64,000 nucleotides of DNA. It comes from Bdellovibrionales bacterium. Lineage in GTDB: Bacteria; Bdellovibrionota; Bdellovibrionia; Bdellovibrionales; UBA1609. Where the stretch lies: positions 64,001 to 128,000 of the forward strand of contig CBDHDF010000007.1 of assembly GCA_965261545.1 (NCBI GenBank), given 5' to 3'. The notes under the pieces were generated by a model. It was not told where the DNA came from. It saw only the letters and a list, made by a program, of their open reading frames with translations, and searched no databases. Made by a program: the position numbers and the translations under genes. Below, piece after piece: positions 1 through 64,000 of this stretch (positions within the stretch are counted from its first letter, which is position 1; every line of letters starts with the position of its first letter).

Positions 1-15
1 GAAACTCACGACTTC

Positions 16-396
16 TTGCAGAATGCAAAGACAGCCTTTGTAGAAGCCGTGTCTTCATTTAACAAACTTAAAGATTCTTCTCTGGGCACGGTGAAAATTT
101 ATGGTATCGCCAAAACGAAACTTGATTTTATGCTCTTTCGAAATGGTCATAAACTCATTTTTTCAATGAAGCAACCAGGACAAGTGAGCATTTTATTTCA
201 GAACATAGCAAGTTCTTTTGCTCCTCCTCTCGTGCGCAACGAAGAAAGCAACATCTCTGCTATGAATGAAACAACTATTACAGCTCAGTGGGGGGCCTTT
301 GGGGATATGAAATGGTCCTACCAAGGTCATGTCGTTCAATTGGACTCTCTTGTAAGGTACTATCTTTCTCGGTTTATTAGAGAGAGTGCTCGCTGA
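16..396 (+). CDS. Hypothetical protein (probably 5'-truncated by window edge)
   Basis: 126-aa ORF, frame open to the window start; no recognised motif. Confidence 0.5.
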   Translation: MQNAKTAFVEAVSSFNKLKDSSLGTVKIYGIAKTKLDFMLFRNGHKLIFSMKQPGQVSILFQNIASSFAPPLVRNEESNISAMNETTITAQWGAFGDMKWSYQGHVVQLDSLVRYYLSRFIRESAR

Positions 397-493
397 GTTT
401 CATCTTGACCTTAGCTTTGAGGAGCAACACCCGAAATCTTCTTAAACCACACCATCTTATCATCTTAAACCCTCTTAACTTGAAAGCCTGACA

Positions 494-1201
494 TTGCCGC
501 CAAAGAAAACATTAGAAAAAAAAAGAAAACAACAGCCTCAGTCTCATAATGCTTTATTCAATGAAACTTTCCTTAATGAGAGGTACTGTCTAGATATTTT
601 CCGTCACGGACGACAAAAGCACTGGAGGGGTCCCCTGAATTTTCAAGATTCTCTGGATGGGCTCACTCCCGTTTTAAGACAAAAATTTGGGAAGAATATC
701 CTCAATTTTCGTTGTAAGTTGTTGAATATTCATGATATAAATCTTTACCGTGGAGTTGGCAGGAATTTGCTTTCTAGGCCGATTTTGCTTATAATGAGTA
801 GTATCTGGAAGCTTCGCCACGAGACCATTGTGGAGTTGTTTCAGATGGGTACAAATTTGGGTGAGAAGGATCAACAGTTCCTTATTCAAAAGGCGGTGGA
901 TTATATCCACCGAAACGATTCAGATTTTACTTTAAATGTACTCAGTAAGATTGAAAAAGAAAGTATCGAGGAGGATCAAAGAGTTATGTCAGCATTGCAA
1001 TGTTCTTTGGATGAAGCTGAAGAAAAGGGTCTTAAAAAGGGTCGTGAAGAGGGCCTTAGGGGCCTCAAAGAGGGCCGTGAAGAAACAGCATTACGAATGA
1101 TTCAAAATGGCTTTGAGGTAGAAGCGATTTGTTTATGTACTAGACTCACTGCCAAGGAAGTGGAGGAATTGCGTAAAAAAGCCAAAAACACAAAGTCCTA
1201 A
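494..1201 (+). pseudogene. Rpn/YhgA-like (recombination-promoting nuclease) gene, apparently internally deleted
   Basis: N-terminal HNALFNETF motif, HGRQKHW..PLNF segment, C-terminal EEKGLKKGREEG repeat and helical tail; the PD-(D/E)XK core expected between LDIFR and HGRQK is not visible. Confidence 0.65.
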
Positions 1202-1245
1202 CAGCAACCCTCTCTAAATCAGTAATAACAATGGGTAGCCGACCC

Positions 1246-1719
1246 CTAGGCTATTTTTTTATTATGCTTTGTCTTGTGGACATCCTTTTTGTTATCTCCC
1301 CCTTTATGATGGGCACATTTTGTATTCTTTGAGAAATGCAAGTTCATGTCTTGCCTTGCGATTTCCATACCCATGAGGTCTTGAATCATATCTGTTTTGG
1401 CAGACTCGACAAAAGAGAGTACCTTGAGGTCTTGAAAAAGAATCTCACTCACCAATTCTTCTTTATAGGCAATAGCTTCTTGCACCTCGCATTGGTCTGT
1501 TTCTTTAAAAGAGATATTGTCCAAGCTATTTTCGCTGATACCCCCAATTTTTTCACTCACTTGGTTGAGAGCCTGTAAGATAATCTCCCTACGGCTATAA
1601 AATTTCTGTAAATCTCCAAGCATTCCTTTGTCTAATTTGAGCAATTGATTCTTATTCACATTGTAGAATTCTCTTAAATATTTATTTCTTTCATGAAGTA
1701 AATCAATGAACCCTTCCAT
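1246..1719 (-). CDS. Hypothetical helical protein (possibly FlgN/FliT-like)
   Basis: 157-aa ORF with GGGGGAA purine run upstream of ATG; family guess is weak. Confidence 0.5.
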   Translation of the reverse strand: MEGFIDLLHERNKYLREFYNVNKNQLLKLDKGMLGDLQKFYSRREIILQALNQVSEKIGGISENSLDNISFKETDQCEVQEAIAYKEELVSEILFQDLKVLSFVESAKTDMIQDLMGMEIARQDMNLHFSKNTKCAHHKGGDNKKDVHKTKHNKKIA

Positions 1720-2187
1720 GGTTCCCCCTTGACCTTTGCTCTTTTAATGTGGTTCCGTTCCTTTAGTTCTGTATTTTCTTTCGGCTTGTCACTCATCATT
1801 CTTAACGGTGTTTTGGTTTTCTCAGGGGTGAACTGGATAACTCTGATTTATTCTTGGCTTATGACTTGCGCTTCCATGGGCCTTTGTCGAGCCCCCATTC
1901 ACTTTTCACTCTTCTCGCCTTCACTCCTCAAGACCTCTTTCAGTTCGTGTTGTGATCTTACAGGCCGTCCTTAGCAGTCTGGTGACATAACTTTGTGAGA
2001 AACGGGAACTGGTGCGATGCATAAATAGAGCGTTTTGCGGTTAACACATTGCTCAAATAAAGAGTGCATGTTAGGACTATTTTGTTATAAGAAAATAGTA
2101 AACCAACATCTCGCAATTTACTCTGGTCTCTAGGGCATTTTCCCATGGGCTCAAACATTGTGGGAGAAGCCTAACCAGAGAGGTCAT

Positions 2188-3171
2188 ATGTCTCATATCA
2201 CTTTAAAAAGTATGCTTGGTGCAGGTGTTCATTTTGGCCACCAAACCCAACGGTGGAACCCTAAAATGAAGCCCTATGTTTACACAGCAAGGGGTGGTAT
2301 TCATATCATTGACCTGCAAAAATCCCTTATCCTCGCCAAAAGAGCGGCTGCTTTCATCAAAGAATCTGCTTCTGGAGGGGAGCGTCTTATTTTTGTGGGT
2401 ACAAAAAAGCAAGCCATTGAACCCATTCACGAAGCTGCCGTCAGATCTGGTCAGTACTGGGTGACAAAGCGGTGGTTGGGGGGAATGCTGACGAACTTTA
2501 CAACAATTAAGGCAAGCATTGATCGTCTCAAAAAAATTGACCGTATGCGTGACAAAGGGGAACTTAGCTTCTTTTCTAAAAAGGAGCGAGCCCGTATGGA
2601 AAAAGAATATCAAAAACTTGATGAATACCTGAGTGGTATTCGCAATATGAAGGACAACCCCTCGGCTCTTTTTGTGGTTGACCTCAACAAGGAGCACATT
2701 GCTGTGGCCGAGGCCAAAAAACTGGGAATTAAGGTTGTAGGCATTGCCGATACAAATTCCAACCCTGAATCTGTGGATTACCCCATTCCTGGGAATGACG
2801 ACGCCACTCGATCCATTCGACTTTTTACAGAAATGATTGCTGATGCCTACTTGGAGGGAGTCAAAGAGTGGGAGGCCAAGAAAAAAGTCATTGATCCCGA
2901 AGTGACTAAAGAAAAAACCGCTGGGATCAAAGAAGGTGTTACTCCTGAGGGGGGGCCATCTGTGATTAGGGTGGCCAAGGGACGGAAGCTCGTGGCTGCA
3001 GGGACAGCAGAAGATGTCGAAATTGAACAAGAGTTAGAAATGCAACAAAAGGAAGTTGGTGGAGTGACTGAAGAAAGTCTTGTGGAAACAAGTGAAGCAG
3101 CTCTAGGAAGTGACGCACCTGTCGAAGGGAAGCAGGGAATTCAACCTATGGAGATTAAAAATGGCCATTGA
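2188..3171 (+). CDS. rpsB: 30S ribosomal protein S2 with long acidic C-terminal extension
   Basis: AGVHFGHQTQRWNPKM, RWLGGMLTNF and IPGNDDA motifs; GAGAGG RBS before ATG 2188. Confidence 0.98.
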   Translation: MSHITLKSMLGAGVHFGHQTQRWNPKMKPYVYTARGGIHIIDLQKSLILAKRAAAFIKESASGGERLIFVGTKKQAIEPIHEAAVRSGQYWVTKRWLGGMLTNFTTIKASIDRLKKIDRMRDKGELSFFSKKERARMEKEYQKLDEYLSGIRNMKDNPSALFVVDLNKEHIAVAEAKKLGIKVVGIADTNSNPESVDYPIPGNDDATRSIRLFTEMIADAYLEGVKEWEAKKKVIDPEVTKEKTAGIKEGVTPEGGPSVIRVAKGRKLVAAGTAEDVEIEQELEMQQKEVGGVTEESLVETSEAALGSDAPVEGKQGIQPMEIKNGH

Positions 3172-3814
3172 TGCATCATCAGTAAAAGAGTTAAGAGAAA
3201 AAACAAGTGCTGGAATACTCGACTGTAAAAAGGCTTTGGAAGAAACCCAGGGCGACTTTGATAAAGCTATCGATTGGCTACGAACCAAGGGCTTAAGTCG
3301 AGCTTCTAAAAAGGCAGGTCGCACTGCCGCCGAAGGATTGGTTGCATCTTATATTCATGGAGAAGGACGCATTGGTGTCTTGTTGGAAATAAATTCAGAA
3401 ACAGATTTTGTGGCTCGTAACGAAGAATTTAAGAGTTTTGTAAATGATATTGCTATGCATATTGCAGCTTCAACTCCCCGGCATGTGAGTTCTGAAGAGA
3501 TTCCCGAAGAAGCTCGCAACAAAGAAAAAGAGATTCTTCTCCTTAAGGGAAAGGAGGAGGGCAAAAAGCCTGAGTTGATGGATAAGATTATCAATGGGCA
3601 ACTCAAGAAGTGGGAGTCTGAAATTTGCCTTCTAAGCCAGCCCTTTGTCAAAGACCCAGACAAAAAGGTGGGTGATTATTTAAAGGAAACCATTGCAAGA
3701 ATTGGTGAAAATATTGTCATACGCAGGTTCCAGCGCTGGGAATTGGGTGAAGGTATTGAGAAAAAAACAGACAATTTTGCTGAAGAAGTTGCTGCACAGG
3801 TGAGACAAGGCTGA
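3161..3814 (+). CDS. tsf: Elongation factor Ts (short form, 217 aa)
   Basis: VKELREKTSAGILDCKKAL and EINSETDFVA motifs; follows rpsB. Confidence 0.97.
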   Translation: MAIDASSVKELREKTSAGILDCKKALEETQGDFDKAIDWLRTKGLSRASKKAGRTAAEGLVASYIHGEGRIGVLLEINSETDFVARNEEFKSFVNDIAMHIAASTPRHVSSEEIPEEARNKEKEILLLKGKEEGKKPELMDKIINGQLKKWESEICLLSQPFVKDPDKKVGDYLKETIARIGENIVIRRFQRWELGEGIEKKTDNFAEEVAAQVRQG

Positions 3815-3845
3815 GCAAGGGCTGAACGAGGGTTGAGCAAGCTGA

Positions 3846-4580
<735 letters not shown>

Positions 4581-4637
4581 AAACCCTAGGAACCTTGGTT
4601 CAAAAATAGGGAAAATTAGGAAAAATAGGGAGGAAAA

Positions 4638-5210
4638 ATGGTCGAAGAAGAAGTGGTCGAAAATTTAAATATAACCACTGAAGAAAACATGAATAAAACT
4701 GTTGAATCTCTGCGTGGTGGACTCAAAAAAGTTCGTACTGGTCGTGCGCAAGTGTCTATGCTTGACAATGTGAAAGCGGATTGCTACGGAAGCCTCACCC
4801 CCATGAACCAGATGGCAGCTATTTCTTGTCCAGACCCCAAGTCGTTCTTAATTGCCCCCTGGGATGCCAATCTTCTTAAGAGTATCGAAACAGCTATTGT
4901 GAGAAGCGATCTTGGTATGTCCCCCCAGAATGATGGCAAAGTGATTCGTCTCAAGTTACCTGAGTTAACAGAAGACCGACGTAAGGAGTTGGTAAAAACC
5001 ATCAAAAAAATGACAGAGGATGCTAAGGTGGCTATTCGAATGGCTCGAAGAGATGCCAATGAAGCCCTAAAAAAGGCTCTTAAAGAAAAAAAAATCTCTG
5101 AAGACGAACAAAAAAGAAGTACAGACGAGATTCAAAAACTCACAGATACTTTCATAAAAAAAGTAGATGGCATCATGGTCGAAAAAGAAAAAGACCTCAT
5201 GACTTTGTAG
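4638..5210 (+). CDS. frr: Ribosome recycling factor
   Basis: VRTGRA, PELTEDRRKELVK and IRMARRDAN motifs; GGAGG RBS. Confidence 0.98.
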   Translation: MVEEEVVENLNITTEENMNKTVESLRGGLKKVRTGRAQVSMLDNVKADCYGSLTPMNQMAAISCPDPKSFLIAPWDANLLKSIETAIVRSDLGMSPQNDGKVIRLKLPELTEDRRKELVKTIKKMTEDAKVAIRMARRDANEALKKALKEKKISEDEQKRSTDEIQKLTDTFIKKVDGIMVEKEKDLMTL

Positions 5211-5291
5211 AATGGCTTGGGTCATCTTGGTTTATATATGAAAAGAATCCTTATAAAGAAAAAAGTTTATTAAAACAAAGGGGCTATTAGC

Positions 5292-6125
5292 GTGAGTACC
5301 ATTCCCAATCATCTAGCAATTATAATGGATGGAAATGGGCGTTGGGCAAGGGCGCGTGGCCATGGCCGCCATTATGGTCATGTGCGAGGGGCTCAAACAG
5401 CAAAAAAGATCATTCAATTTTGTGCTGAACAGGGCCTTAAGCACCTGACCCTTTTTGCTTTTAGCACCGAGAATTGGTTTCGTCCTCCTGGGGAAATTTC
5501 TTTCCTTATGAGCTTAATGCATAGGCAACTCCATCGTGAAAGAGAGAATTTGGTTAAAAATAACATGTGTTTTCGGTGTGTGGGGGACAAGAGTCGACTC
5601 CAACCCACATTGAGAAAGCTTATTGAGGAAACAGAAGAGACAACAAAGCACAATACAGGAATGACCCTTGTGTTTGCCTTGAGCTACAGTGGTCGGCAAG
5701 AGATTCGCCATGGATTTGAAAAGATATTAAAATTGGTAGAGTCGGGGCACCTTAAAGCCTCTGACATCAACGATAAACTTATTTCAGAGTCCCTAGAGTC
5801 ATCTTTCTTGCCAGATCCCGACCTCATTATTCGCACCAGTGGAGAAACAAGAATATCGAATTTTTTTCTGTGGCAGGCCGCCTATAGTGAAATTTACTTT
5901 ATAGAAAAATGCTGGCCTGATTTCTGTTATGAAGACATTTTATCTTCTTTTCGTCGATTTTCACAAAGTGAACGCCGCTACGGTGAAGTCTCTGCCTCTC
6001 CTGCGGAGTTAACTCCTCCCACGGAATTGACTTTCCCCAAGGAACAGGCTCCCCCTGCGGAATCGATATCTAAAGACCATTTGCGTCAACCCCCTCCCTT
6101 TCTTGCTTCTTCTTTTGTGAGATGA
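5292..6125 (+). CDS. uppS: Undecaprenyl diphosphate synthase
   Basis: HLAIIMDGNGRWA, FSTENW and DLIIRTSGETRISNFFLWQ motifs. Confidence 0.97.
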   Translation: MSTIPNHLAIIMDGNGRWARARGHGRHYGHVRGAQTAKKIIQFCAEQGLKHLTLFAFSTENWFRPPGEISFLMSLMHRQLHRERENLVKNNMCFRCVGDKSRLQPTLRKLIEETEETTKHNTGMTLVFALSYSGRQEIRHGFEKILKLVESGHLKASDINDKLISESLESSFLPDPDLIIRTSGETRISNFFLWQAAYSEIYFIEKCWPDFCYEDILSSFRRFSQSERRYGEVSASPAELTPPTELTFPKEQAPPAESISKDHLRQPPPFLASSFVR

Positions 6126-7000
6126 GTTTGCTTTCTACCCTAAAAAGGTCTTTTAAAAGACCCTTGGCCGTAAGAGTGATGTCTACCCTTGTGGCCATTT
6201 CATTATTAACAGGCATCTATGAGTTTTGGGGAAGTTTGGGTTTTATATGGATGGGGTGTCTTGTGTCCTTTTTTGCAACCATCGAATTTTTGCAAACAGC
6301 TCTTCTTTCGTTGAAAGAAGAAAGGCTTCTCCAAGTGATATTTGTCTTCTTGACCACCTTTTTGTTGGTCACTCCACTTGTGGTGTCATGGCCCCACCCC
6401 TTTTTCCATTTGGCTCTTTGGGGGCTTGGAGCTGTCCTTTTGTTCTCTGCTTCCCTCTGGCAACTCAAAGACAAGTGCAGCAACCAAAAAATACTGACCA
6501 ACCTTGTTCTCTTGCTTTTGGGTCTTTTTTATTGCTCGATACTACCGGCACTGACCCTATTCCTCCTTAAACTCCCCGTAGGAGTTTTTTGGTTCTTGTC
6601 CCTTCTTACAGTTGTTTTATCGGGGGATACCTTGGCCTATTTAGGTGGACGACTTTGGGGAAAGCGAAAACTCCACCCACAGATTTCACCAAAGAAGACA
6701 ACCGAGGGGGCCCTGTGTGGTCTTCTAGGTTCTATTCTTGGCGCAGGTATTTCATTTTTATGGTGCCCCATTGAAGCTGAGATACCTTTGGTTACTTTCC
6801 TCATTCTTGGAGGAGGAAGTGCTCTCTTAGCCCAGTGTGGAGATTTATTTGAATCTCTTATTAAGAGAGTGGGAGACGTAAAAGACTCGGGAGCATTCAT
6901 GCCCGGTCACGGGGGTGTTTTGGACCGCATTGACGGAATTCTCTTTGCCTCCCCTTTATTCTTGATCGTAGCTTTATTTTATGACAGTTCTATTTTATAA
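6122..7000 (+). CDS. cdsA: Phosphatidate cytidylyltransferase
   Basis: ISPKKTTEG and GDLFESLIKR..VKDSG..MPGHGGVLDRIDG motifs; hydrophobic. Confidence 0.96.
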   Translation: MSLLSTLKRSFKRPLAVRVMSTLVAISLLTGIYEFWGSLGFIWMGCLVSFFATIEFLQTALLSLKEERLLQVIFVFLTTFLLVTPLVVSWPHPFFHLALWGLGAVLLFSASLWQLKDKCSNQKILTNLVLLLLGLFYCSILPALTLFLLKLPVGVFWFLSLLTVVLSGDTLAYLGGRLWGKRKLHPQISPKKTTEGALCGLLGSILGAGISFLWCPIEAEIPLVTFLILGGGSALLAQCGDLFESLIKRVGDVKDSGAFMPGHGGVLDRIDGILFASPLFLIVALFYDSSIL

Positions 7001-7100
7001 TTTACAAAAGTTCTATGGTCGTTCCTATAGTCACTCTATTTTTCTTATGATGGTTCTATAACAGTTGATTTTTATCAATAAATGAGGAGATAATAGATTC

Positions 7101-8774
7101 ATGATGCATTTTATTCAAGAAGGTTTTTCATACATTGGCCCCTCTTTTATTCTCCTTGGTCTTCTCATTTTTGTTCATGAATTCGGACACTTTTTCATCG
7201 CAAAATGCTGTGGTGTGCGAGTGGAAGTTTTTAGCCTAGGCTTTGGCAAAAAGATTTTTCAATTTCGCGGTGGTGATACAACCTACTGTATTTCACTGAT
7301 TCCCCTTGGTGGATATGTCAAGATGTTTGGCGACGACCTCAGTGCCCAGGTTTCTGATGAAGACAAAGCTTTTTCATTTCTACACAAGAATGTGGGACAG
7401 CGTATTGCCATTGTTTTGGCAGGGCCTTTAATGAATTTTATTTTTGCCGCCTTTTTATTTACGTGCATTGCCATAATTGGCCAGAGAGTGGCGTCGCCCA
7501 CTCTTGGTGACATTGCCCCTTCGTCTGAAGCTTTTCAGGCCGGCTTTCGTTCAGGGGATAAAATCCACTCCATCAATGAAACAAATATTTATACGTGGCG
7601 TGAGGCTCAAGAAATCATACGTCGCCATACGAATCAACCTCTAAGTTTCACCGTCAACAACTCCTTTACAGGGCCACGGAACTTCAGGGCCACACCCTCT
7701 CATATTGATAATAGTGACATCTTTAGTTGGAGTAAAAAAGTGGGGGGTTTTGGGGGGCTAGGCACCTCATCAAAGGCGCCTCTCGTGGGTGTTCCCAGTG
7801 CAGATAGCTTAGCCGCCAGGGTGGGGATGGAGTCTTTGGATCTCATCACCCACATCAATGGAAGAGAAATTCTTTATTGGCGTGACCTTGGGCCTCGGCT
7901 TTTTGCCGAAATCCAAAAGAGTAAAGAACTTATCTTGACAGTCAAGCCCTATATTCATGGCAAAGATACAAACTCTCGAGATATTTCCTTGGGAGATTGG
8001 GTCCCTGAATCTGTGGACTCTGCTCTCTCAGAACTCGGAGTGGAGACCACAGAACTCTACCTTCTTCAAGTCGTGAAGGGGTCTCCATCAGAGCGAGTGG
8101 GTCTACGCCGTGGTGATAAGCTTATTTCTATTCAAGGAGAGCCCGTCATGATATGGGATGACGTTCTTCGGTCTGTAAAAGGTTTTAAGGATTCGGAGGT
8201 TCCCCTTGATTTTGTCATATTGAGAAAGGGAGAGTCCCAAAGCTTTGTTATCAAGCCTGAAATAAAAGAACATATGAACAGTGAACTGCAAGATGAAAAG
8301 AGATTTATGGTTGGTATTGTCTCTGCCATGACTTCCGTGGGAACTCCACCAATCACAAAGACAACATCAAATCCCCTTGAGGCTATTAGGGAAGGCATTG
8401 AACAATCTTTCCACTGGACCAACCTTGTTGTTCTGAGCCTTGTACGCCTTGTACAAAATGAAATCTCACCCCGTAATATTTCCAGCGTTATCACCATGGG
8501 CAAAGTGGCGGGCCAGTCTTTTAAAGTAGGTCTTTCCCCCTTCCTAAAAATTATGGCAATAATTTCCATCAACTTGTTTCTTGTCAACCTTCTTCCCATC
8601 CCGGTGCTTGACGGTGGGCATCTTATGTTTCTTATTATTGAGGCTCTTCGTGGTGCCCCCATTAGTGTCAAAAAAATGGAAATGGCTCAGCAAGTGGGGC
8701 TTATCATTATGATGGCTTTGATGGCCTACGCTTTATTTAACGATGTTTCAAATCTCCCACCTTGGCCTTGGTAG
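7101..8774 (+). CDS. rseP: RIP metalloprotease RseP with multiple PDZ domains
   Basis: HEFGH and NLLPIPVLDGGH motifs; synteny. Confidence 0.96.
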   Translation: MMHFIQEGFSYIGPSFILLGLLIFVHEFGHFFIAKCCGVRVEVFSLGFGKKIFQFRGGDTTYCISLIPLGGYVKMFGDDLSAQVSDEDKAFSFLHKNVGQRIAIVLAGPLMNFIFAAFLFTCIAIIGQRVASPTLGDIAPSSEAFQAGFRSGDKIHSINETNIYTWREAQEIIRRHTNQPLSFTVNNSFTGPRNFRATPSHIDNSDIFSWSKKVGGFGGLGTSSKAPLVGVPSADSLAARVGMESLDLITHINGREILYWRDLGPRLFAEIQKSKELILTVKPYIHGKDTNSRDISLGDWVPESVDSALSELGVETTELYLLQVVKGSPSERVGLRRGDKLISIQGEPVMIWDDVLRSVKGFKDSEVPLDFVILRKGESQSFVIKPEIKEHMNSELQDEKRFMVGIVSAMTSVGTPPITKTTSNPLEAIREGIEQSFHWTNLVVLSLVRLVQNEISPRNISSVITMGKVAGQSFKVGLSPFLKIMAIISINLFLVNLLPIPVLDGGHLMFLIIEALRGAPISVKKMEMAQQVGLIIMMALMAYALFNDVSNLPPWPW

Positions 8775-8856
8775 GAAGTAAGCTAAGCAAGAATTCATTC
8801 TTCTCATTGGTTCGTAGGTGGAAAAAAATGTTACGCACTATTATAGATAGTAAATA

Positions 8857-9669
8857 GTGGGAGAACTATTGCATATGGTGGTTTTGGCCATAGATACAAG
8901 CACTTCTATGGGAAGCATGGGGTTTTATGAAATCCACAAGGATCAATGGACCCTCCTTGCAGATAAGAACTGGGTAGGTTCTCACTCTGAAGTCATCACA
9001 GAAATTCTCATGGAGTTGCTCTCACAGGCTCAGTTAAAGCTAAAACAATTAGAGAGGATTTATGTGGGGATAGGTCCTGGAAGCTTCACGGGACTTCGTG
9101 TCTCCATCAACCTTGTGAGGACTATTTCTTATAGCTTTTCCATTCCCGTAGGAGCCGTCAACTCTTTAGCCCTTCTGGCTTGGCCCCATGCCCACCGCCA
9201 TGGTCAAGAAAACAAAACACTGAGCCTTATGAAAGCACAGAAAAATATCGTCTACGCTGGTGCGTACGCTTCCATTCAAAAGAATTTTAAGGAACTTCTT
9301 GCTCCCACATCCATGGGGGATACAGAATTACTTGGATATATCGAAAGCCACTTCATAGCCCCTCCTGCGGACCCCATGGTGGTTCCATTAACTTCATCGA
9401 CTCCATTAGTTTCATCAGTTCCATCGGCTTCTTCTGACCCTACACCTCCGATTCTATGTGGTTGGATTCACGATGAGCTCAAAGAGAAAATCGCCCAAAA
9501 GCATTCACTTCAGATACTTACATCCACACCAAGGTCCAGCCATTTGGTTGAGTATTATCTCCTTGGTCCACATAAATTTAAGCCCATGGCTTGGAGAGAG
9601 ATTGTTCCCCTTTATATTCGAGCCTCTGCAGCAGAAGAGATACAAAAAGAGAAACAAAAAATGAAATAA
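8857..9669 (+). CDS. tsaB: tRNA threonylcarbamoyladenosine biosynthesis protein TsaB
   Basis: LAIDTST, GPGSFTGLR and PLYIR motifs; true start may be ATG 8875. Confidence 0.92.
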   Translation: MGELLHMVVLAIDTSTSMGSMGFYEIHKDQWTLLADKNWVGSHSEVITEILMELLSQAQLKLKQLERIYVGIGPGSFTGLRVSINLVRTISYSFSIPVGAVNSLALLAWPHAHRHGQENKTLSLMKAQKNIVYAGAYASIQKNFKELLAPTSMGDTELLGYIESHFIAPPADPMVVPLTSSTPLVSSVPSASSDPTPPILCGWIHDELKEKIAQKHSLQILTSTPRSSHLVEYYLLGPHKFKPMAWREIVPLYIRASAAEEIQKEKQKMK

Positions 9670-9752
9670 CTCAAACCTCTCTATGACAAAAGTGTGTGAC
9701 CCTGCCATGTTGCTGTGCCTATAATAAAGATGAGAAAAAGGAAGATAACTTC

Positions 9753-9785
9753 TAAGAATGAATTAAGAATGAATTAAGAATGAAT
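9753..9785. repeat. 11-bp tandem repeat TAAGAATGAAT x3
   Basis: Read directly from sequence. Confidence 0.9.
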
Positions 9786-9805
9786 GGGTCCTATGAAAGG
9801 CTTTT

Positions 9806-10459
9806 ATGACTTCCCCAATTCACCAACAGAGTTACTATGAACTCCTTGAGGTGACAACTTCGGCATCTTTGGATGAAATCCAAAAAGCTTATTCGCGCAC
9901 AAAAAAACTATACTCACTGGATCGTCCCGCCCTTTATTCCATGTTTTCCAAAGAAGAGGCCCAGGAGTTGCTTCACCTTATCGAAACAGCTTATCAAACC
10001 CTTAGCCACAAAATGAGAAGACTGAATTATGATTTAGAGTTAAAAAATAATAGTTTGAATATTTCCAATCACTCTATTCATTCCATGAAAGCAATAAGCT
10101 TTACAGCTATGCAAAAGGAGGGAGTCTTGCCCAAGGGTTTTGCAAGATCCAAAGTGAGTGTTTATGAGGTGGTGCCTCAAACTGAAGAATGGATATCCAA
10201 TGAGATTGTTTTCGATGGGAGTTTTCTGCAAAAGGTTCGAATGTATAAAAATATAGATTTGGAAAAAATGAGCCAGGTGACTTGTATTAGTCGCAGTTAT
10301 TTGGCAGCCATTGAATCCAATGACTTTGAAGCTTTGCCTGCGGCGGTCTTTGTTCGTGGTTTTATCATTCAAATTTGTAAAACGCTTCACTTAAACAGCG
10401 AAAAGATGGCTAACACCTACATGCATTACTTTAACAAGGGTTGTGTTGGGCAAAGTTAA
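9806..10459 (+). CDS. J-domain-like plus RodZ-type HTH protein
   Basis: YYELLEV...EIQKAY...RRLNYD N-terminus without HPD; C-terminal YLAAIESNDFEALPAAVFVRGFI HTH. Confidence 0.8.
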   Translation: MTSPIHQQSYYELLEVTTSASLDEIQKAYSRTKKLYSLDRPALYSMFSKEEAQELLHLIETAYQTLSHKMRRLNYDLELKNNSLNISNHSIHSMKAISFTAMQKEGVLPKGFARSKVSVYEVVPQTEEWISNEIVFDGSFLQKVRMYKNIDLEKMSQVTCISRSYLAAIESNDFEALPAAVFVRGFIIQICKTLHLNSEKMANTYMHYFNKGCVGQS

Positions 10460-11411
10460 GAAGGTCACCTTGGTGATCCAAGAAGAAAATTCTCAGCAAA
10501 GATTAGATAAAGCTTTGTCATTTCTCCCATCTATCAAAACAAGGTCACAGGCCACCAAGCTTATTCAAGTAAAATCTGTCTTTTTTAAAGGAAAGCCTGT
10601 GAAGGCATCTCATACAACATCTCTCGGAGAAAAGTTTGAAATACTTATTCCTATTTGTGAAAAGTTGAAGCCCTATGAATTTCCCTTAAATATTTTATTT
10701 GAAGACAAAGACATCATTGTGGTGAATAAGCCCTCAGGACTTGTTGTTCATCCCGCTCATGGCCATGGGGAAGACACCTTGGTCAACGCTCTTATCGGTC
10801 GTGGCACCCCTCTTTCCACGGGTTCCCATGAATTGAGGCCAGGAATTGTTCACCGACTGGATAAGGACACCAGTGGAGTTTTGGTTGTTGCTAAAAATAA
10901 CCATTCCCATAGCTTCCTCGGCCAGCAATTCAAGCAAAGGCAGGTGATGCGGTCTTATTGGGCTCTGCTTTTTGGTGAGCCCAAAGTTAATAAGGGTACC
11001 ATTTCAAGTTACTTGGTTCGCCACCCCAAAAACCGCAAAAAATACGCCTCCCTACGAGCTGAGGGACCCTCTGATCAAGGCAAGCTGGCGATTACCCACT
11101 ACAAAACCCTTAAAACCTTTCTCTCAGGATTGAGCCTCGTGCAGTGCCAATTAGAAACGGGAAGAACCCACCAAATCAGGGTTCACATGTCGGAGAGAGC
11201 TCACCCCATTGTGGGAGACCTTGTCTATGGAGGAGGCAAGGCCCTTAAAAGAGTCCCATCAAAAAGAATAAGAAAAGTCTTATCCTCCATGAATCGCATT
11301 GGGCTTCACGCTTTTGAGCTTAAGTTTCAGCATCCTGAGACCCATGAATGGATGCACTTTCAAAGCGACTGGCCAAGTCAAATTCAAGACATTCTCTCTC
11401 TTTTGTCCTAA
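10443..11411 (+). CDS. rluD: RluA-family 23S rRNA pseudouridine synthase (RluD-like)
   Basis: S4 domain RLDKAL; VHRLDKDTSG and LETGRTHQIRVH motifs. Confidence 0.88.
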   Translation: MLGKVKKVTLVIQEENSQQRLDKALSFLPSIKTRSQATKLIQVKSVFFKGKPVKASHTTSLGEKFEILIPICEKLKPYEFPLNILFEDKDIIVVNKPSGLVVHPAHGHGEDTLVNALIGRGTPLSTGSHELRPGIVHRLDKDTSGVLVVAKNNHSHSFLGQQFKQRQVMRSYWALLFGEPKVNKGTISSYLVRHPKNRKKYASLRAEGPSDQGKLAITHYKTLKTFLSGLSLVQCQLETGRTHQIRVHMSERAHPIVGDLVYGGGKALKRVPSKRIRKVLSSMNRIGLHAFELKFQHPETHEWMHFQSDWPSQIQDILSLLS

Positions 11412-11565
11412 GTCTGAGACTCGTTCTTAAAACCTGACACAAGAATTGTAAGAGAAAAACCGACAGCCTCCCCATAGAGCTTCAATCCCTTCATGGTAGA
11501 GCTTATCAACATCAGGGGCCTCCTCACTACGGCAACTTTATGAGAAATGCGAGTGAGTTGGGCGA

Positions 11566-11850
11566 ATGGGACAAGTGGCACTATTTTTGCTGATAACACC
11601 TTTACAACATATAAAGGAGGTTGGTGTGTCACAAAAATTAGAAAAACAAGTTCAAGAAGTTTGTTTATTGTCCCAGCTTAAAGAGTTTGGACTTAATCCT
11701 AAGGATTGGTTTGTGAATATTAAGGGCTCTGGTGATGCCGTGGAAGTGATACATCGCAGGGACAATGACATCAAACTATGGGGAAACCTATGTTTTGAAA
11801 ACTTGATACTCAGGTTTGCTTTTTTAGAATTGAGAACCACCCACTGCTGA
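11566..11850 (+). CDS. Small hypothetical protein (start possibly GTG 11626 after AAGGAGG)
   Basis: ORF with a strong RBS at ~11612-11620. Confidence 0.45.
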   Translation: MGQVALFLLITPLQHIKEVGVSQKLEKQVQEVCLLSQLKEFGLNPKDWFVNIKGSGDAVEVIHRRDNDIKLWGNLCFENLILRFAFLELRTTHC

Positions 11851-12722
11851 CTACTTACTTAGCCCGGAGGTGTGTCAAAAGGGACTGTAAAAATAATTGT
11901 GTAACTGCAATTTTTTTCTTAAATCTTAAAGCCACTTATGTGGCTCCACTCCTGGTAAAAAGCACAGTCCCATATTATTCGTCAATGTATAATTGACATT
12001 TTTTCCTTCAAGCGATTTTGTCAGTCACAATGCATTATAAGTTAATGGGGAGGTGGACATCTTCGCTGGTCTATATAATTGGCCTCTTTAGTTACTCTGG
12101 ACTTTTGATTGTATTATGGAGCCGTAATGGGATCATATCAGAACTGGAAAGAACTCAAATAAATAATTATCATCTTGGTTGAAAAAAAATCAGCAATGGC
12201 TCTCTCAAAAAAATGGAAATTCCAATCTCATCAAAGGGTTCATGTGTTTAGGTTCCCATACTATATTACCCCCTTTTTTTTATTTTTTTTAACTTAGGAT
12301 ATTCGAGAAATACCAGAATTGGGATGAAATATGAAAAAAAATGGGAACCCAAATCTGCACCAAGAGGGCATGTATTTAGGTTCCCATACTATATTACCCT
12401 AACCATAGTCTCGGTATTCCAGTACTTCTGTCAACGCCTTAGAGGGGCTTTTAAGCCCCCTTATAAGGCAGGTGGTGGACCTTATTAAAAAACTTAGTTG
12501 TCAAAACGGTCACCGTATTCAATGGCAAACCTGTTCATGGCTGGCTTCCAGTTGTGTAATGGTCGTGTCCATCGCTTAGAGGCCATTTTTATCGCTAAAT
12601 ATACAACTTTTAAAGCCGACCGATCACTGGGAAATATCTTACGATTTCTGATCGCCTTGCGGATCACGCTATTTAACGACTCTATGGCGTTTGTGCATAG
12701 GTGTTCGTGGTTTTTTATTCTT

Positions 12723-13967
12723 TCATAGCAAGACCTTTTTAGCCATATTCATTGATGTTTTTCGCCGTCGGTAGTTTGTGTCATAAATTTCATGGGAGAA
12801 TATCTTGATCTTCTCTATCAAAATATTTAAATACTTTTGAGATGAGCTTAGGAGATATTTGATAAAATCAGAGGCTAATAAGACGGTAACCTTAGCAACT
12901 CTTTGAAACGATGTGGAGTCATTTTGTTCCTTATTGAGTTTAGTTCTTCCTATCCTCAAAACAACACTTGATGTGAGGTGAGCCGCTAATGAAGCAAGAA
13001 GAAGACTCTCTATGATATTTTGATCGTTTGAGGTGATCTGATTTGCATTCAAAGAATTCTTACAAGATTTGAAAATAAGTTCACATTGCCAACGTAAACG
13101 ATAAATTGGATATATGGACTCCGCTGCCACATCTAAATTCGTGCAATACCAATGATAGCGTTTTTCGGAGGAATTCCAGAAGCCTACAATTCTCAAACTT
13201 ACCCATTTACCATTGGACAAGACACTGCCTATAAATTCAACAACATCGTTTTTTTTCTTGAGTTTAATATCAGAGAACTCTTTTCCAACATAGTAATCTG
13301 GCAAACCTTCAACAACAGCATCAATAAGAATAGAGGCATTTGACTTCACTCTAGACAAGAAAAATCCTTTAGCTTCATGAATAGATGACAATAAGCCATA
13401 GTCCCAATATCCCAAATCAAAGATGACTAATTTTCCAACGAGTTCCTTTATATCAGGAAAGCACTTCCTATCGTTAGTGGAAGACGGAGTTAATTCGAAC
13501 CAAGTCATTATACCACTGAATAAACTGAAACAAGCGTGCCATTTAATTCCTGCGTTTGTTCTTGTCCCTGGAAAATTCTCAGATGCTCCATCCCAAAGGC
13601 TTATTGTGCTTGAGTCAACAAGAAGAACGTCTGAGACTCCCAGTTGTAATAATATGGCTTTGCTCCCATGAAAAGCTCCATGAGATAGCTTTATCATGAG
13701 CATTTCAACCAGTTTACTCAGAAGCTCTTTTAATCTTTTTCTAGAGAGTCTTTCCCAGAAGCTGTGTCTTTCAATTCTTAATCCTAAATGACTTATCATA
13801 AACCTCCTAATTCCCTCTATTGAATATGTCTTAGAGTCTCCCTGGAATGACAAGACAAGAGCCACAATAAACTCAAGAGGTGGAATGGTTGCCCGAGAGT
13901 CCTTTTCAGGAATAACTTTCTTGAAACATTTTTTGATCGTTTTAAGTGTTTGAGCTTCCGTGCTCAT
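12723..13967 (-). CDS. IS4-family transposase
   Basis: LVDSST, IFDLGY and YRLRWQCELIFK (YREK-type) motifs. Confidence 0.92.
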   Translation of the reverse strand: MSTEAQTLKTIKKCFKKVIPEKDSRATIPPLEFIVALVLSFQGDSKTYSIEGIRRFMISHLGLRIERHSFWERLSRKRLKELLSKLVEMLMIKLSHGAFHGSKAILLQLGVSDVLLVDSSTISLWDGASENFPGTRTNAGIKWHACFSLFSGIMTWFELTPSSTNDRKCFPDIKELVGKLVIFDLGYWDYGLLSSIHEAKGFFLSRVKSNASILIDAVVEGLPDYYVGKEFSDIKLKKKNDVVEFIGSVLSNGKWVSLRIVGFWNSSEKRYHWYCTNLDVAAESIYPIYRLRWQCELIFKSCKNSLNANQITSNDQNIIESLLLASLAAHLTSSVVLRIGRTKLNKEQNDSTSFQRVAKVTVLLASDFIKYLLSSSQKYLNILIEKIKIFSHEIYDTNYRRRKTSMNMAKKVLL

Positions 13968-14072
13968 ATTTGCCCCCTGCGTTTAAAAAATAAAAATTTC
14001 CTCCAATTAATCTTGACCTATTAAGATACTAACGCGAGAATCATTAAGTCTGTAGATAACTCACTTGTATCT

Positions 14073-14537
14073 ATGCGGATTCATTGTATTCGACAGGAGC
14101 AAAAAATAGCAATGATTTTTGGACTTTTAATATTACTTTCTTTGGGATCCTTTATATCTCTTCTTATTTCCTTATTGGTATTTGGATTTGGTTATTTACT
14201 GGCACTCATCCTCCCATTAACTCAGATGCAAGCATCTTCTTTGTTTTTTGCTTCACTCACACTTTTGGTTCTTACATGTATTTTTATGATGCTCATATCT
14301 CAATTTAAAAATCGTTACTTTCACCAGAATCTAGGAGATATTCTTTTTGATAATTTGGATGAGGATTTGGAAGATGAAAAGCAAAAAAAAATTGTAACTG
14401 AAGATATGTCTGCATCACAGCAGAAAAATGACCAAAGCGAAAAAATTGGAAGAAATCAATCCTGTCCATGCGGAAGTGGAAAGAAATTTAAATTCTGTTG
14501 TTCCCAAAAGTCCACAGTTCTTTCGTTACACAATTAA
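14073..14537 (+). CDS. Membrane protein with C-terminal SEC-C zinc-binding motif (IS passenger)
   Basis: Hydrophobic N-terminal helices; KIGRNQSCPCGSGKKFKFCC. Confidence 0.8.
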   Translation: MRIHCIRQEQKIAMIFGLLILLSLGSFISLLISLLVFGFGYLLALILPLTQMQASSLFFASLTLLVLTCIFMMLISQFKNRYFHQNLGDILFDNLDEDLEDEKQKKIVTEDMSASQQKNDQSEKIGRNQSCPCGSGKKFKFCCSQKSTVLSLHN

Positions 14538-14617
14538 GTCTCTTAAAACACATGGCTTGTCGTGGATATCAAATGTCAATCTGCGTCCATTTCTCAAAAT
14601 ACCATCTATAAATATTT

Positions 14618-14720
14618 GTATCTATTCAGGGGGGCATGAGTTTACAGAGAGAGATTTATATTTTCTCTGGTAAGAAGGAGCAATTTACCTCTTGAACTCT
14701 GCTACCCCCTGAACAGTTAC
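14618..14720. mobile_element. 103-bp IS66-derived MITE
   Basis: Ends GTATCTATTCAGGGGG / CCCCCTGAACAGTTAC resemble the IS66 TIR at 54075; 8-bp TSD AAATATTT at 14610-14617 and 14721-14728. Confidence 0.85.
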
Positions 14721-16103
14721 AAATATTTATAAATCGCCCACTTCCCTCTATGTAAAAAAGGAGGCTTGAAAAGTATTTCCATTAATTCGGAATTAAAATT
14801 AGAAAAAAACCACGAACACCTATGGGCGTTTGTGGTATAAAAAATCTTTCTGATTTCATCCGGATAATCGAAAATAGTGATGAGATTGTCCCAATTCCTA
14901 CGCCAAGACTTTTCAATATTCGGATACTTTGAAGACCACTTGGTACAAAATTCCTCAAGGGCCTTTTCAGCTTCTGTCAGAGTCGTAGAGCCATAAATGG
15001 ACTTGAGGTCTTGGGCGACAGCTTTCATATCCTTGGAAGGAACATAGCGAAGGGAATTGCGGACCATATGGACAATGCACAGTTGTACTTTAGACTTGGG
15101 AAAAGCCGCTGAAATGGCTTGAGGAAAACCTGTAAGACCATCTACAGAAAATATAAATACGTCTTTCAACCCTCGATTTTGCAGCTCAGTCAAAACACTC
15201 AACCAAAACTTTGAACCCTCATTTTCAGAAATCCATAGGCCCAACAAGTCTTTCTGACCCTCCTCTGTAATACCAAGAGCTAGGTAAATCGCCTTATTAA
15301 TAACTCTCTTGTCTTGATGGACCTTCACCACGATACAGTCCAAAAATACGATAGGGTAAGTGCTATCCAAGGGGCGGTTCTGCCAAGCCGTAACTTCATC
15401 AATAACAGCATCCGTCACGTTGGCTATCACTGAGTGGGATATCTCTGCACCATGGTAGAGGTCTTTGATAGCTCCTTGAATATCCCTGGTCGTCATTCCC
15501 CTCGCATAGAGGGTCAGAATACTGTCTTCAAAGCCCTCAAGACGAGTCTTGCCTTTGGGAATGACTTGGGGCTCAAAGGAGGCACTTCGGTCACGGGGGA
15601 CCTGAAGCTCCACCTCGCCTTTCTCTCCCTTTATGGTCTTTCTACTGTAACCATTGCGAGTGTTGGATTTGCGGGTCTCAGACTTCTCATGCCTCTCATA
15701 ACCTAGGTGATCGTCCATTTCCGCATTAAGAGCTGTCTCTAAAACAACCTTCATCAGTTGACCCGTTATGTCGGATAAATCCTTTTGGGTCTTGACGTTC
15801 TTCGCTAGTTCCTTGCCTATTGTCTTGATATCCATTTTGCCTTCTCCTTTCAGGATGATAGTTCATCCTAATATGATTCGGCAGTTACACAAAATAGTTT
15901 ACAGGCTCTGTCAAAATAAGTTGAACGATTTAATCATTTTGTCTTAATGATTAAATCACTAGAAATAATCAATTTATTTTGACACACCTCCTTAGTTTGG
16001 CACATATGTGGTTGAGAACCCATAGTTCTTTGCGCTTCTTATCAAAGCCAGAGATAGATTGAATATTCTTATCACTAAAGCAATTTTTCACAAGTACAGG
16101 AAT

Positions 16104-17520
16104 CAATGCCGTTTCCTTAAGCCACCACACCCCTCTGCCTCTGCGTTAAGCTATTTCTTTTAAAAGAACTCCCAGCGCTTTTGATAGACCTTTCATAGCT
16201 TCTTTTGAAGTGCCTCCTCTTCTCCATTGAAATCTTCATCAGCAACTTTATCTGCTTCCTAAATTTCTGATAGAGCCCCGCAACAAAAAGAGGGATGCTA
16301 TCCATTATGAAATCAAGAATCAGTTTAAAGTTAGGTTTTTTGTAGTCATTTTTTACCAACTGATTCACACTGTCTTCATCCTCATTTATGCTCATTTGAA
16401 TCTTTGTATAATTGAAGAGCCAAAAATAAGAATACAGCTCTTGCAATATTCCATTAAGGCTTGTTGAGTGCCACTGCTCCATTTTCATTGTCGATGTAAA
16501 ATCACGAAATGTCGTTTCTATTTCCCAACGACGAGAGTAAAGAGCAACCATATCCTTCTTGTCCAAGGAGCCATGCGGAAGATTAGTGGCCAAAACAGAG
16601 AACTCCCCAGTCTTTGGGTTTTTATACTTATAGAGATGAATGACCACCCCCTCAATAACCATTTGTGAATACCAACCTGGGCCATTAAATAAATTTACGA
16701 TGGGGATAAAAGTAGAGCCTCGCTTACAACGCGCAATAAAGAAGTTACTGGCTTGAGCATGGGCCTTAATAATCTCTGTAGATAAATAAAGCCTATCGTA
16801 GAGAGTTATGCTATTACTCTCAAAACTACCTATCATTTGAATAGCATTGGCGATTTCGTTGAGAGCGGGAGAAAAGCAAAGATTCTTTGTCACACCCGAT
16901 AAAACGTCATAAGCATGAGATAGATACATACGTAAGAAATGAGTTTCCATCTCATTTGGGCAAGGGTACCCACAATAACCCTCCTTTAAAAGATCTTTAG
17001 AGCGAGGAAGTGCTAATTGGTCGCCATCTATGGCATAGATATAAAAACCATGAAACGTTTTTCTCAATGGTTCGTAGTCTGTAATCAGAGATTCAAAGAT
17101 ATCTTTGAAAAATAGGTAAGAAATACTTTGACGTATCTTGCTGAGACTGCTTTTGACTGGCATGAGAAGCAGGTCACCAAAATGAGTCCATACCGTCTTA
17201 AGAGCGATTTGGTAGCCTTCGTAATTTGTTCCGGAAATAAGATAGATAATGGTAAAAAAGAAAATTTGAGGATTAAATTTTCGATTCCTTTTTTGTTTTT
17301 CTGGATCGACAAGGTGCTCTGGCTTGAAGGAAGAATCAAGTTTTGGTAGAATAAAATGGTCATCTGTGACGCGAACTCGTCATTTGGGGGCTTTCGAGAT
17401 CAATATTGGATTGCATGTGACTTACTCCTTGGTTGAGGGTTGGGTGTAAAATAAAACAAGTCTTATTCTTGTCGATTTATCTAATGATTTCAAGAGATTT
17501 TTCTTAAGGAAACGGCATTG
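16104..17520 (-). mobile_element. IS4-family element, copy A (1417 bp)
   Basis: 18-bp TIR CAATGCCGTTTCCTTAAG; flanks do not match each other. Confidence 0.93.
16117..17163 (-). CDS. IS4-family transposase (frame open ~72 codons further upstream)
   Basis: AIDGD, YDRLY and YSRRWEIETTFRDF motifs. Confidence 0.88.
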   Translation of the reverse strand: MPVKSSLSKIRQSISYLFFKDIFESLITDYEPLRKTFHGFYIYAIDGDQLALPRSKDLLKEGYCGYPCPNEMETHFLRMYLSHAYDVLSGVTKNLCFSPALNEIANAIQMIGSFESNSITLYDRLYLSTEIIKAHAQASNFFIARCKRGSTFIPIVNLFNGPGWYSQMVIEGVVIHLYKYKNPKTGEFSVLATNLPHGSLDKKDMVALYSRRWEIETTFRDFTSTMKMEQWHSTSLNGILQELYSYFWLFNYTKIQMSINEDEDSVNQLVKNDYKKPNFKLILDFIMDSIPLFVAGLYQKFRKQIKLLMKISMEKRRHFKRSYERSIKSAGSSFKRNSLTQRQRGVVA

Positions 17521-17729
17521 AGTCTGGAGTAGATGCCACTGCCTTTCATAGGGTTTCATACGAATGAAAAGTTCTTCTTCAATTTGAGAGCATTCTTTTT
17601 TCAAAAAATCTATTCGATCAAGAATGCGTTGAAGAACAAAACGATTTTCTTCCGTCATCTTTCCCGACAGGGCGTAAGAAAATTCTTCGGTCTTTTGACG
17701 TAAAGACCCTCTGGCAAGAGACATCAATT

Positions 17730-19642
17730 CCCGAGTTTGACAGCAGCATCTGCGTCAAACGAATGATATTAAAGGATTAACGCATATAGTTGTATTTTGT
17801 TTATCCACACTTGTGGGCATTAAGGATTCTGGGAGGGATGGGGACGCCTGCGGCTTTAAATAAGGAGTTGGCATTGCCAGTGATATCTGTGCGGGTCCAA
17901 ATGACTTGATCACGAATTTTAACAGGGATAGCCCTAACTTCCTTGAGTTCCCTCATGGCCTCTACAACAGTTAAAGGTCGCTCTTTAACATGACCAATGC
18001 CTATGGCTGGGCTTTTTAGGTTCATCTTCTTATCTCTTAAACATTTTGTAAGGTGGGCCTCACAAAGATAAGTTAAAAAGCATAGAGTTAAATGTCCAAT
18101 AATCCTCTGGTCTGTCCAATGGAAAACAGGACGTGTTTTCAAAGTCCCTTTTAACTCACCAAAAGCATCTTCAATTTTCCACAATTCTTTGTAGTTGATA
18201 ATAATCTCATCTGCCGTCAAGTCTTTGACATTTGTAAGGACGGCAAAAAAACCATCAATTTTTTCATCTAATTCTATTTGTTCTGCATTTAATTCATGTT
18301 TTTTATTTTTGTCGTCAGCCATCTTTACATATTTCTTATAACCTTTATTGGAAACAAAAGTACTAGACTGAACACCTTTAGAAGATAGTTTTCCTTCGAT
18401 CTTTTCAAGAAGGGATTCTCTAGATTTTTTATCTCTCTCTGCTCTTTTCCTAGACCAAGTCACAATACATCTATGCCCCCCATGGTCTGTTTCGTAAACA
18501 GCAAGCTCATTCTCATATACCCAGCTAAAACGATTTAAATCATAGACCTCTTGTTTCTTTTCTTTTTTTAAAGATCCAAGCTTCATACCAACAATAAACT
18601 CGCTTTGATCCTCACTGAGTTTGTCAGTATTAGCCTTTGATAAAAGCCCCCTATCAGCCACAAAAATGAAACGGCGTACATTAAACTTTTTTCTCATTTT
18701 ATCAACAATATCTGAAAGCGTCTTGCCTTCAAAAGTATTACCAGGGAAAACCTCAAAACCTAAAGGGATGCCATCCCGATTCACCAACAAACCAAAGACA
18801 ACTTGGGTGCAGTCTGATCGTCTCTCTTTACTATAGCCAAATTGACGAAGTTTCCCTAAGTCTGTTCTTGTACTCTCGAAGCGTAAGGTTGTTAAATCAT
18901 ACAACACAATGTCTACTTGGAAATTAAATAAATCTCGCCCCACCCAATAAAGCGAGTTCTCTATTTCATCCTTATGGGAGGCAAGTAAGTCCATAGACCG
19001 ATAAATATGCTGGAGACTCAAATCACCCTTAATCATGTCTGGGTAAAAAGATTTTTGCCAATACTCAAAAACCTTTAACTTGGAACTAGGAGCAATAAAT
19101 CGGGTGGCAACTAAGGTAAAAATCACCTTACATAAATCAAATTGAACTTTCTCATGAGAATCTTTTATGTCTTTGAGGGTCTTATTGATACCCAGTTGAT
19201 CAAACAACTTTTGTAAAATCAGCAAGGGACCCAAAATGAAAGTCTCTTCGATGTAAAGCTCCTTAGCCAATTGACTCACAGTGAGAAGCTCTCGGTGGCG
19301 GGATACGGCCTGCGCCAAACTATTAATCTTATCCTCTCCTCCTTCTCCAGCCTTACCTAAGGACATGAGCATGCGTTTTTTGGATTTGCCTTTTTCTCTG
19401 TAGGACTCCACAAGGTGGTAGTAGCACTGACCTTTTGAGTTTTTAGTCGTTTGGATGTACATGAGGATATTTTCTACATATTTCTATGATATATCAATAT
19501 TTAAAACGATAAAATCCTATTTTGTTTTCTACACTTTTTTTACGTCAATTTTAATTTTTCCAGCAGCTACCATTATATTTCAGTACAACCCCAATTTCTG
19601 GAAATTTCGCATTTTAACGCAGATGCTGCTGTCAAACTCGGG
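17730..19642 (-). mobile_element. IS1634-family element, copy 1 (1913 bp)
   Basis: TIR CCCGAGTTTGACAGCAGCATCTGCGT; long flanking duplication. Confidence 0.92.
17801..19462 (-). CDS. IS1634-family transposase
   Basis: LYDLTT, GYSKERRSD..Q, VADRG and WKIEDAFGELK..RPVFH motifs. Confidence 0.92.
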   Translation of the reverse strand: MYIQTTKNSKGQCYYHLVESYREKGKSKKRMLMSLGKAGEGGEDKINSLAQAVSRHRELLTVSQLAKELYIEETFILGPLLILQKLFDQLGINKTLKDIKDSHEKVQFDLCKVIFTLVATRFIAPSSKLKVFEYWQKSFYPDMIKGDLSLQHIYRSMDLLASHKDEIENSLYWVGRDLFNFQVDIVLYDLTTLRFESTRTDLGKLRQFGYSKERRSDCTQVVFGLLVNRDGIPLGFEVFPGNTFEGKTLSDIVDKMRKKFNVRRFIFVADRGLLSKANTDKLSEDQSEFIVGMKLGSLKKEKKQEVYDLNRFSWVYENELAVYETDHGGHRCIVTWSRKRAERDKKSRESLLEKIEGKLSSKGVQSSTFVSNKGYKKYVKMADDKNKKHELNAEQIELDEKIDGFFAVLTNVKDLTADEIIINYKELWKIEDAFGELKGTLKTRPVFHWTDQRIIGHLTLCFLTYLCEAHLTKCLRDKKMNLKSPAIGIGHVKERPLTVVEAMRELKEVRAIPVKIRDQVIWTRTDITGNANSLFKAAGVPIPPRILNAHKCG

Positions 19643-21017
19643 AGACTTCACATTGCCTCCTATTTCTGCAATCAAAAGCGCTGCACTTAATTCGTCAATT
19701 CCAGGTATAGTCTGGAGTAGATGCCACTGCCTTTCATAGGGTTTCATACGAATGAAAAGTTCTTCTTCAATTTGAGAGCATTCTTTTTTCAAAAAATCTA
19801 TTCGATCAAGAATGCGTTGAAGAACAAAACGATTTTCTTCCGTCATCTTTCCCGACAGGGCGTAAGAAAATTCTTCGGTCTTTTGACGTAAAGACCCTCT
19901 GGCAAGAGACATCAATTTAGAAACTGATCTCTCTCCATTAGCTATGGCACGAATCATGGCCATACCAGATACGCAGTCAGCTTTAGACATTGCATAGGTT
20001 AAACGAATGCCTGAATATTCAAGAACCTTATACATACGATTTTGTTCCGAAGATATTTGGCGGATCGTTTTTGTACGATAACGAGCCAAAAGTCTAATAG
20101 AACGAATCTCACGTGGAGGAATGAAGCTAGCTCTTAGAAGACCACAAGCACCAAGCTCTGCAATCCACTGGCTATCCAACACGTCAGTTTTTTTACCAGT
20201 AATATTTTTGACATGAAAGGCATTGATAACATCTACTTCATAACCTTTTTCTGTCAAATCATCGTATAAAGAATTCCAATAAATCCCTGTGCTCTCAAAA
20301 AGAACTCTCTCAACCTTATGTGGCTTCATCCAAGAGCGCATTCTAGGAAAATTTTTTGGAAAATTCTTGAACTCTTTTGTGAAAAACTTCTTCTTACCGT
20401 CTTCCACTTTGACAATCGTACACATCAACATATGTTGATGAACATCTATTCCACAAACAGAACTATAAATAGTTCCTGTCCAGGGAAGAAAGTTAAGTAG
20501 TTTTAAGTATTTACATGCCTTCCCTTTAGATTTTATGCTTTAAAATGGAGTCCATCAAACATAATCCGTGTAAATTCAGTTACTTACATAAAACGGAAAA
20601 ATAAAATAAGTTCCCCCCCCTCTCTTGACGAACCTTTCACAGCCCCTCCCTTTCAGTGACTTATGTGGCTATCAACTGGTTACTTGATATGAGAGGAAGA
20701 GTTGGATCAACCTGTGTTTCCACCGTGGTGATTTCAAACCTCCTTCAGGGAAATAACATTACGTTGCGCATCAACTTCAAAAAATACTTGACGTGTTTTT
20801 TCAGAGAAATAATTTTTGATATTTTATTCTTCATTTATTTTTTATGTAGGTTTTAGGAGGCGTGGGAACCTCTCTATGAGGTAGAATTCTTATCCATGTT
20901 CTCCGAGAACCTCTCTGATTTTTTTCTTCTTAAAAGACATCCTTGCTCACTTTTTTCCCTCAAAAAAACGTATGTTAATATAAAAATTAAAGAGAAACTT
21001 TCACCAAAGGGGGGACT

Positions 21018-22382
21018 ATGCGCCATTTGAAGAAGACACAGTTGGGACTCTTTTCCCAATATCCTAACCACCAACTCAGTACAGAATTGCAGCAAATTAA
21101 TAACATCATTGATCGCCATCCAGAGTTTGCCCATATGGTTCATGAAGACCTTGTTAAAGAAAAGAAAGATTCTGGTGATATTGGTATGACATCGGAGCAA
21201 GTTCTCAAGGTGGCTATTCTTAAATCCATAAGAGGTCTTTCCTATCGTGCGTTAGCCTTTAATCTTGTCGATTCAGTATCCACCAGAGCTTTTCTGGGCC
21301 TTGAATTGGAAGAAAATTACGCTCACTCCACCTTACAGGACTTGATTGTTCAAATAAGTGAAGAAACTTGGGGAATTATTAGCGCCTCTTTAGTTTCAGA
21401 TGCAAGAGATCAAAAGATTGAGCCGTGTAAGAAAATGAGATTGGACAGTACAGTGACGAAATCAAATATTCATCATCCAACGGATGCATCGCTTTTATAT
21501 GACTGCATAAGAGTTACAGAAAGAGAATTTAAAAAAGTTCGTAAAAATGTCATGAAAGATTTTTGGCGACTTATTTCAAGAGAAGATCTTAAGAGAGCAA
21601 AAACCTTGCTTTACAAAATTAATAATTCCAAAAATGATGCGGAAAGACTACCTTGCTATAAGGAGCTTTTAAAAATCGCTACCAAATTGAACAAAGGATT
21701 ACCTGATACCATCAGAAAGATAAAAAAAGAACAAAAATGTGTGAAGATGAATGCTTTGAAAAAGAGTCTAAAACAGTTAGAAAATGTTGCCTTCTACCTG
21801 GAAAAAATCATCTTTCAAACTCAAAAAAGAGTTATTGAGGGGAAAAAAGTATCTTCTGAAAAAAAGGTCCTATCCATCTTTGAACCGCATACAGACATTA
21901 TTGTAAAGGGGCAAAGAGAAGTCGAGTTTGGGCATAAAATCTTTCTGACCTCAGGGCAAAGCAACATGATTTTAGATTGTCAGATCCCTGATGGCAACCC
22001 CGCAGACTCTGATATGTTTTTAAAAGTTATGAATTCAGTGACACAAACCTATGGGGCTTGCCCTGTAAAAGTAAGTGCAGATGGTGGGTTTGCTTCAAAA
22101 GAAAATCTTGAAGAGGCCAAAGAGATGGGGGCTAAAGATGTTTGCTTCCCAGAAAAAAAAGGAATGAAAATATTAAAGATGGTTAAAAGTGCTTGGGTCT
22201 TTAAAAATCTTCTCAATTGGAGAGCCGGAATAGAGGCTGTTATTTCATTCCTTAAGAGATGTTTTGGTATGAGAGTTGCTTACTGGAAAGGGCATGATGG
22301 TTTTAAGAGGTATGTAAAGAATGCCGTTTGTGCCTATAATTTTGTTGTCTTGGCAAGACATGAATTATCAACTGTCACCTAA
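21018..22382 (+). CDS. ISNCY-type DDE transposase
   Basis: RLDSTV..SNIHHPTD, SIFEPHTDII.KG, SADGGF and WRAGIEAVISFLKR motifs. Confidence 0.9.
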   Translation: MRHLKKTQLGLFSQYPNHQLSTELQQINNIIDRHPEFAHMVHEDLVKEKKDSGDIGMTSEQVLKVAILKSIRGLSYRALAFNLVDSVSTRAFLGLELEENYAHSTLQDLIVQISEETWGIISASLVSDARDQKIEPCKKMRLDSTVTKSNIHHPTDASLLYDCIRVTEREFKKVRKNVMKDFWRLISREDLKRAKTLLYKINNSKNDAERLPCYKELLKIATKLNKGLPDTIRKIKKEQKCVKMNALKKSLKQLENVAFYLEKIIFQTQKRVIEGKKVSSEKKVLSIFEPHTDIIVKGQREVEFGHKIFLTSGQSNMILDCQIPDGNPADSDMFLKVMNSVTQTYGACPVKVSADGGFASKENLEEAKEMGAKDVCFPEKKGMKILKMVKSAWVFKNLLNWRAGIEAVISFLKRCFGMRVAYWKGHDGFKRYVKNAVCAYNFVVLARHELSTVT

Positions 22383-22540
22383 ATTTATCCATTAGGAATA
22401 ACAGCAATGGACCAGGTCGAAGGTGCTAAAATCTTCCAAAGGTAGGGGTGCGTCTTCAAATCGAAAAAACTAGGGCGCAAGTCGCTTAAAGACCTTTTTC
22501 CCCTTAATCTGTAGAGTTTGTGTGGCAAATCTCCAACTCT

Positions 22541-22580
22541 CACTCCCCCATTGAGGCATTGGGAGGCTCAATGGGGAGTG
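22541..22580. terminator. GC-rich hairpin near the ISNCY 3' end (also at 46520-46559)
   Basis: CACTCCCC(C)ATTGAG ... CTCAATGGGGAGTG; terminator role not shown. Confidence 0.5.
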
Positions 22581-23147
22581 TCAGAGAACAAAAAATGGGC
22601 CTTTCTGGACAGAAACTAAATAATATCCACATGACTCCTCCTTTCTGTTAGAAAAAAAGAAGGTGATAAAACTAGAGCCTTGGGATTTTGCCATAAATTC
22701 TAAAGCGAAAATAGGTCAACTTACTATACGTCCATACACTCAGAGTGCAGGTACATGCGTGGGTTCGATCCAAAGCTCAAGACCATGTTACTTCACGGAA
22801 TTAAAATTACCAATCTATTCAACGGCCACTCATCTTATCACCTTCCAATAATGTTATTGCTTTATCCTTTATTGTATCGGAATCATACATGACAAAAATA
22901 CCATCAAAAGTCCAGAGTAACTAAAAGAGGCCAATTATATAGACCAGCGAAGCTGTCCACCGAGTTGCTTCGTGCAAAGAAGTGGGGGCCTAGATAAGAT
23001 TCATGGGCGTGGGTGGGGAAGCAAGGCGCCCCCATGAATGTTACTTCAAATGATAGGTAGTTTTGAGAGTAATAGCATAACTCTCTACGATAGGCTTTAT
23101 TTATCTACAGAGATTATTAAGGCCCATGCTCAAGCCAGTAACTTCTT

Positions 23148-25060
23148 CCCGAGTTTGACAGCAGCATCTGCGTCAAACGAATGATATTAAAGGATTAACG
23201 CATATAGTTGTATTTTGTTTATCCACACTTGTGGGCATTAAGGATTCTGGGAGGGATGGGGACGCCTGCGGCTTTAAATAAGGAGTTGGCATTGCCAGTG
23301 ATATCTGTGCGGGTCCAAATGACTTGATCACGAATTTTAACAGGGATAGCCCTAACTTCCTTGAGTTCCCTCATGGCCTCTACAACAGTTAAAGGTCGCT
23401 CTTTAACATGACCAATGCCTATGGCTGGGCTTTTTAGGTTCATCTTCTTATCTCTTAAACATTTTGTAAGGTGGGCCTCACAAAGATAAGTTAAAAAGCA
23501 TAGAGTTAAATGTCCAATAATCCTCTGGTCTGTCCAATGGAAAACAGGACGTGTTTTCAAAGTCCCTTTTAACTCACCAAAAGCATCTTCAATTTTCCAC
23601 AATTCTTTGTAGTTGATAATAATCTCATCTGCCGTCAAGTCTTTGACATTTGTAAGGACGGCAAAAAAACCATCAATTTTTTCATCTAATTCTATTTGTT
23701 CTGCATTTAATTCAGGTTTTTTATTTTTGTCGTCAGCCATCTTTACATATTTCTTATAACCTTTATTGGAAACAAAAGTACTAGACTGAACACCTTTAGA
23801 AGATAGTTTTCCTTCGATCTTTTCAAGAAGGGATTCTCTAGATTTTTTATCCCTCTCTGCTCTTTTCCTAGACCAAGTCACAATACATCTATGCCCCCCA
23901 TGGTCTGTTTCGTAAACAGCAAGCTCATTCTCATATACCCAGCTAAAACGATTTAAATCATAGACCTCTTGTTTCTTTTCTTTTTTTAAAGATCCAAGCT
24001 TCATACCAACAATAAACTCGCTTTGATCCTCACTGAGTTTGTCAGTATTAGCCTTTGATAAAAGCCCCCTATCAGCCACAAAAATGAAACGGCGTACATT
24101 AAACTTTTTTCTCATTTTATCAACAATATCTGAAAGCGTCTTGCCTTCAAAAGTATTACCAGGGAAAACCTCAAAACCTAAAGGGATGCCATCCCGATTC
24201 ACCAACAAACCAAAGACAACTTGGGTGCAGTCTGATCGTCTCTCTTTACTATAGCCAAATTGACGAAGTTTCCCTAAGTCTGTTCTTGTACTCTCGAAGC
24301 GTAAGGTTGTTAAATCATACAACACAATGTCTACTTGGAAATTAAATAAATCTCGCCCCACCCAATAAAGCGAGTTCTCTATTTCATCCTTATGGGAGGC
24401 AAGTAAGTCCATAGACCGATAAATATGCTGGAGACTCAAATCACCCTTAATCATGTCTGGGTAAAAAGATTTTTGCCAATACTCAAAAACCTTTAACTTG
24501 GAACTAGGAGCAATAAATCGGCTGGCAACTAAGGTAAAAATCACCTTACATAAATCAAATTGAACTTTCTCATGAGAATCTTTTATGTCTTTGAGGGTCT
24601 TATTGATACCCAGTTGATCAAACAACTTTTGTAAAATCAGCAAGGGACCCAAAATGAAAGTCTCTTCGATGTAAAGCTCCTTAGCCAATTGACTCACAGT
24701 GAGAAGCTCTCGGTGGCGGGATACGGCCTGCGCCAAACTATTAATCTTATCCTCTCCTCCTTCTCCAGCCTTACCTAAGGACATGAGCATGCGTTTTTTG
24801 GATTTGCCTTTTTCTCTGTAGGACTCCACAAGGTGGTAGTAGCACTGACCTTTTGAGTTTTTAGTCGTTTGGATGTACATGAGGATATTTTCTACATATT
24901 TCTATGATATATCAATATTTAAAACGATAAAATCCTATTTTGTTTTCTACACTTTTTTTACGTCAATTTTAATTTTTCCAGCAGCTACCATTATATTTCA
25001 GTACAACCCCAATTTCTGGAAATTTCGCATTTTAACGCAGATGCTGCTGTCAAACTCGGG
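23148..25060 (-). mobile_element. IS1634-family element, copy 2 (1913 bp)
   Basis: Same TIRs as copy 1; 145-bp direct repeat at 23003-23147 and 25061-25205. Confidence 0.93.
23219..24880 (-). CDS. IS1634-family transposase
   Basis: Near-identical to 17801-19462. Confidence 0.92.
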   Translation of the reverse strand: MYIQTTKNSKGQCYYHLVESYREKGKSKKRMLMSLGKAGEGGEDKINSLAQAVSRHRELLTVSQLAKELYIEETFILGPLLILQKLFDQLGINKTLKDIKDSHEKVQFDLCKVIFTLVASRFIAPSSKLKVFEYWQKSFYPDMIKGDLSLQHIYRSMDLLASHKDEIENSLYWVGRDLFNFQVDIVLYDLTTLRFESTRTDLGKLRQFGYSKERRSDCTQVVFGLLVNRDGIPLGFEVFPGNTFEGKTLSDIVDKMRKKFNVRRFIFVADRGLLSKANTDKLSEDQSEFIVGMKLGSLKKEKKQEVYDLNRFSWVYENELAVYETDHGGHRCIVTWSRKRAERDKKSRESLLEKIEGKLSSKGVQSSTFVSNKGYKKYVKMADDKNKKPELNAEQIELDEKIDGFFAVLTNVKDLTADEIIINYKELWKIEDAFGELKGTLKTRPVFHWTDQRIIGHLTLCFLTYLCEAHLTKCLRDKKMNLKSPAIGIGHVKERPLTVVEAMRELKEVRAIPVKIRDQVIWTRTDITGNANSLFKAAGVPIPPRILNAHKCG

Positions 25061-25102
25061 ATGGGCGTGGGTGGGGAAGCAAGGCGCCCCCATGAATGTT
25101 AC

Positions 25103-25840
25103 TTCAAATGATAGGTAGTTTTGAGAGTAATAGCATAACTCTCTACGATAGGCTTTATTTATCTACAGAGATTATTAAGGCCCATGCTCAAGCCAGTAAC
25201 TTCTTTATTGCGCGTTGTAAGCGAGGCTCTACTTTTATCCCCATCGTAAATTTATTTAATGGCCCAGGTTGGTATTCACAAATGGTTATTGAGGGGGTGG
25301 TCATTCATCTCTATAAGTATAAAAACCCAAAGACTGGGGAGTTCTCTGTTTTGGCCACTAATCTTCCGCATGGCTCCTTGGACAAGAAGGATATGGTTGC
25401 TCTTTACTCTCGTCGTTGGGAAATAGAAACGACATTTCGTGATTTTACATCGACAATGAAAATGGAGCAGTGGCACTCAACAAGCCTTAATGGAATATTG
25501 CAAGAGCTGTATTCTTATTTTTGGCTCTTCAATTATACAAAGATTCAAATGAGCATAAATGAGGATGAAGACAGTGTGAATCAGTTGGTAAAAAATGACT
25601 ACAAAAAACCTAACTTTAAACTGATTCTTGATTTCATAATGGATAGCATCCCCCTTTTTGTTGCGGGGCTCTATCAGAAATTTAGGAAGCAGATAAAGTT
25701 GCTGATGAAGATTTCAATGGAGAAGAGGAGGCACTTCAAAAGAAGCTATGAAAGGTCTATCAAAAGGGCTGGGAGTTCTTTTAAAAGAAATAGCTTAACG
25801 CAGAGGCAGAGGGGTGTGGTGGCTTAAGGAAACGGCATTG
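25103..25840 (+). pseudogene. IS4-family copy C, 3' half only (first 103 bp also duplicated at 23045-23147)
   Basis: Matches IS4 copies from TTCAAATGATAGG to the TIR at 25840; fused to the IS110 left end. Confidence 0.9.
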
Positions 25841-25921
25841 ACCCCTGACTGAATCTCTTTGATCGACACAGGATGCTACTCCCCGATGGGGATGCTCTCT
25901 ACCGCATCAAACTCTATTGTT

Positions 25922-28753
25922 CTATTGCCAAGGGCAATGAGACCCCACAAGACTTAGACAGGGGGTAAATGAGAATATCTCACTGGCAAGTTGTTGAATG
26001 TCCTTGGCACTTACAGAGGCCAGCTTGTCTCGGAAGTAAAAGGCTTCATCATAGGGCAAGCCATAGATTTCGTTAAAAATCATAGCTGAGGCTGTGGAAG
26101 AATTTCTTTGAAGTTCGATATCGTGTTTACCAATAAGATACTTTCTAGAGCGATCAAGCTCATTCTGAGACACCTTATTTTCAGCCAACTTAGCAAACTC
26201 TTTTTTCATCATAAGAACCGCCGTCTCTACTTTTTCGGGAGAGCAGCCTATGTATCCACCAAAATAGCCAGCATCTATACCATCAAGACGTAGAGGTGAA
26301 ACAGTATACGCCAAAGATGCCTTATCTCTCAGTTCAATAAACAGACGGCCCCCTTGCCCTGATAAAAGAGCCTGAATGACTTCCAAGGTGTAACGCCGAG
26401 GGTCTTGAAAAGTAAGACCTGGATAAATTAAGGCGAGATGAGATTGTTCTTTTGTAGACTCCATAAACAACTTCAAGGGTTTGGTGGGGTACTGATAAGA
26501 GAATTTTTCGCTGTAGGATATTCCAGAAGGATTTGCTTCAGAAGGATTCTTTCCAGAAAGATTTTCTTTAGAATTTTCCATCTGTTGCGTTGATTTCTCT
26601 TTCCACAGCTCTGTGACTTGATTCAAAGAATTGATAACGGCATCCCGGTCAACAATATCTCCCACAACGGCAATACAAAGGTCTTTGACATTTGTCGACC
26701 GATAAAAGAAACTCCTTAACTTTTCTGTGTCAAGAGCCTTCACTGTGGATTCACTCCCACAAAAATCTTTGGCATAGGGGTGTCCCTTAAATAGATGATC
26801 GTGGAGATTTCGAAAACATTCCTGGGCCGGATGGTCAGACCTTGTTTTTACCACCTCTAGCATCATGGATTTTTCTCTTTCCACAGCCTTGCCGCTAAAA
26901 AGAGGTTCCGTGAGAACCTCCCTAAAGAGGTTATACATGGGATCCCAAAAGGGTGAAAGAGTGGTCATAGAGAGGCCGACAGTGTTTCTTCCACCAAATG
27001 CATGGATATTTGAAGCCATGTGATCCATTTTAGCGTACATAGTGGTCTCATCTGTGCTTTCCGTGCCAGCGGACCAAACTCTTGACAATAGGTTTGTGAT
27101 ACCTGTTTCAGTCTCCTTTTCAGCTCTTAAGCCACCAAGAAAGGCGCACTTCATGTTGATGACGGGAGTTTCATCACTGGGTTTTAATATGAGCCTTGCC
27201 CCGGATGTTAGCGTGATTCTTTCTACATTCGACAAAGCTTTGGGAAAAGAATTTGCCTGACCTTGCTTTTGTTGTTTGCTTTTGGGTCTTGGCCACTGGA
27301 TTTTTATTTCTTCTGAATTTATCTTTGAAGAAGCTTTAGAAGCAGACTCAGAAGAAGATGTAGAAGAAATCTTTGAATTTAAAGAGGGATTTAAAGAAAG
27401 GCTCTGTTGATAGTTTTGGCGGAATTTTTTTATCCATTGTTGAGATATCTCTTTATAAGCGAGACCTTCATGATTATCAGCGATATCTTCATGGTTATGA
27501 TTGTTGTTATGACTATGGCTATCCTTGTTAGGTCCGACAAGAACAAAGTTGAGGGTTTCGGGTCTGATATATTCTTTAAAAACCCTCAATAAATCGAAAT
27601 AGGTGATCTCCTGAACCTGCCTTAAATATTTTGCATGGTACTGGTGATCGCCAAACATTTGTTGATAGAAGCCCGCCTTTCTTGCCAATCCATCCACAGT
27701 TTCCATGGAAAAGAACTCTTCGCTTTGAAGGCCAACAATGGCTTTTGCTATTTCGGACTCCGTCGGAGGGTGGGCGAGAAGACCTTTTAGCTCTTCGAGG
27801 AGAATATCTAGGGTTTCATTTATTTTTTCTTTCTTTAAAGAGACTGAAATGGAGAAAAAGCCTGGGTCCATGGCAACAAAGAGACCTGAGTGGACGTAAT
27901 TGACCAAGGGCCTTTGAATGCGAAGAGATTGAGTGAGCCGAGAACTGTCTCCCTGGGCAAGAACCATGGAGAGAACCTCTAGGGGAGGGATGTCTTTGTG
28001 TCTCACGCTGGGAATGCGCCATGCCAAGTGAAGAGTCGTCTCTTTAAACCTTGAGTCCAGGACTTCAATGCGAGACTCTTTCTGGGAAGGTTCAACTTTT
28101 CTTTGAACTCTTTTGAGTTTGTGGGGCTTCAATTCTCCAAAGTACTTCTCCACTTGGCCCTTCATGTGTTCTGAGTTAAAGTCGCCAACAACAAGCAAGG
28201 TCATATTGTGAGGCACGTATCTGGATTGAAAGTATTGAACCAGTTTTTCTCTTTGGATGTTTGTAATGACTTGCTCCTGACCGATGATAGGTTGACCATA
28301 GGGGTGGTCCTTATAAAGGGAGGCAAACAAAGATTGACTGGCGTGACGATGGGGGTCATCAAGAGTTCTTTTTATCTCTTCAAGAACCACTTCTCGCTCG
28401 CTATCGATCTCATGAGTCTCAAAGCGTGGAAACCCCATCATTTCACAAATAACCTCCAAGCCCGCTTCGATAAAATCCTTGGAAATAGTGACATAAAACA
28501 CTGTTTCATCAAAGGATGTGTAGGCATTGAGTTGTCCTCCCGCACTTTCTACAGCATTGGCAATATCGCCCACACCAAATTTTTTTGTTCCCTTAAATAC
28601 AAGGTGCTCAATAAAGTGACTGATTCCTTCCAGCCCCTCCTGCTCATCGGCACTTCCTGTTTTGACCCACATTTGAATGGAGACGACAGGAGATTTGTGA
28701 CTTTCAATGATGAGGACCGGCAGCCCATTTTTTAATTGAATTTCTTGTGTCAT
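25922..28753 (-). CDS. M16-family zinc protease (PqqL-like, two fused halves)
   Basis: HFIEH inverted zinc motif, NAYTS and LFIELRDK..LAYTV motifs. Confidence 0.93.
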   Translation of the reverse strand: MTQEIQLKNGLPVLIIESHKSPVVSIQMWVKTGSADEQEGLEGISHFIEHLVFKGTKKFGVGDIANAVESAGGQLNAYTSFDETVFYVTISKDFIEAGLEVICEMMGFPRFETHEIDSEREVVLEEIKRTLDDPHRHASQSLFASLYKDHPYGQPIIGQEQVITNIQREKLVQYFQSRYVPHNMTLLVVGDFNSEHMKGQVEKYFGELKPHKLKRVQRKVEPSQKESRIEVLDSRFKETTLHLAWRIPSVRHKDIPPLEVLSMVLAQGDSSRLTQSLRIQRPLVNYVHSGLFVAMDPGFFSISVSLKKEKINETLDILLEELKGLLAHPPTESEIAKAIVGLQSEEFFSMETVDGLARKAGFYQQMFGDHQYHAKYLRQVQEITYFDLLRVFKEYIRPETLNFVLVGPNKDSHSHNNNHNHEDIADNHEGLAYKEISQQWIKKFRQNYQQSLSLNPSLNSKISSTSSSESASKASSKINSEEIKIQWPRPKSKQQKQGQANSFPKALSNVERITLTSGARLILKPSDETPVINMKCAFLGGLRAEKETETGITNLLSRVWSAGTESTDETTMYAKMDHMASNIHAFGGRNTVGLSMTTLSPFWDPMYNLFREVLTEPLFSGKAVEREKSMMLEVVKTRSDHPAQECFRNLHDHLFKGHPYAKDFCGSESTVKALDTEKLRSFFYRSTNVKDLCIAVVGDIVDRDAVINSLNQVTELWKEKSTQQMENSKENLSGKNPSEANPSGISYSEKFSYQYPTKPLKLFMESTKEQSHLALIYPGLTFQDPRRYTLEVIQALLSGQGGRLFIELRDKASLAYTVSPLRLDGIDAGYFGGYIGCSPEKVETAVLMMKKEFAKLAENKVSQNELDRSRKYLIGKHDIELQRNSSTASAMIFNEIYGLPYDEAFYFRDKLASVSAKDIQQLASEIFSFTPCLSLVGSHCPWQ

Positions 28754-28770
28754 AGTTTAAAACCCTTCTT

Positions 28771-29919
28771 ATGGCTTGTGGAGTTTACGTTCATATTCCC
28801 TATTGCATTCAGCGTTGTCATTACTGCGATTTTACGACCTTTGAGCAAAGCCAGCTGATGCCCCCTAAAGACTATATCTCTTTGATTATCCAGGAAATTC
28901 GCTTGCGTGCCTCAATGATCCCCAGCAAACTCATGGAGTCCATTTACTTTGGCGGGGGAACTCCAAGCCTCATGCCTGCCGAGTTCATTCTATCTATTAT
29001 TGAAGAGCTTGCAAGCCATGGTTTTCAAAGGGGACCAGAATGTGAGGTCACAATTGAAATCAACCCAGCTACCATTGATGAAAAAAAGCTCCAAACCTAT
29101 TTAGAGGGAGGTATCAATCGCTTTAGTCTAGGGGCTCAATCTTTTAGCGAGACTCGGCTTAAAGCCTGTGGTCGTGAACATAGCGTTCAGCAAACGCGAG
29201 ACACACTGGAGTTGCTGAAAGCCCATGTGAAAAACTTTTCCTTGGATATCCTGTTTGCCCTTCCTCACCAGAGTCTCAATGAGTTGAAGATAGATTTAGA
29301 GGAGGTGCGCCAAGTCAACCCTCCCCATGTCAGCCCCTATCTTCTCACGGTTCCGAAGGGGCACCCCATGTCACGGGGAAGGCCCCCCGAAGGAGAACAG
29401 GTGGCGATGTTTCATCTTATAGAGTCTGTGCTGGGTGATATGGGACTTCAAAAATATGAACTCTCTAACTTTTCTAGGCCACACTTTGAATCCGTTCACA
29501 ATAACACCTACTGGTCGGATGAAAACTATTGGGGCCTTGGGCTCAGTGCCCACTCCTATTTTAGGGAGTGGAAGACTCGTTTTTGGAACCCTAAAACTTG
29601 GCCCGAATACTTAGAGTACCTAAAGTGCCTAAAAGGCATGAAAGGAAAAGGAAGCCACTTTGATAAAAATTACTCGGAGAAATTGAGCGAGGGCGAATAT
29701 GGCTTTGATTTTGTTCATACGGGGCTAAGGCTTTCCAAGGGAGTGGAAAAAAAGAAGTTTTATGAACGACTTGATGTCAAGGTGGCTCATAGCTTGAGCC
29801 AAAAACTCACAGAGCTTGAGGAGAGGGGCTGGGTAATTTCCAATGATTCCACATGGAAACTGACAAAAGAGGGGCAGTTGATGAGCAACCAAGTGTTTGC
29901 TGCACTTCCTATTACTTGA
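28771..29919 (+). CDS. hemW: Radical SAM heme chaperone HemW
   Basis: YVHIPYCIQRCHYCDF, YFGGGTPS, YELSNF and HNNTYW motifs. Confidence 0.92.
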   Translation: MACGVYVHIPYCIQRCHYCDFTTFEQSQLMPPKDYISLIIQEIRLRASMIPSKLMESIYFGGGTPSLMPAEFILSIIEELASHGFQRGPECEVTIEINPATIDEKKLQTYLEGGINRFSLGAQSFSETRLKACGREHSVQQTRDTLELLKAHVKNFSLDILFALPHQSLNELKIDLEEVRQVNPPHVSPYLLTVPKGHPMSRGRPPEGEQVAMFHLIESVLGDMGLQKYELSNFSRPHFESVHNNTYWSDENYWGLGLSAHSYFREWKTRFWNPKTWPEYLEYLKCLKGMKGKGSHFDKNYSEKLSEGEYGFDFVHTGLRLSKGVEKKKFYERLDVKVAHSLSQKLTELEERGWVISNDSTWKLTKEGQLMSNQVFAALPIT

Positions 29920-30108
29920 CGAGTCATCTTCCATGAATAGTGGGTGAAAGCACCTGACAAAACCCAAAGAATGTGCATAGTATGATGACACATGGTGCAT
30001 GCAAGGCACGAGGCTTACCAGTGATGCCACCATGGTGGGGTGGGTGACGGAATGGAGTATTGGAGTACTAAGAAATTCAAGATGAGCTATTGTTAAAGGA
30101 GAGGACCA

Positions 30109-30840
30109 TTGAAGGAGATTGGGAATAAGAAAGATAATAATTCTAACAATTCTAGCAGTTTTAGAAGCTCTAAAGACTCTCTGGAGCCAAAGGTCACCAA
30201 TACACCAAAACCCCAAGAAGTAGGAAACCCAGAGAGGCTGGAATCATTAGAGAAAGAAGAGAATTCACATAAAAATACGCTCGCAAAGGAAAAAAGCTAT
30301 GAAGAGGCTATCACTAAAATTGAAGAGCTTAAGAAAGAACTTCTCTACCTAAAAGCTGAATTTGACAACTATAAGAAACAGTCTATTAAAGAGAGGTCTA
30401 ACCTTATTAAGTACGGTGGAGAAGGCTTGGCTGTGGCCTTGCTAGATATCTTGGATAATTTTGAAAGAGCATCTCAAATAGAGGTGAATATGGAAACCCT
30501 TGAAAGCTTTAAGCAGGGAGTTGAAATGACAGCATCAGGACTTAAGTCAGTTCTTCAAAGCTTTGGCATCGAAGAGGTGAGCAGTCTTCACCAACCTTTT
30601 AACCCCAGCTTCCATGAAGCCATTGGCCAAGAAGAAAGCTCTGAAGTTCCCACAGATCATGTCACTCAAGTTTTTAGAAAGCCCTATAAATTTCACACCA
30701 AAGTTATTCGACCGGGTCAGGTTGTGGTTGCCAAAGAAAGTTCTTCATTGGAAATTTCAATTTCCCCCGAAGCTTCACCCAAAGACTCTAGTGCTGATGC
30801 AAGTATTGATGCAGGTGTTGATACTGATGCAAAGAGGTAA
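30109..30840 (+). CDS. grpE: Nucleotide exchange factor GrpE
   Basis: AEFDNYKK, LLDILDNFERA, FNPSFHEA and IRPGQVVV motifs; GGAGAGG RBS. Confidence 0.93.
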   Translation: MKEIGNKKDNNSNNSSSFRSSKDSLEPKVTNTPKPQEVGNPERLESLEKEENSHKNTLAKEKSYEEAITKIEELKKELLYLKAEFDNYKKQSIKERSNLIKYGGEGLAVALLDILDNFERASQIEVNMETLESFKQGVEMTASGLKSVLQSFGIEEVSSLHQPFNPSFHEAIGQEESSEVPTDHVTQVFRKPYKFHTKVIRPGQVVVAKESSSLEISISPEASPKDSSADASIDAGVDTDAKR

Positions 30841-32860
30841 AATCCTTCTTTTTTCATTTTTCTTTATAACCCATTGTTACCATTTGCCTCGCAAAGTGCC
30901 TCCCGTCATCTCGCCCATCAATATTAAGGAAAAATTGAAAACAGCTAAGAAGCTTCACAATCACGGCCAACAACAGCAAGCCCTTCTTCATTTGCAAGAT
31001 GTTGTGGGCGAATCACCCTTTTCTGACTCGGCAGATGATGCCTATATGCTTATGGGGCAGATATATTACAAAAATGAGAGATATAAAAAATCCTATAAAT
31101 CTTACCTTTCGATTGTTAAATCAAGCACTCAAAGTCCTATTGAAATAAATGCCTACTTGGGAGCCGCCAAAAGCCTTTACCAATTGGGTCGATACGATGA
31201 AAGTTTTTCACTTATCAATCAGGGCCTCAAGCACCCGTCCATTGATGATAAAAACAATAGCAATGCTTTGGTTGAAATGAGAGAACTAAAGGACCGTATC
31301 TTTGATGGACTTGGAGATCAAGTCGATGCCTTGGAAAACCTCATCTATCTCTCCAAGGTGCATCCTCATGCCAAGCAAAGAATGAAATACGAATTAAAAG
31401 CAGTTAAGATCGTAAATTCTCATCTCAATGTGGAAGAACTTTTATTTGTTTCTAAAAAAGAGTTATTTGCATTCATTCACCCCCAAGCCCACTTTCGTTT
31501 GGCCTCTCACTATTATGAAGAAAGAAATTTCTTTAAAGCCCAGTACCATACAAATCATATTTCAAAGAAAAATTGGTATCTCTATGAGAAAGCCCAAAGA
31601 CTTTTCAAGCAGATGGTTTCTCGAAACAAGGTTCATACAAAAACGATTGGAGTCATTCTTCCTCTGACGGGGAAGCACTCTCGATGGGCTCGAAAGTCTC
31701 TTAAGGGCCTTCAGTTAAGCCTTGGCATTTTCAGTGAATTAGGGAACCCGGGAAATTCAGGGGGAGCAGGAAGCCTAGGGAAGCCAGCAAGCCTAGAAAA
31801 GCCAAAAAGCTCAGGAAAGCCAGGGGACGCCTATACACTTGCTGTTGTGGATAGTCGGAATCACCACGATTATGCAAGAAGAGCTGTAGAAAACCTTGTT
31901 GTGGAAAACAATGTTATCGCTATTGTTGGTGGTTTGCTGACAAAAACCGCCACAGCCATTTCAGCCAAGTCTCAAGAGTTAGGTGTGCCCAATATTAGCT
32001 TGTCGCAAAAATCTTATCTCACCCAAGTGGGAGACTATGTTTTTAGAAATGCTTTGACAAGTCAAATATTGGTTCGACATTTGGTCCAGAATGCCATGGT
32101 TCACAGGGGAATGAAAAGGTTTGCCATCCTTTATCCCAATGATCCTTATGGAATCGAATACGCCAATCTATTTTGGAACGAAGTTTCTGCAAGGGGAGGC
32201 ATGATTGTGTCCGCTCAATCCTATCGACCTAAGGAGGCAGACTTTAACAATGTTGTAAAAAGACTTGTTGGAACGTTCTACCTTGAAGATCGCAAAGAAG
32301 AGTACAAAATCAGACTCAAAAAATGGATGAAGCAGCAGAGGTCTCGCCGTGCTCGCCTCACACCTCCCAATGACCTGCTCCCCCCCATCGCGGACTTTGA
32401 CGGAGTTTTTATTCCTGACAGCACACGAGCTGTGGGTCAAATTGCCCCCATGTTGGCCTACCATGATGTGAAGGGGCCCGTACTATTGGGGACCAACCTT
32501 TGGAATCATCCTTCTCTCATCCGACGAGGGCAGAAGTATGTAGAGGGGGCATTGTTTGTGGACGGACTCTCAACTTCTGATGATAATTTTAAAAAATCTG
32601 AGTTTTTTCGTAGATATCAAAAAACTTTTGGTGAAGAGCCCGATGTTTTTGCAGCTCAGGCTTACGATGTGGGGTCTTTGCTTAAAAAAATTATTGATGA
32701 CAGTGAAGTTGTTTCTCGTGTGGGTTTAAAAGAGAATCTCATTCATATTGAGTCCTTTCAAGGAGTTCTAGGTACTATGAATATGAGTGAGCAAAGGGAG
32801 TTTAGAAGACCTATTCTTACCTTTGAGGTAGTAGAAGGAAAGGTTAATAAAAGCTTTTAA
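30827..32860 (+). CDS. LpoA/LppC-like lipoprotein (TPR plus periplasmic-binding domain)
   Basis: Signal MQRGKILLFSFFFITHC, TPR-like helices, IGVILPLTG and FIPD...IAPMLAY; start reassigned from 30614. Confidence 0.8.
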   Translation: MQRGKILLFSFFFITHCYHLPRKVPPVISPINIKEKLKTAKKLHNHGQQQQALLHLQDVVGESPFSDSADDAYMLMGQIYYKNERYKKSYKSYLSIVKSSTQSPIEINAYLGAAKSLYQLGRYDESFSLINQGLKHPSIDDKNNSNALVEMRELKDRIFDGLGDQVDALENLIYLSKVHPHAKQRMKYELKAVKIVNSHLNVEELLFVSKKELFAFIHPQAHFRLASHYYEERNFFKAQYHTNHISKKNWYLYEKAQRLFKQMVSRNKVHTKTIGVILPLTGKHSRWARKSLKGLQLSLGIFSELGNPGNSGGAGSLGKPASLEKPKSSGKPGDAYTLAVVDSRNHHDYARRAVENLVVENNVIAIVGGLLTKTATAISAKSQELGVPNISLSQKSYLTQVGDYVFRNALTSQILVRHLVQNAMVHRGMKRFAILYPNDPYGIEYANLFWNEVSARGGMIVSAQSYRPKEADFNNVVKRLVGTFYLEDRKEEYKIRLKKWMKQQRSRRARLTPPNDLLPPIADFDGVFIPDSTRAVGQIAPMLAYHDVKGPVLLGTNLWNHPSLIRRGQKYVEGALFVDGLSTSDDNFKKSEFFRRYQKTFGEEPDVFAAQAYDVGSLLKKIIDDSEVVSRVGLKENLIHIESFQGVLGTMNMSEQREFRRPILTFEVVEGKVNKSF

Positions 32861-32861
32861 T

Positions 32862-34016
32862 ATGAAAAGCCATATCTATTGGCCCTATATTTGTGTGGCC
32901 TATGTCTCCCTTTTTGCCCTAGGTCTTTTAGACAACGCCCGTGGCCCTTATTTACCTGATATCACTAAAGACTTAGGTTTTACAGACACCCAGGGGGCCC
33001 TTCTTTTTGCCATTCCCTCCTGTTTTTCCTTTATAGGATGTCAGCTGTGCAAAGCCTTAGTCTATCGAATGTCCCCTGTCCATGGAATCTGTTGTGGCTT
33101 GTTTCTTATGGGCTGTGGCTTTATAGCTCTGGCTAATATCCATGACCTGGTGGGGCTAGCTCTGGGGGGTGGAATTTTTGGTCTTGGCTTTGGTCTTGTC
33201 AGCGTGTTTGAGCATGTGGTGGTTCAAACAGGCTCTCCTCTAAGTGTTCGAAGAAGGCTCCTTGCTGGTTTGCACTCCATGTATGCCTTGGCTTCTCTCA
33301 CCTCACCCCTGCTCATCAAGCAATTTTATGTGTTTGGTTGGACTTGGAGGCAAGGTTTTTTCTTCGTGGCCTGTGTTCCCCTTATGGCCAGCTTTTTGCT
33401 CATGTTTCTTAAAACAGATGGATCCATGCCTGAAGATACAAGACCCTCCCATAAAGATCCTTTGAGCTATTTGCTTCATTACATTTATATGGGTTTGATT
33501 TTGGCTTTCTATGTCGGGGGAGAACTCGTAGTGTCCAGCCGCATTATCCTTTATGTGCGACGGTATACAGAGACCACACCAGAGCAGGCCACATATTATT
33601 TAGCAACATTCTTTTTATTGCTGCTTTTGGGGAGAGTTTTCTTTATAATCTTTGACTCAGGGCTCTGGAAGAGTGAAAAAATCTTGATGTGGAGTCTCTC
33701 TCTGAGCTTCTTGTCATTTGCTTGTGGTCTTTGGTGGTCGCCCTGGTGGATGAGTCTCTGTGGGCTCTTTATGGCTCCTTGCTTTGCTACTCTTATGGAG
33801 TATATATTTGAAATTTTTCAAGATAGAATTCCCCAAGCCATGACCTATGTCATGGGAATTGGTTCTCTTCTCGTGTTTCCCATGCACTATATGGTGGGTG
33901 TTGCCACTGACTTGGTGGGTTTGCGGTGGGCCATGACCATAGGTCCAATTTTTCTGATCTTGTCTATATTGATGTTAAAATTGAGAAGGCATATTTTTAA
34001 GGAGGCTCTCACATGA
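32862..34016 (+). CDS. MFS transporter
   Basis: About 12 hydrophobic segments; GPYLP and LHSMYA motifs. Confidence 0.85.
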   Translation: MKSHIYWPYICVAYVSLFALGLLDNARGPYLPDITKDLGFTDTQGALLFAIPSCFSFIGCQLCKALVYRMSPVHGICCGLFLMGCGFIALANIHDLVGLALGGGIFGLGFGLVSVFEHVVVQTGSPLSVRRRLLAGLHSMYALASLTSPLLIKQFYVFGWTWRQGFFFVACVPLMASFLLMFLKTDGSMPEDTRPSHKDPLSYLLHYIYMGLILAFYVGGELVVSSRIILYVRRYTETTPEQATYYLATFFLLLLLGRVFFIIFDSGLWKSEKILMWSLSLSFLSFACGLWWSPWWMSLCGLFMAPCFATLMEYIFEIFQDRIPQAMTYVMGIGSLLVFPMHYMVGVATDLVGLRWAMTIGPIFLILSILMLKLRRHIFKEALT

Positions 34017-34822
34017 ATCAAAATTATATCCATGGATATGATATCTCTGAGCAGAAAAGGTTACTTGAGCAAGCCCGTCAACTGGAAGAATATATTTATA
34101 CCGATATTGATATGAAAGATATTCATACACTGCTTGAAGTTGGTTGCGGTGTTGGAGCTCAAACAGAAATTCTTTTAAAGAGATTCCCTCATATTCAGTT
34201 GACTTCCATTGATATTTCGGAAAAACAACTGGAGACGGCGCAATCTCGCCTGAAGCCCTATATTGACCAAGGGAGGGTTCAATTCATTCAACTCAATGCT
34301 GTAGAGCTTCACAAGCTCGGGGAGTCAAAATTTGATGGTGCATTTATCTGTTGGTTTTTGGAGCATATTTCAGACCCCTGCGCTGCTCTTCTGAATCTGA
34401 GAAAAGTATTGAAGGAAGAAGCACCTCTTTGGATAACAGAAGTTAACAATGCCTCTTTTTTTATGGACCCTTACAGCCCTCACATTTTAAGATACTGGTT
34501 TGAAATGAATGATTATCTGTGGTCTACTAAGGGCCACCCTTTTATTGGTCTTCAGTTGGGAAATTATCTTTTAGAAAGTGGCTATCATAATATTAAAACA
34601 GATTTGAGAAATTTTTATTTTGATTCGCGAGCCCCCGAAGATCGCAATGAGTTTATGAAGGCTTTCTTAAAACTTCTCAAGAGTGCAAGCCATAAACTTA
34701 TTCAAGATGGACGGGTTTCCAAAGAACTTGTAGAAAAGATGGACTTGGATCTTGACCAAGTTTTTAAGGCCAAGCACAGTGTGATTAAATATGGATGGGT
34801 TCGTGCTCAAGCCCTCGCTTAG
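34013..34822 (+). CDS. Class I SAM-dependent methyltransferase
   Basis: YIHGY..EQKRL and LEVGCGVG motifs. Confidence 0.9.
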   Translation: MNQNYIHGYDISEQKRLLEQARQLEEYIYTDIDMKDIHTLLEVGCGVGAQTEILLKRFPHIQLTSIDISEKQLETAQSRLKPYIDQGRVQFIQLNAVELHKLGESKFDGAFICWFLEHISDPCAALLNLRKVLKEEAPLWITEVNNASFFMDPYSPHILRYWFEMNDYLWSTKGHPFIGLQLGNYLLESGYHNIKTDLRNFYFDSRAPEDRNEFMKAFLKLLKSASHKLIQDGRVSKELVEKMDLDLDQVFKAKHSVIKYGWVRAQALA

Positions 34823-34863
34823 TTCCCTTAAAAAAACCCTTTTAGTTTTTTTGATCTAAAGAC

Positions 34864-35709
34864 CTACGGATAGTCATCCTCATTGGAGGATGGGGAGTTA
34901 CCATCGGTCACCCCACGGACCTCATCCATCAAACCACGATCTTCTTCCTCTAAGGAAGCACTTGGAGTCCCACCAACTTCTATTTCTAGTTCCTGAGTGG
35001 CGGCAAGAAAGCTTTTTCTGGTGGACAAGTCACTTTTGAGCACTTCTATGAATTTATTTGAAAAAGGCGATATAAGTTCCCTGATATATTGCTCAAGCTT
35101 TCCTTCTGAAAGAATTGTTTTACGAACCTGAATTTGTTTCCAAAACAAGAGGTAGTGATAACGACAAAAAGATTCCACAGACATAACCTGGTCACAGTCG
35201 GAGACACTACAATACCGACGCCCCTCTGCATCTGTGAGAATGACCTCTGAATGAGCTTCCGTCGGCTCTTCTGTTGTTGTGTTAGGGTGTTCGAGACCAG
35301 GCTCCAAGGGATTTTCCTTTGGCGCATGGGTTTTAGTGGGTTGAGGTTGGGGCGCTGTCTTCTTCGTAGCTGGCTTTGTGGCCTTCCCTGCGGTGGCTTT
35401 CTTCGCAGCTGGCTTTGTAGCCTCCCCTGTGGTGGTTTTCTTCGCAGCTGGCTTTGTGGCCTTCCCTGTGGTGGCTTTCTTCGCAGCTGGCTTTGTGGCC
35501 TCCCCTGTGGTGGCTTTCTTCGCAACTGGCTTTGTGGCCTCCCCTGTGGTGGCTTTCTTCGCAACTGGCTTTGTGGCCTCCCCTGTGGTGGCTTTCTTCG
35601 CAGCTGGCTTTGTGGCCTCCCCTGTAGAGACTTTTACCCCAGGGAACTTCTTCCTAGAAAGTTGTTTGGAGGCATTTTTCCTTGTTGTCACTTTCTTTTT
35701 ATCTGCCAT
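34864..35709 (-). CDS. Protein with Lys/Ala-rich histone-H1-like repeats and a Cys/His domain
   Basis: (KKATTGEATKPAA)n; C..C..C..H in RYCSVSDCDQ...FCRYHY; acidic tail. Confidence 0.75.
   Translation of the reverse strand: MADKKKVTTRKNASKQLSRKKFPGVKVSTGEATKPAAKKATTGEATKPVAKKATTGEATKPVAKKATTGEATKPAAKKATTGKATKPAAKKTTTGEATKPAAKKATAGKATKPATKKTAPQPQPTKTHAPKENPLEPGLEHPNTTTEEPTEAHSEVILTDAEGRRYCSVSDCDQVMSVESFCRYHYLLFWKQIQVRKTILSEGKLEQYIRELISPFSNKFIEVLKSDLSTRKSFLAATQELEIEVGGTPSASLEEEDRGLMDEVRGVTDGNSPSSNEDDYP
35360..35625. repeat. 39-bp coding tandem repeat, about 7 units
   Basis: Units TTCTTCGCAGCTGGCTTTGTGGCCTCCCCTGTGGTGGCT, contiguous. Confidence 0.92.
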
Positions 35710-36032
35710 AGCTCATTAAAATCAGCTATTTCCAAAGAGAGGTCAAGTAGTGGTTGTAAAATTTTAAGTTGAGTGACTTGTCATGTGGTTATTTTTCAAA
35801 AAATAGACCTAAGTATTCGAATTTACTATGAAACAAATCAAACATAGGTCTTGAAAAGCATGACACATTAATACAAATTCTTTACGGACCGTCATTATTA
35901 ATGATATCATATCTATCGTTGTCAGTAAGTTTAGGAATTTAAGCCTACACTACTTTATATTTTATATTGAAAAACCCAATACGACGGGGTTTCTTAGCAC
36001 TATCTGACATGGGCGACTTTCCTTTGAGAATA

Positions 36033-37235
36033 TCACTTTGATCCGGTTTTCGACTGAGTTTGTTCCTGCTGATATCGTTGGCGCCAGGATTTCCCCTTGC
36101 GATTTTTAGAATTGAGTTGCCATGTTTGAACGGCGCGGTTGTGTTCTTCAAGAGTTTTTGAAAACACATGGGTTCCATCATTACGGCTGACAAAGAAGAG
36201 GTGATTTGTGGAGGCAGGGTTAACAGCGGCCTCCAAGGATTTCTGGCCCGGATTGGCAATGGGTCCATAGGGAAGAGCTGCCACTGTGTAGGTATTGTAT
36301 CGGGTGGGGTTTAAAATATCTTGCTTGCGAATATTGCGAGGCATGATTCCCCCATTGAGTTCAAGCATTCCATAGAGTATGGTGGGATCACTTTGGAGTT
36401 TCATTTTTTTCTTAAACCTGTTGTGAAAAACAGAGGCAATCATGGGCCTTTCCCTTGGATCCCCCGTTTCTTTCTCAATGATACTTGCTAGCGTAACGTG
36501 GTCGTGCATAGCCATGGGAATTTGAGCAGAGGATTTGACGAGATTGTAAACCGCCTTAAAGCGTTTGACCATGGTTTTAATAAGAGTCGAAGCATCTGTG
36601 GATTTTGTGACAAAATAAGTTTCTGGGAACAGGTAGCCCTCCAGTGAGGCGAGAGTTTGAGCTTGGGTTTGAGTTTGAGTTTGATCCTGGGTCTGACTTT
36701 GATCCTGGATTTGATTTGAAGTCTGGCTTTGGGCTTGATTGTGACTTTGACCTCGATTTTGAGTTTGGTTTTGGCCTTGACCACCTAGAAGCTCTTGAAT
36801 GAACGCCTTATCTCGGCAAAGCTTTAAAAACTCATTTTTAGAACCAAGCCCCTGCCTTTCAAAAAGTTCGGCGATTTCATACATATTAATGCCCTCTTGA
36901 AAGGTGATGGGATACTCAATGCTTTTCCCAGCGGCAAGAATTTTTAAAATTTCAATGGGAGACATTCTCGTATGAAGCTCATATTCACCGGCCTTAACTT
37001 GTGTGGAGATGCTGGAAAGACGAGTGACAATCTTAAATTTAATGATGCTCGTAAGAAGTTTCTTTTTGTAAAGCCTCATGGACACTTCATTGAAACTCTC
37101 ACCGGGAGAGACCTGAAAAACCACTTTATTCTGTGTCTTCAAAGCCGGAGAGGTGATAAATCGAGCCAAAGTCCAGGCCCCTGCAATCGACAACACAAAA
37201 ATAGCGAGTATAGAAAGCAAGACATATTTTCGCAT
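36033..37235 (-). CDS. mltG: Endolytic transglycosylase MltG
   Basis: LEGYLFPETY, LASIIEKET, LQSDPT and YNTY..LPYGPIANPG motifs; GGAGG RBS before ATG 37235. Confidence 0.93.
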   Translation of the reverse strand: MRKYVLLSILAIFVLSIAGAWTLARFITSPALKTQNKVVFQVSPGESFNEVSMRLYKKKLLTSIIKFKIVTRLSSISTQVKAGEYELHTRMSPIEILKILAAGKSIEYPITFQEGINMYEIAELFERQGLGSKNEFLKLCRDKAFIQELLGGQGQNQTQNRGQSHNQAQSQTSNQIQDQSQTQDQTQTQTQAQTLASLEGYLFPETYFVTKSTDASTLIKTMVKRFKAVYNLVKSSAQIPMAMHDHVTLASIIEKETGDPRERPMIASVFHNRFKKKMKLQSDPTILYGMLELNGGIMPRNIRKQDILNPTRYNTYTVAALPYGPIANPGQKSLEAAVNPASTNHLFFVSRNDGTHVFSKTLEEHNRAVQTWQLNSKNRKGKSWRQRYQQEQTQSKTGSK

Positions 37236-37287
37236 AAAACCTCCTAAACGGGCCCCCATAAATCACCCATGAGGCCGCCCGACTTAG

Positions 37288-38871
37288 TTAATCACCCATG
37301 GGACTGTAATCAATACCTGGCATTTGCTGCTGCCCGGGTGCAAAAGGGTTTGTATCTTCAAGGCTTGCAACAGGGCTTGTGCAATACTGAACGGCGTAGT
37401 GAGCGGAAGGGCGATCATTTCCAGATTTGCCTAGACCCCCGAAGGGAAGCCTTGAACTCGCTCCATTTGTGGTTCGGTTCCAGTTTAAAATACCCACCTT
37501 GGCTCCGGCAAGGACTTGTTCAAAAATACTTCGATCCTTGGAAAACACAGACATGGCCAAGCCAAACCCCGACGAATTGTTGATCTCCACAGCCTCTTCA
37601 ATATCTTCAATTTCATAAATTCCCACATTGGGGCCAAATATCTCACTCTTTTGATAAACTGAATCTGGATTGTGCTTTTTAACGAGAGCGATGCTAGGGG
37701 TGACATAATGACCCTGGGGAGTGAGTTCCAAGACCTTGCCTCTCATGAGCAATTCACAGTCTTCACGCTGGGCAATTTCTTGAAACCGAAGGTATTTTTC
37801 CATGGCGTATTCGCTAATGATGGGCCCCATAAAGTTTTTCTCAGACCAATGGCCCACTTTGATTTTTTTAGCTGTTTCGTGGAATTTGTCCACAAAGGCA
37901 TCTTTGATATCTTTGTGGAGTATGATCTTGCTTGTGCAAGAACACCTTTGCCCCGTGCTGAGGTAAGCCCCTAAAATATTTTCGTAAACAGCCTTGTTCA
38001 AGTCAGCATCTCTCCAAACCACGGAGCAGTTCTTACCTCCCATTTCTAGGGCCAAGATTTTCCAGTGATGCTGAAGAGTTTCTTGTTGGATCTTCAAACC
38101 CACATCGTAGGAGCCCGTAAACAAAACACCATCCACTTTTTCGTGGCCCACGAGGCGACGCCCTGTTTCCGCTTGGCCTTGGACGAGGTTGAAAACTCCA
38201 GGGGGAAACTCTGCTTTTTTAAACATCTCAGCGATGAGTTGGCCCACAGCGGGGGTTTTATCCGAGGGCTTAAAAACAATGGTGTTTCCCGTAGCGAGAG
38301 CGGGAACAAAGTGGCCATTGGGGAGGTGGCCAGGAAAATTAAAAGGCCCTATGACAGCCATCACTCCTCGTGGCCGGTGTCTAATAAATCCGTCCACATG
38401 GGGCAAGGCATTTTCAACCCTCTCCTCACCAACAAGATTCATGGAATGGTTAAGGGTAATATCAATCTTACCCACCATGGCCTTAGCTTCAGACAAAGAC
38501 TCCCACAGGGGTTTTCCCGTTTCCCTGGAAATAACTTCGGCCAGCTGCTCTTTGTGGTCTTCATAAACCTTCTTCAGGCGCAAGAGATATGAGTTTCTGT
38601 CTGTGTCTTTGGATTGCCATGGCTTGTAGGCTTTGGAGGCCGCTTCACAGGCCGTGTCGATATGCTCATAGGCGCATTTCACGTCAATAACCCTATCTTT
38701 GAAATCAGCAGGACTGTGTATATGCCACTCACCGTTGGGCTGCGACGGCTTTATAAAGGCACCTTGGATAAAGTCACCTTGGTATAATATGGGTGACATC
38801 GTTTTTGGTATCGTTTCTGACATCGTTTCTGGTATTATTTGTGACATGGGTTGTGGCACGGTTTTTGGCAT
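37288..38871 (-). CDS. astD: Succinylglutamate-semialdehyde dehydrogenase
   Basis: GPFNFPGHLPNGH and LALEMGGKN motifs; adjacent to astA. Confidence 0.85.
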   Translation of the reverse strand: MPKTVPQPMSQIIPETMSETIPKTMSPILYQGDFIQGAFIKPSQPNGEWHIHSPADFKDRVIDVKCAYEHIDTACEAASKAYKPWQSKDTDRNSYLLRLKKVYEDHKEQLAEVISRETGKPLWESLSEAKAMVGKIDITLNHSMNLVGEERVENALPHVDGFIRHRPRGVMAVIGPFNFPGHLPNGHFVPALATGNTIVFKPSDKTPAVGQLIAEMFKKAEFPPGVFNLVQGQAETGRRLVGHEKVDGVLFTGSYDVGLKIQQETLQHHWKILALEMGGKNCSVVWRDADLNKAVYENILGAYLSTGQRCSCTSKIILHKDIKDAFVDKFHETAKKIKVGHWSEKNFMGPIISEYAMEKYLRFQEIAQREDCELLMRGKVLELTPQGHYVTPSIALVKKHNPDSVYQKSEIFGPNVGIYEIEDIEEAVEINNSSGFGLAMSVFSKDRSIFEQVLAGAKVGILNWNRTTNGASSRLPFGGLGKSGNDRPSAHYAVQYCTSPVASLEDTNPFAPGQQQMPGIDYSPMGD

Positions 38872-38874
38872 AAA

Positions 38875-39900
38875 TCACTCCGCTGTAACATACAGCTTGT
38901 CTGAAGCCGTGAGATCATATGTGCTGCATACTTCCTCGGGGAGACGTAACTCTTCATTGTCAACTTCGTAGGGAGAATAACCCCCATAGAACTCCCCGGA
39001 TCTGACAAAGCCAAAATACCCCTTTTGGGTCAAGACGTGACTTCTCTCCATGGAGATGGGTTTAATTTTGTTATAAAAGGAGCCATTTTGTATCATAGGT
39101 ATTTCGTCACATAAAGCTGCGATATGGGGGCCCCCATCAAAGGGGTCTACCTCATTGTTATAACTAAATCCAAGTCTTTTCAACAACCGATAAGCAGGCT
39201 GGGTTTCAAAACCAACCTTACCTATAACCAATCGAGCTTTGGAGTTCAAGAGGCACACATAAATATCTTCTGAAGGAAACAAACTACTGATAAACTTCTT
39301 ATCTTGGAGGCTGAGCTGATTGGCCTCTTGATAGGACATCCCTGTAAATTTGCGACCCAGTGACTCCCAAAAGTCGCTTCGCTTGTTGTCAACAAGGGGT
39401 GGAGCCATTTCTGCATAAAGTTCTCTTTTAAATTTTTTTCTGAACATTCCAATATACACGAGTCGCATCAAACTGAGGATTTTTCCCACCTTCTCTGGGC
39501 GTCCTCTGTAATTGGGAGTGAGAATCAGCCCTCCCAGCTCTGTGGGTCCATCTGTGGTCGCTTTCATTCTCAATATTCGATGAACAAAGCCCACACCTAA
39601 CTCTTGGCTAAACCGCTCTGTGGTGAGCACCTCAAAACTATAGGAGGGGTTCTCTGTTGTGCCATGTTTTCCGATGATTTGAGAGCAACCCACTGTCATC
39701 TGGTGCTTTGTATCTTCCACCACAAAGATGTATTTGCCCTTGTCATCTTCCACTTCTCCACGAAAGGAGTCTTGACTCCATTGAATCATTTTTGCAATGC
39801 GTTTTTTATCAGGAGGTAAATTAAGGAGGTCAAACGTATGGGCAAGATTGTAGATATCATCAAGGTCTTCGGGGCGAGCCCCTCGTGCTATAAATCTCAT
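38875..39900 (-). CDS. astA: Arginine N-succinyltransferase
   Basis: TELGGLIL, FWESLGRKF and VDPFDGGP motifs. Confidence 0.88.
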   Translation of the reverse strand: MRFIARGARPEDLDDIYNLAHTFDLLNLPPDKKRIAKMIQWSQDSFRGEVEDDKGKYIFVVEDTKHQMTVGCSQIIGKHGTTENPSYSFEVLTTERFSQELGVGFVHRILRMKATTDGPTELGGLILTPNYRGRPEKVGKILSLMRLVYIGMFRKKFKRELYAEMAPPLVDNKRSDFWESLGRKFTGMSYQEANQLSLQDKKFISSLFPSEDIYVCLLNSKARLVIGKVGFETQPAYRLLKRLGFSYNNEVDPFDGGPHIAALCDEIPMIQNGSFYNKIKPISMERSHVLTQKGYFGFVRSGEFYGGYSPYEVDNEELRLPEEVCSTYDLTASDKLYVTAE

Positions 39901-39924
39901 AGATTCACTCTCATAGATTCGTTC

Positions 39925-41313
39925 TCATAAATTCACTTCCAAAACCGACTTCTCAAGAATTTCTTTTGCCACCTGAATATCATCTTTAGTAAGAATCCCA
40001 GGCAGCAGAAACCTCAAGCGATGGGGGCCTCTTCCACAGCCAAAAGTCATGAGGCCATTTTTGTAAAGAGTCTTCACGAGTTTAAGTGTCTTTTCCTTGG
40101 AACCATCCAAAGGTGTGACAGCCACCATAAGGCCCAGCCCCCCGGCCTCTTGAAGTAAGCCTTTACATGTTGATGCATTCAGTTCATTTAACATCCCAAC
40201 AAAATCCCTATGGATTTGATGAATTTTTCCTTTCTCACCCATAAAAGATTGCTTATCTAGAGTATTTAATATCTCATAGCCTGCCACCAATGCAACACTA
40301 GACCCCGCAAAGGTCCCTGCAATAAGACCCGGCCGAGGGTTGAGTTCTTTGGTAAACAAAGTGGCAGCATTTTGCATGGCTTTGGCGACAGTGCAAACAT
40401 CCACATATTCGCCAATACCTAGGGTTTCATAGGCAAAAAATTCACCCGTTCGACAAAAGGTTTGGACTTCATCGACCCAAATAGGAATTTCTCTTTCGCG
40501 ACATAATTCGAGCATGGGTAAAAAGAACTCCCTAGGGGCGACGTTGTAGCCACCTTCACCCTGCATGGGTTCAAATGTAAAGGCACAAATATCCTTTCCG
40601 TGCTCATCTAAGTATTTTTTAAGTTGATTTAAACTTTTTTCAGAGCTGCGAGGATCGCTCTTTTTATAAAAGGGAATTCTGAGAACTTCATTGTAATCGG
40701 GTTGCCTGACCTTAAAGTTAGGGTTATCTGTCACCTCGGCCATCATGACGGTACGACCGGCAAAAGTCGCTTCCATGGCTATGATTTTTCTTGCTGGAAA
40801 TCGTTTTTGGCGGCAGATTTTAAGGGCATTTTCATTGGCCATAGAGCCTGATGTGGTGACCCATGCATGCTCCAAGCGACTGTTTCGACTTGCCAGCTCC
40901 ACAAGCTTTGCATTGAGTTGGGCGTACTCCTTATTGGGCTGTAAGTTTCCCTGGATGATGACATCGGACAAAGCTCCTTGAAGGGCGGCTTTCACGACTC
41001 GGGGGTGGCTATGGCCCAAAACATGAACCCCAATTCCATTGATGAGGTCAAGTTTGACACTCCCATCTTCAAGTTCCACATAGGCTCCTCGACCCAACCC
41101 CGTTCCCACATAGGAAAAAAATAGAGGTCGCCCACGGTGTTTTCCAATGTCATCCACGAGGGAAGAAAAAGTTTTGCCATGGGCGGAGGGCTCCGAGGGC
41201 TCTGCCGGAGCCTTGATGTTTGAAGAAAGTACATCCACCTTTTCCACCAATTCTTGAATAAGTTGAGAAACCTTTGGGTCCTCTAGCAATTGGTGCCCCC
41301 ATAACTTTGACAT
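39925..41313 (-). CDS. Class III PLP aminotransferase (AstC/ArgD-like)
   Basis: SGSMANENA, EPMQGEGG and VDEVQT motifs; upstream of astA-astD. Confidence 0.85.
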   Translation of the reverse strand: MSKLWGHQLLEDPKVSQLIQELVEKVDVLSSNIKAPAEPSEPSAHGKTFSSLVDDIGKHRGRPLFFSYVGTGLGRGAYVELEDGSVKLDLINGIGVHVLGHSHPRVVKAALQGALSDVIIQGNLQPNKEYAQLNAKLVELASRNSRLEHAWVTTSGSMANENALKICRQKRFPARKIIAMEATFAGRTVMMAEVTDNPNFKVRQPDYNEVLRIPFYKKSDPRSSEKSLNQLKKYLDEHGKDICAFTFEPMQGEGGYNVAPREFFLPMLELCREREIPIWVDEVQTFCRTGEFFAYETLGIGEYVDVCTVAKAMQNAATLFTKELNPRPGLIAGTFAGSSVALVAGYEILNTLDKQSFMGEKGKIHQIHRDFVGMLNELNASTCKGLLQEAGGLGLMVAVTPLDGSKEKTLKLVKTLYKNGLMTFGCGRGPHRLRFLLPGILTKDDIQVAKEILEKSVLEVNL

Positions 41314-41509
41314 ATATAGCTCCTTTATAGCTCACCTAAGCTTATCTCTAAACTCATCTGACTTATGCCTAAACTTATTAAACTTAATTGTGTCTCTATA
41401 CTTGTGTCTCATTGTATGGAAGAAACCTCTCTAAAGTCCATACTCAATCATAGTTCGGTGCGCTATGGTCATAAAGAGGGAGACATGAAACAAAAGTTTT
41501 TCTATAATT

Positions 41510-42493
41510 TTGGCTGTGAAAAATCTTTTTACTGTTTTTATCATTCTTGTATTCCTTGTCCCTCTTGTATTTGCTTCGCTCTTTGGGGTTTTTGGGCCAG
41601 GTAGAGCTTTGGGGTCAAACGAAGCTTCGAGGCCAAGCAAAGTCTCGAAATCAAGTAGATCTTCGGCCGAAACTTCTTGCCGCCAAGGAACTGATCATAA
41701 AGGAGCTGATCGTCTATGTGAAGAATTTCGTCCTACGACCCAGTCTCTTTACATTCAAGGAGTTCATGCCTATCAACAAGAAAATTGGGATGAAGCCCAA
41801 AAACTTTTTCAACAAAGCCTTGGTGGGGAGCCTCTCAATTCCCTCATCCTTTACAATCTTGGCCTTGTGGCCTACAAAAAAAAGCAGTTGGGAATGGCTC
41901 TCGCCCTATGGCGTCACGCCCTCTCTCTCAACCCTTACTTGGGAGAGGCTCAAAGAGCCCTTTCATTTGGCCTCAAACAAGTGCCAAGCCTTTCTCAAAA
42001 CTCTCATGGATTTTTCACCACCTACCTTGGCAAGATCGTAGACCGTACCTTGCTAAGGGATGTTCTTTTGGCATGTGCTATTTTAATTCCCCTCAGCGGG
42101 GGCCTTTTTTTCAAGTATTGGGGGAGCAGAAAAAGGGCGCTCGCCATGGAGATTCCCCTGCCTCCTCTACCTAGCTTCACTATTTTCTTGTCTGCTTTAT
42201 GTGTCTTATGCCTCCTACTAGGGCTTGCAAAAGCTATTTTCCAGTTCAGTGAAAAGGCCACAGTGATCGTGTCTCAGGCCAAACTCCTTCTCCACCCTTC
42301 TCCAGATGGCATTACCATAGGAGAGATTTTGGAGGGCGCAGAGGTTCGGGTCAAAAAAAGGTCTGAGGGCTGGGTCCAGATCATGGCTCCCAATAAATCT
42401 GTAGGATGGCTCAGTGAGTCAGAGATCTACCCACCCACCCTTTTTTCAATCACCCAAGAAGAGGTCAAAAATACCATGAAGGAAACTCCTTAA
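41510..42493 (+). CDS. TPR plus membrane plus SH3b protein (BatE-like)
   Basis: LYNLGLVAY TPR, two TM helices, EGAEV...GWVQI...GWL. Confidence 0.75.
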   Translation: MAVKNLFTVFIILVFLVPLVFASLFGVFGPGRALGSNEASRPSKVSKSSRSSAETSCRQGTDHKGADRLCEEFRPTTQSLYIQGVHAYQQENWDEAQKLFQQSLGGEPLNSLILYNLGLVAYKKKQLGMALALWRHALSLNPYLGEAQRALSFGLKQVPSLSQNSHGFFTTYLGKIVDRTLLRDVLLACAILIPLSGGLFFKYWGSRKRALAMEIPLPPLPSFTIFLSALCVLCLLLGLAKAIFQFSEKATVIVSQAKLLLHPSPDGITIGEILEGAEVRVKKRSEGWVQIMAPNKSVGWLSESEIYPPTLFSITQEEVKNTMKETP

Positions 42494-43024
42494 ATGATGA
42501 ATCTTCTGTGGGAAAACCTCTTTAGGGGGCGAGAAAGAAAAGAAGTCACAAAATTACTGAGAGAAAACTACTTGTTTCTGCAACTCGGTCCTGGGGAGTT
42601 GAACTTTCTTGAAGATTTTGTTCACTCAAGGGAATATCGGTCTGGAGAATTTTTGTTTAAACAGGGAGACATCGGCCTTGGAATGTATATTATTTCTTCA
42701 GGAGTCATTGAAATTGCTGTGGGGCCACCCCACGACGGACAAACTCAGGAAGAAATTTGGAGCACCCGCTTGAAAGAAGGCGATTTTATGGGAGAGATTG
42801 CGTTGACGGAAGAAAGAGGAAGAAGAACGGCCTCTGCTAAAGCTCTTGAAGATACCACTGTTGTTGGTTTCTTTAAATCTGATCTCATGGAAATCACGAA
42901 AAGAAGGCCCTCTCTTGGAGCCAAGATTTATGGAAGATTGGCTCAAATTCTAGGCAAGCGTCTCAAAGAAACAACCAAACATGTGATAGACTTAAAAAGA
43001 GAACTTCTAAGAAAAGATGTTTGA
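42494..43024 (+). CDS. Cyclic nucleotide-binding domain protein
   Basis: LFKQGD, GEIAL and RTASA motifs; no HTH seen. Confidence 0.88.
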   Translation: MMNLLWENLFRGRERKEVTKLLRENYLFLQLGPGELNFLEDFVHSREYRSGEFLFKQGDIGLGMYIISSGVIEIAVGPPHDGQTQEEIWSTRLKEGDFMGEIALTEERGRRTASAKALEDTTVVGFFKSDLMEITKRRPSLGAKIYGRLAQILGKRLKETTKHVIDLKRELLRKDV

Positions 43025-43038
43025 AAAAGGAGTAATTT

Positions 43039-44100
43039 TTGAATCTCCCTCATAATCAAGATAAATATTTAAAAAAAATGAATCGAATTAAACTTTTTGT
43101 CTGTTGTATTATCTTGGTCGCAGGATTATGGGTTCTTCTCAAGGTTGAGAACATGATGATCTCATGCCTTTTAGCTTTTACAATTCACTATTTGTTTTCT
43201 CCATGGGTGAATTATTTCGAACACCTTAAGCTCAATCGACTATGGGCAACCACTCTAACTTTGACCATCTGTATCGTGGGTCTCACTCTTTTTATTCTCA
43301 CCATGGCCCCTCTTATTTCTCAACAGGTGATTACTTTTCAAGAGGAGCTTCCCAAGTACATGACAGGAATTTCTGATCGCATTGGACAAATCGAGGATAA
43401 AATCAGCGAGACTCTCGGTGATTCCTTTGACCTGAATCTAAGTAGTAAAGTCGAAGAACTCTTGACCCATTGGTCCTCTTCTCTTTTTGAAGATTTGGCA
43501 AGCTTTCTCTCTCACTCTTTGACCACTCTTATGTTGACTCCATTCTTTGCCTTCTTCTTGCTTAAAGACGGACGCCGCCTTTTTAAGAGCATGTTTTATT
43601 TTGTGCCCAACCACTACTTTGAACTCGTGCTAAGCTTACACCACCAAATTCATGAGCAAATAGGTCTTTTCATTCGAGCCAGGCTGCTTGAAGCCGCCAT
43701 TGTGGGCCTTGTGGTTTGGTGCGGTTTGATTGCGATCCAGTTTCCCTTTCCTACAATCCTAGCTCTCTTTGCCATGTTGACCAACCTCATTCCCTATGTG
43801 GGGCCTTTTATTGGAGTTGTACCCGCAGTCATTATTGCATTTATCAATGGTCAAGGATATTTTGATTCCGTACTCATGCTTAGTGTTTACGGCTTGGCTC
43901 AACTCATTGACGTTCTCTTTATCATTCCCCTTGTTGTTGCTAAAATTGTAAACCTTCACCCTGTGACAGTAGTGGTTTCCATTATTATTGGCGCCCAACT
44001 CATGGGCATTGTGGGCATGATCATATCCATACCCATGGCCAATGCCATTAAGGTCACCACCACCAGTATCTACCATCACCTTATTCACTTTAGATCCTAG
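43039..44100 (+). CDS. AI-2E family transporter
   Basis: NLIPYVGP, LHPVTV and GIVGMIISIP motifs. Confidence 0.9.
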   Translation: MNLPHNQDKYLKKMNRIKLFVCCIILVAGLWVLLKVENMMISCLLAFTIHYLFSPWVNYFEHLKLNRLWATTLTLTICIVGLTLFILTMAPLISQQVITFQEELPKYMTGISDRIGQIEDKISETLGDSFDLNLSSKVEELLTHWSSSLFEDLASFLSHSLTTLMLTPFFAFFLLKDGRRLFKSMFYFVPNHYFELVLSLHHQIHEQIGLFIRARLLEAAIVGLVVWCGLIAIQFPFPTILALFAMLTNLIPYVGPFIGVVPAVIIAFINGQGYFDSVLMLSVYGLAQLIDVLFIIPLVVAKIVNLHPVTVVVSIIIGAQLMGIVGMIISIPMANAIKVTTTSIYHHLIHFRS

Positions 44101-44450
44101 AGATATCCCTTCACAGTTTACGATCAAATCTCAAATTATTATGGACTAAACGGGTCCTAATAAGTCTCTCAAGTGGCAACGTATTGGGTCGTAACAGGTT
44201 CTTATTTTGTTGTGGAATTTTTCTTATGTTATACTTATGTTATGTGCGCCAAGCGAAGCTGGCTTTGTTAGTAAGTTACCTGAAATCCCCTTCAGTCAAC
44301 AACTTGCACGTGCTTCCTTAAAGTACAACAGACTCACATTTTTTATCAAAGATACGTAGATGATATCATCATTCTCACAAATACAAAAAATTTTTTACTT
44401 TTTTTGAAGAGCCTTGATTTCGTCTTCAGAAAACTCTGTCACTGTAGTTA

Positions 44451-46595
44451 GTTCCTGTCCAGGGAAGAAAGTTAAGTAGTTTTAAGTATTTACATGCCTT
44501 CCCTTTAGATTTTATGCTTTAAAATGGAGTCCATCAAACATAATCCGTGTAAATTCAGTTACTTACATAAAACGGAAAAATAAAATAAGTTCCCCCCCCT
44601 CTCTTGACGAACCTTTCACAGCCCCTCCCTTTCAGTGACTTATGTGGCTATCAACTGGTTACTTGATATGAGAGGAAGAGTTGGATCAACCTGTGTTTCC
44701 ACCGTGGTGATTTCAAACCTCCTTCAGGGAAATAACATTACGTTGCGCATCAACTTCAAAAAATACTTGACGTGTTTTTTCAGAGAAATAATTTTTGATA
44801 TTTTATTCTTCATTTATTTTTTATGTAGGTTTTAGGAGGCGTGGGAACCTCTCTATGAGGTAGAATTCTTATCCATGTTCTCCGAGAACCTCTCTGATTT
44901 TTTTCTTCTTAAAAGACATCCTTGCTCACTTTTTTCCCTCAAAAAAACGTATGTTAATATAAAAATTAAAGAGAAACTTTCACCAAAGGGGGGACTATGC
45001 GCCATTTGAAGAAGACACAGTTGGGACTCTTTTCCCAATATCCTAACCACCAACTCAGTACAGAATTGCAGCAAATTAATAACATCATTGATCGCCATCC
45101 AGAGTTTGCCCATATGGTTCATGAAGACCTTGTTAAAGAAAAGAAAGATTCTGGTGATATTGGTATGACATCGGAGCAAGTTCTCAAGGTGGCTATTCTT
45201 AAATCCATAAGAGGTCTTTCCTATCGTGCGTTAGCCTTTAATCTTGTCGATTCAGTATCCACCAGAGCTTTTCTGGGCCTTGAATTGGAAGAAAATTACG
45301 CTCACTCCACCTTACAGGACTTGATTGTTCAAATAAGTGAAGAAACTTGGGGAATTATTAGCGCCTCTTTAGTTTCAGATGCAAGAGATCAAAAGATTGA
45401 GCCGTGTAAGAAAATGAGATTGGACAGTACAGTGACGAAATCAAATATTCATCATCCAACGGATGCATCCCTTTTATATGACTGCATAAGAGTTACAGAA
45501 AGAGAATTTAAAAAAGTTCGTAAAAATGTCATGAAAGATTTTTGGCGACTTATTTCAAGAGAAGATCTTAAGAGAGCAAAAACCTTGCTTTACAAAATTA
45601 ATAATTCCAAAAATGATGCGGAAAGACTACCTTGCTATAAGGAGCTTTTAAAAATCGCTACCAAATTGAACAAAGGATTACCTGATACCATCAGAAAGAT
45701 AAAAAAAGAACAAAAATGTGTGAAGATGAATGCTTTGAAAAAGAGTCTAAAACAGTTAGAAAATGTTGCCTTCTACCTGGAAAAAATCATCTTTCAAACT
45801 CAAAAAAGAGTTATTGAGGGGAAAAAAGTATCTTCTGAAAAAAAGGTCCTATCCATCTTTGAACCGCATACAGACATTATTGTAAAGGGGCAAAGAGAAG
45901 TCGAGTTTGGGCATAAAATCTTTTTGACCTCAGGGCAAAGCAACATGATTTTAGATTGTCAGATCCCTGATGGCAACCCCGCAGACTCTGATATGTTTTT
46001 AAAAGTTATGAATTCAGTGACACAAACCTATGGGGCTTGCCCTGTAAAAGTAAGTGCAGATGGTGGGTTTGCTTCAAAAGAAAATCTTGAAGAGGCCAAA
46101 GAGATGGGGGCTAAAGATGTTTGCTTCCCAGAAAAAAAAGGAATGAAAATATTAAAGATGGTTAAAAGTGCTTGGGTCTTTAAAAATCTTCTCAATTGGA
46201 GAGCCGGAATAGAGGCTGTTATTTCATTCCTTAAGAGATGTTTTGGTATGAGAGTTGCTTACTGGAAAGGGCATGATGGTTTTAAGAGGTATGTAAAGAA
46301 TGCCGTTTGTGCCTATAATTTTGTTGTCTTGGCAAGACATGAATTATCAACTGTCACCTAAATTTATCCATTAGGAATAACAGCAATGGACCAGGTCGAA
46401 GGTGCTAAAATCTTCCAAAGGTAGGGGTGCGTCTTCAAATCGAAAAAACTAGGGCGCAAGTCGCTTAAAGACCTTTTTCCCCTTAATCTGTAGAGTTTGT
46501 GTGGCAAATCTCCAACTCTCACTCCCCCATTGAGGCATTGGGAGGCTCAATGGGGAGTGTCAGAGAACAAAAAATGGGCCTTTCTGGACAGAAAC
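44451..46595 (+). mobile_element. ISNCY/IS5-like element, copy 2
   Basis: Near-identical to 20472-22616; TSD TAGTTA at 44445-44450 and 46596-46601. Confidence 0.9.
44997..46361 (+). CDS. ISNCY-type DDE transposase
   Basis: Same protein as 21018-22382. Confidence 0.9.
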   Translation: MRHLKKTQLGLFSQYPNHQLSTELQQINNIIDRHPEFAHMVHEDLVKEKKDSGDIGMTSEQVLKVAILKSIRGLSYRALAFNLVDSVSTRAFLGLELEENYAHSTLQDLIVQISEETWGIISASLVSDARDQKIEPCKKMRLDSTVTKSNIHHPTDASLLYDCIRVTEREFKKVRKNVMKDFWRLISREDLKRAKTLLYKINNSKNDAERLPCYKELLKIATKLNKGLPDTIRKIKKEQKCVKMNALKKSLKQLENVAFYLEKIIFQTQKRVIEGKKVSSEKKVLSIFEPHTDIIVKGQREVEFGHKIFLTSGQSNMILDCQIPDGNPADSDMFLKVMNSVTQTYGACPVKVSADGGFASKENLEEAKEMGAKDVCFPEKKGMKILKMVKSAWVFKNLLNWRAGIEAVISFLKRCFGMRVAYWKGHDGFKRYVKNAVCAYNFVVLARHELSTVT

Positions 46596-46825
46596 TAGTT
46601 ATAACAGGAGCCTCTATACCTTCTGAAAGTAACTTTAAAACAAAAGCCTCCCTCTCCTCCCTTCGCCCTCTTTCAAGCCCTTTTTCAAGCCCTTCTTCAC
46701 GTCCTCTTTCAAGCCCTTTTTCAAGCCCTTCTTCATGGCCCCGATGGGCGGGTTAAACCAGGCCATTTGTGGGCGGGCAAACCAGGCCATTTAGGGCGAT
46801 CTGACAAGATGGGCTCACCCTACCT

Positions 46826-47596
46826 TTAATTTTTTATCTTGACAAGTCGGTTTGAAGCTTCCTTCAATCGGTAGCTTTTTCCCTCAAATTTTAATAGTTG
46901 GCTGCAGTGGAGAAGGCGATCCAGGATGGCAGAGGCCACGGTATTATCGCCCAAACACTTTCCCCAGTCCTCAATAATGCGATTGGAGGTAATAAGAGTG
47001 CTTTTTCTCGCTGAGTATCGATCCAGAATGATTTCCTGGAAGTCATCGCAAGCCTCTGGCGGAATGCGCTTTCTAAGAAAAAGATCATCAATGATCAACA
47101 GGTCCACATGGATGAGTTGGGTGTAGAACCTCTTTCTGCGCCCCAGCTGCCTGGCCTCAAAGAGATTTTCAAAGAGCTTGTGAGCTTCCTGATACAAAAC
47201 CTTGTAATTTGATATGGAACAGACCTTGGTGGCTATAGCTTTTGCAATGTGGCTTTTTCCAGTTCCAGGGGAGCCAATAAGCAAGGCTCCCTCCCCCTGC
47301 TTGATGAACTTCAAGTTCATTAATTCCAAGATCATTGGCTTAGGTATTTTTGGGTTAAAATTCCAATCAAAGCCGGTGAGGGTGGACTCTTCCGTGAGCT
47401 TGGATGCTTTGAGGAGCCTCTCACATTTTTTGCTTTTCTTGAAGTCCTTTTCATCCTGTAAGAGCAATGAGAAGGTCTCTTGGAGGCTTTGTTGATTCTG
47501 TGTGTGTTGGTAGCTTCGAGCCTCAAATGTTTCAAACATGCCTATAAGCTTAAGGCTTTTGAGAGTCTCTTGTATTTCTGTGGGTGACATTGGCAT
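46826..47596 (-). CDS. istB: IS21 helper ATPase IstB
   Basis: GSPGTGKSH Walker A, LLIIDD Walker B, AILDRLLH and GKSYR motifs. Confidence 0.95.
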   Translation of the reverse strand: MPMSPTEIQETLKSLKLIGMFETFEARSYQHTQNQQSLQETFSLLLQDEKDFKKSKKCERLLKASKLTEESTLTGFDWNFNPKIPKPMILELMNLKFIKQGEGALLIGSPGTGKSHIAKAIATKVCSISNYKVLYQEAHKLFENLFEARQLGRRKRFYTQLIHVDLLIIDDLFLRKRIPPEACDDFQEIILDRYSARKSTLITSNRIIEDWGKCLGDNTVASAILDRLLHCSQLLKFEGKSYRLKEASNRLVKIKN

Positions 47597-47638
47597 TGTG
47601 ATTGCTCCTTTCCTCTAGAAGAGGGGTTGGGGGGTGGA

Positions 47639-49571
47639 TTAAGTAAGGTTGGTGCTAGGCTGAGGGTGTAAGGGTGAGTGGTGGATTTCGTTGTTGGCAT
47701 GTAAATTCCAGTAGATGGCATACTCTGATGGTGGTCGAATGATGTCGTGGTCTTGGGTGAGGTGGGATTCGATTTTTTTCTCATCCACAGGGGGCTGTAG
47801 TTCCTCAACAAGTCTTTTAAAGACCCTAAGAGATAAGACCCCTCTGCTCACAGCCTGAATGGCTGCTTTTTCAATAAGATCAGAGTGATATTTTTTAGCC
47901 AAGGACACCACCCCACGCATCTGCCTGTTTCCAACTCTCTCATCCACCCTGAGTAATGACTGACAAAAAGCTTTTGTTTGAGGGCCAATCTGACCCGCAT
48001 CAGCTAAAATATTTTCTACATGGCGAGATGGATTATAAACACGATCTTTGTCTAGCAAAGAGAGACTCCCCGGGAGAGTGGCTTTTTGGTGGCGGCGGAT
48101 AACACTCATCGTGGCAGGGTCCATAATCTCTATGTCTTTATCATAAATACGCACAATGACTTGGCTCTTTAGATCAGAAGGGTAGGCGCAATAGTAACTG
48201 TTTCCCACTTGAATGAGCCCATCGTCTGCAACTGTTCGTATCTCTTGTTTAAAAAAATCAAATTTCTTTTGGGGGAGCTTTTTGAGAAAGGGGCTCTCTT
48301 CTTCAAACATCTCAGAAACGACCCGCTTGGTGCGACCATGGACTCGAGGGCGAGCCCAAGTGTGCTCCCAGTGCATGAGCCACTCATTTTGCTCCTCAAT
48401 GGTTTTAAATGAACGACCCTTCAGTGCTGTGTCTTGGGTGTGGTGAATGGCGTGCTCAACGGTTCCTTTCCTATCAGGATCACGAACTCTTGCCGGGTCA
48501 GCAACGACCCCGTAGTGAGTCAGTACAGCGCCATAAACGGCGTTCAGCGTTGGCTCATAGATATCTGGCTTAATAACACCTTCCTTGAGATTGTCTAAGA
48601 CGACATATTGAGGGCAGCCCAAAAAATAATGAAAAGCCTCCTCATGGAGTCTGCTCCACGTCTCTTGGCTGGACTTCCAAACAACCTTGCGAAAAGAGGC
48701 ACGAGAGTACTTGAGGGTCATCACAAAAAGGCGAGGCCGCCTATATTTGCCTGTCCGGGGGTGAACAGTCAGAGCCCCTTGGCCATAATCCACTTGGGCT
48801 TCCTCTCCGGGGGGAAAATCCAAGCGATCATAGCGTTTGGGAGTACTCTTCTTCAGCTTCCTTACAAATTTTTTCACGCTGTCGTAGGAGTGAGAAAAAC
48901 CAAATTTCTCCACTAAATCTTGGTAGATGGCCATTCGATTGCGCTCTAAGTTCAAAGCCTGATTTTCAATCCAAGCCCTGTGGGGCTCACAAGCCGACTG
49001 ATGACATAAGGGGCGTTGAGAGGTTTTATCTTTAAGAGATTTTTTCAATCCAGGTGGTTCTATACAGTCCGTGGATCCAGTTTCTGTGGGAGCAGCCATC
49101 GGTTCCACCATGGTTGTGGATGGGCGCGTGAGGCAGGCGGAGGAGTGCATGGAAGCCCCATCAGACACGACAAGACATGCTGAGCCTGATCCTATAGGGG
49201 AAGATGGAGGCGTTTCTAAGGGGGGGGGTGGCTTCCCCTAGAAGAACCTGCTGATTGAATTCTGTGGAGGAGACCGAAACTTCCTTGGGCTTTTCGAACT
49301 GGGCCACAGGAAGGCTTGGAGGCTCCGCAGAGCAAATTTCAGGAGAACATGAAGATGAACATGACTCTGCTTCTGAGCACACCGAAAAGGCTGGAGATTT
49401 TGGCTCTATACCTCCTGTACGCCCCTTTTTGGCAATGACCCTATGGGCTTTCGCATACTCTGAAACCGTAGATCGACCTACATGTAGCCTTTTCGCTATT
49501 TTACGAAATGAGTGACCTGCTATAATTAATGTTAATATCTCTTCTTGTTTTTGTTTATTCAAGACGTTCAT
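47639..49571 (-). pseudogene. istA: IS21 transposase IstA, frameshifted near a G9/C9 run (49220-49228)
   Basis: HTH N-terminus (49571-49161) and DDE part (PGEEAQVD, DNLK, KGTVE) lie in different frames. Confidence 0.85.
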
Positions 49572-50424
49572 CCTTCCCTCCCAGGTTGTTTTCTAGAAGG
49601 TATTTTACAATACGCCTTGTCAGATATTAAATTTTAAATGGCCTGGTTTGCCCGCCCACAAATGGCCTGGTTTGCCCTCCCCTCCGGGCATGGGCTGTGT
49701 CGATCTGTGATAAACGATCTCGACGCTGCTTATCTTCAGCTTCAAGTCGCTCTCGCATAAGTTCGTCTTGAGACAAATTCCACAAATTTTTGACGGCTCT
49801 TCCCATGTCCCTTCCTTTTTTGGCTAGCTCTTGGCTGGTTTGTTGATCCAACTCATCCGATCTCTTTAAGAAATAGCACCATGCTTCACGCTGGTCAACA
49901 AGGCTGTCTAATCTGCCAATGAACTTGTTCAATTCTACAATGACAAATTGCATACCATCGGTGAGCCTCAAATGAGGGTATCTATCCTGCCTCATGCTGC
50001 ATGTGTGGTAATAATCGTTGTCCTTGCGTAGCTCAGGAAGGTCCACAGTACTGAAAACAAGGGAATAAACAGTTCTTAATTTCTCGTATCTTTCTCCTTC
50101 TTTCACTTGATTGGAGTAGACCCGTCCAGCATAGGCAAGAAGGCGATTTGTGAAGTCTCTTTGAGAGACGGTTTGCATCTCCACATTAACAGTTTCATTT
50201 TCGACCCACTCCCCACTGGATAATTGTCGAGAAATGCGAAGCTTCATGTCCAAGATGAAGGTTTTTCCCGAAGGCTTGCTCGCCTCTGAAGAGTTTTCTT
50301 CGGTATCCAAAAGTTGAACATGTTCCACCCGACAACCGGGTGGCAAAGGAAGAAAATCCTGCAACAAAGGCTTGAGCAATTCCTGGTCATGCTTAAAAAA
50401 TGCTTTAAAAGTGTTATCAAGGGT

Positions 50425-51841
50425 CAATGCCGTTTCCTTAAGCCACCACACCCCTCTGCCTCTGCGTTAAGCTATTTCTTTTAAAAGAACTCCCAGCCCT
50501 TTTGATAGACCTTTCATAGCTTCTTTTGAAGTGCCTCCTCTTCTCCATTGAAATCTTCATCAGCAACTTTATCTGCTTCCTAAATTTCTGATAGAGCCCC
50601 GCAACAAAAAGGGGGATGCTATCCATTATGAAATCAAGAATCAGTTTAAAGTTAGGTTTTTTGTAGTCATTTTTTACCAACTGATTCACACTGTCTTCAT
50701 CCTCATTTATGCTCATTTGAATCTTTGTATAATTGAAGAGCCAAAAATAAGAATACAGCTCTTGCAATATTCCATTAAGGCTTGTTGAGTGCCACTGCTC
50801 CATTTTCATTGTCGATGTAAAATCACGAAATGTCGTTTCTATTTCCCAACGACGAGAGTAAAGAGCAACCATATCCTTCTTGTCCAAGGAGCCATGCGGA
50901 AGATTAGTGGCCAAAACAGAGAACTCCCCAGTCTTTGGGTTTTTATACTTATAGAGATGAATGACCACCCCCTCAATAACCATTTGTGAATACCAACCTG
51001 GGCCATTAAATAAATTTACGATGGGGATAAAAGTAGAGCCTCGCTTACAACGCGCAATAAAGAAGTTACTGGCTTGAGCATGGGCCTTAATAATCTCTGT
51101 AGATAAATAAAGCCTATCGTAGAGAGTTATGCTATTACTCTCAAAACTACCTATCATTTGAATAGCATTGGCGATTTCGTTGAGAGCGGGAGAATAGCAA
51201 AGATTCTTTGTCACACCCGATAAAACGTCATAAGCATGAGATAGATACATACGTAAGAAATGAGTTTCCATCTCATTTGGGCAAGGGTACCCACAATAAC
51301 CCTCCTTTAAAAGATCTTTAGAGCGAGGAAGTGCTAATTGGTCGCCATCTATGGCATAGATATAAAAGCCATGAAACGTTTTTCTCAATGGTTCGTAGTC
51401 TGTAATCAGAGATTCAAAGATATTTTTAAAAAATAGGTAAGAAATACTTTGACGTATCTTGCTGAGACTGCTTTTGACTGGCATGAGAAGCAGGTCACCA
51501 AAATGAGTCCATACCGTCTTAAGAGCGATTTGGTAGCCTTCGTAATTTGTTCCGGAAATAAGATAGATAATAGTAAAAAAGAAAATTTGAGGATTAAATT
51601 TTCGATTCCTTTTTTGTTTTTCTGGATCGACAAGGTGCTCTGGCTTGAAGGAAGAATCAAGTTTTGGTAGAATAAAATGGTCATCTGTGACGCGAACTCG
51701 TCATTTGGGGGCTTTCGAGATCAATATTGGATTGCATGTGACTTACTCCTTGGTTGAGGGTTGGGTGTAAAATAAAACAAGTCTTATTCTTGTCGATTTA
51801 TCTAATAATTTCAAGAGATTTTTCTTAAGGAAACGGCATTG
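50425..51841 (-). mobile_element. IS4-family element, copy B
   Basis: Same TIRs as copy A; non-matching flanks. Confidence 0.93.
50438..51484 (-). CDS. IS4-family transposase
   Basis: Near-identical to 16117-17163. Confidence 0.88.
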   Translation of the reverse strand: MPVKSSLSKIRQSISYLFFKNIFESLITDYEPLRKTFHGFYIYAIDGDQLALPRSKDLLKEGYCGYPCPNEMETHFLRMYLSHAYDVLSGVTKNLCYSPALNEIANAIQMIGSFESNSITLYDRLYLSTEIIKAHAQASNFFIARCKRGSTFIPIVNLFNGPGWYSQMVIEGVVIHLYKYKNPKTGEFSVLATNLPHGSLDKKDMVALYSRRWEIETTFRDFTSTMKMEQWHSTSLNGILQELYSYFWLFNYTKIQMSINEDEDSVNQLVKNDYKKPNFKLILDFIMDSIPLFVAGLYQKFRKQIKLLMKISMEKRRHFKRSYERSIKRAGSSFKRNSLTQRQRGVVA

Positions 51842-52369
51842 ACTCCAGACTATACCTGGAATTGACGAATTAAGTGCAGCGCTTTTGATTGCAGAAATAG
51901 GAGGCAATGTGAAGTCTTTTAAAAATAAAGGAAATTTTTGCTCCTGGATGGGGATTTGCCCATCCAATAATGAGAGCGCAGGAAAAAAAGTCTTCACGAA
52001 CGAGGAAAGCGAACACATATGTGAAATCGTTGGTATGTGAGATGGCCAATAGTGCTATTAAGACGAATTCACAATTCAAAGGCAAATACCAATCACTTGT
52101 TATAAGGCGTGGGCACAAGAGATCAGTGATTGCCGTTGGTCACAAAATGATGGGAGTTGTTTATTCAGTCATAAGTAATGACACCCCCTACAAAGACCCT
52201 GGAATTGACTATGAAAAGCTCATGGTGAAAAAAAATGCACCAAGGTGGATTAGAGCGTTAAAAAAGTATGATTTCATGTAATGTAGGATGATTTAAAAAC
52301 TCGGACATTTGAAAAAATTCGAAGAACGGATAGTGGATTCGTGCGTCCAAACTACCCCGGAGATTCATA
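51842..52369 (+). mobile_element. IS110 element 3' half (A7 frameshift allele)
   Basis: Matches the 3' part of 52370-54074 apart from the A-run. Confidence 0.92.
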
Positions 52370-52568
52370 GTAACATTCATGGGGGCGCCTTGCTTCCCCA
52401 CCCACGCCCATGAATCTTATCTAGGCCCCCACTTCTTTGCACGAAGCAACTCGGTGGACAGCTTCGCTGGTCTATATAATTGGCCTCTTTTAGTTACTCT
52501 GGACTTTTGATTGTATTTTTGTCATGTATGATTCCGATACAATAAAGGATAAAGCAATAACATTATTG

Positions 52569-52755
52569 GAAGGTGATAAGATGAGTGGCCGTTGAATAGA
52601 TTGGTAATTTTAATTCCGTGAAGTAACATGGTCTTGAGCTTTGGATCGAACCCACGCATGTACCTGCACTCTGAGTGTATGGACGTATAGTAAGTTGACC
52701 TATTTTCGCTTTAGAATTTATGGCAAAATCCCAAGGCTCTAGTTTTATCACCTTC
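52569..52755 (+). ncRNA. Candidate IS110 bridge RNA (minus-strand copies at 22659-22845, 58534-58720, 60258-60444, 62116-62302, 63818->64000)
   Basis: 11-bp closing stem GAAGGTGATAA/TTATCACCTTC; two inner stem-loops with segments matching the target and donor junctions; directly upstream of the recombinase. Confidence 0.7.
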
Positions 52756-52783
52756 TTTTTTTCTAACAGAAAGGAGGAGTCAT

Positions 52784-53986
52784 GTGGATATTATTTATAG
52801 TTCTGTTTGTGGAATAGATGTTCATCAACATATGTTGATGTGTACGATTGTCAAAGTGGAAGACGGTAAGAAGAAGTTTTTCACAAAAGAGTTCAAGAAT
52901 TTTCCAAAAAATTTTCCTAGAATGCGCTCTTGGATGAAGCCACATAAGGTTGAGAGAGTTCTTTTTGAGAGCACAGGGATTTATTGGAATTCTTTATACG
53001 ATGATTTGACAGAAAAAGGTTATGAAGTAGATGTTATCAATGCCTTTCATGTCAAAAATATTACTGGTAAAAAAACTGACGTGTTGGATAGCCAGTGGAT
53101 TGCAGAGCTTGGTGCTTGTGGTCTTCTAAGAGCTAGCTTCATTCCTCCACGTGAGATTCGTTCTATTAGACTTTTGGCTCGTTATCGTACAAAAACGATC
53201 CGCCAAATATCTTCGGAACAAAATCGTATGTATAAGGTTCTTGAATATTCAGGCATTCGTTTAACCTATGCAATGTCTAAAGCTGACTGCGTATCTGGTA
53301 TGGCCATGATTCGTGCCATAGCTAATGGAGAGAGATCAGTTTCTAAATTGATGTCTCTTGCCAGAGGGTCTTTACGTCAAAAGACCGAAGAATTTTCTTA
53401 CGCCCTGTCGGGAAAGATGACGGAAGAAAATCGTTTTGTTCTTCAACGCATTCTTGATCGAATAGATTTTTTGAAAAAAGAATGCTCTCAAATTGAAGAA
53501 GAACTTTTCATTCGTATGAAACCCTATGAAAGGCAGTGGCATCTACTCCAGACTATACCTGGAATTGACGAATTAAGTGCAGCGCTTTTGATTGCAGAAA
53601 TAGGAGGCAATGTGAAGTCTTTTAAAAATAAAGGAAATTTTTGCTCCTGGATGGGGATTTGCCCATCCAATAATGAGAGCGCAGGAAAAAAAAAGTCTTC
53701 ACGAACGAGGAAAGCGAACACATATGTGAAATCGTTGGTATGTGAGATGGCCAATAGTGCTATTAAGACGAATTCACAATTCAAAGGCAAATACCAATCA
53801 CTTGTTATAAGGCGTGGGCACAAGAGATCAGTGATTGCCGTTGGTCACAAAATGATGGGAGTTGTTTATTCAGTCATAAGTAATGACACCCCCTACAAAG
53901 ACCCTGGAATTGACTATGAAAAGCTCATGGTGAAAAAAAATGCACCAAGGTGGATTAGAGCGTTAAAAAAGTATGATTTCATGTAA
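52784..53986 (+). CDS. IS110-family DEDD recombinase (400 aa)
   Basis: GIDVH, ESTGIYW, KTDVLD, TIPGI and NESAGK motifs; AGGAGG RBS. Confidence 0.95.
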   Translation: MDIIYSSVCGIDVHQHMLMCTIVKVEDGKKKFFTKEFKNFPKNFPRMRSWMKPHKVERVLFESTGIYWNSLYDDLTEKGYEVDVINAFHVKNITGKKTDVLDSQWIAELGACGLLRASFIPPREIRSIRLLARYRTKTIRQISSEQNRMYKVLEYSGIRLTYAMSKADCVSGMAMIRAIANGERSVSKLMSLARGSLRQKTEEFSYALSGKMTEENRFVLQRILDRIDFLKKECSQIEEELFIRMKPYERQWHLLQTIPGIDELSAALLIAEIGGNVKSFKNKGNFCSWMGICPSNNESAGKKKSSRTRKANTYVKSLVCEMANSAIKTNSQFKGKYQSLVIRRGHKRSVIAVGHKMMGVVYSVISNDTPYKDPGIDYEKLMVKKNAPRWIRALKKYDFM

Positions 53987-54348
53987 TGTAGGATGATTTA
54001 AAAACTCGGACATTTGAAAAAATTCGAAGAACGGATAGTGGATTCGTGCGTCCAAACTACCCCGGAGATTCATAGTAACTATTCAGGGGGTGCTGCATTA
54101 ATTCGAACAATTTTTTTAAAAAAAGTATAAAAATTCTTGACAAGTTTTTGAAGCAAACGACCTCTTTCATTTGTTCTTTATCGAATATGTTCCTGCATAT
54201 GCCTTAAACTCTCTGAGAGCCATAGTATTGAAAGATTGTGAAACATAGGTCGCGGGGGGCACTTCTCATTCCTTTTGCTTCTTAGAACGAATCCTAGTGC
54301 ATTTTTTTTAATGAAAAAAAGGCATGTTAATATTTTCATAAGGTAAGT

Positions 54349-55800
54349 ATGAAAATAGAAAATATTGACGTGTCTTCAGCCATAAATAAAATCAGGAAGC
54401 TTCTTAAGAAAGAGAAGTCCCTTTCTCCCGCTTTTATTGTGGCCATTGAGTTGTTGATCAAAATCATCACTATTCTAGTAAATCAAAAAAAATTAAATAG
54501 TCAAAACAGTAGTATTGCCCCTTCTCAAGATCCGAATGGCCCTAAAAAGAAACCTAAGGAAGAAACTGGTAAGAAGCCAGGAGGACAACCCGGACACGAA
54601 GGAGCTACTTTAAAACCCGTGGATACTCCAGACAAGGTGGAGTTCATTTCTATTAATAAAGAGGAACTTCCTCCAGGTGATTACATTTCTTCTGGAGTTG
54701 AAAAGCGTCAAGTATTTGAGGTAGACCTTTCTGTGCATGTCACGGAGTATCAAGGAGAAATCCTCGAAGACCAAGATGGGAATCAGTGGGTTGCAGGTTT
54801 TCCAGAAGGAATCAATAACCCAACTCAATATGGCCCTTCTGTGAAAGCTCACTCAGTTTATATGTCCCAGTTTCAGTTAATCCCTCATCTTCGAGTCGCA
54901 AGTTACTTTAATCAATGGGGTCTATCGCTTGCTGGATCTACGGTACACAATTTTAACAAATCTGCCTTTGAGGCTCTGGAAGCTTTTGAGGAGTGGGCAA
55001 AGGAAACTCTTCTGAACTCACCTTTGATTCATGCTGACGAAACTGGAGTGAATGTTAATGGGAAGAGGCTGTGGTTTCACCTCTTGTCCAATGATACTGT
55101 GGTTCTCTATCAGGTGGACGAAAAAAGAGGCGCAGAGGCTATGGATCGCATGGGAATTCTTCCAAAATACACAGGGATTGTTTGTCATGACCATTGGAAA
55201 CCTTATTATACATATACTTCCTGCATTCATGCCCTTTGCAATGCGCACCATTTAAGGGAGCTTCAAAGAGCTTGGGAGCAAGATGATCAAAAATGGGCAA
55301 AAGAAATGAAGTCTCTTTTAGAGACAATAAACAAAGAGGTGCACGATACGCAGAACCAATGCCTTTCACAAGACCGAATTGAATATTACAAAGAGAAATA
55401 TCGAAATATTCTCTTCGAAGGGGAAAAGGAATCTCCATTAATGGAGAGGACAGAGAAAAAAAAGAAGGGAAAGGTTAAACAATCCAAATCTAGAAATTTA
55501 CTAGATCGACTGAGAAACTTTGAAGATGATACCTTGCTATTTATGAAGGACCCCATAGTTCCATTTACGAATAATATAGCAGAAAATGATCTGAGAATGA
55601 CCAAAGTTCAGCAGAAAATATCTGGGTGCTTTCGTTCGTTGATGGGAGCCAAGACATTTTGTAGAAACCGAAGCTTTCTCCTGACTTGCCAGAAAAATGG
55701 CATAGAACCTAAAGATGCTCTAAATATGCTATTTCAAGGAAAACTTCCCTCATTTATGACTCGAATTCGCCCACCCCCTGAATCAATGCCGTTTCCTTAA
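54349..55800 (+). CDS. IS66 transposase TnpC-like (C-terminus altered by IS4)
   Basis: NSSIAPSQD, GGQPGHEG, HADETG, CNAHHLREL and TNNIAENDLR..K..QKISG motifs. Confidence 0.93.
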   Translation: MKIENIDVSSAINKIRKLLKKEKSLSPAFIVAIELLIKIITILVNQKKLNSQNSSIAPSQDPNGPKKKPKEETGKKPGGQPGHEGATLKPVDTPDKVEFISINKEELPPGDYISSGVEKRQVFEVDLSVHVTEYQGEILEDQDGNQWVAGFPEGINNPTQYGPSVKAHSVYMSQFQLIPHLRVASYFNQWGLSLAGSTVHNFNKSAFEALEAFEEWAKETLLNSPLIHADETGVNVNGKRLWFHLLSNDTVVLYQVDEKRGAEAMDRMGILPKYTGIVCHDHWKPYYTYTSCIHALCNAHHLRELQRAWEQDDQKWAKEMKSLLETINKEVHDTQNQCLSQDRIEYYKEKYRNILFEGEKESPLMERTEKKKKGKVKQSKSRNLLDRLRNFEDDTLLFMKDPIVPFTNNIAENDLRMTKVQQKISGCFRSLMGAKTFCRNRSFLLTCQKNGIEPKDALNMLFQGKLPSFMTRIRPPPESMPFP

Positions 55801-57200
55801 GAAAAATCTCTTGAAATCATTAGATAAATCGACAAGAATAAGACTTGTTTTATTTTACACCCAACCCTCAACCAAGGAGTAAGTCACATGCAATCCAATA
55901 TTGATCTCGAAAGCCCCCAAATGACGAGTTCGCGTCACAGATGACCATTTTATTCTACCAAAACTTGATTCTTCCTTCAAGCCAGAGCACCTTGTCGATC
56001 CAGAAAAACAAAAAAGGAATCGAAAATTTAATCCTCAAATTTTCTTTTTTACCATTATCTATCTTATTTCCGGAACAAATTACGAAGGCTACCAAATCGC
56101 TCTTAAGACGGTATGGACTCATTTTGGTGACCTGCTTCTCATGCCAGTCAAAAGCAGTCTCAGCAAGATACGTCAAAGTATTTCTTACCTATTTTTCAAA
56201 GATATCTTTGAATCTCTGATTACAGACTACGAACCATTGAGAAAAACGTTTCATGGTTTTTATATCTATGCCATAGATGGCGACCAATTAGCACTTCCTC
56301 GCTCTAAAGATCTTTTAAAGGAGGGTTATTGTGGGTACCCTTGCCCAAATGAGATGGAAACTCATTTCTTACGTATGTATCTATCTCATGCTTATGACGT
56401 TTTATCGGGTGTGACAAAGAATCTTTGCTATTCTCCCGCTCTCAACGAAATCGCCAATGCTATTCAAATGATAGGTAGTTTTGAGAGTAATAGCATAACT
56501 CTCTACGATAGGCTTTATTTATCTACAGAGATTATTAAGGCCCATGCTCAAGCCAGTAACTTCTTTATTGCGCGTTGTAAGCGAGGCTCTACTTTTATCC
56601 CCATTGTAAATTTATTTAATGGCCCAGGTTGGTATTCACGAATGGTTATTGAGGGGGTGGTCATTCATCTCTATAAGTATAAAAACCCAAAGACTGGGGA
56701 GTTCTCTGTTTTGGCCACTAATCTTCCGCATGGCTCCTTGGACAAGAAGGATATGGTTGCTCTTTACTCTCGTCGTTGGGAAATAGAAACGACATTTCGT
56801 GATTTTACATCGACAATGAAAATGGAGCAGTGGCACTCAACAAGCCTTAATGGAATATTGCAAGAGCTGTATTCTTATTTTTGGCTCTTCAATTATACAA
56901 AGATTCAAATGAGCATAAATGAGGATGAAGACAGTGTGAATCAGTTGGTAAAAAATGACTACAAAAAACCTAACTTTAAACTGATTCTTGATTTCATAAT
57001 GGATAGCATCCCTCTTTTTGTTGCGGGGCTCTATCAGAAATTTAGGAAGCAGATAAAGTTGCTGATGAAGATTTCAATGGAGAAGAGGAGGCACTTCAAA
57101 AGAAGCTATGAAAGGTCTATCAAAAGGGCTGGGAGTTCTTTTAAAAGAAATAGCTTAACGCAGAGGCAGAGGGGTGTGGTGGCTTAAGGAAACGGCATTG
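55784..57200 (+). mobile_element. IS4-family element, copy D
   Basis: TIRs as copy A; 10-bp TSD CCCCCTGAAT at 55774-55783 and 57201-57210. Confidence 0.95.
56141..57187 (+). CDS. IS4-family transposase
   Basis: Near-identical to the other copies. Confidence 0.88.
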   Translation: MPVKSSLSKIRQSISYLFFKDIFESLITDYEPLRKTFHGFYIYAIDGDQLALPRSKDLLKEGYCGYPCPNEMETHFLRMYLSHAYDVLSGVTKNLCYSPALNEIANAIQMIGSFESNSITLYDRLYLSTEIIKAHAQASNFFIARCKRGSTFIPIVNLFNGPGWYSRMVIEGVVIHLYKYKNPKTGEFSVLATNLPHGSLDKKDMVALYSRRWEIETTFRDFTSTMKMEQWHSTSLNGILQELYSYFWLFNYTKIQMSINEDEDSVNQLVKNDYKKPNFKLILDFIMDSIPLFVAGLYQKFRKQIKLLMKISMEKRRHFKRSYERSIKRAGSSFKRNSLTQRQRGVVA

Positions 57201-57216
57201 CCCCCTGAATAGTTAC

Positions 57217-58918
57217 TATGAATCTCCGGGGTAGTTTGGACGCACGAATCCACTATCCGTTCTTCGAATTTTTTCAAATGTCCGAGTTTTTAAATCATCC
57301 TACATTACATGAAATCATACTTTTTTAACGCTCTAATCCACCTTGGTGCATTTTTTTTCACCATGAGCTTTTCATAGTCAATTCCAGGGTCTTTGTAGGG
57401 GGTGTCATTACTTATGACTGAATAAACAACTCCCATCATTTTGTGACCAACGGCAATCACTGATCTCTTGTGCCCACGCCTTATAACAAGTGATTGGTAT
57501 TTGCCTTTGAATTGTGAATTCGTCTTAATAGCACTATTGGCCATCTCACATACCAACGATTTCACATATGTGTTCGCTTTCCTCGTTCGTGAAGACTTTT
57601 TTTCCTGCGCTCTCATTATTGGATGGGCAAATCCCCATCCAGGAGCAAAAATTTCCTTTATTTTTAAAAGACTTCACATTGCCTCCTATTTCTGCAATCA
57701 AAAGCGCTGCACTTAATTCGTCAATTCCAGGTATAGTCTGGAGTAGATGCCACTGCCTTTCATAGGGTTTCATACGAATGAAAAGTTCTTCTTCAATTTG
57801 AGAGCATTCTTTTTTCAAAAAATCTATTCGATCAAGAATGCGTTGAAGAACAAAACGATTTTCTTCCGTCATCTTTCCCGACAGGGCGTAAGAAAATTCT
57901 TCGGTCTTTTGACGTAAAGACCCTCTGGCAAGAGACATCAATTTAGAAACTGATCTCTCTCCATTAGCTATGGCACGAATCATGGCCATACCAGATACGC
58001 AGTCAGCTTTAGACATTGCATAGGTTAAACGAATGCCTGAATATTCAAGAACCTTATACATACGATTTTGTTCCGAAGATATTTGGCGGATCGTTTTTGT
58101 ACGATAACGAGCCAAAAGTCTAATAGAACGAATCTCACGTGGAGGAATGAAGCTAGCTCTTAGAAGACCACAAGCACCAAGCTCTGCAATCCACTGGCTA
58201 TCCAACACGTCAGTTTTTTTACCAGTAATATTTTTGACATGAAAGGCATTGATAACATCTACTTCATAACCTTTTTCTGTCAAATCATCGTATAAAGAAT
58301 TCCAATAAATCCCTGTGCTCTCAAAAAGAACTCTCTCAACCTTATGTGGCTTCATCCAAGAGCGCATTCTAGGAAAATTTTTTGGAAAATTCTTGAACTC
58401 TTTTGTGAAAAACTTCTTCTTACCGTCTTCCACTTTGACAATCGTACACATCAACATATGTTGATGAACATCTATTCCACAAACAGAACTATAAATAATA
58501 TCCACATGACTCCTCCTTTCTGTTAGAAAAAAAGAAGGTGATAAAACTAGAGCCTTGGGATTTTGCCATAAATTCTAAAGCGAAAATAGGTCAACTTACT
58601 ATACGTCCATACACTCAGAGTGCAGGTACATGCGTGGGTTCGATCCAAAGCTCAAGACCATGTTACTTCACGGAATTAAAATTACCAATCTATTCAACGG
58701 CCACTCATCTTATCACCTTCCAATAATGTTATTGCTTTATCCTTTATTGTATCGGAATCATACATGACAAAAATACCATCAAAAGTCCAGAGTAACTAAA
58801 AGAGGCCAATTATATAGACCAGCGAAGCTGTCCACCGAGTTGCTTCGTGCAAAGAAGTGGGGGCCTAGAAAGATTCATGGGCGTGGGTGGGGAAGCAAGG
58901 CGCCCCCATGAATGTTAC
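57217..58918 (-). mobile_element. IS110 array copy 1 (1702 bp; recombinase 58505-57305 frameshifted)
   Basis: Reverse complement of 52370-54074; A7 instead of A9. Confidence 0.93.
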
Positions 58919-58940
58919 TATGAATCTCCGGGGTAGTTAC
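58919..58940 (-). repeat. 22-bp IS110 right-end stub
   Basis: TATGAATCTCCGGGGTAGTTAC between copies 1 and 2. Confidence 0.9.
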
Positions 58941-60642
58941 TATGAATCTCCGGGGTAGTTTGGACGCACGAATCCACTATCCGTTCTTCGAATTTTTTCA
59001 AATGTCCGAGTTTTTAAATCATCCTACATTACATGAAATCATACTTTTTTAACGCTCTAATCCACCTTGGTGCATTTTTTTTCACCATGAGCTTTTCATA
59101 GTCAATTCCAGGGTCTTTGTAGGGGGTGTCATTACTTATGACTGAATAAACAACTCCCATCATTTTGTGACCAACGGCAATCACTGATCTCTTGTGCCCA
59201 CGCCTTATAACAAGTGATTGGTATTTGCCTTTGAATTGTGAATTCGTCTTAATAGCACTATTGGCCATCTCACATACCAACGATTTCACATATGTGTTCG
59301 CTTTCCTCGTTCGTGAAGACTTTTTTTCCTGCGCTCTCATTATTGGATGGGCAAATCCCCATCCAGGAGCAAAAATTTCCTTTATTTTTAAAAGACTTCA
59401 CATTGCCTCCTATTTCTGCAATCAAAAGCGCTGCACTTAATTCGTCAATTCCAGGTATAGTCTGGAGTAGATGCCACTGCCTTTCATAGGGTTTCATACG
59501 AATGAAAAGTTCTTCTTCAATTTGAGAGCATTCTTTTTTCAAAAAATCTATTCGATCAAGAATGCGTTGAAGAACAAAACGATTTTCTTCCGTCATCTTT
59601 CCCGACAGGGCGTAAGAAAATTCTTCGGTCTTTTGACGTAAAGACCCTCTGGCAAGAGACATCAATTTAGAAACTGATCTCTCTCCATTAGCTATGGCAC
59701 GAATCATGGCCATACCAGATACGCAGTCAGCTTTAGACATTGCATAGGTTAAACGAATGCCTGAATATTCAAGAACCTTATACATACGATTTTGTTCCGA
59801 AGATATTTGGCGGATCGTTTTTGTACGATAACGAGCCAAAAGTCTAATAGAACGAATCTCACGTGGAGGAATGAAGCTAGCTCTTAGAAGACCACAAGCA
59901 CCAAGCTCTGCAATCCACTGGCTATCCAACACGTCAGTTTTTTTACCAGTAATATTTTTGACATGAAAGGCATTGATAACATCTACTTCATAACCTTTTT
60001 CTGTCAAATCATCGTATAAAGAATTCCAATAAATCCCTGTGCTCTCAAAAAGAACTCTCTCAACCTTATGTGGCTTCATCCAAGAGCGCATTCTAGGAAA
60101 ATTTTTTGGAAAATTCTTGAACTCTTTTGTGAAAAACTTCTTCTTACCGTCTTCCACTTTGACAATCGTACACATCAACATATGTTGATGAACATCTATT
60201 CCACAAACAGAACTATAAATAATATCCACATGACTCCTCCTTTCTGTTAGAAAAAAAGAAGGTGATAAAACTAGAGCCTTGGGATTTTGCCATAAATTCT
60301 AAAGCGAAAATAGGTCAACTTACTATACGTCCATACACTCAGAGTGCAGGTACATGCGTGGGTTCGATCCAAAGCTCAAGACCATGTTACTTCACGGAAT
60401 TAAAATTACCAATCTATTCAACGGCCACTCATCTTATCACCTTCCAATAATGTTATTGCTTTATCCTTTATTGTATCGGAATCATACATGACAAAAATAC
60501 CATCAAAAGTCCAGAGTAACTAAAAGAGGCCAATTATATAGACCAGCGAAGCTGTCCACCGAGTTGCTTCGTGCAAAGAAGTGGGGGCCTAGAAAGATTC
60601 ATGGGCGTGGGTGGGGAAGCAAGGCGCCCCCATGAATGTTAC
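58941..60642 (-). mobile_element. IS110 array copy 2 (frameshifted)
   Basis: As copy 1. Confidence 0.93.
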
Positions 60643-60798
60643 TATGAATCTCCGGGGTAGTTTGGACGCACGAATCCACTATCCGTTCTTCGAATTTTTT
60701 CAAATGTCCGAGTTTTTAAATCATCCTACATTACATGAAATCATACTTTTTTAACGCTCTAATCCACCTTGGTGCATTTTTTTTCACCATGAGCTTAC
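60643..60798 (-). repeat. 156-bp IS110 right-end stub
   Basis: Right-end sequence up to CACCATGAGCTT, then AC and the next copy. Confidence 0.9.
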
Positions 60799-62500
60799 TA
60801 TGAATCTCCGGGGTAGTTTGGACGCACGAATCCACTATCCGTTCTTCGAATTTTTTCAAATGTCCGAGTTTTTAAATCATCCTACATTACATGAAATCAT
60901 ACTTTTTTAACGCTCTAATCCACCTTGGTGCATTTTTTTTCACCATGAGCTTTTCATAGTCAATTCCAGGGTCTTTGTAGGGGGTGTCATTACTTATGAC
61001 TGAATAAACAACTCCCATCATTTTGTGACCAACGGCAATCACTGATCTCTTGTGCCCACGCCTTATAACAAGTGATTGGTATTTGCCTTTGAATTGTGAA
61101 TTCGTCTTAATAGCACTATTGGCCATCTCACATACCAACGATTTCACATATGTGTTCGCTTTCCTCGTTCGTGAAGACTTTTTTTCCTGCGCTCTCATTA
61201 TTGGATGGGCAAATCCCCATCCAGGAGCAAAAATTTCCTTTATTTTTAAAAGACTTCACATTGCCTCCTATTTCTGCAATCAAAAGCGCTGCACTTAATT
61301 CGTCAATTCCAGGTATAGTCTGGAGTAGATGCCACTGCCTTTCATAGGGTTTCATACGAATGAAAAGTTCTTCTTCAATTTGAGAGCATTCTTTTTTCAA
61401 AAAATCTATTCGATCAAGAATGCGTTGAAGAACAAAACGATTTTCTTCCGTCATCTTTCCCGACAGGGCGTAAGAAAATTCTTCGGTCTTTTGACGTAAA
61501 GACCCTCTGGCAAGAGACATCAATTTAGAAACTGATCTCTCTCCATTAGCTATGGCACGAATCATGGCCATACCAGATACGCAGTCAGCTTTAGACATTG
61601 CATAGGTTAAACGAATGCCTGAATATTCAAGAACCTTATACATACGATTTTGTTCCGAAGATATTTGGCGGATCGTTTTTGTACGATAACGAGCCAAAAG
61701 TCTAATAGAACGAATCTCACGTGGAGGAATGAAGCTAGCTCTTAGAAGACCACAAGCACCAAGCTCTGCAATCCACTGGCTATCCAACACGTCAGTTTTT
61801 TTACCAGTAATATTTTTGACATGAAAGGCATTGATAACATCTACTTCATAACCTTTTTCTGTCAAATCATCGTATAAAGAATTCCAATAAATCCCTGTGC
61901 TCTCAAAAAGAACTCTCTCAACCTTATGTGGCTTCATCCAAGAGCGCATTCTAGGAAAATTTTTTGGAAAATTCTTGAACTCTTTTGTGAAAAACTTCTT
62001 CTTACCGTCTTCCACTTTGACAATCGTACACATCAACATATGTTGATGAACATCTATTCCACAAACAGAACTATAAATAATATCCACATGACTCCTCCTT
62101 TCTGTTAGAAAAAAAGAAGGTGATAAAACTAGAGCCTTGGGATTTTGCCATAAATTCTAAAGCGAAAATAGGTCAACTTACTATACGTCCATACACTCAG
62201 AGTGCAGGTACATGCGTGGGTTCGATCCAAAGCTCAAGACCATGTTACTTCACGGAATTAAAATTACCAATCTATTCAACGGCCACTCATCTTATCACCT
62301 TCCAATAATGTTATTGCTTTATCCTTTATTGTATCGGAATCATACATGACAAAAATACCATCAAAAGTCCAGAGTAACTAAAAGAGGCCAATTATATAGA
62401 CCAGCGAAGCTGTCCACCGAGTTGCTTCGTGCAAAGAAGTGGGGGCCTAGAAAGATTCATGGGCGTGGGTGGGGAAGCAAGGCGCCCCCATGAATGTTAC
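60799..62500 (-). mobile_element. IS110 array copy 3 (frameshifted)
   Basis: As copy 1. Confidence 0.93.
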
Positions 62501-64000
62501 TATGAATCTCCGGGGTAGTTTGGACGCACGAATCCACTATCCGTTCTTCGAATTTTTTCAAATGTCCGAGTTTTTAAATCATCCTACATTACATGAAATC
62601 ATACTTTTTTAACGCTCTAATCCACCTTGGTGCATTTTTTTTCACCATGAGCTTTTCATAGTCAATTCCAGGGTCTTTGTAGGGGGTGTCATTACTTATG
62701 ACTGAATAAACAACTCCCATCATTTTGTGACCAACGGCAATCACTGATCTCTTGTGCCCACGCCTTATAACAAGTGATTGGTATTTGCCTTTGAATTGTG
62801 AATTCGTCTTAATAGCACTATTGGCCATCTCACATACCAACGATTTCACATATGTGTTCGCTTTCCTCGTTCGTGAAGACTTTTTTTCCTGCGCTCTCAT
62901 TATTGGATGGGCAAATCCCCATCCAGGAGCAAAAATTTCCTTTATTTTTAAAAGACTTCACATTGCCTCCTATTTCTGCAATCAAAAGCGCTGCACTTAA
63001 TTCGTCAATTCCAGGTATAGTCTGGAGTAGATGCCACTGCCTTTCATAGGGTTTCATACGAATGAAAAGTTCTTCTTCAATTTGAGAGCATTCTTTTTTC
63101 AAAAAATCTATTCGATCAAGAATGCGTTGAAGAACAAAACGATTTTCTTCCGTCATCTTTCCCGACAGGGCGTAAGAAAATTCTTCGGTCTTTTGACGTA
63201 AAGACCCTCTGGCAAGAGACATCAATTTAGAAACTGATCTCTCTCCATTAGCTATGGCACGAATCATGGCCATACCAGATACGCAGTCAGCTTTAGACAT
63301 TGCATAGGTTAAACGAATGCCTGAATATTCAAGAACCTTATACATACGATTTTGTTCCGAAGATATTTGGCGGATCGTTTTTGTACGATAACGAGCCAAA
63401 AGTCTAATAGAACGAATCTCACGTGGAGGAATGAAGCTAGCTCTTAGAAGACCACAAGCACCAAGCTCTGCAATCCACTGGCTATCCAACACGTCAGTTT
63501 TTTTACCAGTAATATTTTTGACATGAAAGGCATTGATAACATCTACTTCATAACCTTTTTCTGTCAAATCATCGTATAAAGAATTCCAATAAATCCCTGT
63601 GCTCTCAAAAAGAACTCTCTCAACCTTATGTGGCTTCATCCAAGAGCGCATTCTAGGAAAATTTTTTGGAAAATTCTTGAACTCTTTTGTGAAAAACTTC
63701 TTCTTACCGTCTTCCACTTTGACAATCGTACACATCAACATATGTTGATGAACATCTATTCCACAAACAGAACTATAAATAATATCCACATGACTCCTCC
63801 TTTCTGTTAGAAAAAAAGAAGGTGATAAAACTAGAGCCTTGGGATTTTGCCATAAATTCTAAAGCGAAAATAGGTCAACTTACTATACGTCCATACACTC
63901 AGAGTGCAGGTACATGCGTGGGTTCGATCCAAAGCTCAAGACCATGTTACTTCACGGAATTAAAATTACCAATCTATTCAACGGCCACTCATCTTATCAC
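62501..64000 (-). mobile_element. IS110 array copy 4 (frameshifted; runs off window)
   Basis: As copy 1, directly head-to-tail with copy 3. Confidence 0.92.

What the first reader, a model, noticed from the sequence alone, without database searches (positions are those of the whole stretch)
52370..58918. IS110 element occupying both terminal inverted repeats of an IS66 element
Seen: each IS66 end (GTAACTATTCAGGGGG at 54075; its reverse complement ending at 57216) is joined through the shared GTAAC to an IS110 right end (...GGAGATTCATA|GTAAC), giving an inverted IS110>IS66<IS110 arrangement with no TSD. The displaced left flank can be recovered at 23040-23052 (reverse complement CATTTGAA-GTAAC-left end), so the original target was CATTTGAA GTAAC TATTCAGG. 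Known: IS110-family recombinases are RNA-guided, and IS4321/IS5075 target Tn21-type TIRs. Inference: this is an RNA-guided IS that targets IS66 ends, a pairing I do not know to be described.
Basis: partly seen in the sequence, partly recalled or inferred. Interest (0 to 1): 0.88.

Follow-up and report, generated by a model that had tools for sequence, protein, structure and literature searches.

The report
RNA-guided IS110 docking at IS66 tips
A small jumping gene whose predicted guide RNA matches the first eleven bases of another jumping gene's end lands at that tip without breaking it; homing on other elements' ends is a known habit, but this particular partner and the intact end were not found in print.

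Summary
Observation confirmed; the structure is larger than flagged. A 1.71-kb IS110-family element abuts both ends of a single-gene (ISBst12-type) IS66, in tandem arrays (two copies left, four right), and the IS66's 8-bp duplication survives outside them. Genome-wide, 15 of 33 tips of this IS66 carry the element, against 0 of 18 tips of a second IS66. Of 37 right-end junctions, 15 meet an intact tip, 10 are tandem, 9 are self-insertions or local duplications and 3 start like the tip. The left end holds a bridge-RNA-like target loop: one strand is the exact complement of TIR bases 5-11, the other matches bases 1-4. Guides covary with flanks across 29 relatives; the multi-copy ones examined do not target IS66 ends. 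The donor ends in the same four bases as the tip, so insertion leaves TIR and target intact. Guide order is IS1111-like despite the left-end location. No RNA or activity was tested. Targeting of mobile-element ends is known (IS4321/IS5075). This scan noted the same element before, and an archaeal one inside IS66-MITE ends. New variant of a known kind.

The parts
52370..54079 (+). IS110-family element, intact copy (L1), joined to the IS66 left tip
   Evidence: multi-copy boundaries; short-read contig 52461-54079 without gaps
52784..53986 (+). IS110 recombinase, 400 aa; D12, E62, D99, D102 and S299 conserved
52587..52633 (+). predicted bridge-RNA target-binding loop (outer stem 52587-52592/52628-52633, inner stem 52603-52607/52614-52617)
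   Evidence: alignment A2; pair counts
52593..52599 (+). right-target guide: exact reverse complement of IS66 TIR bases 5-11 (54079-54085)
   Evidence: register tested in relatives
52618..52626 (+). left-target guide: last four bases equal TIR bases 1-4
   Evidence: covariation with left flanks
52686..52693 (+). donor guide matching the last bases of the right end (7 of 8)
52410..52417 (+). sub-terminal inverted repeat, left arm (partner 54066-54073)
   Evidence: read; similar arms in relatives
54066..54073 (+). sub-terminal inverted repeat, right arm
   Evidence: read
54075..55783 (+). IS66-family single-gene element (ISBst12 type; here IS66-A), left TIR intact at 54075-54090
54349..55800 (+). 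IS66 transposase ORF, 483 aa (last codons run into the inserted IS4)
55784..57200 (+). IS4-family element inserted in the IS66 right TIR, 10-bp duplication
57201..57216 (-). outer 16 bp of the IS66 right TIR, intact
57212..58918 (-). IS110 copy R1, joined to the IS66 right tip (two bases short in an A run; probably an assembly error)
58914..58940 (-). 22-bp duplication of the IS110 right end between R1 and R2
58936..60642 (-). IS110 copy R2 (tandem)
60638..60796 (-). 159-bp duplication of the IS110 3' part
60795..62500 (-). IS110 copy R3 (tandem)
62496..64000 (-). IS110 copy R4 (tandem); its left end lies at C7:128203, past the window
51842..52374 (+). right part of IS110 copy L2 (tandem with L1), cut by an IS4 element at 50425-51841
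22617..23044 (-). displaced left end of copy L2; further pieces at 19643-20471 and 17521-17729
23045..23052 (.). one copy of the IS66 8-bp target duplication, in an IS4-like gene; partner just past the window

Best explanation
An IS110-family bridge recombinase element whose target loop is set to the first eleven bases of one ISBst12-type IS66 end. Steps. (1) Shown in sequence: the element moves with fixed ends around a two-adenine core and has sub-terminal inverted repeats. (2) Shown by comparison, not by assay: the left non-coding end forms a conserved two-stem loop; its 3' strand matches the bases left of the core and its 5' strand is complementary to the bases right of it. Here they spell TIR bases 1-4 and 5-11. 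(3) Inferred from family knowledge: the RNA-recombinase complex joins the donor (joined right and left ends) to that site. (4) Shown in sequence: the donor's last four bases equal TIR bases 1-4, so after insertion the IS66 keeps a complete TIR and the target is re-created at the right joint. (5) Inferred: repeated insertion at the re-created site, and one-ended reactions at nearby adenine pairs, build the tandem arrays and short duplications. The IS66 serves as a renewable landing site outside host genes.
For: 15 of 33 IS66-A tips occupied; 0 of 18 IS66-C, 0 of 13 M2-MITE, 1 of 11 M1-MITE (by a mini element), 0 of 3 IS66-B tips. 16 of 37 right joints match TIR bases 5-11 exactly; background 36 of 25,461. 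The chance of that 7-mer in the loop register is about 1.6e-4. Left guide versus flank in 29 relatives: 102 matches against 62.4, 0 of 20,000 permutations; right guide 56 against 39.6, 7 of 20,000, n=26. Stems: 7 of 10 pairs with changes on both sides, 0 of 500 shuffles. Eight composites are bounded by one 8-bp duplication and, with one possible exception, carry different allele combinations. A 106-bp non-coding mini element with the same ends also sits at IS66-type tips. A close relative (88 differing letters over about 780 in its longest piece) keeps both guides with one change while the inner stem and guide extension change.
Against: No RNA data and no activity test. The lone sequence does not fold into this loop (z 0.90), and no promoter-like site was found across the joined ends. 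The base next to the right guide cannot pair with the core of the commonest target. Eight self or duplication sites match the right guide at only 0-4 of 7. This element needs register 8, the relatives score best at register 7 (register 8: 47 against 36.7, 165 of 20,000), and six registers were tried. Relatives are not independent, and I drew the structure from these same sequences. Tandems also occur in a relative whose target is not re-created (G042). All flank counts come from one genome.
Confidence: 0.85

Rival explanations
1. Few IS110 insertions, many copies: the IS66 transposase moved IS110-IS66 composites, using the IS110 left end as a stand-in TIR, so that the association is inflated and partly hitch-hiking. 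This can hold alongside guided insertion.
For: The outer left-end tip matches the IS66-A tip at 11 of 16 positions, including the first five bases and a G run at the same distance; relatives score 6-10. Three 44-51-bp elements bounded by such tips carry exact 8-bp duplications. At 12 of 15 left ends with a paralogous empty site, the empty site lacks the tip bases, as expected if either an IS66 or a composite arrived there.
Against: Composites differ in allele combination and in which end is occupied; only one pair (C2:466049, C7:313173) shares its informative alleles (gene conversion weakens this test). The left end is a family-type IS110 end, not a captured TIR. The short elements can arise by deletion of a doubly occupied IS66 between short direct repeats (inference). 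Clean IS110 self-insertions show that it moves by itself.
Confidence: 0.25
2. Targeting is by protein or by DNA structure (recombinase preference, or recruitment by the IS66 transposase at its ends), and the guide match is incidental.
For: In multi-copy relatives the right flank is barely constrained, so the 5' loop strand is often a weak guide. No RNA was seen.
Against: Other IS66 elements with the same first bases are unoccupied. The loop strand is an exact 7-base complement, and guides covary with flanks across the clade. A relative with a different guide leaves the tip of a related IS66 free and sits about 100 bp inside it.
Confidence: 0.07
3. Assembly artefact or homologous recombination between repeats created the joints and arrays.
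For: The genome is repeat-rich and many copies show A-run length differences.
Against: Joints are base-precise at both IS66 ends and at many loci, with matching 8-bp duplications. A contig from the probable source sample spans the tandem joint at a depth of 29.5 against 107.7 for the element. A contig from another study runs 13 bases from the right end into the TIR, too short to count as bridging.
Confidence: 0.03

Closest known systems
IS4321 / IS5075 (IS1111 group), which target the TIRs of Tn21-family transposons (title seen in the reference list of PMC11208160; the paper itself not read)
   Same: IS110-family element homing on the terminal repeat of another mobile element.
   Different: They have a right-end RNA and, as I recall, insert inside the 38-bp repeat and interrupt it. 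This element has a left-end RNA, targets an IS66 end and leaves the TIR complete.
IS621 and ISCro4 bridge recombinases (PMC11208160, passages and section 12; PDB 8wt6, 9t56)
   Same: DEDD plus serine recombinase, long left end with target and donor loops, short core; an 11-base target split 7 + 2 + 2.
   Different: Only distantly related (E 2.7e-15 and 1.5e-13), 400 aa against about 330. The top-strand guide comes before the bottom-strand guide, the order that PMC11187229 reports for IS1111 types. The sub-terminal repeats are 8 bp against 2-3 bp.
ISEc21 (IS110 group; PMC11187229, passages)
   Same: Left-end RNA; targets another IS family.
   Different: Its target lies in the IS3 transposase gene, not at an end; opposite guide order.
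Expanded and tandem IS110 loci (bioRxiv 10.64898/2026.08.14.744561; part 1 of 7 and passages)
   Same: Tandem modules and repeat units that keep only the left-donor match, as in the nine self and duplication joints here.
   Different: [quoted passage not shown]
ISBst12 group of IS66, e.g. ISDge4 (PMC12898284, passages)
   Same: The host element: single ORF, similar TIR start, 8-bp direct repeat.
   Different: This is the target, not the guided element.

Membership tests
IS110 family | N-terminal DEDD domain (PF01548) and C-terminal PF02371 domain with conserved serine | tested here: met
   PF01548 82.1 bits, PF02371 75.6 bits, NF033542 245.5 over cut-off 140; D12, E62, D99, D102, S299 conserved
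IS110 family | No terminal inverted repeats and no target duplication; short shared core | tested here: met
   Clean self-insertions keep only a 2-4-base shared core; the 8-bp duplications belong to the IS66
IS110 family | Non-coding end with guides for target and donor | tested here: met
   Computational only:
IS110 family | RNA is expressed, binds the recombinase and directs recombination | not testable with these tools
   No RNA run listed
IS110 family | Circular intermediate with a promoter across the joined ends | tested here: inconclusive
   Joined ends exist as chromosomal tandems and cannot be told from circles; no promoter-like site found
IS110 group (IS621/ISEc21 type) | Long left end that holds the RNA | tested here: met
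   Left end about 410 bp, right end about 90 bp
IS110 group (IS621/ISEc21 type) | Bottom-strand guide precedes top-strand guide (PMC11187229) | tested here: not met
   Top-strand complement at 52593 precedes the bottom-strand guide at 52618; same order in relatives
IS1111 group | RNA in the right end, downstream of the transposase | tested here: not met
   Guides lie upstream
IS1111 group | Sub-terminal inverted repeats 7-17 bp long, 7 and 3 bp from the ends | tested here: inconclusive
   8-bp repeat present, but the left arm lies about 36 bp inside
IS1111 group | Transposase of 330-350 aa in the IS1111 branch | tested here: not met
   400 aa; no tree with named members was built
IS66, ISBst12 group (host element) | Single ORF with PF03050, short TIRs, 8-bp duplication | tested here: met
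   four unoccupied copies with exact 8-bp duplications

The most novel reading that the evidence does not exclude
The element has become a benign hitch-hiker of IS66: it docks at the tip, restores the TIR and its own target, and its outer left end works as a replacement IS66 end, so that the IS66 transposase can carry the IS110 copy with it. It would also represent an uncharacterised bridge-RNA clade with a left-end RNA in IS1111-like guide order.
Probability: 0.25. Interest if true: 0.75.

Novelty: new variant of a known kind. Interest (0 to 1): 0.5.

Why it matters
It is an unusually clean natural case of guide programming: relatives with the same RNA scaffold use little more than four to six bases left of the core, while this one has a seven-base guide for an IS66 end. 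Donor and target overlap so that the target survives insertion, which a 2026 preprint says IS110 insertion does not do. That offers a simple route to tandem arrays and a test case for iterative insertion at one site. The reversed guide order in a left-end RNA points to a bridge-recombinase clade for which I found no characterised member. If the left end also works as an IS66 end, two transposition systems would be chained.

Tried and rejected
Close relatives with flanks: none by single-protein scan of genome contigs, none at E 1e-60 in 400 genomes of the phylum, junction pattern in 0 of 108 other genomes of the family. The 34 viral matches to a junction pattern had no hit to either transposase. 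No RNA holder listed. Preference of the five-base guide extension for occupied flanks: not seen (mean 1.15, n=26, against 1.06, n=18). The idea that the left end is a captured IS66 MITE: rejected, relatives have the same left-end layout. A 65-bp piece of the left end shared with another repeat first looked like a guide; it lies outside the conserved loop. Copying of whole composites by IS66: not shown. IS66 transposase hits lay in 5 of 219 relative loci, all one genome; in the two loci read the IS110 relative is inside the IS66 leader, not at the tip. A named ISfinder member of the clade was not found by four peptide words in one supplement that was cut when stored. A final scripted re-check of motif coordinates and a significance test of tandem counts were not done; coordinates are read.
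Full report
OBSERVATION. The window holds an IS110-family element at 52370-54079 (400-aa protein; PF01548, PF02371, NF033542), a single-gene IS66 at 54075-55783 (PF03050, NF033517) and an inverted IS110 copy at 57212-58918. The 16-bp IS66 end occurs exactly at 54075-54090 and 57201-57216, with none expected by chance. An IS4-family element (55784-57200) interrupts the right TIR with a 10-bp duplication, leaving its outer 16 bp whole. The arrangement extends beyond the flagged interval: a second, broken copy on the left and four copies on the right, the last ending 203 bases past the window. The left part of the broken copy was inverted to 17521-23044. The 8 bases at 23045-23052 and the flank at C7:128203 are one IS66-type duplication inside an IS4-like gene.

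GENOME-WIDE TEST. All 37 right-end joints of the full element were listed. 15 meet an intact IS66-A tip. Two start like the tip and are then cut by other repeats, and one matches 6 of 7. Ten are head-to-tail tandems, 6 join sites inside the element itself and 3 duplicate neighbouring flank. In all, 16 of 37 match TIR bases 5-11 exactly, against 36 of 25,461 sites with the same first four bases. Seen from the target side, 15 of 33 IS66-A tips are occupied, against 0 of 18 tips of a second IS66 (C), 0 of 13 and 1 of 11 tips of two MITE-end types, and 0 of 3 of a third IS66 whose end pattern was partly guessed (Fisher p 0.0004, 0.004 and 0.008, the last counting full elements only). The MITE counts are inflated by one MITE copied inside a repeat. 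One left end sits where a paralogous site has an M2 MITE tip, so that variant may have been hit once; another sits at a native core in an unrelated repeat. Eight composites on one contig are bounded by an 8-bp duplication, four with both ends occupied and four with one; four IS66-A copies are free. Allele combinations differ among composites except one pair, which suggests mostly separate insertions, though gene conversion weakens this. A 106-bp non-coding mini element with related ends was found 6 times; 3 copies (2 events) abut IS66-type tips.

THE GUIDE. Of 159 loci of relatives (31-48% identity), 42 share the right-end motif. After dropping duplicates and loci without a usable loop or left end, 29 distinct target loops remained. 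Their left ends share a two-stem internal loop: 88% of cells pair, 7 of 10 pairs change on both sides, 0 of 500 shuffles reach this, and slid controls reach at most 56% (I drew the structure from these sequences, and the lone sequence does not fold this way). The 3' strand of the loop tracks the left flank: 102 matches against 62.4, 0 of 20,000 permutations. In a Methylomarinum genome all 25 distinct left flanks from 30 of 44 copies end in the guide's four bases, and a one-base guide change between genomes G042 and G043/G044 is mirrored in their flanks. The 5' strand tracks the right flank more weakly (best of six registers: 56 against 39.6, 7 of 20,000, n=26). These tests overstate significance because relatives are not independent. 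In the window's element the 5' strand (52593-52599) is the exact complement of TIR bases 5-11 and the 3' strand ends in TIR bases 1-4; the chance is about 0.03 anywhere in the left end and 1.6e-4 in register. The five-base extension of the left guide shows no effect on which ends are used. A donor guide at 52686-52693 matches the right end, as in 36 of the 42 relatives. A close relative in runs X6/X7 (88 differing letters over about 780 in its longest piece) has a one-base change in the right guide, the same four-base left guide and paired changes in the inner stem. Its guide would fit the IS66 tip at L203:1402, but its own flanks were not seen.

MECHANISM. Shown in sequence: fixed ends, a two-adenine core, and donor and target that share the four bases up to the core (4 shared bases in 2 of 29 relatives, 2-3 in the rest). 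Insertion therefore leaves the TIR complete and re-creates the 11-base target at the right joint. Inferred: RNA-guided insertion as in IS621 (PMC11208160), repeated at the re-created site to give tandems. Support is partial: 10 of 37 joints are exact tandems here, none among 44 Methylomarinum matches where the target is not re-created (read from coordinates), but two occur in G042, and homologous integration of circles gives the same product. The self and duplication joints fit the one-ended reactions described in bioRxiv 10.1101/2025.10.25.684509 (sections 5 and 8 read) and 10.64898/2026.08.14.744561 (part 1 of 7 and passages); eight such sites match the right guide at 0-4 of 7.

RIVALS. Hitch-hiking on IS66 remains open: the outer tip resembles the TIR (11 of 16; relatives 6-10) and three short elements with such tips have exact 8-bp duplications, a fourth does not, but deletion of a doubly occupied IS66 explains them too. 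Protein-only targeting is disfavoured by the unoccupied IS66 types and by covariation. An artefact is disfavoured by the duplications and by contigs that span the tandem joint (the best run may be the assembly's own sample).

COMPARISON. It is an IS110-family member by domains, ends and core. It has the left-end RNA of the IS110 group but the guide order that PMC11187229 (sections 4, 6, 13 and passages read) reports for IS1111 types, plus an 8-bp sub-terminal repeat; it fits neither group cleanly. Targeting of other elements is known: IS4321/IS5075 at Tn21 TIRs (title only; position inside the repeat recalled) and ISEc21 in IS3 genes. Seven literature searches and one supplement search (one file unreadable, one cut) gave no description of an IS110 that targets IS66 ends; the term IS66 has 0 occurrences in PMC11208160, PMC11187229 and the 2026 preprint. 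Subscription papers, ISfinder and TnPedia were not searchable, figures were not visible, and preprint supplements were closed, so a prior record may exist. PMC13626964 was seen as abstract and outline only; PMC12898284 as passages. Earlier scan notes (unchecked) report the same element in this genome, an archaeal element inside IS66-MITE ends, and others at IS3, IS6 and IS256 ends, which makes the habit look common.

VERDICT. Real, well supported within one genome, mechanism inferred. New variant of a known kind; interest 0.5.

Noticed in passing
window 53686-53695 and other IS110 copies: More than half of the near-complete copies lack one or two bases in an A run and look frameshifted; the short-read contig shows no gap, so these are probably assembly errors. 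Three relatives (P0005, P0006, P0015) break at the same run, so slippage is not excluded.
   Followed up: partly
window 52453-52517 and 12052-12116: A 65-bp piece of the IS110 left end is shared with another repeat of about 815 bp present in more than 40 copies; its nature was not resolved.
   Followed up: partly
window 55784-57200; genome-wide: An IS4-family element with about 120 copies and a loose palindromic target also lands in the G run of IS66-type TIRs in a few cases.
   Followed up: partly
window 14618-14720: A 103-bp IS66-type MITE, unoccupied, with identical flanks at six places in the genome.
   Followed up: partly
G000:C2:618619, C6:99928, C10:204619: 44-51-bp elements bounded by IS110-left-end-like tips with exact 8-bp duplications: either MITEs moved by IS66 or collapse scars of doubly occupied IS66 copies.
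   Followed up: partly
G000:C7:226760-232573 and C7:311413-314881: IS110 copies repeated together with 342 bp or 47 bp of neighbouring DNA, i.e. local amplification from one-ended reactions.
   Followed up: partly
G000:C1:7607-13240, C7:115835, C7:348517-351652: An IS4 element interrupts the IS110 at the same position (about base 1176-1185) at three loci: a hot spot or a nested unit.
   Followed up: no
G000:C7:186683, C2:600896 and their copies: Two other IS110-family elements with three copies each; targets not worked out.
   Followed up: partly
L203:1402-3260, L196, L038: In Methylomarinum a relative sits about 100 bp inside the leader of an IS66 (42-63% identical to IS66-A in pieces) at two loci, leaving the tip free; L038 holds the empty allele.
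   Followed up: yes
window 49627-50451: A PD-(D/E)XK nuclease-family (PF12784) gene truncated by the neighbouring IS4 element.
   Followed up: no

What the first reader, a model, noticed from the sequence alone, without database searches (positions are those of the whole stretch)
52569..52755. Candidate bridge RNA with four readable guide segments
Seen: an 11-bp stem closes 187 nt. Loop 1 (GGCC 52587 / GGTC 52630) carries TGAATAG (52593-52599), the reverse complement of the IS66 TIR CTATTCA. It also carries TGAAGTAAC (52619-52627), identical to the reconstructed left target plus core. Loop 2 (GAGCTTTGG 52636 / CCAAGGCTC 52739) carries CCCACGCATGT (52651-52661), 9/11 to the reverse complement of the left end (CCCATGAATGT). 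It also carries ATAGTAA (52687-52693), identical to right end plus core. Known: the IS621 bridge RNA has separate target- and donor-binding loops. Inference: these are those loops, with the right guide before the left guide (opposite to IS621) and with a larger 400-aa recombinase. Folding was done by eye and the matches are short.
Basis: partly seen in the sequence, partly recalled or inferred. Interest (0 to 1): 0.85.

Follow-up and report, generated by a model that had tools for sequence, protein, structure and literature searches.

The report
Bridge RNA of an IS110 element
The flagged stretch is the guide ("bridge") RNA gene of a multi-copy IS110-family jumping gene that aims itself at the end repeats of other jumping genes; such RNAs are known, but this family carries its guide segments in the opposite order to the textbook example IS621.

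Summary
Window 52569-52755 lies in the long left end of an intact IS110-family element (52374-54078; 400-aa DEDD/Tnp recombinase, distant homologue of IS621 transposase). A covariance model of the region finds the same RNA just upstream of the recombinase gene in 92 related loci, and the stems carry compensatory changes. Three of the four guide segments are supported by guide-to-flank covariation. TGAATAG is the complement of the right target. (GAA)GTAAC copies the left target plus an AA core, followed by two bases of the element's left end, like a handshake guide. ATAGTAA copies the right end plus core. The fourth, CCCACGCATGT, lies on a family-conserved motif and a stem and shows no covariation. 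The order, top-strand complement 5' and bottom-strand complement 3' in both loops, is family-wide. It is opposite to IS621 and ISEc21 and matches IS1111-type seekRNAs, although the RNA lies upstream of the gene. In this genome the element occupies 14 of 32 GTAA|CTATTCAGGGGG ends of other insertion sequences. Bridge RNAs and many structural variants are already published, so this is a variant of a known kind. This scan noted the same element before, on another piece of this genome. No RNA data were available.

The parts
52374..54078 (+). IS110-family element, this copy 1705 bp (other copies 1702). It runs from the first base after the AA core of the left junction to the AA core of the right junction. 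The boundary is ambiguous within the shared GTAAC (52370-52374 and 54075-54079).
   Evidence: The genome holds 25 full-length copies among 60 matches. There are 56 left and 35 right ends with variable flanks. The spacing of the repeats is given.
52569..52755 (+). Bridge RNA core, closed by stem P1 (52569-52582 with 52742-52755).
   Evidence: Fold z = -2.79. In 31 aligned relatives, 38 of 44 pairs show compensatory change, 79.7% of cells are paired against 67.7% in shuffles, and the covariation score is 0.369 against at most 0.137 for slid partners. Model R1 scores 69.8 bits here.
52587..52633 (+). Target-binding module: stem P2 (52587-52592 with 52628-52633) enclosing an internal loop and hairpin P3 (52602-52618).
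   Evidence: P2 is 94% paired and P3 82% paired, both with compensatory changes. Pair positions are mapped onto the window.
52593..52601 (+). X1, the 5' strand of loop 1 (UGAAUAGAU): the right-target guide. UGAAUAG is the complement of the top strand C-TATTCA directly 3' of the core.
   Evidence: 14 of 37 right ends in the genome abut CTATTCAGGGGG. In the family, 19 of 39 families have a complementary run of 5 nt or more to their own rebuilt target, against 9.4% of non-cognate pairs. For runs of 7 nt or more the figures are 6 of 39 against 0.4%. The same-sense control gives 2 of 39 against 7.6%.
52619..52628 (+). X2, the 3' strand of loop 1 (UGAAGUAACA): left-target guide GAAGU (52620-52624), core AA (52625-52626), then CA (52627-52628), which equals the first two bases of the element's left end and so resembles a handshake guide.
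   Evidence: A same-sense run of 8 nt or more to the DNA upstream occurs in 50 of 81 guide sets, against 1.9% of non-cognate pairs. After a unique 7-nt left-target-plus-core match, the next two DNA bases equal the next two RNA bases in 95% and 92% of 38 families (39% and 43% expected). Bases +3 and +4 are at background.
52636..52739 (+). Donor-binding module: stem P4 (52636-52644 with 52731-52739) enclosing X3, hairpin P5 (52659-52685), X4 and a further hairpin P6 (about 52698-52726), which makes it a multi-loop.
   Evidence: All 10 P4 pairs show compensatory change. P5 is 96% paired, and one of its pairs reads CG:14, UA:13, AU:3.
52645..52658 (+). X3, the 5' strand of loop 2 (AUCGAACCCACGCA): a family-conserved motif of unknown role.
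   Evidence: CG-ACCCC is invariant in 31 sequences. There is no cognate signal: complementary runs of 5 nt or more in 5 of 39 families against 11.7%, no diagonal in 60 families, and mean z of -0.12 to 0.01 in 61 families.
52686..52697 (+). X4, the strand 3' of P5 (UAUAGUAAGUUG): left-donor guide AUAGU (52687-52691) plus core AA (52692-52693). It is identical to the right end ..CATAGTAA.
   Evidence: A same-sense run of 8 nt or more to the DNA downstream of the stop codon occurs in 43 of 72 guide sets, against 4.0% of non-cognate pairs. Examples of the variable bases changing together with the right end (ACGG, ACGT, ACGC, ACAT, ACAG, ATGT, ATGG, ATAG) are.
52784..53986 (+). Recombinase gene, 400 aa, GTG start. 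Catalytic residues D12, E62, D99, D102 and S299 are inferred.
   Evidence: PF01548 at 4.8e-23 and PF02371 at 4e-21. IS621 transposase 8wt6_A at E 2.7e-15 and ISCro4 at 1.5e-13. D12, E62 and D99 are invariant, and D102 and S299 at least 90% conserved, in 29 homologues.
52376..52414 (+). Left-end hairpin: TTCATGGGGGCG (52376-52387) with CGCCCATGAA (52405-52414). The arrangement TCATG..CACCCC..CATGA is conserved in relatives.
   Evidence: Read directly. The rc match is listed and the family alignment is.
54066..54073 (+). AGATTCAT near the right end, an inverted repeat of ATGAATCT at 52410-52417 in the left end (a sub-terminal inverted repeat).
   Evidence: One search lists the rc match. The mini-elements carry the compensatory pair ATGAATGTT / AACATTCAT.
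51827..52373 (+). The 3' 547 nt of another copy of the element, joined head to tail to this copy.
54079..54095 (+). Right target: CTATTCAGGGGGTGCTG, the outer end of an insertion sequence that encodes an IS66-family transposase (54349-55800).
   Evidence: PF03050 at 1.6e-49. Empty copies of this end are always preceded by GTAA.

Best explanation
Window 52569-52755 encodes the bridge RNA of the IS110-family element at 52374-54078. The RNA folds into a long closing stem and two modules.

Loop 1 reads the insertion site. [quoted passage not shown] That strand continues with two bases matching the element's own left end, as a handshake guide would after strand exchange.

Loop 2 reads the element's joined ends. 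[quoted passage not shown] How the left-end half of the donor is read was not found.

The 400-aa DEDD/Ser recombinase, guided by this RNA, recombines the circular form into GTAA|CTATTCAGGGGG, the outer end of several other insertion sequences. The right junction recreates GT-AA-CTATTCA, so further copies insert there and build head-to-tail arrays.

Compared with IS621 the guides are in mirror order in both loops. The simplest reading is the same kind of complex with the recombination site inverted relative to the RNA and recombinase genes. Read on the other strand the core is TT or CT, with an invariant T, as in IS621's CT.

Shown here: sequence, structure covariation, guide-to-flank covariation and site occupancy. 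Inferred: that the RNA is made, that it binds the recombinase, the order of strand exchange and the origin of the arrays.
For: Protein: IS110 domains; homology to IS621 and ISCro4 transposases of solved bridge-recombinase complexes; conserved D, E, D, D and S residues.

RNA: the fold is better than 200 of 200 shuffles. The consensus of 31 relatives has 38 of 44 pairs with compensatory change and a covariation score of 0.369 against at most 0.137 for slid partners. The covariance model finds the RNA on the gene's strand within 250 nt upstream of the recombinase gene in 92 loci.

Guides:
- X4 against the right end: 43 of 72 against 4.0%.
- X2 against the left junction: 50 of 81 against 1.9%.
- X1 complement against the rebuilt target: 19 of 39 against 9.4% for runs of 5 nt or more, and 6 of 39 against 0.4% for 7 nt or more. 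The same-sense control is flat. A mismatch-tolerant test gives mean z of 0.62-0.64 against about 0 for same sense.
- Two-base handshake-like extension of X2: 95% and 92% against 39% and 43% in 38 families.

Core: the first base is A in 74 of 74 families and the second is A in 38 and G in 36. X2 and X4 carry the same core in 62 of 69 families. Both DNA junctions carry the same dinucleotide in 40 of 42.

This genome: 14 of 32 GTAAC+TATTCAGGGGG sites are occupied. 0 of 13 GTATC+TATTCAGGGGG sites and 0 of 10 GTAAC+TGTTCAGGGGG sites are occupied (Fisher p 0.004 and 0.017). 10 of 37 right ends are followed by the element's own left end.

Published order for IS621: LTG A50-U58 lies 5' and RTG G77-G80 plus HSG 81-82 lie 3'; LDG 123-130 lies 5' and RDG 157-165 lies 3' (passages of PMC11208158; PMC11208160). 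For IS1111 seekRNAs the top-strand match precedes the bottom-strand match, and the order is reversed in ISEc21 (passages of PMC11187229).
Against: - There is no evidence that the RNA exists. No RNA run was listed, no sigma-70-like promoter or terminator was found in 52250-52850, and Rfam 15 gave no match.
- The right-donor guide expected for a full bridge RNA was not found.
- The single-sequence minimum-energy fold does not form P2 and P3 as the family does; the family structure is 1.7 kcal/mol less stable.
- In single-copy relatives the junctions were located by the guide match itself, so the tests are partly circular. Searches are not.
- Relatives share ancestry, and the occupied or empty sites are copies of a few insertion-sequence families, so the p values overstate the evidence.
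- In one clade (L043, L048, L112 and L120, for example) X1 does not match the observed right flank.
- The left-target guide beyond GT is not used in this genome.
Confidence: 0.85

Rival explanations
1. A structured 5' leader that only controls translation or stability of the recombinase mRNA. On this reading the short matches to the ends and the target are chance.
For: Over the whole left end, exact 7-mers are at chance level, and an unrelated TAGTTAC match exists at 52491-52497. The 3' strand of P1 ends 18 nt before the ribosome-binding site. There is no transcript evidence either way.
Against: The loop segments change together with each relative's own flanks: 43 of 72 against 4.0%, 50 of 81 against 1.9%, and 19 of 39 against 9.4%. 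A leader has no reason to do this. The protein is homologous to recombinases solved with bridge RNA.
Confidence: 0.03
2. The internal copies of the junction sequences act as DNA, for example as recombinase-binding or recombination half-sites inside the element, and not as RNA guides.
For: One genomic copy is inserted exactly inside the X4-coding DNA of another copy (..GGACGTATAGTAA|C). So this DNA can serve as a half-site.
Against: The segments always lie in single-stranded loops of a fold whose stems show compensatory changes. They lie on the strand of the gene in 92 loci. Strand-specific logic (one complement, one copy, a shared core, a two-base extension) matches RNA guides.
Confidence: 0.04
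3. An ordinary IS621-type bridge RNA with left guides 5' and right guides 3'. On this reading the apparent mirror order comes from wrong loop or boundary assignment.
For: Boundaries in most relatives were inferred, not taken from empty sites. The 5'-strand guides (X1, X3) are the weaker or missing ones.
Against: In this genome the boundaries are fixed by 25 full copies and 18 empty sites. The left-flank copy (52619-52627) and the right-end copy (52687-52693) lie 3' of hairpins P3 and P5, inside stems P2 and P4, which have strong covariation. The same-sense and complement controls go the expected way.
Confidence: 0.04
4. The RNA family is real, but the copies in this genome are decaying relics that no longer move. 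On this reading the arrays come from homologous recombination or assembly error.
For: 14 of 30 protein matches in the genome stop at residue 306, at an A-run, and many fragments exist.
Against: 9 of 30 matches cover residues 1-400 without a stop. Copies are 99-100% identical, which points to recent spread. Insertions sit at the same position in at least four different target element types. Homopolymer length is error-prone in long-read assemblies, so the frameshifts may not be real.
Confidence: 0.04

Closest known systems
IS621 bridge RNA and recombinase (IS110 group). Durrant et al. 2024, PMC11208160; Hiraizumi et al. 2024, PMC11208158. Passages read.
   Same: - A DEDD plus Ser recombinase, homologous at E 2.7e-15.
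- The RNA is encoded in the long left end, upstream of the gene.
- Two stem-closed loops, one for the target and one for the donor.
- Each loop holds one segment per DNA strand, overlapping a shared core dinucleotide.
- A two-base extension after the 3' guide matches the other DNA.
- Read on the other strand, the core is YT with an invariant T, like IS621's CT.
   Different: - The guide order is mirrored in both loops. Here the top-strand (right) complement is 5' and the bottom-strand (left) copy is 3'.
- The handshake-like bases follow the left-target guide and match the right donor.
- The donor module is a three-way junction with an extra hairpin.
- No right-donor guide was found.
- The protein is 400 aa against 326 aa.
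- The left end is 410 nt, and the RNA starts about 195 nt from the end.
- No junction promoter was recognised.
IS1111-type seekRNAs (ISEc11, ISPa11, ISKpn4). Siddiquee et al. 2024, PMC11187229, passages read; table in the review PMC13604230.
   Same: - The top-strand complement lies 5' of the bottom-strand complement.
- A sub-terminal inverted repeat is present (54066-54073 with 52410-52417).
- Donor-binding bases lie in a multi-loop, as Durrant et al. describe for many IS1111 members.
   Different: - The non-coding region and the RNA are upstream of the recombinase gene, not downstream.
- The left arm of the inverted repeat lies about 37 nt inside the left end.
IS4321 / IS5075 (IS1111 family). 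[quoted passage not shown]
   Same: An IS110-family element whose natural target is the terminal inverted repeat of other mobile elements.
   Different: The targets here are the ends of insertion sequences that begin GTAACTATTCAGGGGG. The subgroup layout is different. The paper itself was not read.
CazIS110-1. bioRxiv 10.1101/2025.10.25.684509, passages read.
   Same: Tandem repeats of the element arise during IS110-type transposition (3 of 96 colonies in that study).
   Different: There the tandem repeats were transient by-products. Here head-to-tail arrays of up to four or more units persist in the genome, and the regenerated target at the right junction gives a simple cause (inference).
The catalogue of 86 bridge-RNA covariance models over 32,190 loci. 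bioRxiv 10.64898/2026.10.21.760802; section 2.4 and other passages read; supplements closed.
   Same: It is stated there that many bridge RNA models deviate visibly from the IS621 structure yet covary with their targets and donors. This family may be among them.
   Different: The text I read does not mention a mirrored guide order. I could not compare models.

Membership tests
IS110-family DEDD recombinase (bridge recombinase) | N-terminal DEDD RuvC-like domain (PF01548) followed by the Tnp domain (PF02371) | tested here: met
   4.8e-23 (residues 9-154) and 4e-21 (residues 253-338).
IS110-family DEDD recombinase (bridge recombinase) | Sequence homology to a recombinase solved with its bridge RNA | tested here: met
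   IS621 transposase 8wt6_A at E 2.7e-15 and ISCro4 9t56_A at 1.5e-13, with two aligned stretches each.
IS110-family DEDD recombinase (bridge recombinase) | Catalytic acidic residues and the Tnp-domain serine are conserved | tested here: met
   D12, E62 and D99 are invariant, and D102 and S299 at least 90% conserved, in 29 homologues. S299 aligns with the ES of IS621 ..RRYESGSS... Equating this with the published S241 is my inference.
Bridge RNA (as defined on IS621) | Non-coding RNA encoded in the long non-coding end next to the recombinase gene, on the same strand | tested here: met
   Model R1 hits lie on the + strand within 250 nt upstream of the gene in 92 loci.
Bridge RNA (as defined on IS621) | Two stem-closed loops supported by covariation | tested here: met
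   38 of 44 pairs have changes on both sides; 0 of 500 shuffles reach the observed values.
Bridge RNA (as defined on IS621) | The first loop pairs with both strands of the target around a core | tested here: met
   X2: 50 of 81 against 1.9%. X1: 19 of 39 against 9.4%.
Bridge RNA (as defined on IS621) | The second loop pairs with both halves of the donor (the joined ends) | tested here: inconclusive
   The left-donor half is met (X4: 43 of 72 against 4.0%). No right-donor guide was found.
Bridge RNA (as defined on IS621) | The same core dinucleotide occurs in target, donor and guides | tested here: met
   X2 and X4 carry the same core in 62 of 69 families, and both junctions carry the same dinucleotide in 40 of 42. 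The core is AA or AG.
Bridge RNA (as defined on IS621) | [quoted passage not shown] | tested here: not met
   The order is mirrored in both loops. It is compared with the nucleotide numbers in PMC11208158.
Bridge RNA (as defined on IS621) | A two-base handshake guide after the 3' guide that matches the non-cognate DNA | tested here: met
   95% and 92% against 39% and 43% in the target loop, in mirrored form. In the donor loop only the first base is weakly enriched (0.52 against 0.39).
Bridge RNA (as defined on IS621) | The RNA is transcribed, bound by the recombinase and reprogrammable | not testable with these tools
   No RNA run was listed. This needs bench work.
Bridge RNA (as defined on IS621) | A match to a curated RNA family | tested here: not met
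   Rfam 15 found nothing relevant in 51500-54500 at E up to 1. I do not know whether Rfam 15 holds a bridge RNA family.
IS1111 group (seekRNA type) | Long non-coding region and RNA downstream of the recombinase gene | tested here: not met
   Here there are 410 nt upstream and 92 nt downstream of the gene. The relatives have the same layout.
IS1111 group (seekRNA type) | The top-strand complement lies 5' of the bottom-strand complement | tested here: met
   The criterion comes from PMC11187229.
IS1111 group (seekRNA type) | Sub-terminal inverted repeats of 7-17 bp | tested here: inconclusive
   An 8-bp inverted repeat joins 54066-54073 and 52410-52417, with a compensatory variant in the mini-elements. 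The left arm is about 37 nt inside the end. This was not measured across the family.

The most novel reading that the evidence does not exclude
This RNA represents a large clade of upstream-encoded bridge RNAs, found in 92 loci from many phyla. In this clade the recombination site is inverted relative to the RNA and recombinase genes. It would be a third layout beside the IS621 type and the IS1111 type.

This reading predicts that the first strand exchanged is the one complementary to the recombinase coding strand. It also predicts that the left-end half of the donor is not read by a contiguous RNA guide. Instead it would be read through the conserved left-end DNA hairpin (TCATG..CACCCC..CATGA) and the conserved CGnACCCC loop motif. 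If so, only three programmable segments set specificity.
Probability: 0.3. Interest if true: 0.65.

Novelty: new variant of a known kind. Interest (0 to 1): 0.45.

Why it matters
Bridge recombinases are being engineered as programmable tools for inserting DNA, and almost all mechanistic knowledge comes from IS621 and close relatives.

- **Mirror-order clade.** A clade with the guides in mirror order, a mirrored handshake and no evident fourth guide would show which features of the complex are fixed and which can be permuted. It would also make testable what decides which strand is exchanged first.
- **Natural specificity experiment.** Sites that differ by one base in the core (GTATC) or in the right target (TGTTCA) are never occupied in this genome, while 14 of 32 cognate sites are.
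- **Self-propagating arrays.** The right junction regenerates the target, which would explain the head-to-tail arrays.
- **Mini-elements.** The 105-bp mini-elements suggest that the end sequences alone suffice for mobilisation in trans.

For the biology of this genome, the element is one mobile element that inserts into the end repeats of other insertion sequences.

Tried and rejected
- **RNA evidence.** The look-up of sequencing runs listed no RNA holder, only four DNA-type runs of one study. I did not lay reads, because contigs cannot show a transcript and the arrays already contain the circle junction.
- **Rfam.** No relevant match.
- **Promoter and terminator scan.** None found in 52250-52850.
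- **Close relatives.** The single-protein scan of genome contigs found none. A search of 60 related genomes found only homologues at 32-35% identity, and the model does not hit their loci. The relatives at 67-80% identity seen as proteins were not recovered as DNA.
- **Full-length covariance model.** I used a 119-position model instead.
- **Right-donor guide.** I searched for it in several ways, and none gave a cognate signal:
  - exact runs in both senses against donor and target;
  - a position-by-position matrix in 60 families;
  - a 5-mer scan of the whole leader, whose one striking hit, a 10-nt match in L048, stood alone;
  - the linker and the 5' strand of P4;
  - mismatch-tolerant windows.
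  A same-sense resemblance between the X3/P5 strand and the left-end start was seen by eye in some relatives (ATTGC, ATGAA, CTTGTCA). It was not significant: 7 of 39 against 12.6%.
- **Handshake in the donor loop.** Only the first base is weakly enriched. Some offsets in that script were wrong for X2, and supersedes it.
- **Naming the closest insertion sequence.** The plasmid records only say 'IS110 family transposase'.
- **Control on a canonical-order family.** The second IS110-type element of this genome aligned too poorly to fix its ends. I abandoned it, so the IS621 order rests on the papers.
- **Placement in the IS110 / IS1111 protein tree.** Not done, because no labelled reference sequences were available.
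- **Literature.** A search for a described swapped guide order found 2 papers, neither about this.
- **Timed-out scripts.** timed out and were rewritten.
Full report
**What is at the coordinates.** The stretch lies in the 410-nt non-coding left end of a 1705-bp element. Its only long ORF (52784-53986, GTG start, 400 aa) carries the two IS110-family domains: PF01548 at 4.8e-23 and PF02371 at 4e-21. By sequence it is a distant homologue of the IS621 and ISCro4 transposases, which were solved in complex with bridge RNA (E 2.7e-15 and 1.5e-13). D12, E62 and D99 are invariant, and D102 and S299 at least 90% conserved, in 29 homologues. S299 aligns with the serine region of IS621; equating it with the published catalytic S241 is my inference.

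**The element and its target in this genome.** The window is part of an 11-contig, 4.3-Mb genome. The element gives 60 matches there, 25 of them full length and 99-100% identical. Aligning the ends (my first coordinates were off by a few bases, see below) shows two things:
- Left flanks are variable DNA followed by GTAAC.
- Right flanks are mostly C-TATTCAGGGGG.

GTAAC is at 52370-52374 and at 54075-54079. With the AA core derived below, the element runs from 52374 to 54078.

Of 37 right ends found with an exact 15-mer:
- 14 abut CTATTCAGGGGG;
- 10 abut the element's own left end, giving head-to-tail arrays;
- 3 abut near-cognate sites;
- 10 abut other sequences.

Empty sites show that GTAAC+TATTCAGGGGG is the outer end of at least four different repeated elements. 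One of them, downstream of this copy, encodes an IS66-family transposase (PF03050 at 1.6e-49). That IS66-family ends usually begin with GTAA is recalled, not tested.

Occupancy:
- 14 of 32 exact cognate sites are occupied.
- 0 of 13 GTATC+TATTCAGGGGG sites are occupied (Fisher p 0.004).
- 0 of 10 GTAAC+TGTTCAGGGGG sites are occupied (p 0.017).

These sites are copies of a few element families, so the p values overstate the evidence.

**Is there a conserved RNA?** The 187 nt fold better than 200 of 200 shuffles (z = -2.79). Homologous recombinases at 32-48% identity were collected as 159 loci. In those at about 40% identity or more, the DNA upstream of the gene aligns with the window over the whole flagged region.

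A consensus of 31 sequences gives a closing stem P1, a first module (P2, internal loop, hairpin P3) and a second module (P4, hairpin P5, a further hairpin P6). On that structure:
- 79.7% of cells pair, against 67.7% in shuffles;
- 38 of 44 pairs have changes on both sides;
- the covariation score is 0.369, against at most 0.137 when partners are slid by 1 to 3 columns.

After keeping one + strand match per locus within 250 nt upstream of the gene, 92 loci remain. Many other loci lack upstream DNA. Forcing the family structure on the window sequence costs 1.7 kcal/mol relative to the minimum-energy fold (-50.6 against -52.3). It puts 52593-52601 (X1) and 52619-52627 (X2) on the two strands of one internal loop. 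It puts 52645-52658 (X3) and 52686-52697 (X4) on either side of hairpin P5.

**Do the loop segments read the flanks?** Each relative's own flanks were compared with all non-cognate pairings:
- **X4** has a same-sense run of 8 nt or more in the 330 nt after the stop codon in 43 of 72 guide sets, against 4.0% of non-cognate pairs. The reverse-complement control gives 0 of 72.
- **X2** has a same-sense run of 8 nt or more in the 330 nt upstream of the RNA in 50 of 81 guide sets, against 1.9%.

The variable bases ACGG, ACGT, ACGC, ACAT, ACAG, ATGT, ATGG and ATAG before TAA/CAA/AAA in X4 change together with the right end.

With junctions placed by these matches, targets were rebuilt for 39 families. 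The complement of **X1** has a run of 5 nt or more in 19 of 39 families against 9.4%, and of 7 nt or more in 6 of 39 against 0.4%. The same-sense control is flat: 2 of 39 against 7.6%. A mismatch-tolerant score gives mean z of 0.62-0.64 against about 0. Close relatives L183 and L178 show a compensatory change: AAGGTCGA against AAGGCCG. In one clade (L043, L048, L112, L120) X1 does not match the observed right flank. These may be half-matched insertions, or the inferred flank may be wrong.

**Core and handshake.** Both X2 and X4 contain an invariant A followed by A or G. The first base is A in 74 of 74 families; the second is A in 38 and G in 36. The two loops carry the same dinucleotide in 62 of 69 families, and both DNA junctions carry the same dinucleotide in 40 of 42. 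For a test that is not circular, I placed the left junction with a unique exact 7-nt match to left target plus core only. The next two DNA bases, which are the first two of the element, then equal the next two bases of X2 in 95% and 92% of 38 families (39% and 43% expected). Bases +3 and +4 are at background. This is the pattern of the two-base handshake guide of IS621 (passage of PMC11208158). Here, however, it follows the left-target guide. In the donor loop only the first base after the core is weakly enriched for the right target (0.52 against 0.39).

**The fourth segment.** X3 is conserved: CG-ACCCC is invariant in 31 sequences. None of the following gave a cognate signal:
- exact runs in either sense;
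- a position matrix in 60 families;
- a 5-mer scan of the whole leader;
- the linker and P4 strand;
- windowed scores in 61 families.

The window's 9 of 11 is the highest value in the 30 families listed there, where the others score 4 to 8. It rests largely on the conserved CCC of the motif meeting this element's GGGGG run. Its single-sequence shuffle p is 0.015. I therefore treat it as unsupported, not as disproved. How the left-end half of the donor is recognised remains open. The left end starts with a conserved hairpin (52376-52387 with 52405-52414; TCATG..CACCCC..CATGA in relatives). The distal arm of that hairpin is also an inverted repeat of the sub-terminal right end (52410-52417 with 54066-54073).

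[quoted passage not shown] The right guides (RTG G77-G80, RDG 157-165) with the handshake bases are on the 3' side (passages of PMC11208158 and PMC11208160). Here the copies of the left flank and of the right end lie 3' of P3 and P5, and the complement of the right target lies 5'.

Siddiquee et al. report top-strand match before bottom-strand match for IS1111-type seekRNAs, which lie downstream of the gene. They report the reverse for the upstream-encoded ISEc21 (passages of PMC11187229; table in PMC13604230). This family therefore combines the IS1111-type order, a sub-terminal inverted repeat and a multi-loop donor module with the upstream position of the IS110 type.

A simple reconciliation, which is inference: the complex is the same as for IS621, but the recombination site is inverted relative to the genes. 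Read on the other strand, the core is TT or CT with an invariant T. That matches what is stated for IS621's CT core.

**Novelty.** Left-end bridge RNAs have been an established feature of the family since 2024. A 2026 preprint reports 86 covariance models over 32,190 loci, many deviating from the IS621 structure (section 2.4 read; supplements closed). A search for a described swapped order found 2 papers, neither on the point. I cannot exclude that figures or supplements I could not see show it. An earlier follow-up of this scan, on another piece of the same genome, reached the same basic reading: an ordinary left-end bridge RNA whose target is the end repeat of another jumping gene (e1-3589645).

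**Limits.** There is no transcript evidence, no recognisable promoter and no Rfam match. Junctions in single-copy relatives were inferred from the guides. Relatives and target copies are not independent. The canonical order was taken from papers, not re-derived, because a control attempt failed.

Noticed in passing
G000 C11:725855, C6:3548, C3:20872, C2:289191(-), C2:233574(-), C10:576455 (own genome, outside the window): Six copies of a mini-element of about 105 bp. Each has the left-end hairpin of the IS, about 50 nt of unrelated AT-rich filler, and ..AAACATTCATAGTAAC, which equals the right end plus core. They have no RNA gene and no recombinase. They sit at GTAAC|T.. sites or next to full copies. 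They are probably non-autonomous derivatives mobilised in trans.
   Followed up: partly
G000 C2:301625(-), C6:99932 and others: Palindromes of 42-49 nt, GTAAC-ATTCATGGGGGCG..CGCCCATGAAT-GTTAC. This is the left-end hairpin flanked by inverted GTAAC. Their origin is unknown.
   Followed up: no
G000 C10:1020987(-) and C10:1009933(-); also C11:727663 and C2:233574: One copy is inserted exactly inside the DNA that encodes the left-donor guide of another copy (..GGACGTATAGTAA|C). Others are inserted at ..GAAGCAA|CTCGGTGG inside the left end. So guide-coding or core-like DNA serves as a half-matched site.
   Followed up: partly
window 57200-64000 (- strand) and 51827-54079: Head-to-tail arrays of the element with a period of 1702 bp. 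The right junction recreates GT-AA-CTATTCA, so each insertion regenerates its own target. This would explain the arrays (inference).
   Followed up: partly
window 53686-53694 and 51983-51989: An A-run lies directly after the codon of the putative catalytic serine. It is A9 in this intact copy and A7 in the partial copy upstream. 14 of 30 protein matches in the genome stop at residue 306 and only 9 cover residues 1-400. This is either real slippage or homopolymer error of a long-read assembly.
   Followed up: no
window 50417-51845 (-) and 55780-57208 (+): Two inverted copies of a 1429-bp insertion sequence with a DDE_Tnp_1 transposase. One truncates the IS66-type element. Its end ..GGCATTGCCCCCTGAATA|GTTAC is itself a target of the IS110 element.
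   Followed up: partly
G000 C7:469153, C11:753766, C7:187106: A second, different IS110-family element type occurs in the same genome (PF01548 at E 7.6e-15). Its left end begins TCTGGAGGCATGG. Its RNA was not analysed.
   Followed up: partly
window 52491-52497: TAGTTAC, the complement of GTAACTA (left target, core and the first right-target bases), lies in the part of the left end upstream of the conserved RNA. It is at chance level, and that region is not conserved in relatives.
   Followed up: no
L048:about 400-412: In one relative the 3' strand of P1 carries a 10-nt complement (CTTCCGCCTT) of its own right flank. It stands alone among the loci examined.
   Followed up: partly

Follow-up and report, generated by a model that had tools for sequence, protein, structure and literature searches.

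Bridge recombinases are being turned into tools for genome editing. Insertion splits their target into two hybrid junctions, and the reaction is believed to be directional because neither junction serves as a target any more. Members of the IS110 family are reportedly found at the terminal repeats of other elements, with IS4321 and IS5075 targeting the repeats of Tn21 and IS1383 those of IS1384. IS4321 and IS5075 belong to the IS1111 group and insert inside the repeat, breaking it. IS117 is said to have given head-to-tail IS110-family copies at one site in Streptomyces after transformation with circles, in work by Smokvina et al. in 1994. Unlike IS4321 and IS5075, the present element inserts 2 bp from the tip of an IS66 element and forms stacks, with the IS66 end restored in full. 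The IS117 account contains neither an RNA guide nor an IS66 target.

IS621 (PMC11208160, PMC13626964) resembles the present element in its DEDD and serine recombinase, a long non-coding end that lies upstream and holds target and donor loops (predicted here), a 2-bp core, long (7) and short (2) target arms, and a circle-type joint. In contrast to IS621 as described there, the present recombinase has 400 aa, the long arm lies on the right side of the element, the target is an IS66 tip, and donor and target look alike, so that the LD-RT junction retains all observed target letters. Hu et al. (10.64898/2026.08.14.744561) report expanded IS110 loci with tandem full modules (n=437) and non-coding units (n=468), which share with the present array left-donor-only boundaries, resolution in place and a lack of target immunity. 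That study and another (10.1101/2025.10.25.684509) describe in-place duplication as well as one-ended LD joints. The transfer from LD-RT to a new RT, the half-match joints and the tandem by-products of CazIS110-1 (10.1101/2025.10.25.684509) and of half-match IS621 (10.64898/2026.08.31.748434) offer a chemistry for the stubs described below, but these are laboratory systems in which the tandems were transient by-products. ISPpu9 and MITEPpu9 (PMC12288879) also combine an IS110 element with a small non-autonomous partner with common ends, sometimes in tandem, but use a REP target and an RNA located 3' of the gene. Published work already includes tandem IS110 elements, one-ended joints and elements that target transposon ends, and the array as such is not new. 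We found no published account of a landing site that rebuilds itself, which is contrary to the current model and the opposite of what one preprint expects, nor any report of IS110 targeting of IS66 ends or of target regeneration in a literature search beyond which subscription journals, ISfinder notes and bioRxiv supplements may hold cases.

The window (the whole 64,000-nt stretch analysed) contains, in the assembly sequence, exactly four IS110 copies at the right tip of one IS66 element, all on the minus strand, and the head-to-tail array of at least four copies described in the initial annotation is real in the assembly. Copy U1 (57217..58913), which adjoins the IS66 tip and carries an A7 frameshift and the allele 45-, is bordered by the circle-type head-to-tail joint GT-AA-C (58914..58918) and a 22-bp stub (58919..58940), which represents the last 22 bp of a right end and meets the right end of U2 at a cryptic AAC. 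Beyond U2 (58941..60637), a 156-bp stub (60643..60798), the final 156 bp of a right end, is fused at a cryptic AA to the right end of U3 (60799..62495). The distal copy U4 (62501..64000, on to C7:128198), with allele 45A, runs 198 bp past the window end, and its end adjoins the IS66 8-bp duplication. U1, U2 and U3 are identical letter by letter, and U4 differs. The only direct joint between full copies is that of U4 and U3; the other two carry the 22-bp or 156-bp right-end piece. The unit length of 1,702 bp given earlier is that of a copy plus its 5-bp joint, but the observed spacings are 1,724, 1,858 and 1,702 bp, the first two being longer because of the stubs. The joint CATA-GTAAC-ATTCAT lies at 58909, 60633 and 62491 (minus) and at 52370 (plus), the last of which confirms the second head-to-tail junction at the other IS66 end, and GTAACTATTCA is present at 57206 (minus) and 54075 (plus). 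The transposase gene has A7 instead of A9 in all four array copies, giving 319+103 aa. Programmed frameshifting at this A-run, considered because relatives also end there, was unsupported: the relatives read as one-base losses, and A9 gives the full frame.

The IS66-family element (54075..55783, plus; ORF 54349-55800) was recognized by its DDE_Tnp_IS66 gene (PF03050, E 1.6e-49), terminal repeats and 8-bp target duplication, and has targets at both tips. Within its right repeat lies an IS4-type element (55784..57200, plus; DDE_Tnp_1, 348 aa) with a 10-bp duplication ATTCAGGGGG, and the retained target is the tip of that repeat, GTAAC TATTCAGGGGG (57201..57216, minus). At the left tip, an intact IS110 copy (52375..54074, plus) encodes a 400-aa recombinase (52784-53986) containing D12, E62, D99, D102 and S299, and is joined head to tail at 52370 to the left stack's distal copy, of which the 3' part (51842..52374, plus) lies here. 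This distal copy has been broken up by other IS and displaced; its other pieces (17521-17729, 19643-20471 and 22617-23039) lie on the minus strand within 17521..23052, where its end adjoins the other IS66 8-bp duplication CATTTGAA, and the displacement was probably an inversion between IS4 copies.

Domain analysis placed the recombinase in the IS110 family, with an N-terminal DEDD RuvC-like domain (PF01548, E 4.8e-23) as well as a C-terminal domain bearing the catalytic serine (PF02371, E 4e-21). The motifs with D12, E62, D99 and D102, which we take to be the DEDD set, were located in the 400-aa protein, and S299 is near-invariant among 40 sequences. According to the junction tables and to clean self-insertions at positions 319 and 891, the element has no terminal inverted repeats and inserts at a short shared core without further duplication. 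Its non-coding sequence, 409 bp 5' of the gene and about 90 bp 3' of it, assigns it to the IS110 group and lacks the arrangement of the IS1111 group, in which the non-coding region is downstream of the gene (PMC11187229). IS1111-group elements carry sub-terminal inverted repeats of 7-17 bp near each end; the present element has an 8-bp pair, ATGAATCT and AGATTCAT, the left arm of which lies about 35 bp inside. No sigma-70-like site was found at the joint (52200-52800) with a sigma-70 model, which may not represent the promoter type of the host.

The upstream non-coding end contains a predicted bridge RNA with target and donor loops (52578..52703, plus; the same stretch in every array copy), characterized by a conserved fold and guide covariation. 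Three of its four guides were assigned, all on the plus strand: the right-target guide TTGAATAG (52592-52599), the left-target guide GTGAAGTAAC (52618-52627) and the left-donor guide TATAGTAA (52686-52693). TGAGTGT, tried as the right-donor guide, was dropped as it sits in a variable stem. The predicted RNA matched no Rfam family, and the single-sequence fold of the left end was no better than shuffles (z -1.1). In 18 relatives the left guide follows the left junction (mean 4.8 versus 3.5 letters, 0/10,000 permutations), the donor guide fits the right end in 17/21, and two-sided changes occur at 7 of the 11 consensus pairs. By its sequence, a bridge-type RNA in the left end is predicted to read the IS66 tip. 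We infer that this RNA is expressed and which of its loops binds the junction; the letters there are compatible with either true target-loop recognition or a donor half-match.

Genome-wide, 15 of 33 IS66 tips carry the IS110 element, with head-to-tail joints at 6 of those 15, while a sister tip that differs by one letter is occupied at 0/13 sites (8 distinct flanks; Fisher p 0.018). The 37 IS110 right ends are distributed as 15 at tips, 10 head-to-tail, 6 within the element and 6 elsewhere. First-insertion flanks contain TAAC in 23/23 and GTAAC in 21/23 cases, with no more than 0.59 bit further left, and the conserved target letters, GT-AA-CTATTCA, are all within the IS66 end. GTAAC, previously taken as the sequence shared by donor and target, does stand at the joints, but the true core is AA, since 12/12 joints to non-standard sites retain AA, several of them without the C. 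The donor end matches the left guide at 5/7 positions with wobble, compared with 4 or fewer in 18/23 first-insertion flanks and 13/18 empty tips. Target and donor guides have the 2 letters immediately preceding the core in common in 3/22 elements, and the 3 preceding letters in this element only. Regeneration of the target, which the initial annotation had inferred, is supported by the lack of conserved letters to the left of GTAAC in the 23 first-insertion flanks and by a donor end whose fit to the left target guide equals or exceeds that of most natural flanks, with further support from the joints at 6/15 occupied tips and mixed alleles at 5/7 full joints. The excess of joints at tips over other sites (6/15 versus 0/6) is not significant (p 0.12), and the tips are not equal trials, because occupancy is uneven (9/14 tips on C7, 1/10 on C11).

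The further claim that each insertion leaves a usable target on which copies accumulate was supported as to regeneration, but of the four copies U4 and U3 alone resemble separate insertions. U2 and U1, identical to U3 and lying behind stubs, fit in-place duplication rather than fresh insertion. The preferred reading of the 22- and 156-bp stubs is duplication in place of upstream DNA plus element, like that seen with chromosomal flank at two other loci: at C7:311k and C7:227-233k, a 52-bp or 349-bp flank and the element are exactly duplicated and joined at the right-end core, and C7:227-233k contains three identical 2,051-bp units. The earlier view that the non-identical stubs indicate a recombinase is likewise supported. 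The 22-bp stub site recurs, shifted by one base, at C7:266588, where the copies flanking the stub differ and simple duplication does not account for that. An origin of the stubs by insertion into the right end of a neighbour was rejected, as the window contains no truncated partner upstream of them and a later collapse would be needed.

Serial insertion is supported by mixed alleles, a near-Poisson load and undamaged proximal copies, and explains only two of the four copies. Alleles at shared markers are mixed at 5/7 full joints, two of which differ at a substitution; all four combinations of two markers occur among the copies, so that gene conversion or recurrent slippage could mimic mixed alleles. 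The serial load per tip, tallied by hand as was the damage, was 18/9/4/2 against a Poisson expectation of 16.4/11.5/4.0/0.9 (p 0.19), and the load was overdispersed when every copy was counted (p 0.014). The IS66-proximal copy was intact in 3/3 stacks with secondary insertions (rough odds 0.016).

The explanation that we favour, and regard as reasonably probable, is an active IS110 bridge recombinase whose target is rebuilt at the IS66 tip, with serial entry plus in-place duplication. The left-end RNA would have acquired the capacity to read bases 1-11 of the IS66 terminal repeat, with recombination at the AA core 2 bp inside the tip and the long target arm CTATTCA on the right side, inside IS66; the left arm would in practice be GT alone, because the DNA outside an IS66 end is arbitrary. 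After insertion, the right junction would be the full target again and the IS66 end would stay intact, because the conserved letters lie inside that end and GT-AA is also furnished by the right end of the element itself. By one route, new circles would go in between the last copy and IS66, U4 probably before U3. By the other, the right junction would act in place as a one-ended donor and join an AA site shortly upstream on the sister chromatid, and the duplicated unit of upstream piece plus element would be the 156-bp stub with U2 and the 22-bp stub with U1. That the stubs consist of right-end DNA would be due only to the presence of a neighbour copy upstream, and frameshifted copies were probably mobilised in trans by intact ones.

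A donor half-match generic to IS110, in which the donor loop lets a circle recombine with the donor half present in an existing junction (the left-donor half in a right junction, the right-donor half in a left one) and target retention is incidental, seems unlikely to us, although such insertion is demonstrated for IS621 in one study (10.64898/2026.08.31.748434) and 437 tandem duplications of complete modules appear in another (10.64898/2026.08.14.744561). Several sites in this genome speak for it. The self-insertion at position 319 struck the donor-guide sequence; copies at C11:725962 and C10:577812 lie behind donor-like ends, and that at C11:725962 is a full copy head to tail behind a mini-element, with no target match in its right flank. 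In the relative L076, a perfect tandem, donor end and left guide differ; this case and C11:725962 indicate that stacks form without regeneration. Against a half-match, 10/10 same-element head-to-tail joints belong to stacks anchored on IS66 tips, near-identical tandems occur in only 1/158 relative loci, and the load corresponds to about equal use of empty and occupied tips, compared with 4.7% of reads with half-matches in the programmed IS621 set (10.64898/2026.08.31.748434).

It is improbable that all stacks arose by insertion of multimer circles or by in-place duplication, whether through recombination of a right with a left junction between sister chromatids or through unequal RecA exchange among copies, with alleles mixed later. 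The identity of U1, U2 and U3, the three 2,051-bp units, the overdispersed load over all copies and the tandem repeats of CazIS110-1 in 3/96 colonies (10.1101/2025.10.25.684509) are in line with it; the one ordered allele pair that C1 and C2:82069 have in common also is, but haplotypes are so few that such sharing would be expected by chance. Homologous exchange alone can make neither the first head-to-tail joint nor the AA-core stub joints, damage is seen only in distal copies, and the markers that differ at 5/7 full joints, two at a substitution, are found at other loci. Over-expansion of one or two copies by the long-read assembler is very improbable. The identity of U1-U3 would agree with it, and no Logan contig spans the array (at most 2 samples, the source sample possibly among them), but the stub joints with AA core are unique and one recurs elsewhere in a shifted register, U4 is unlike U3, the 8-bp duplications on either side of the stacks agree, the element's other A7/A8 runs show no variation in 35-37 copies, and six tips carry stacks of differing make-up. 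Depth ratios of IS110:IS66:IS4 in the Logan contigs, which are not copy numbers, were 108:55:330 (X1) and 102:47:405 (X4), near the 36:15:118 of the assembly; these contigs show A9 without cover at the A7 places, which is uninformative on A7 because contigs lose variants.

A single-protein search of genome contigs gave no match, and alignment-based searches found relatives at 33-48% identity only. Ten of 300 genomes of the order had matches, all distant (32-36% identity), and the best match on plasmids was 41% identical. IS66 genes were present in 2/158 relative loci, none at junctions, and IS66 targeting was not seen in the relatives.

The present element suggests a rule for the failure of directionality, namely a short target arm equal to the terminal letters of the donor. 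The rule predicts uncontrolled multi-copy insertion in designs that meet it, and makes serial stacking available if wanted. The genome also preserves one-ended reaction products, as stubs and flank duplications, which recent preprints infer from statistics. A more far-reaching version of the favoured explanation, to which we give somewhat less than an even chance, is that the donor end has converged on the target to form a self-renewing landing pad, each insertion rebuilding a complete, guide-matched target no worse than an empty one and leaving the IS66 end whole. If true, this pad would be a natural exception to the rule of target loss on insertion, and would provide a ready design for stacking cargo repeatedly and in order at a single locus. 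As part of the same tentative reading, the left junction looks like the end of an IS66, and IS66 may therefore take IS110 riders, or their 50-bp remnants, to new sites, where an 8-bp duplication would form. Movement of IS110-IS66-IS110 as one unit was considered and rejected, as none of four composites had equal alleles at two loci. The IS66 8-bp duplications lay outside the stacks in 4/4 pairs tested.

The initial annotation described a head-to-tail IS110 array at one site; this was borne out, and the array is closed at exactly four minus-strand copies (57217 to C7:128198 on the source contig C7, 198 bp beyond the window), U1 adjoining the tip of an IS66 terminal repeat and U4 being the most distal. 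The protein is an IS110 recombinase (PF01548, PF02371), and the element is a member of the IS110 group. All four copies lack two A from an A9 run, giving 319+103 aa, and an intact copy at 52375-54074 has a 400-aa product. Among 35 copies, the A9, A8 and A7 alleles were present in 14, 3 and 18, respectively, and the A7 form is probably genuine and inherited, because the other A7, T7 and A8 runs of the element were invariant among copies. U1, U2 and U3 were identical in sequence, with U4 one indel away. The only direct unit-to-unit joint was that of U4 and U3, while stubs of the IS110 right end lay between U3 and U2 (156 bp) and between U2 and U1 (22 bp).

The right junction of the array, formed by the donor right end and the target GT-AA-CTATTCA, coincides with the right terminal repeat tip of an IS66 (54075-55783, PF03050); between this tip and the body of the IS66 sits an IS4-type element, which inserted 16 bp into the repeat. 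A second stack at the left tip consisted of an intact copy and a broken distal copy, with other pieces at 17.5-23.0 kb. The 8-bp duplication CATTTGAA was identical outside both stacks, and all four tested IS66 copies with both tips occupied had retained theirs, which suggests either that IS66 came first and IS110 was later added at its tips, or that both moved together. The same IS4 was observed within the IS66 right repeat in three loci and at IS110 position 1171-1180 in three loci, and a probable 35-kb inversion between IS4-type copies (16103-51842) split one IS110 copy. The IS load of the genome is very heavy, with a median cover of ~118 copies for the IS4-type element and 65, 58, 37, 36, 31, 15 and 14 copies for the other seven elements tested.

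Alignment of the upstream ends of 22 relatives, those among 158 loci that had sufficient flank and were most similar (39-48% identity), gave a two-loop RNA structure in which 7 of 11 pairs showed two-sided changes (21 rows, loci L044 and L001 excluded). In the first loop, the 3' strand followed the left junction (shared suffix 4.8 letters on average vs 3.5 permuted, 0/10,000; 18 rows, with the window element, L044, L037, L003 and L084 excluded as mis-registered, four retained rows scoring 0 and kin not independent), and in the second loop the 3' strand matched the right end in 17/21 relatives. The predicted RNA of the window element carries the guides GTGAAGT-AA-C in the first loop and TATAGT-AA in the second, and its first-loop 5' strand, TTGAATAG, is complementary to CTATTCA. 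At this position, many relatives had a U-rich stretch and lacked a clear right-target match. The target and donor guides shared two letters before the core in 3/22 elements and three letters in the window element only (L113 was mis-parsed, yet different under either parse). The donor end matched the left guide at 5 of 7 positions with wobble pairs, exceeding 18 of 23 real first-insertion flanks. This score and the guide sharing indicate, at the sequence level, that the right junction keeps everything common to real targets. In the 400-aa subfamily (window 52578-52703 and relatives), the top-strand-complementary guide comes first, like the IS1111-group order in PMC11187229 if top is the transposase sense strand, and the RNA nonetheless lies upstream. 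A 65-bp IS110 left-end piece (positions 79-143, with TATAAT) was found at 12052-12115, within a repeat of dozens of copies.

Genome-wide, 15/33 IS66 tips of this type were occupied, the 33 including one from a different IS66-like end, and the 37 IS110 right ends were distributed among tips (15), left ends (10), element-internal sites (6) and other DNA (6). No copy of this element was present in 13 sites of the sister tip, one letter different, with 8 distinct flanks. CTATTCA was matched at 5-7 of 7 positions by three non-tip right flanks and at 6 of 7 by one further after a one-base shift. All non-standard joints had AA in common, so the core is AA. To the left of GT-AA, the only feature of the 23 distinct flanks of first insertions was AT-richness, which the 18 empty tips shared.

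It had been proposed that each insertion regenerates a usable target, so that copies accumulate at the site. Head-to-tail joints of the same element were found at 6/15 occupied tips vs 0/6 other sites (p 0.12), and neighbour copies were unlike at 5 of 7 full-to-full joints by markers also present at other loci, the distal copy in two stacks being assembled by eye; gene conversion can also produce mixed alleles. Serial events per tip (0/1/2/3 = 18/9/4/2, hand count) were near Poisson (p 0.19), so there was no sign of immunity of occupied tips. Occupancy was clustered, the 603-kb C7 holding 24/37 right ends and having 9/14 of its tips occupied vs 1/10 on C11, which may reflect local hopping or a tolerant region. 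In three stacks with later insertions, the IS66-adjacent copy was clean and all eight insertions lay farther out (rough odds 0.016), a pattern predicted by entry of the newest copy at the right junction. Target regeneration is supported by the retained target features, but recombination of a donor half-match at the same right junction gives the identical product.

In-place duplication of upstream DNA plus element was evident at C7:311k and C7:227-233k, where the element's right end was joined at AA(C) to an upstream position, 52 or 349 bp away from its own left end; such joints had a poor target match (0-4 of 7) and left exact repeats of chromosomal flank and element. Within a stack, such an event would yield a right-end stub derived from the neighbouring copy, together with an exact duplicate of the preceding copy, which is the U3-stub-U2-stub-U1 pattern. 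From these alleles and joints, the array likely began with U4, followed by U3 by insertion and afterwards by two duplications; on this reading, accumulation by insertion would hold for U4 and U3 only, and the stubs and the identity to U3 fit an origin of U2 and U1 by duplication. The copies flanking the stub at C7:266588 were unlike each other, and to account for this stub, either imprecise excision or an insertion followed by collapse is needed instead.

Targeting of other elements' repeats by the IS110 family, as well as IS117 tandems, has reportedly been described earlier. Published reports cover, at scale, tandem IS110 modules and left-donor-only repeat boundaries (10.64898/2026.08.14.744561), as well as half-match recombination by IS621 (10.64898/2026.08.31.748434), one-ended transfer with tandem by-products in CazIS110-1 (10.1101/2025.10.25.684509) and large ISPpu10-bounded amplifications (10.64898/2026.03.19.712850). 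Among the 158 relative loci, 6 had a same-direction second copy just alongside and 1 had a near-identical tandem, without target regeneration. The array is mostly accounted for by published chemistry; what is new here is a target positioned so that insertion rebuilds it, for which there are several independent, individually modest lines of support.

Elements of 44-55 bp, consisting of the first 40 bp of IS110 closed by inverted GTTAC, were located at C2:618619, C6:99928, C10:204619, C2:273894 and C2:345414-383674 (six copies), with a perfect 8-bp target duplication at 3/5 independent loci; they are either collapsed IS110-IS66-IS110 scars or IS66-mobilised minis from IS110 ends. Non-autonomous minis of ~105 bp (C2:233615, C2:289231, C3:20871, C6:3550, C10:576457 and C11:725857) carried the ends of this IS110 and a compensated sub-terminal repeat. 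Two of them were on an IS66-like tip of different sequence (TGCTCAGGGG) and one was head to tail with a full IS110 copy; these minis may record an older guide. Elsewhere in the window, three ORFs in a row (39925-41313, 38875-39900 and 37288-38871), putatively encoding an aminotransferase, an arginine N-succinyltransferase-like protein and an aldehyde dehydrogenase, resemble an arginine (ast) operon.
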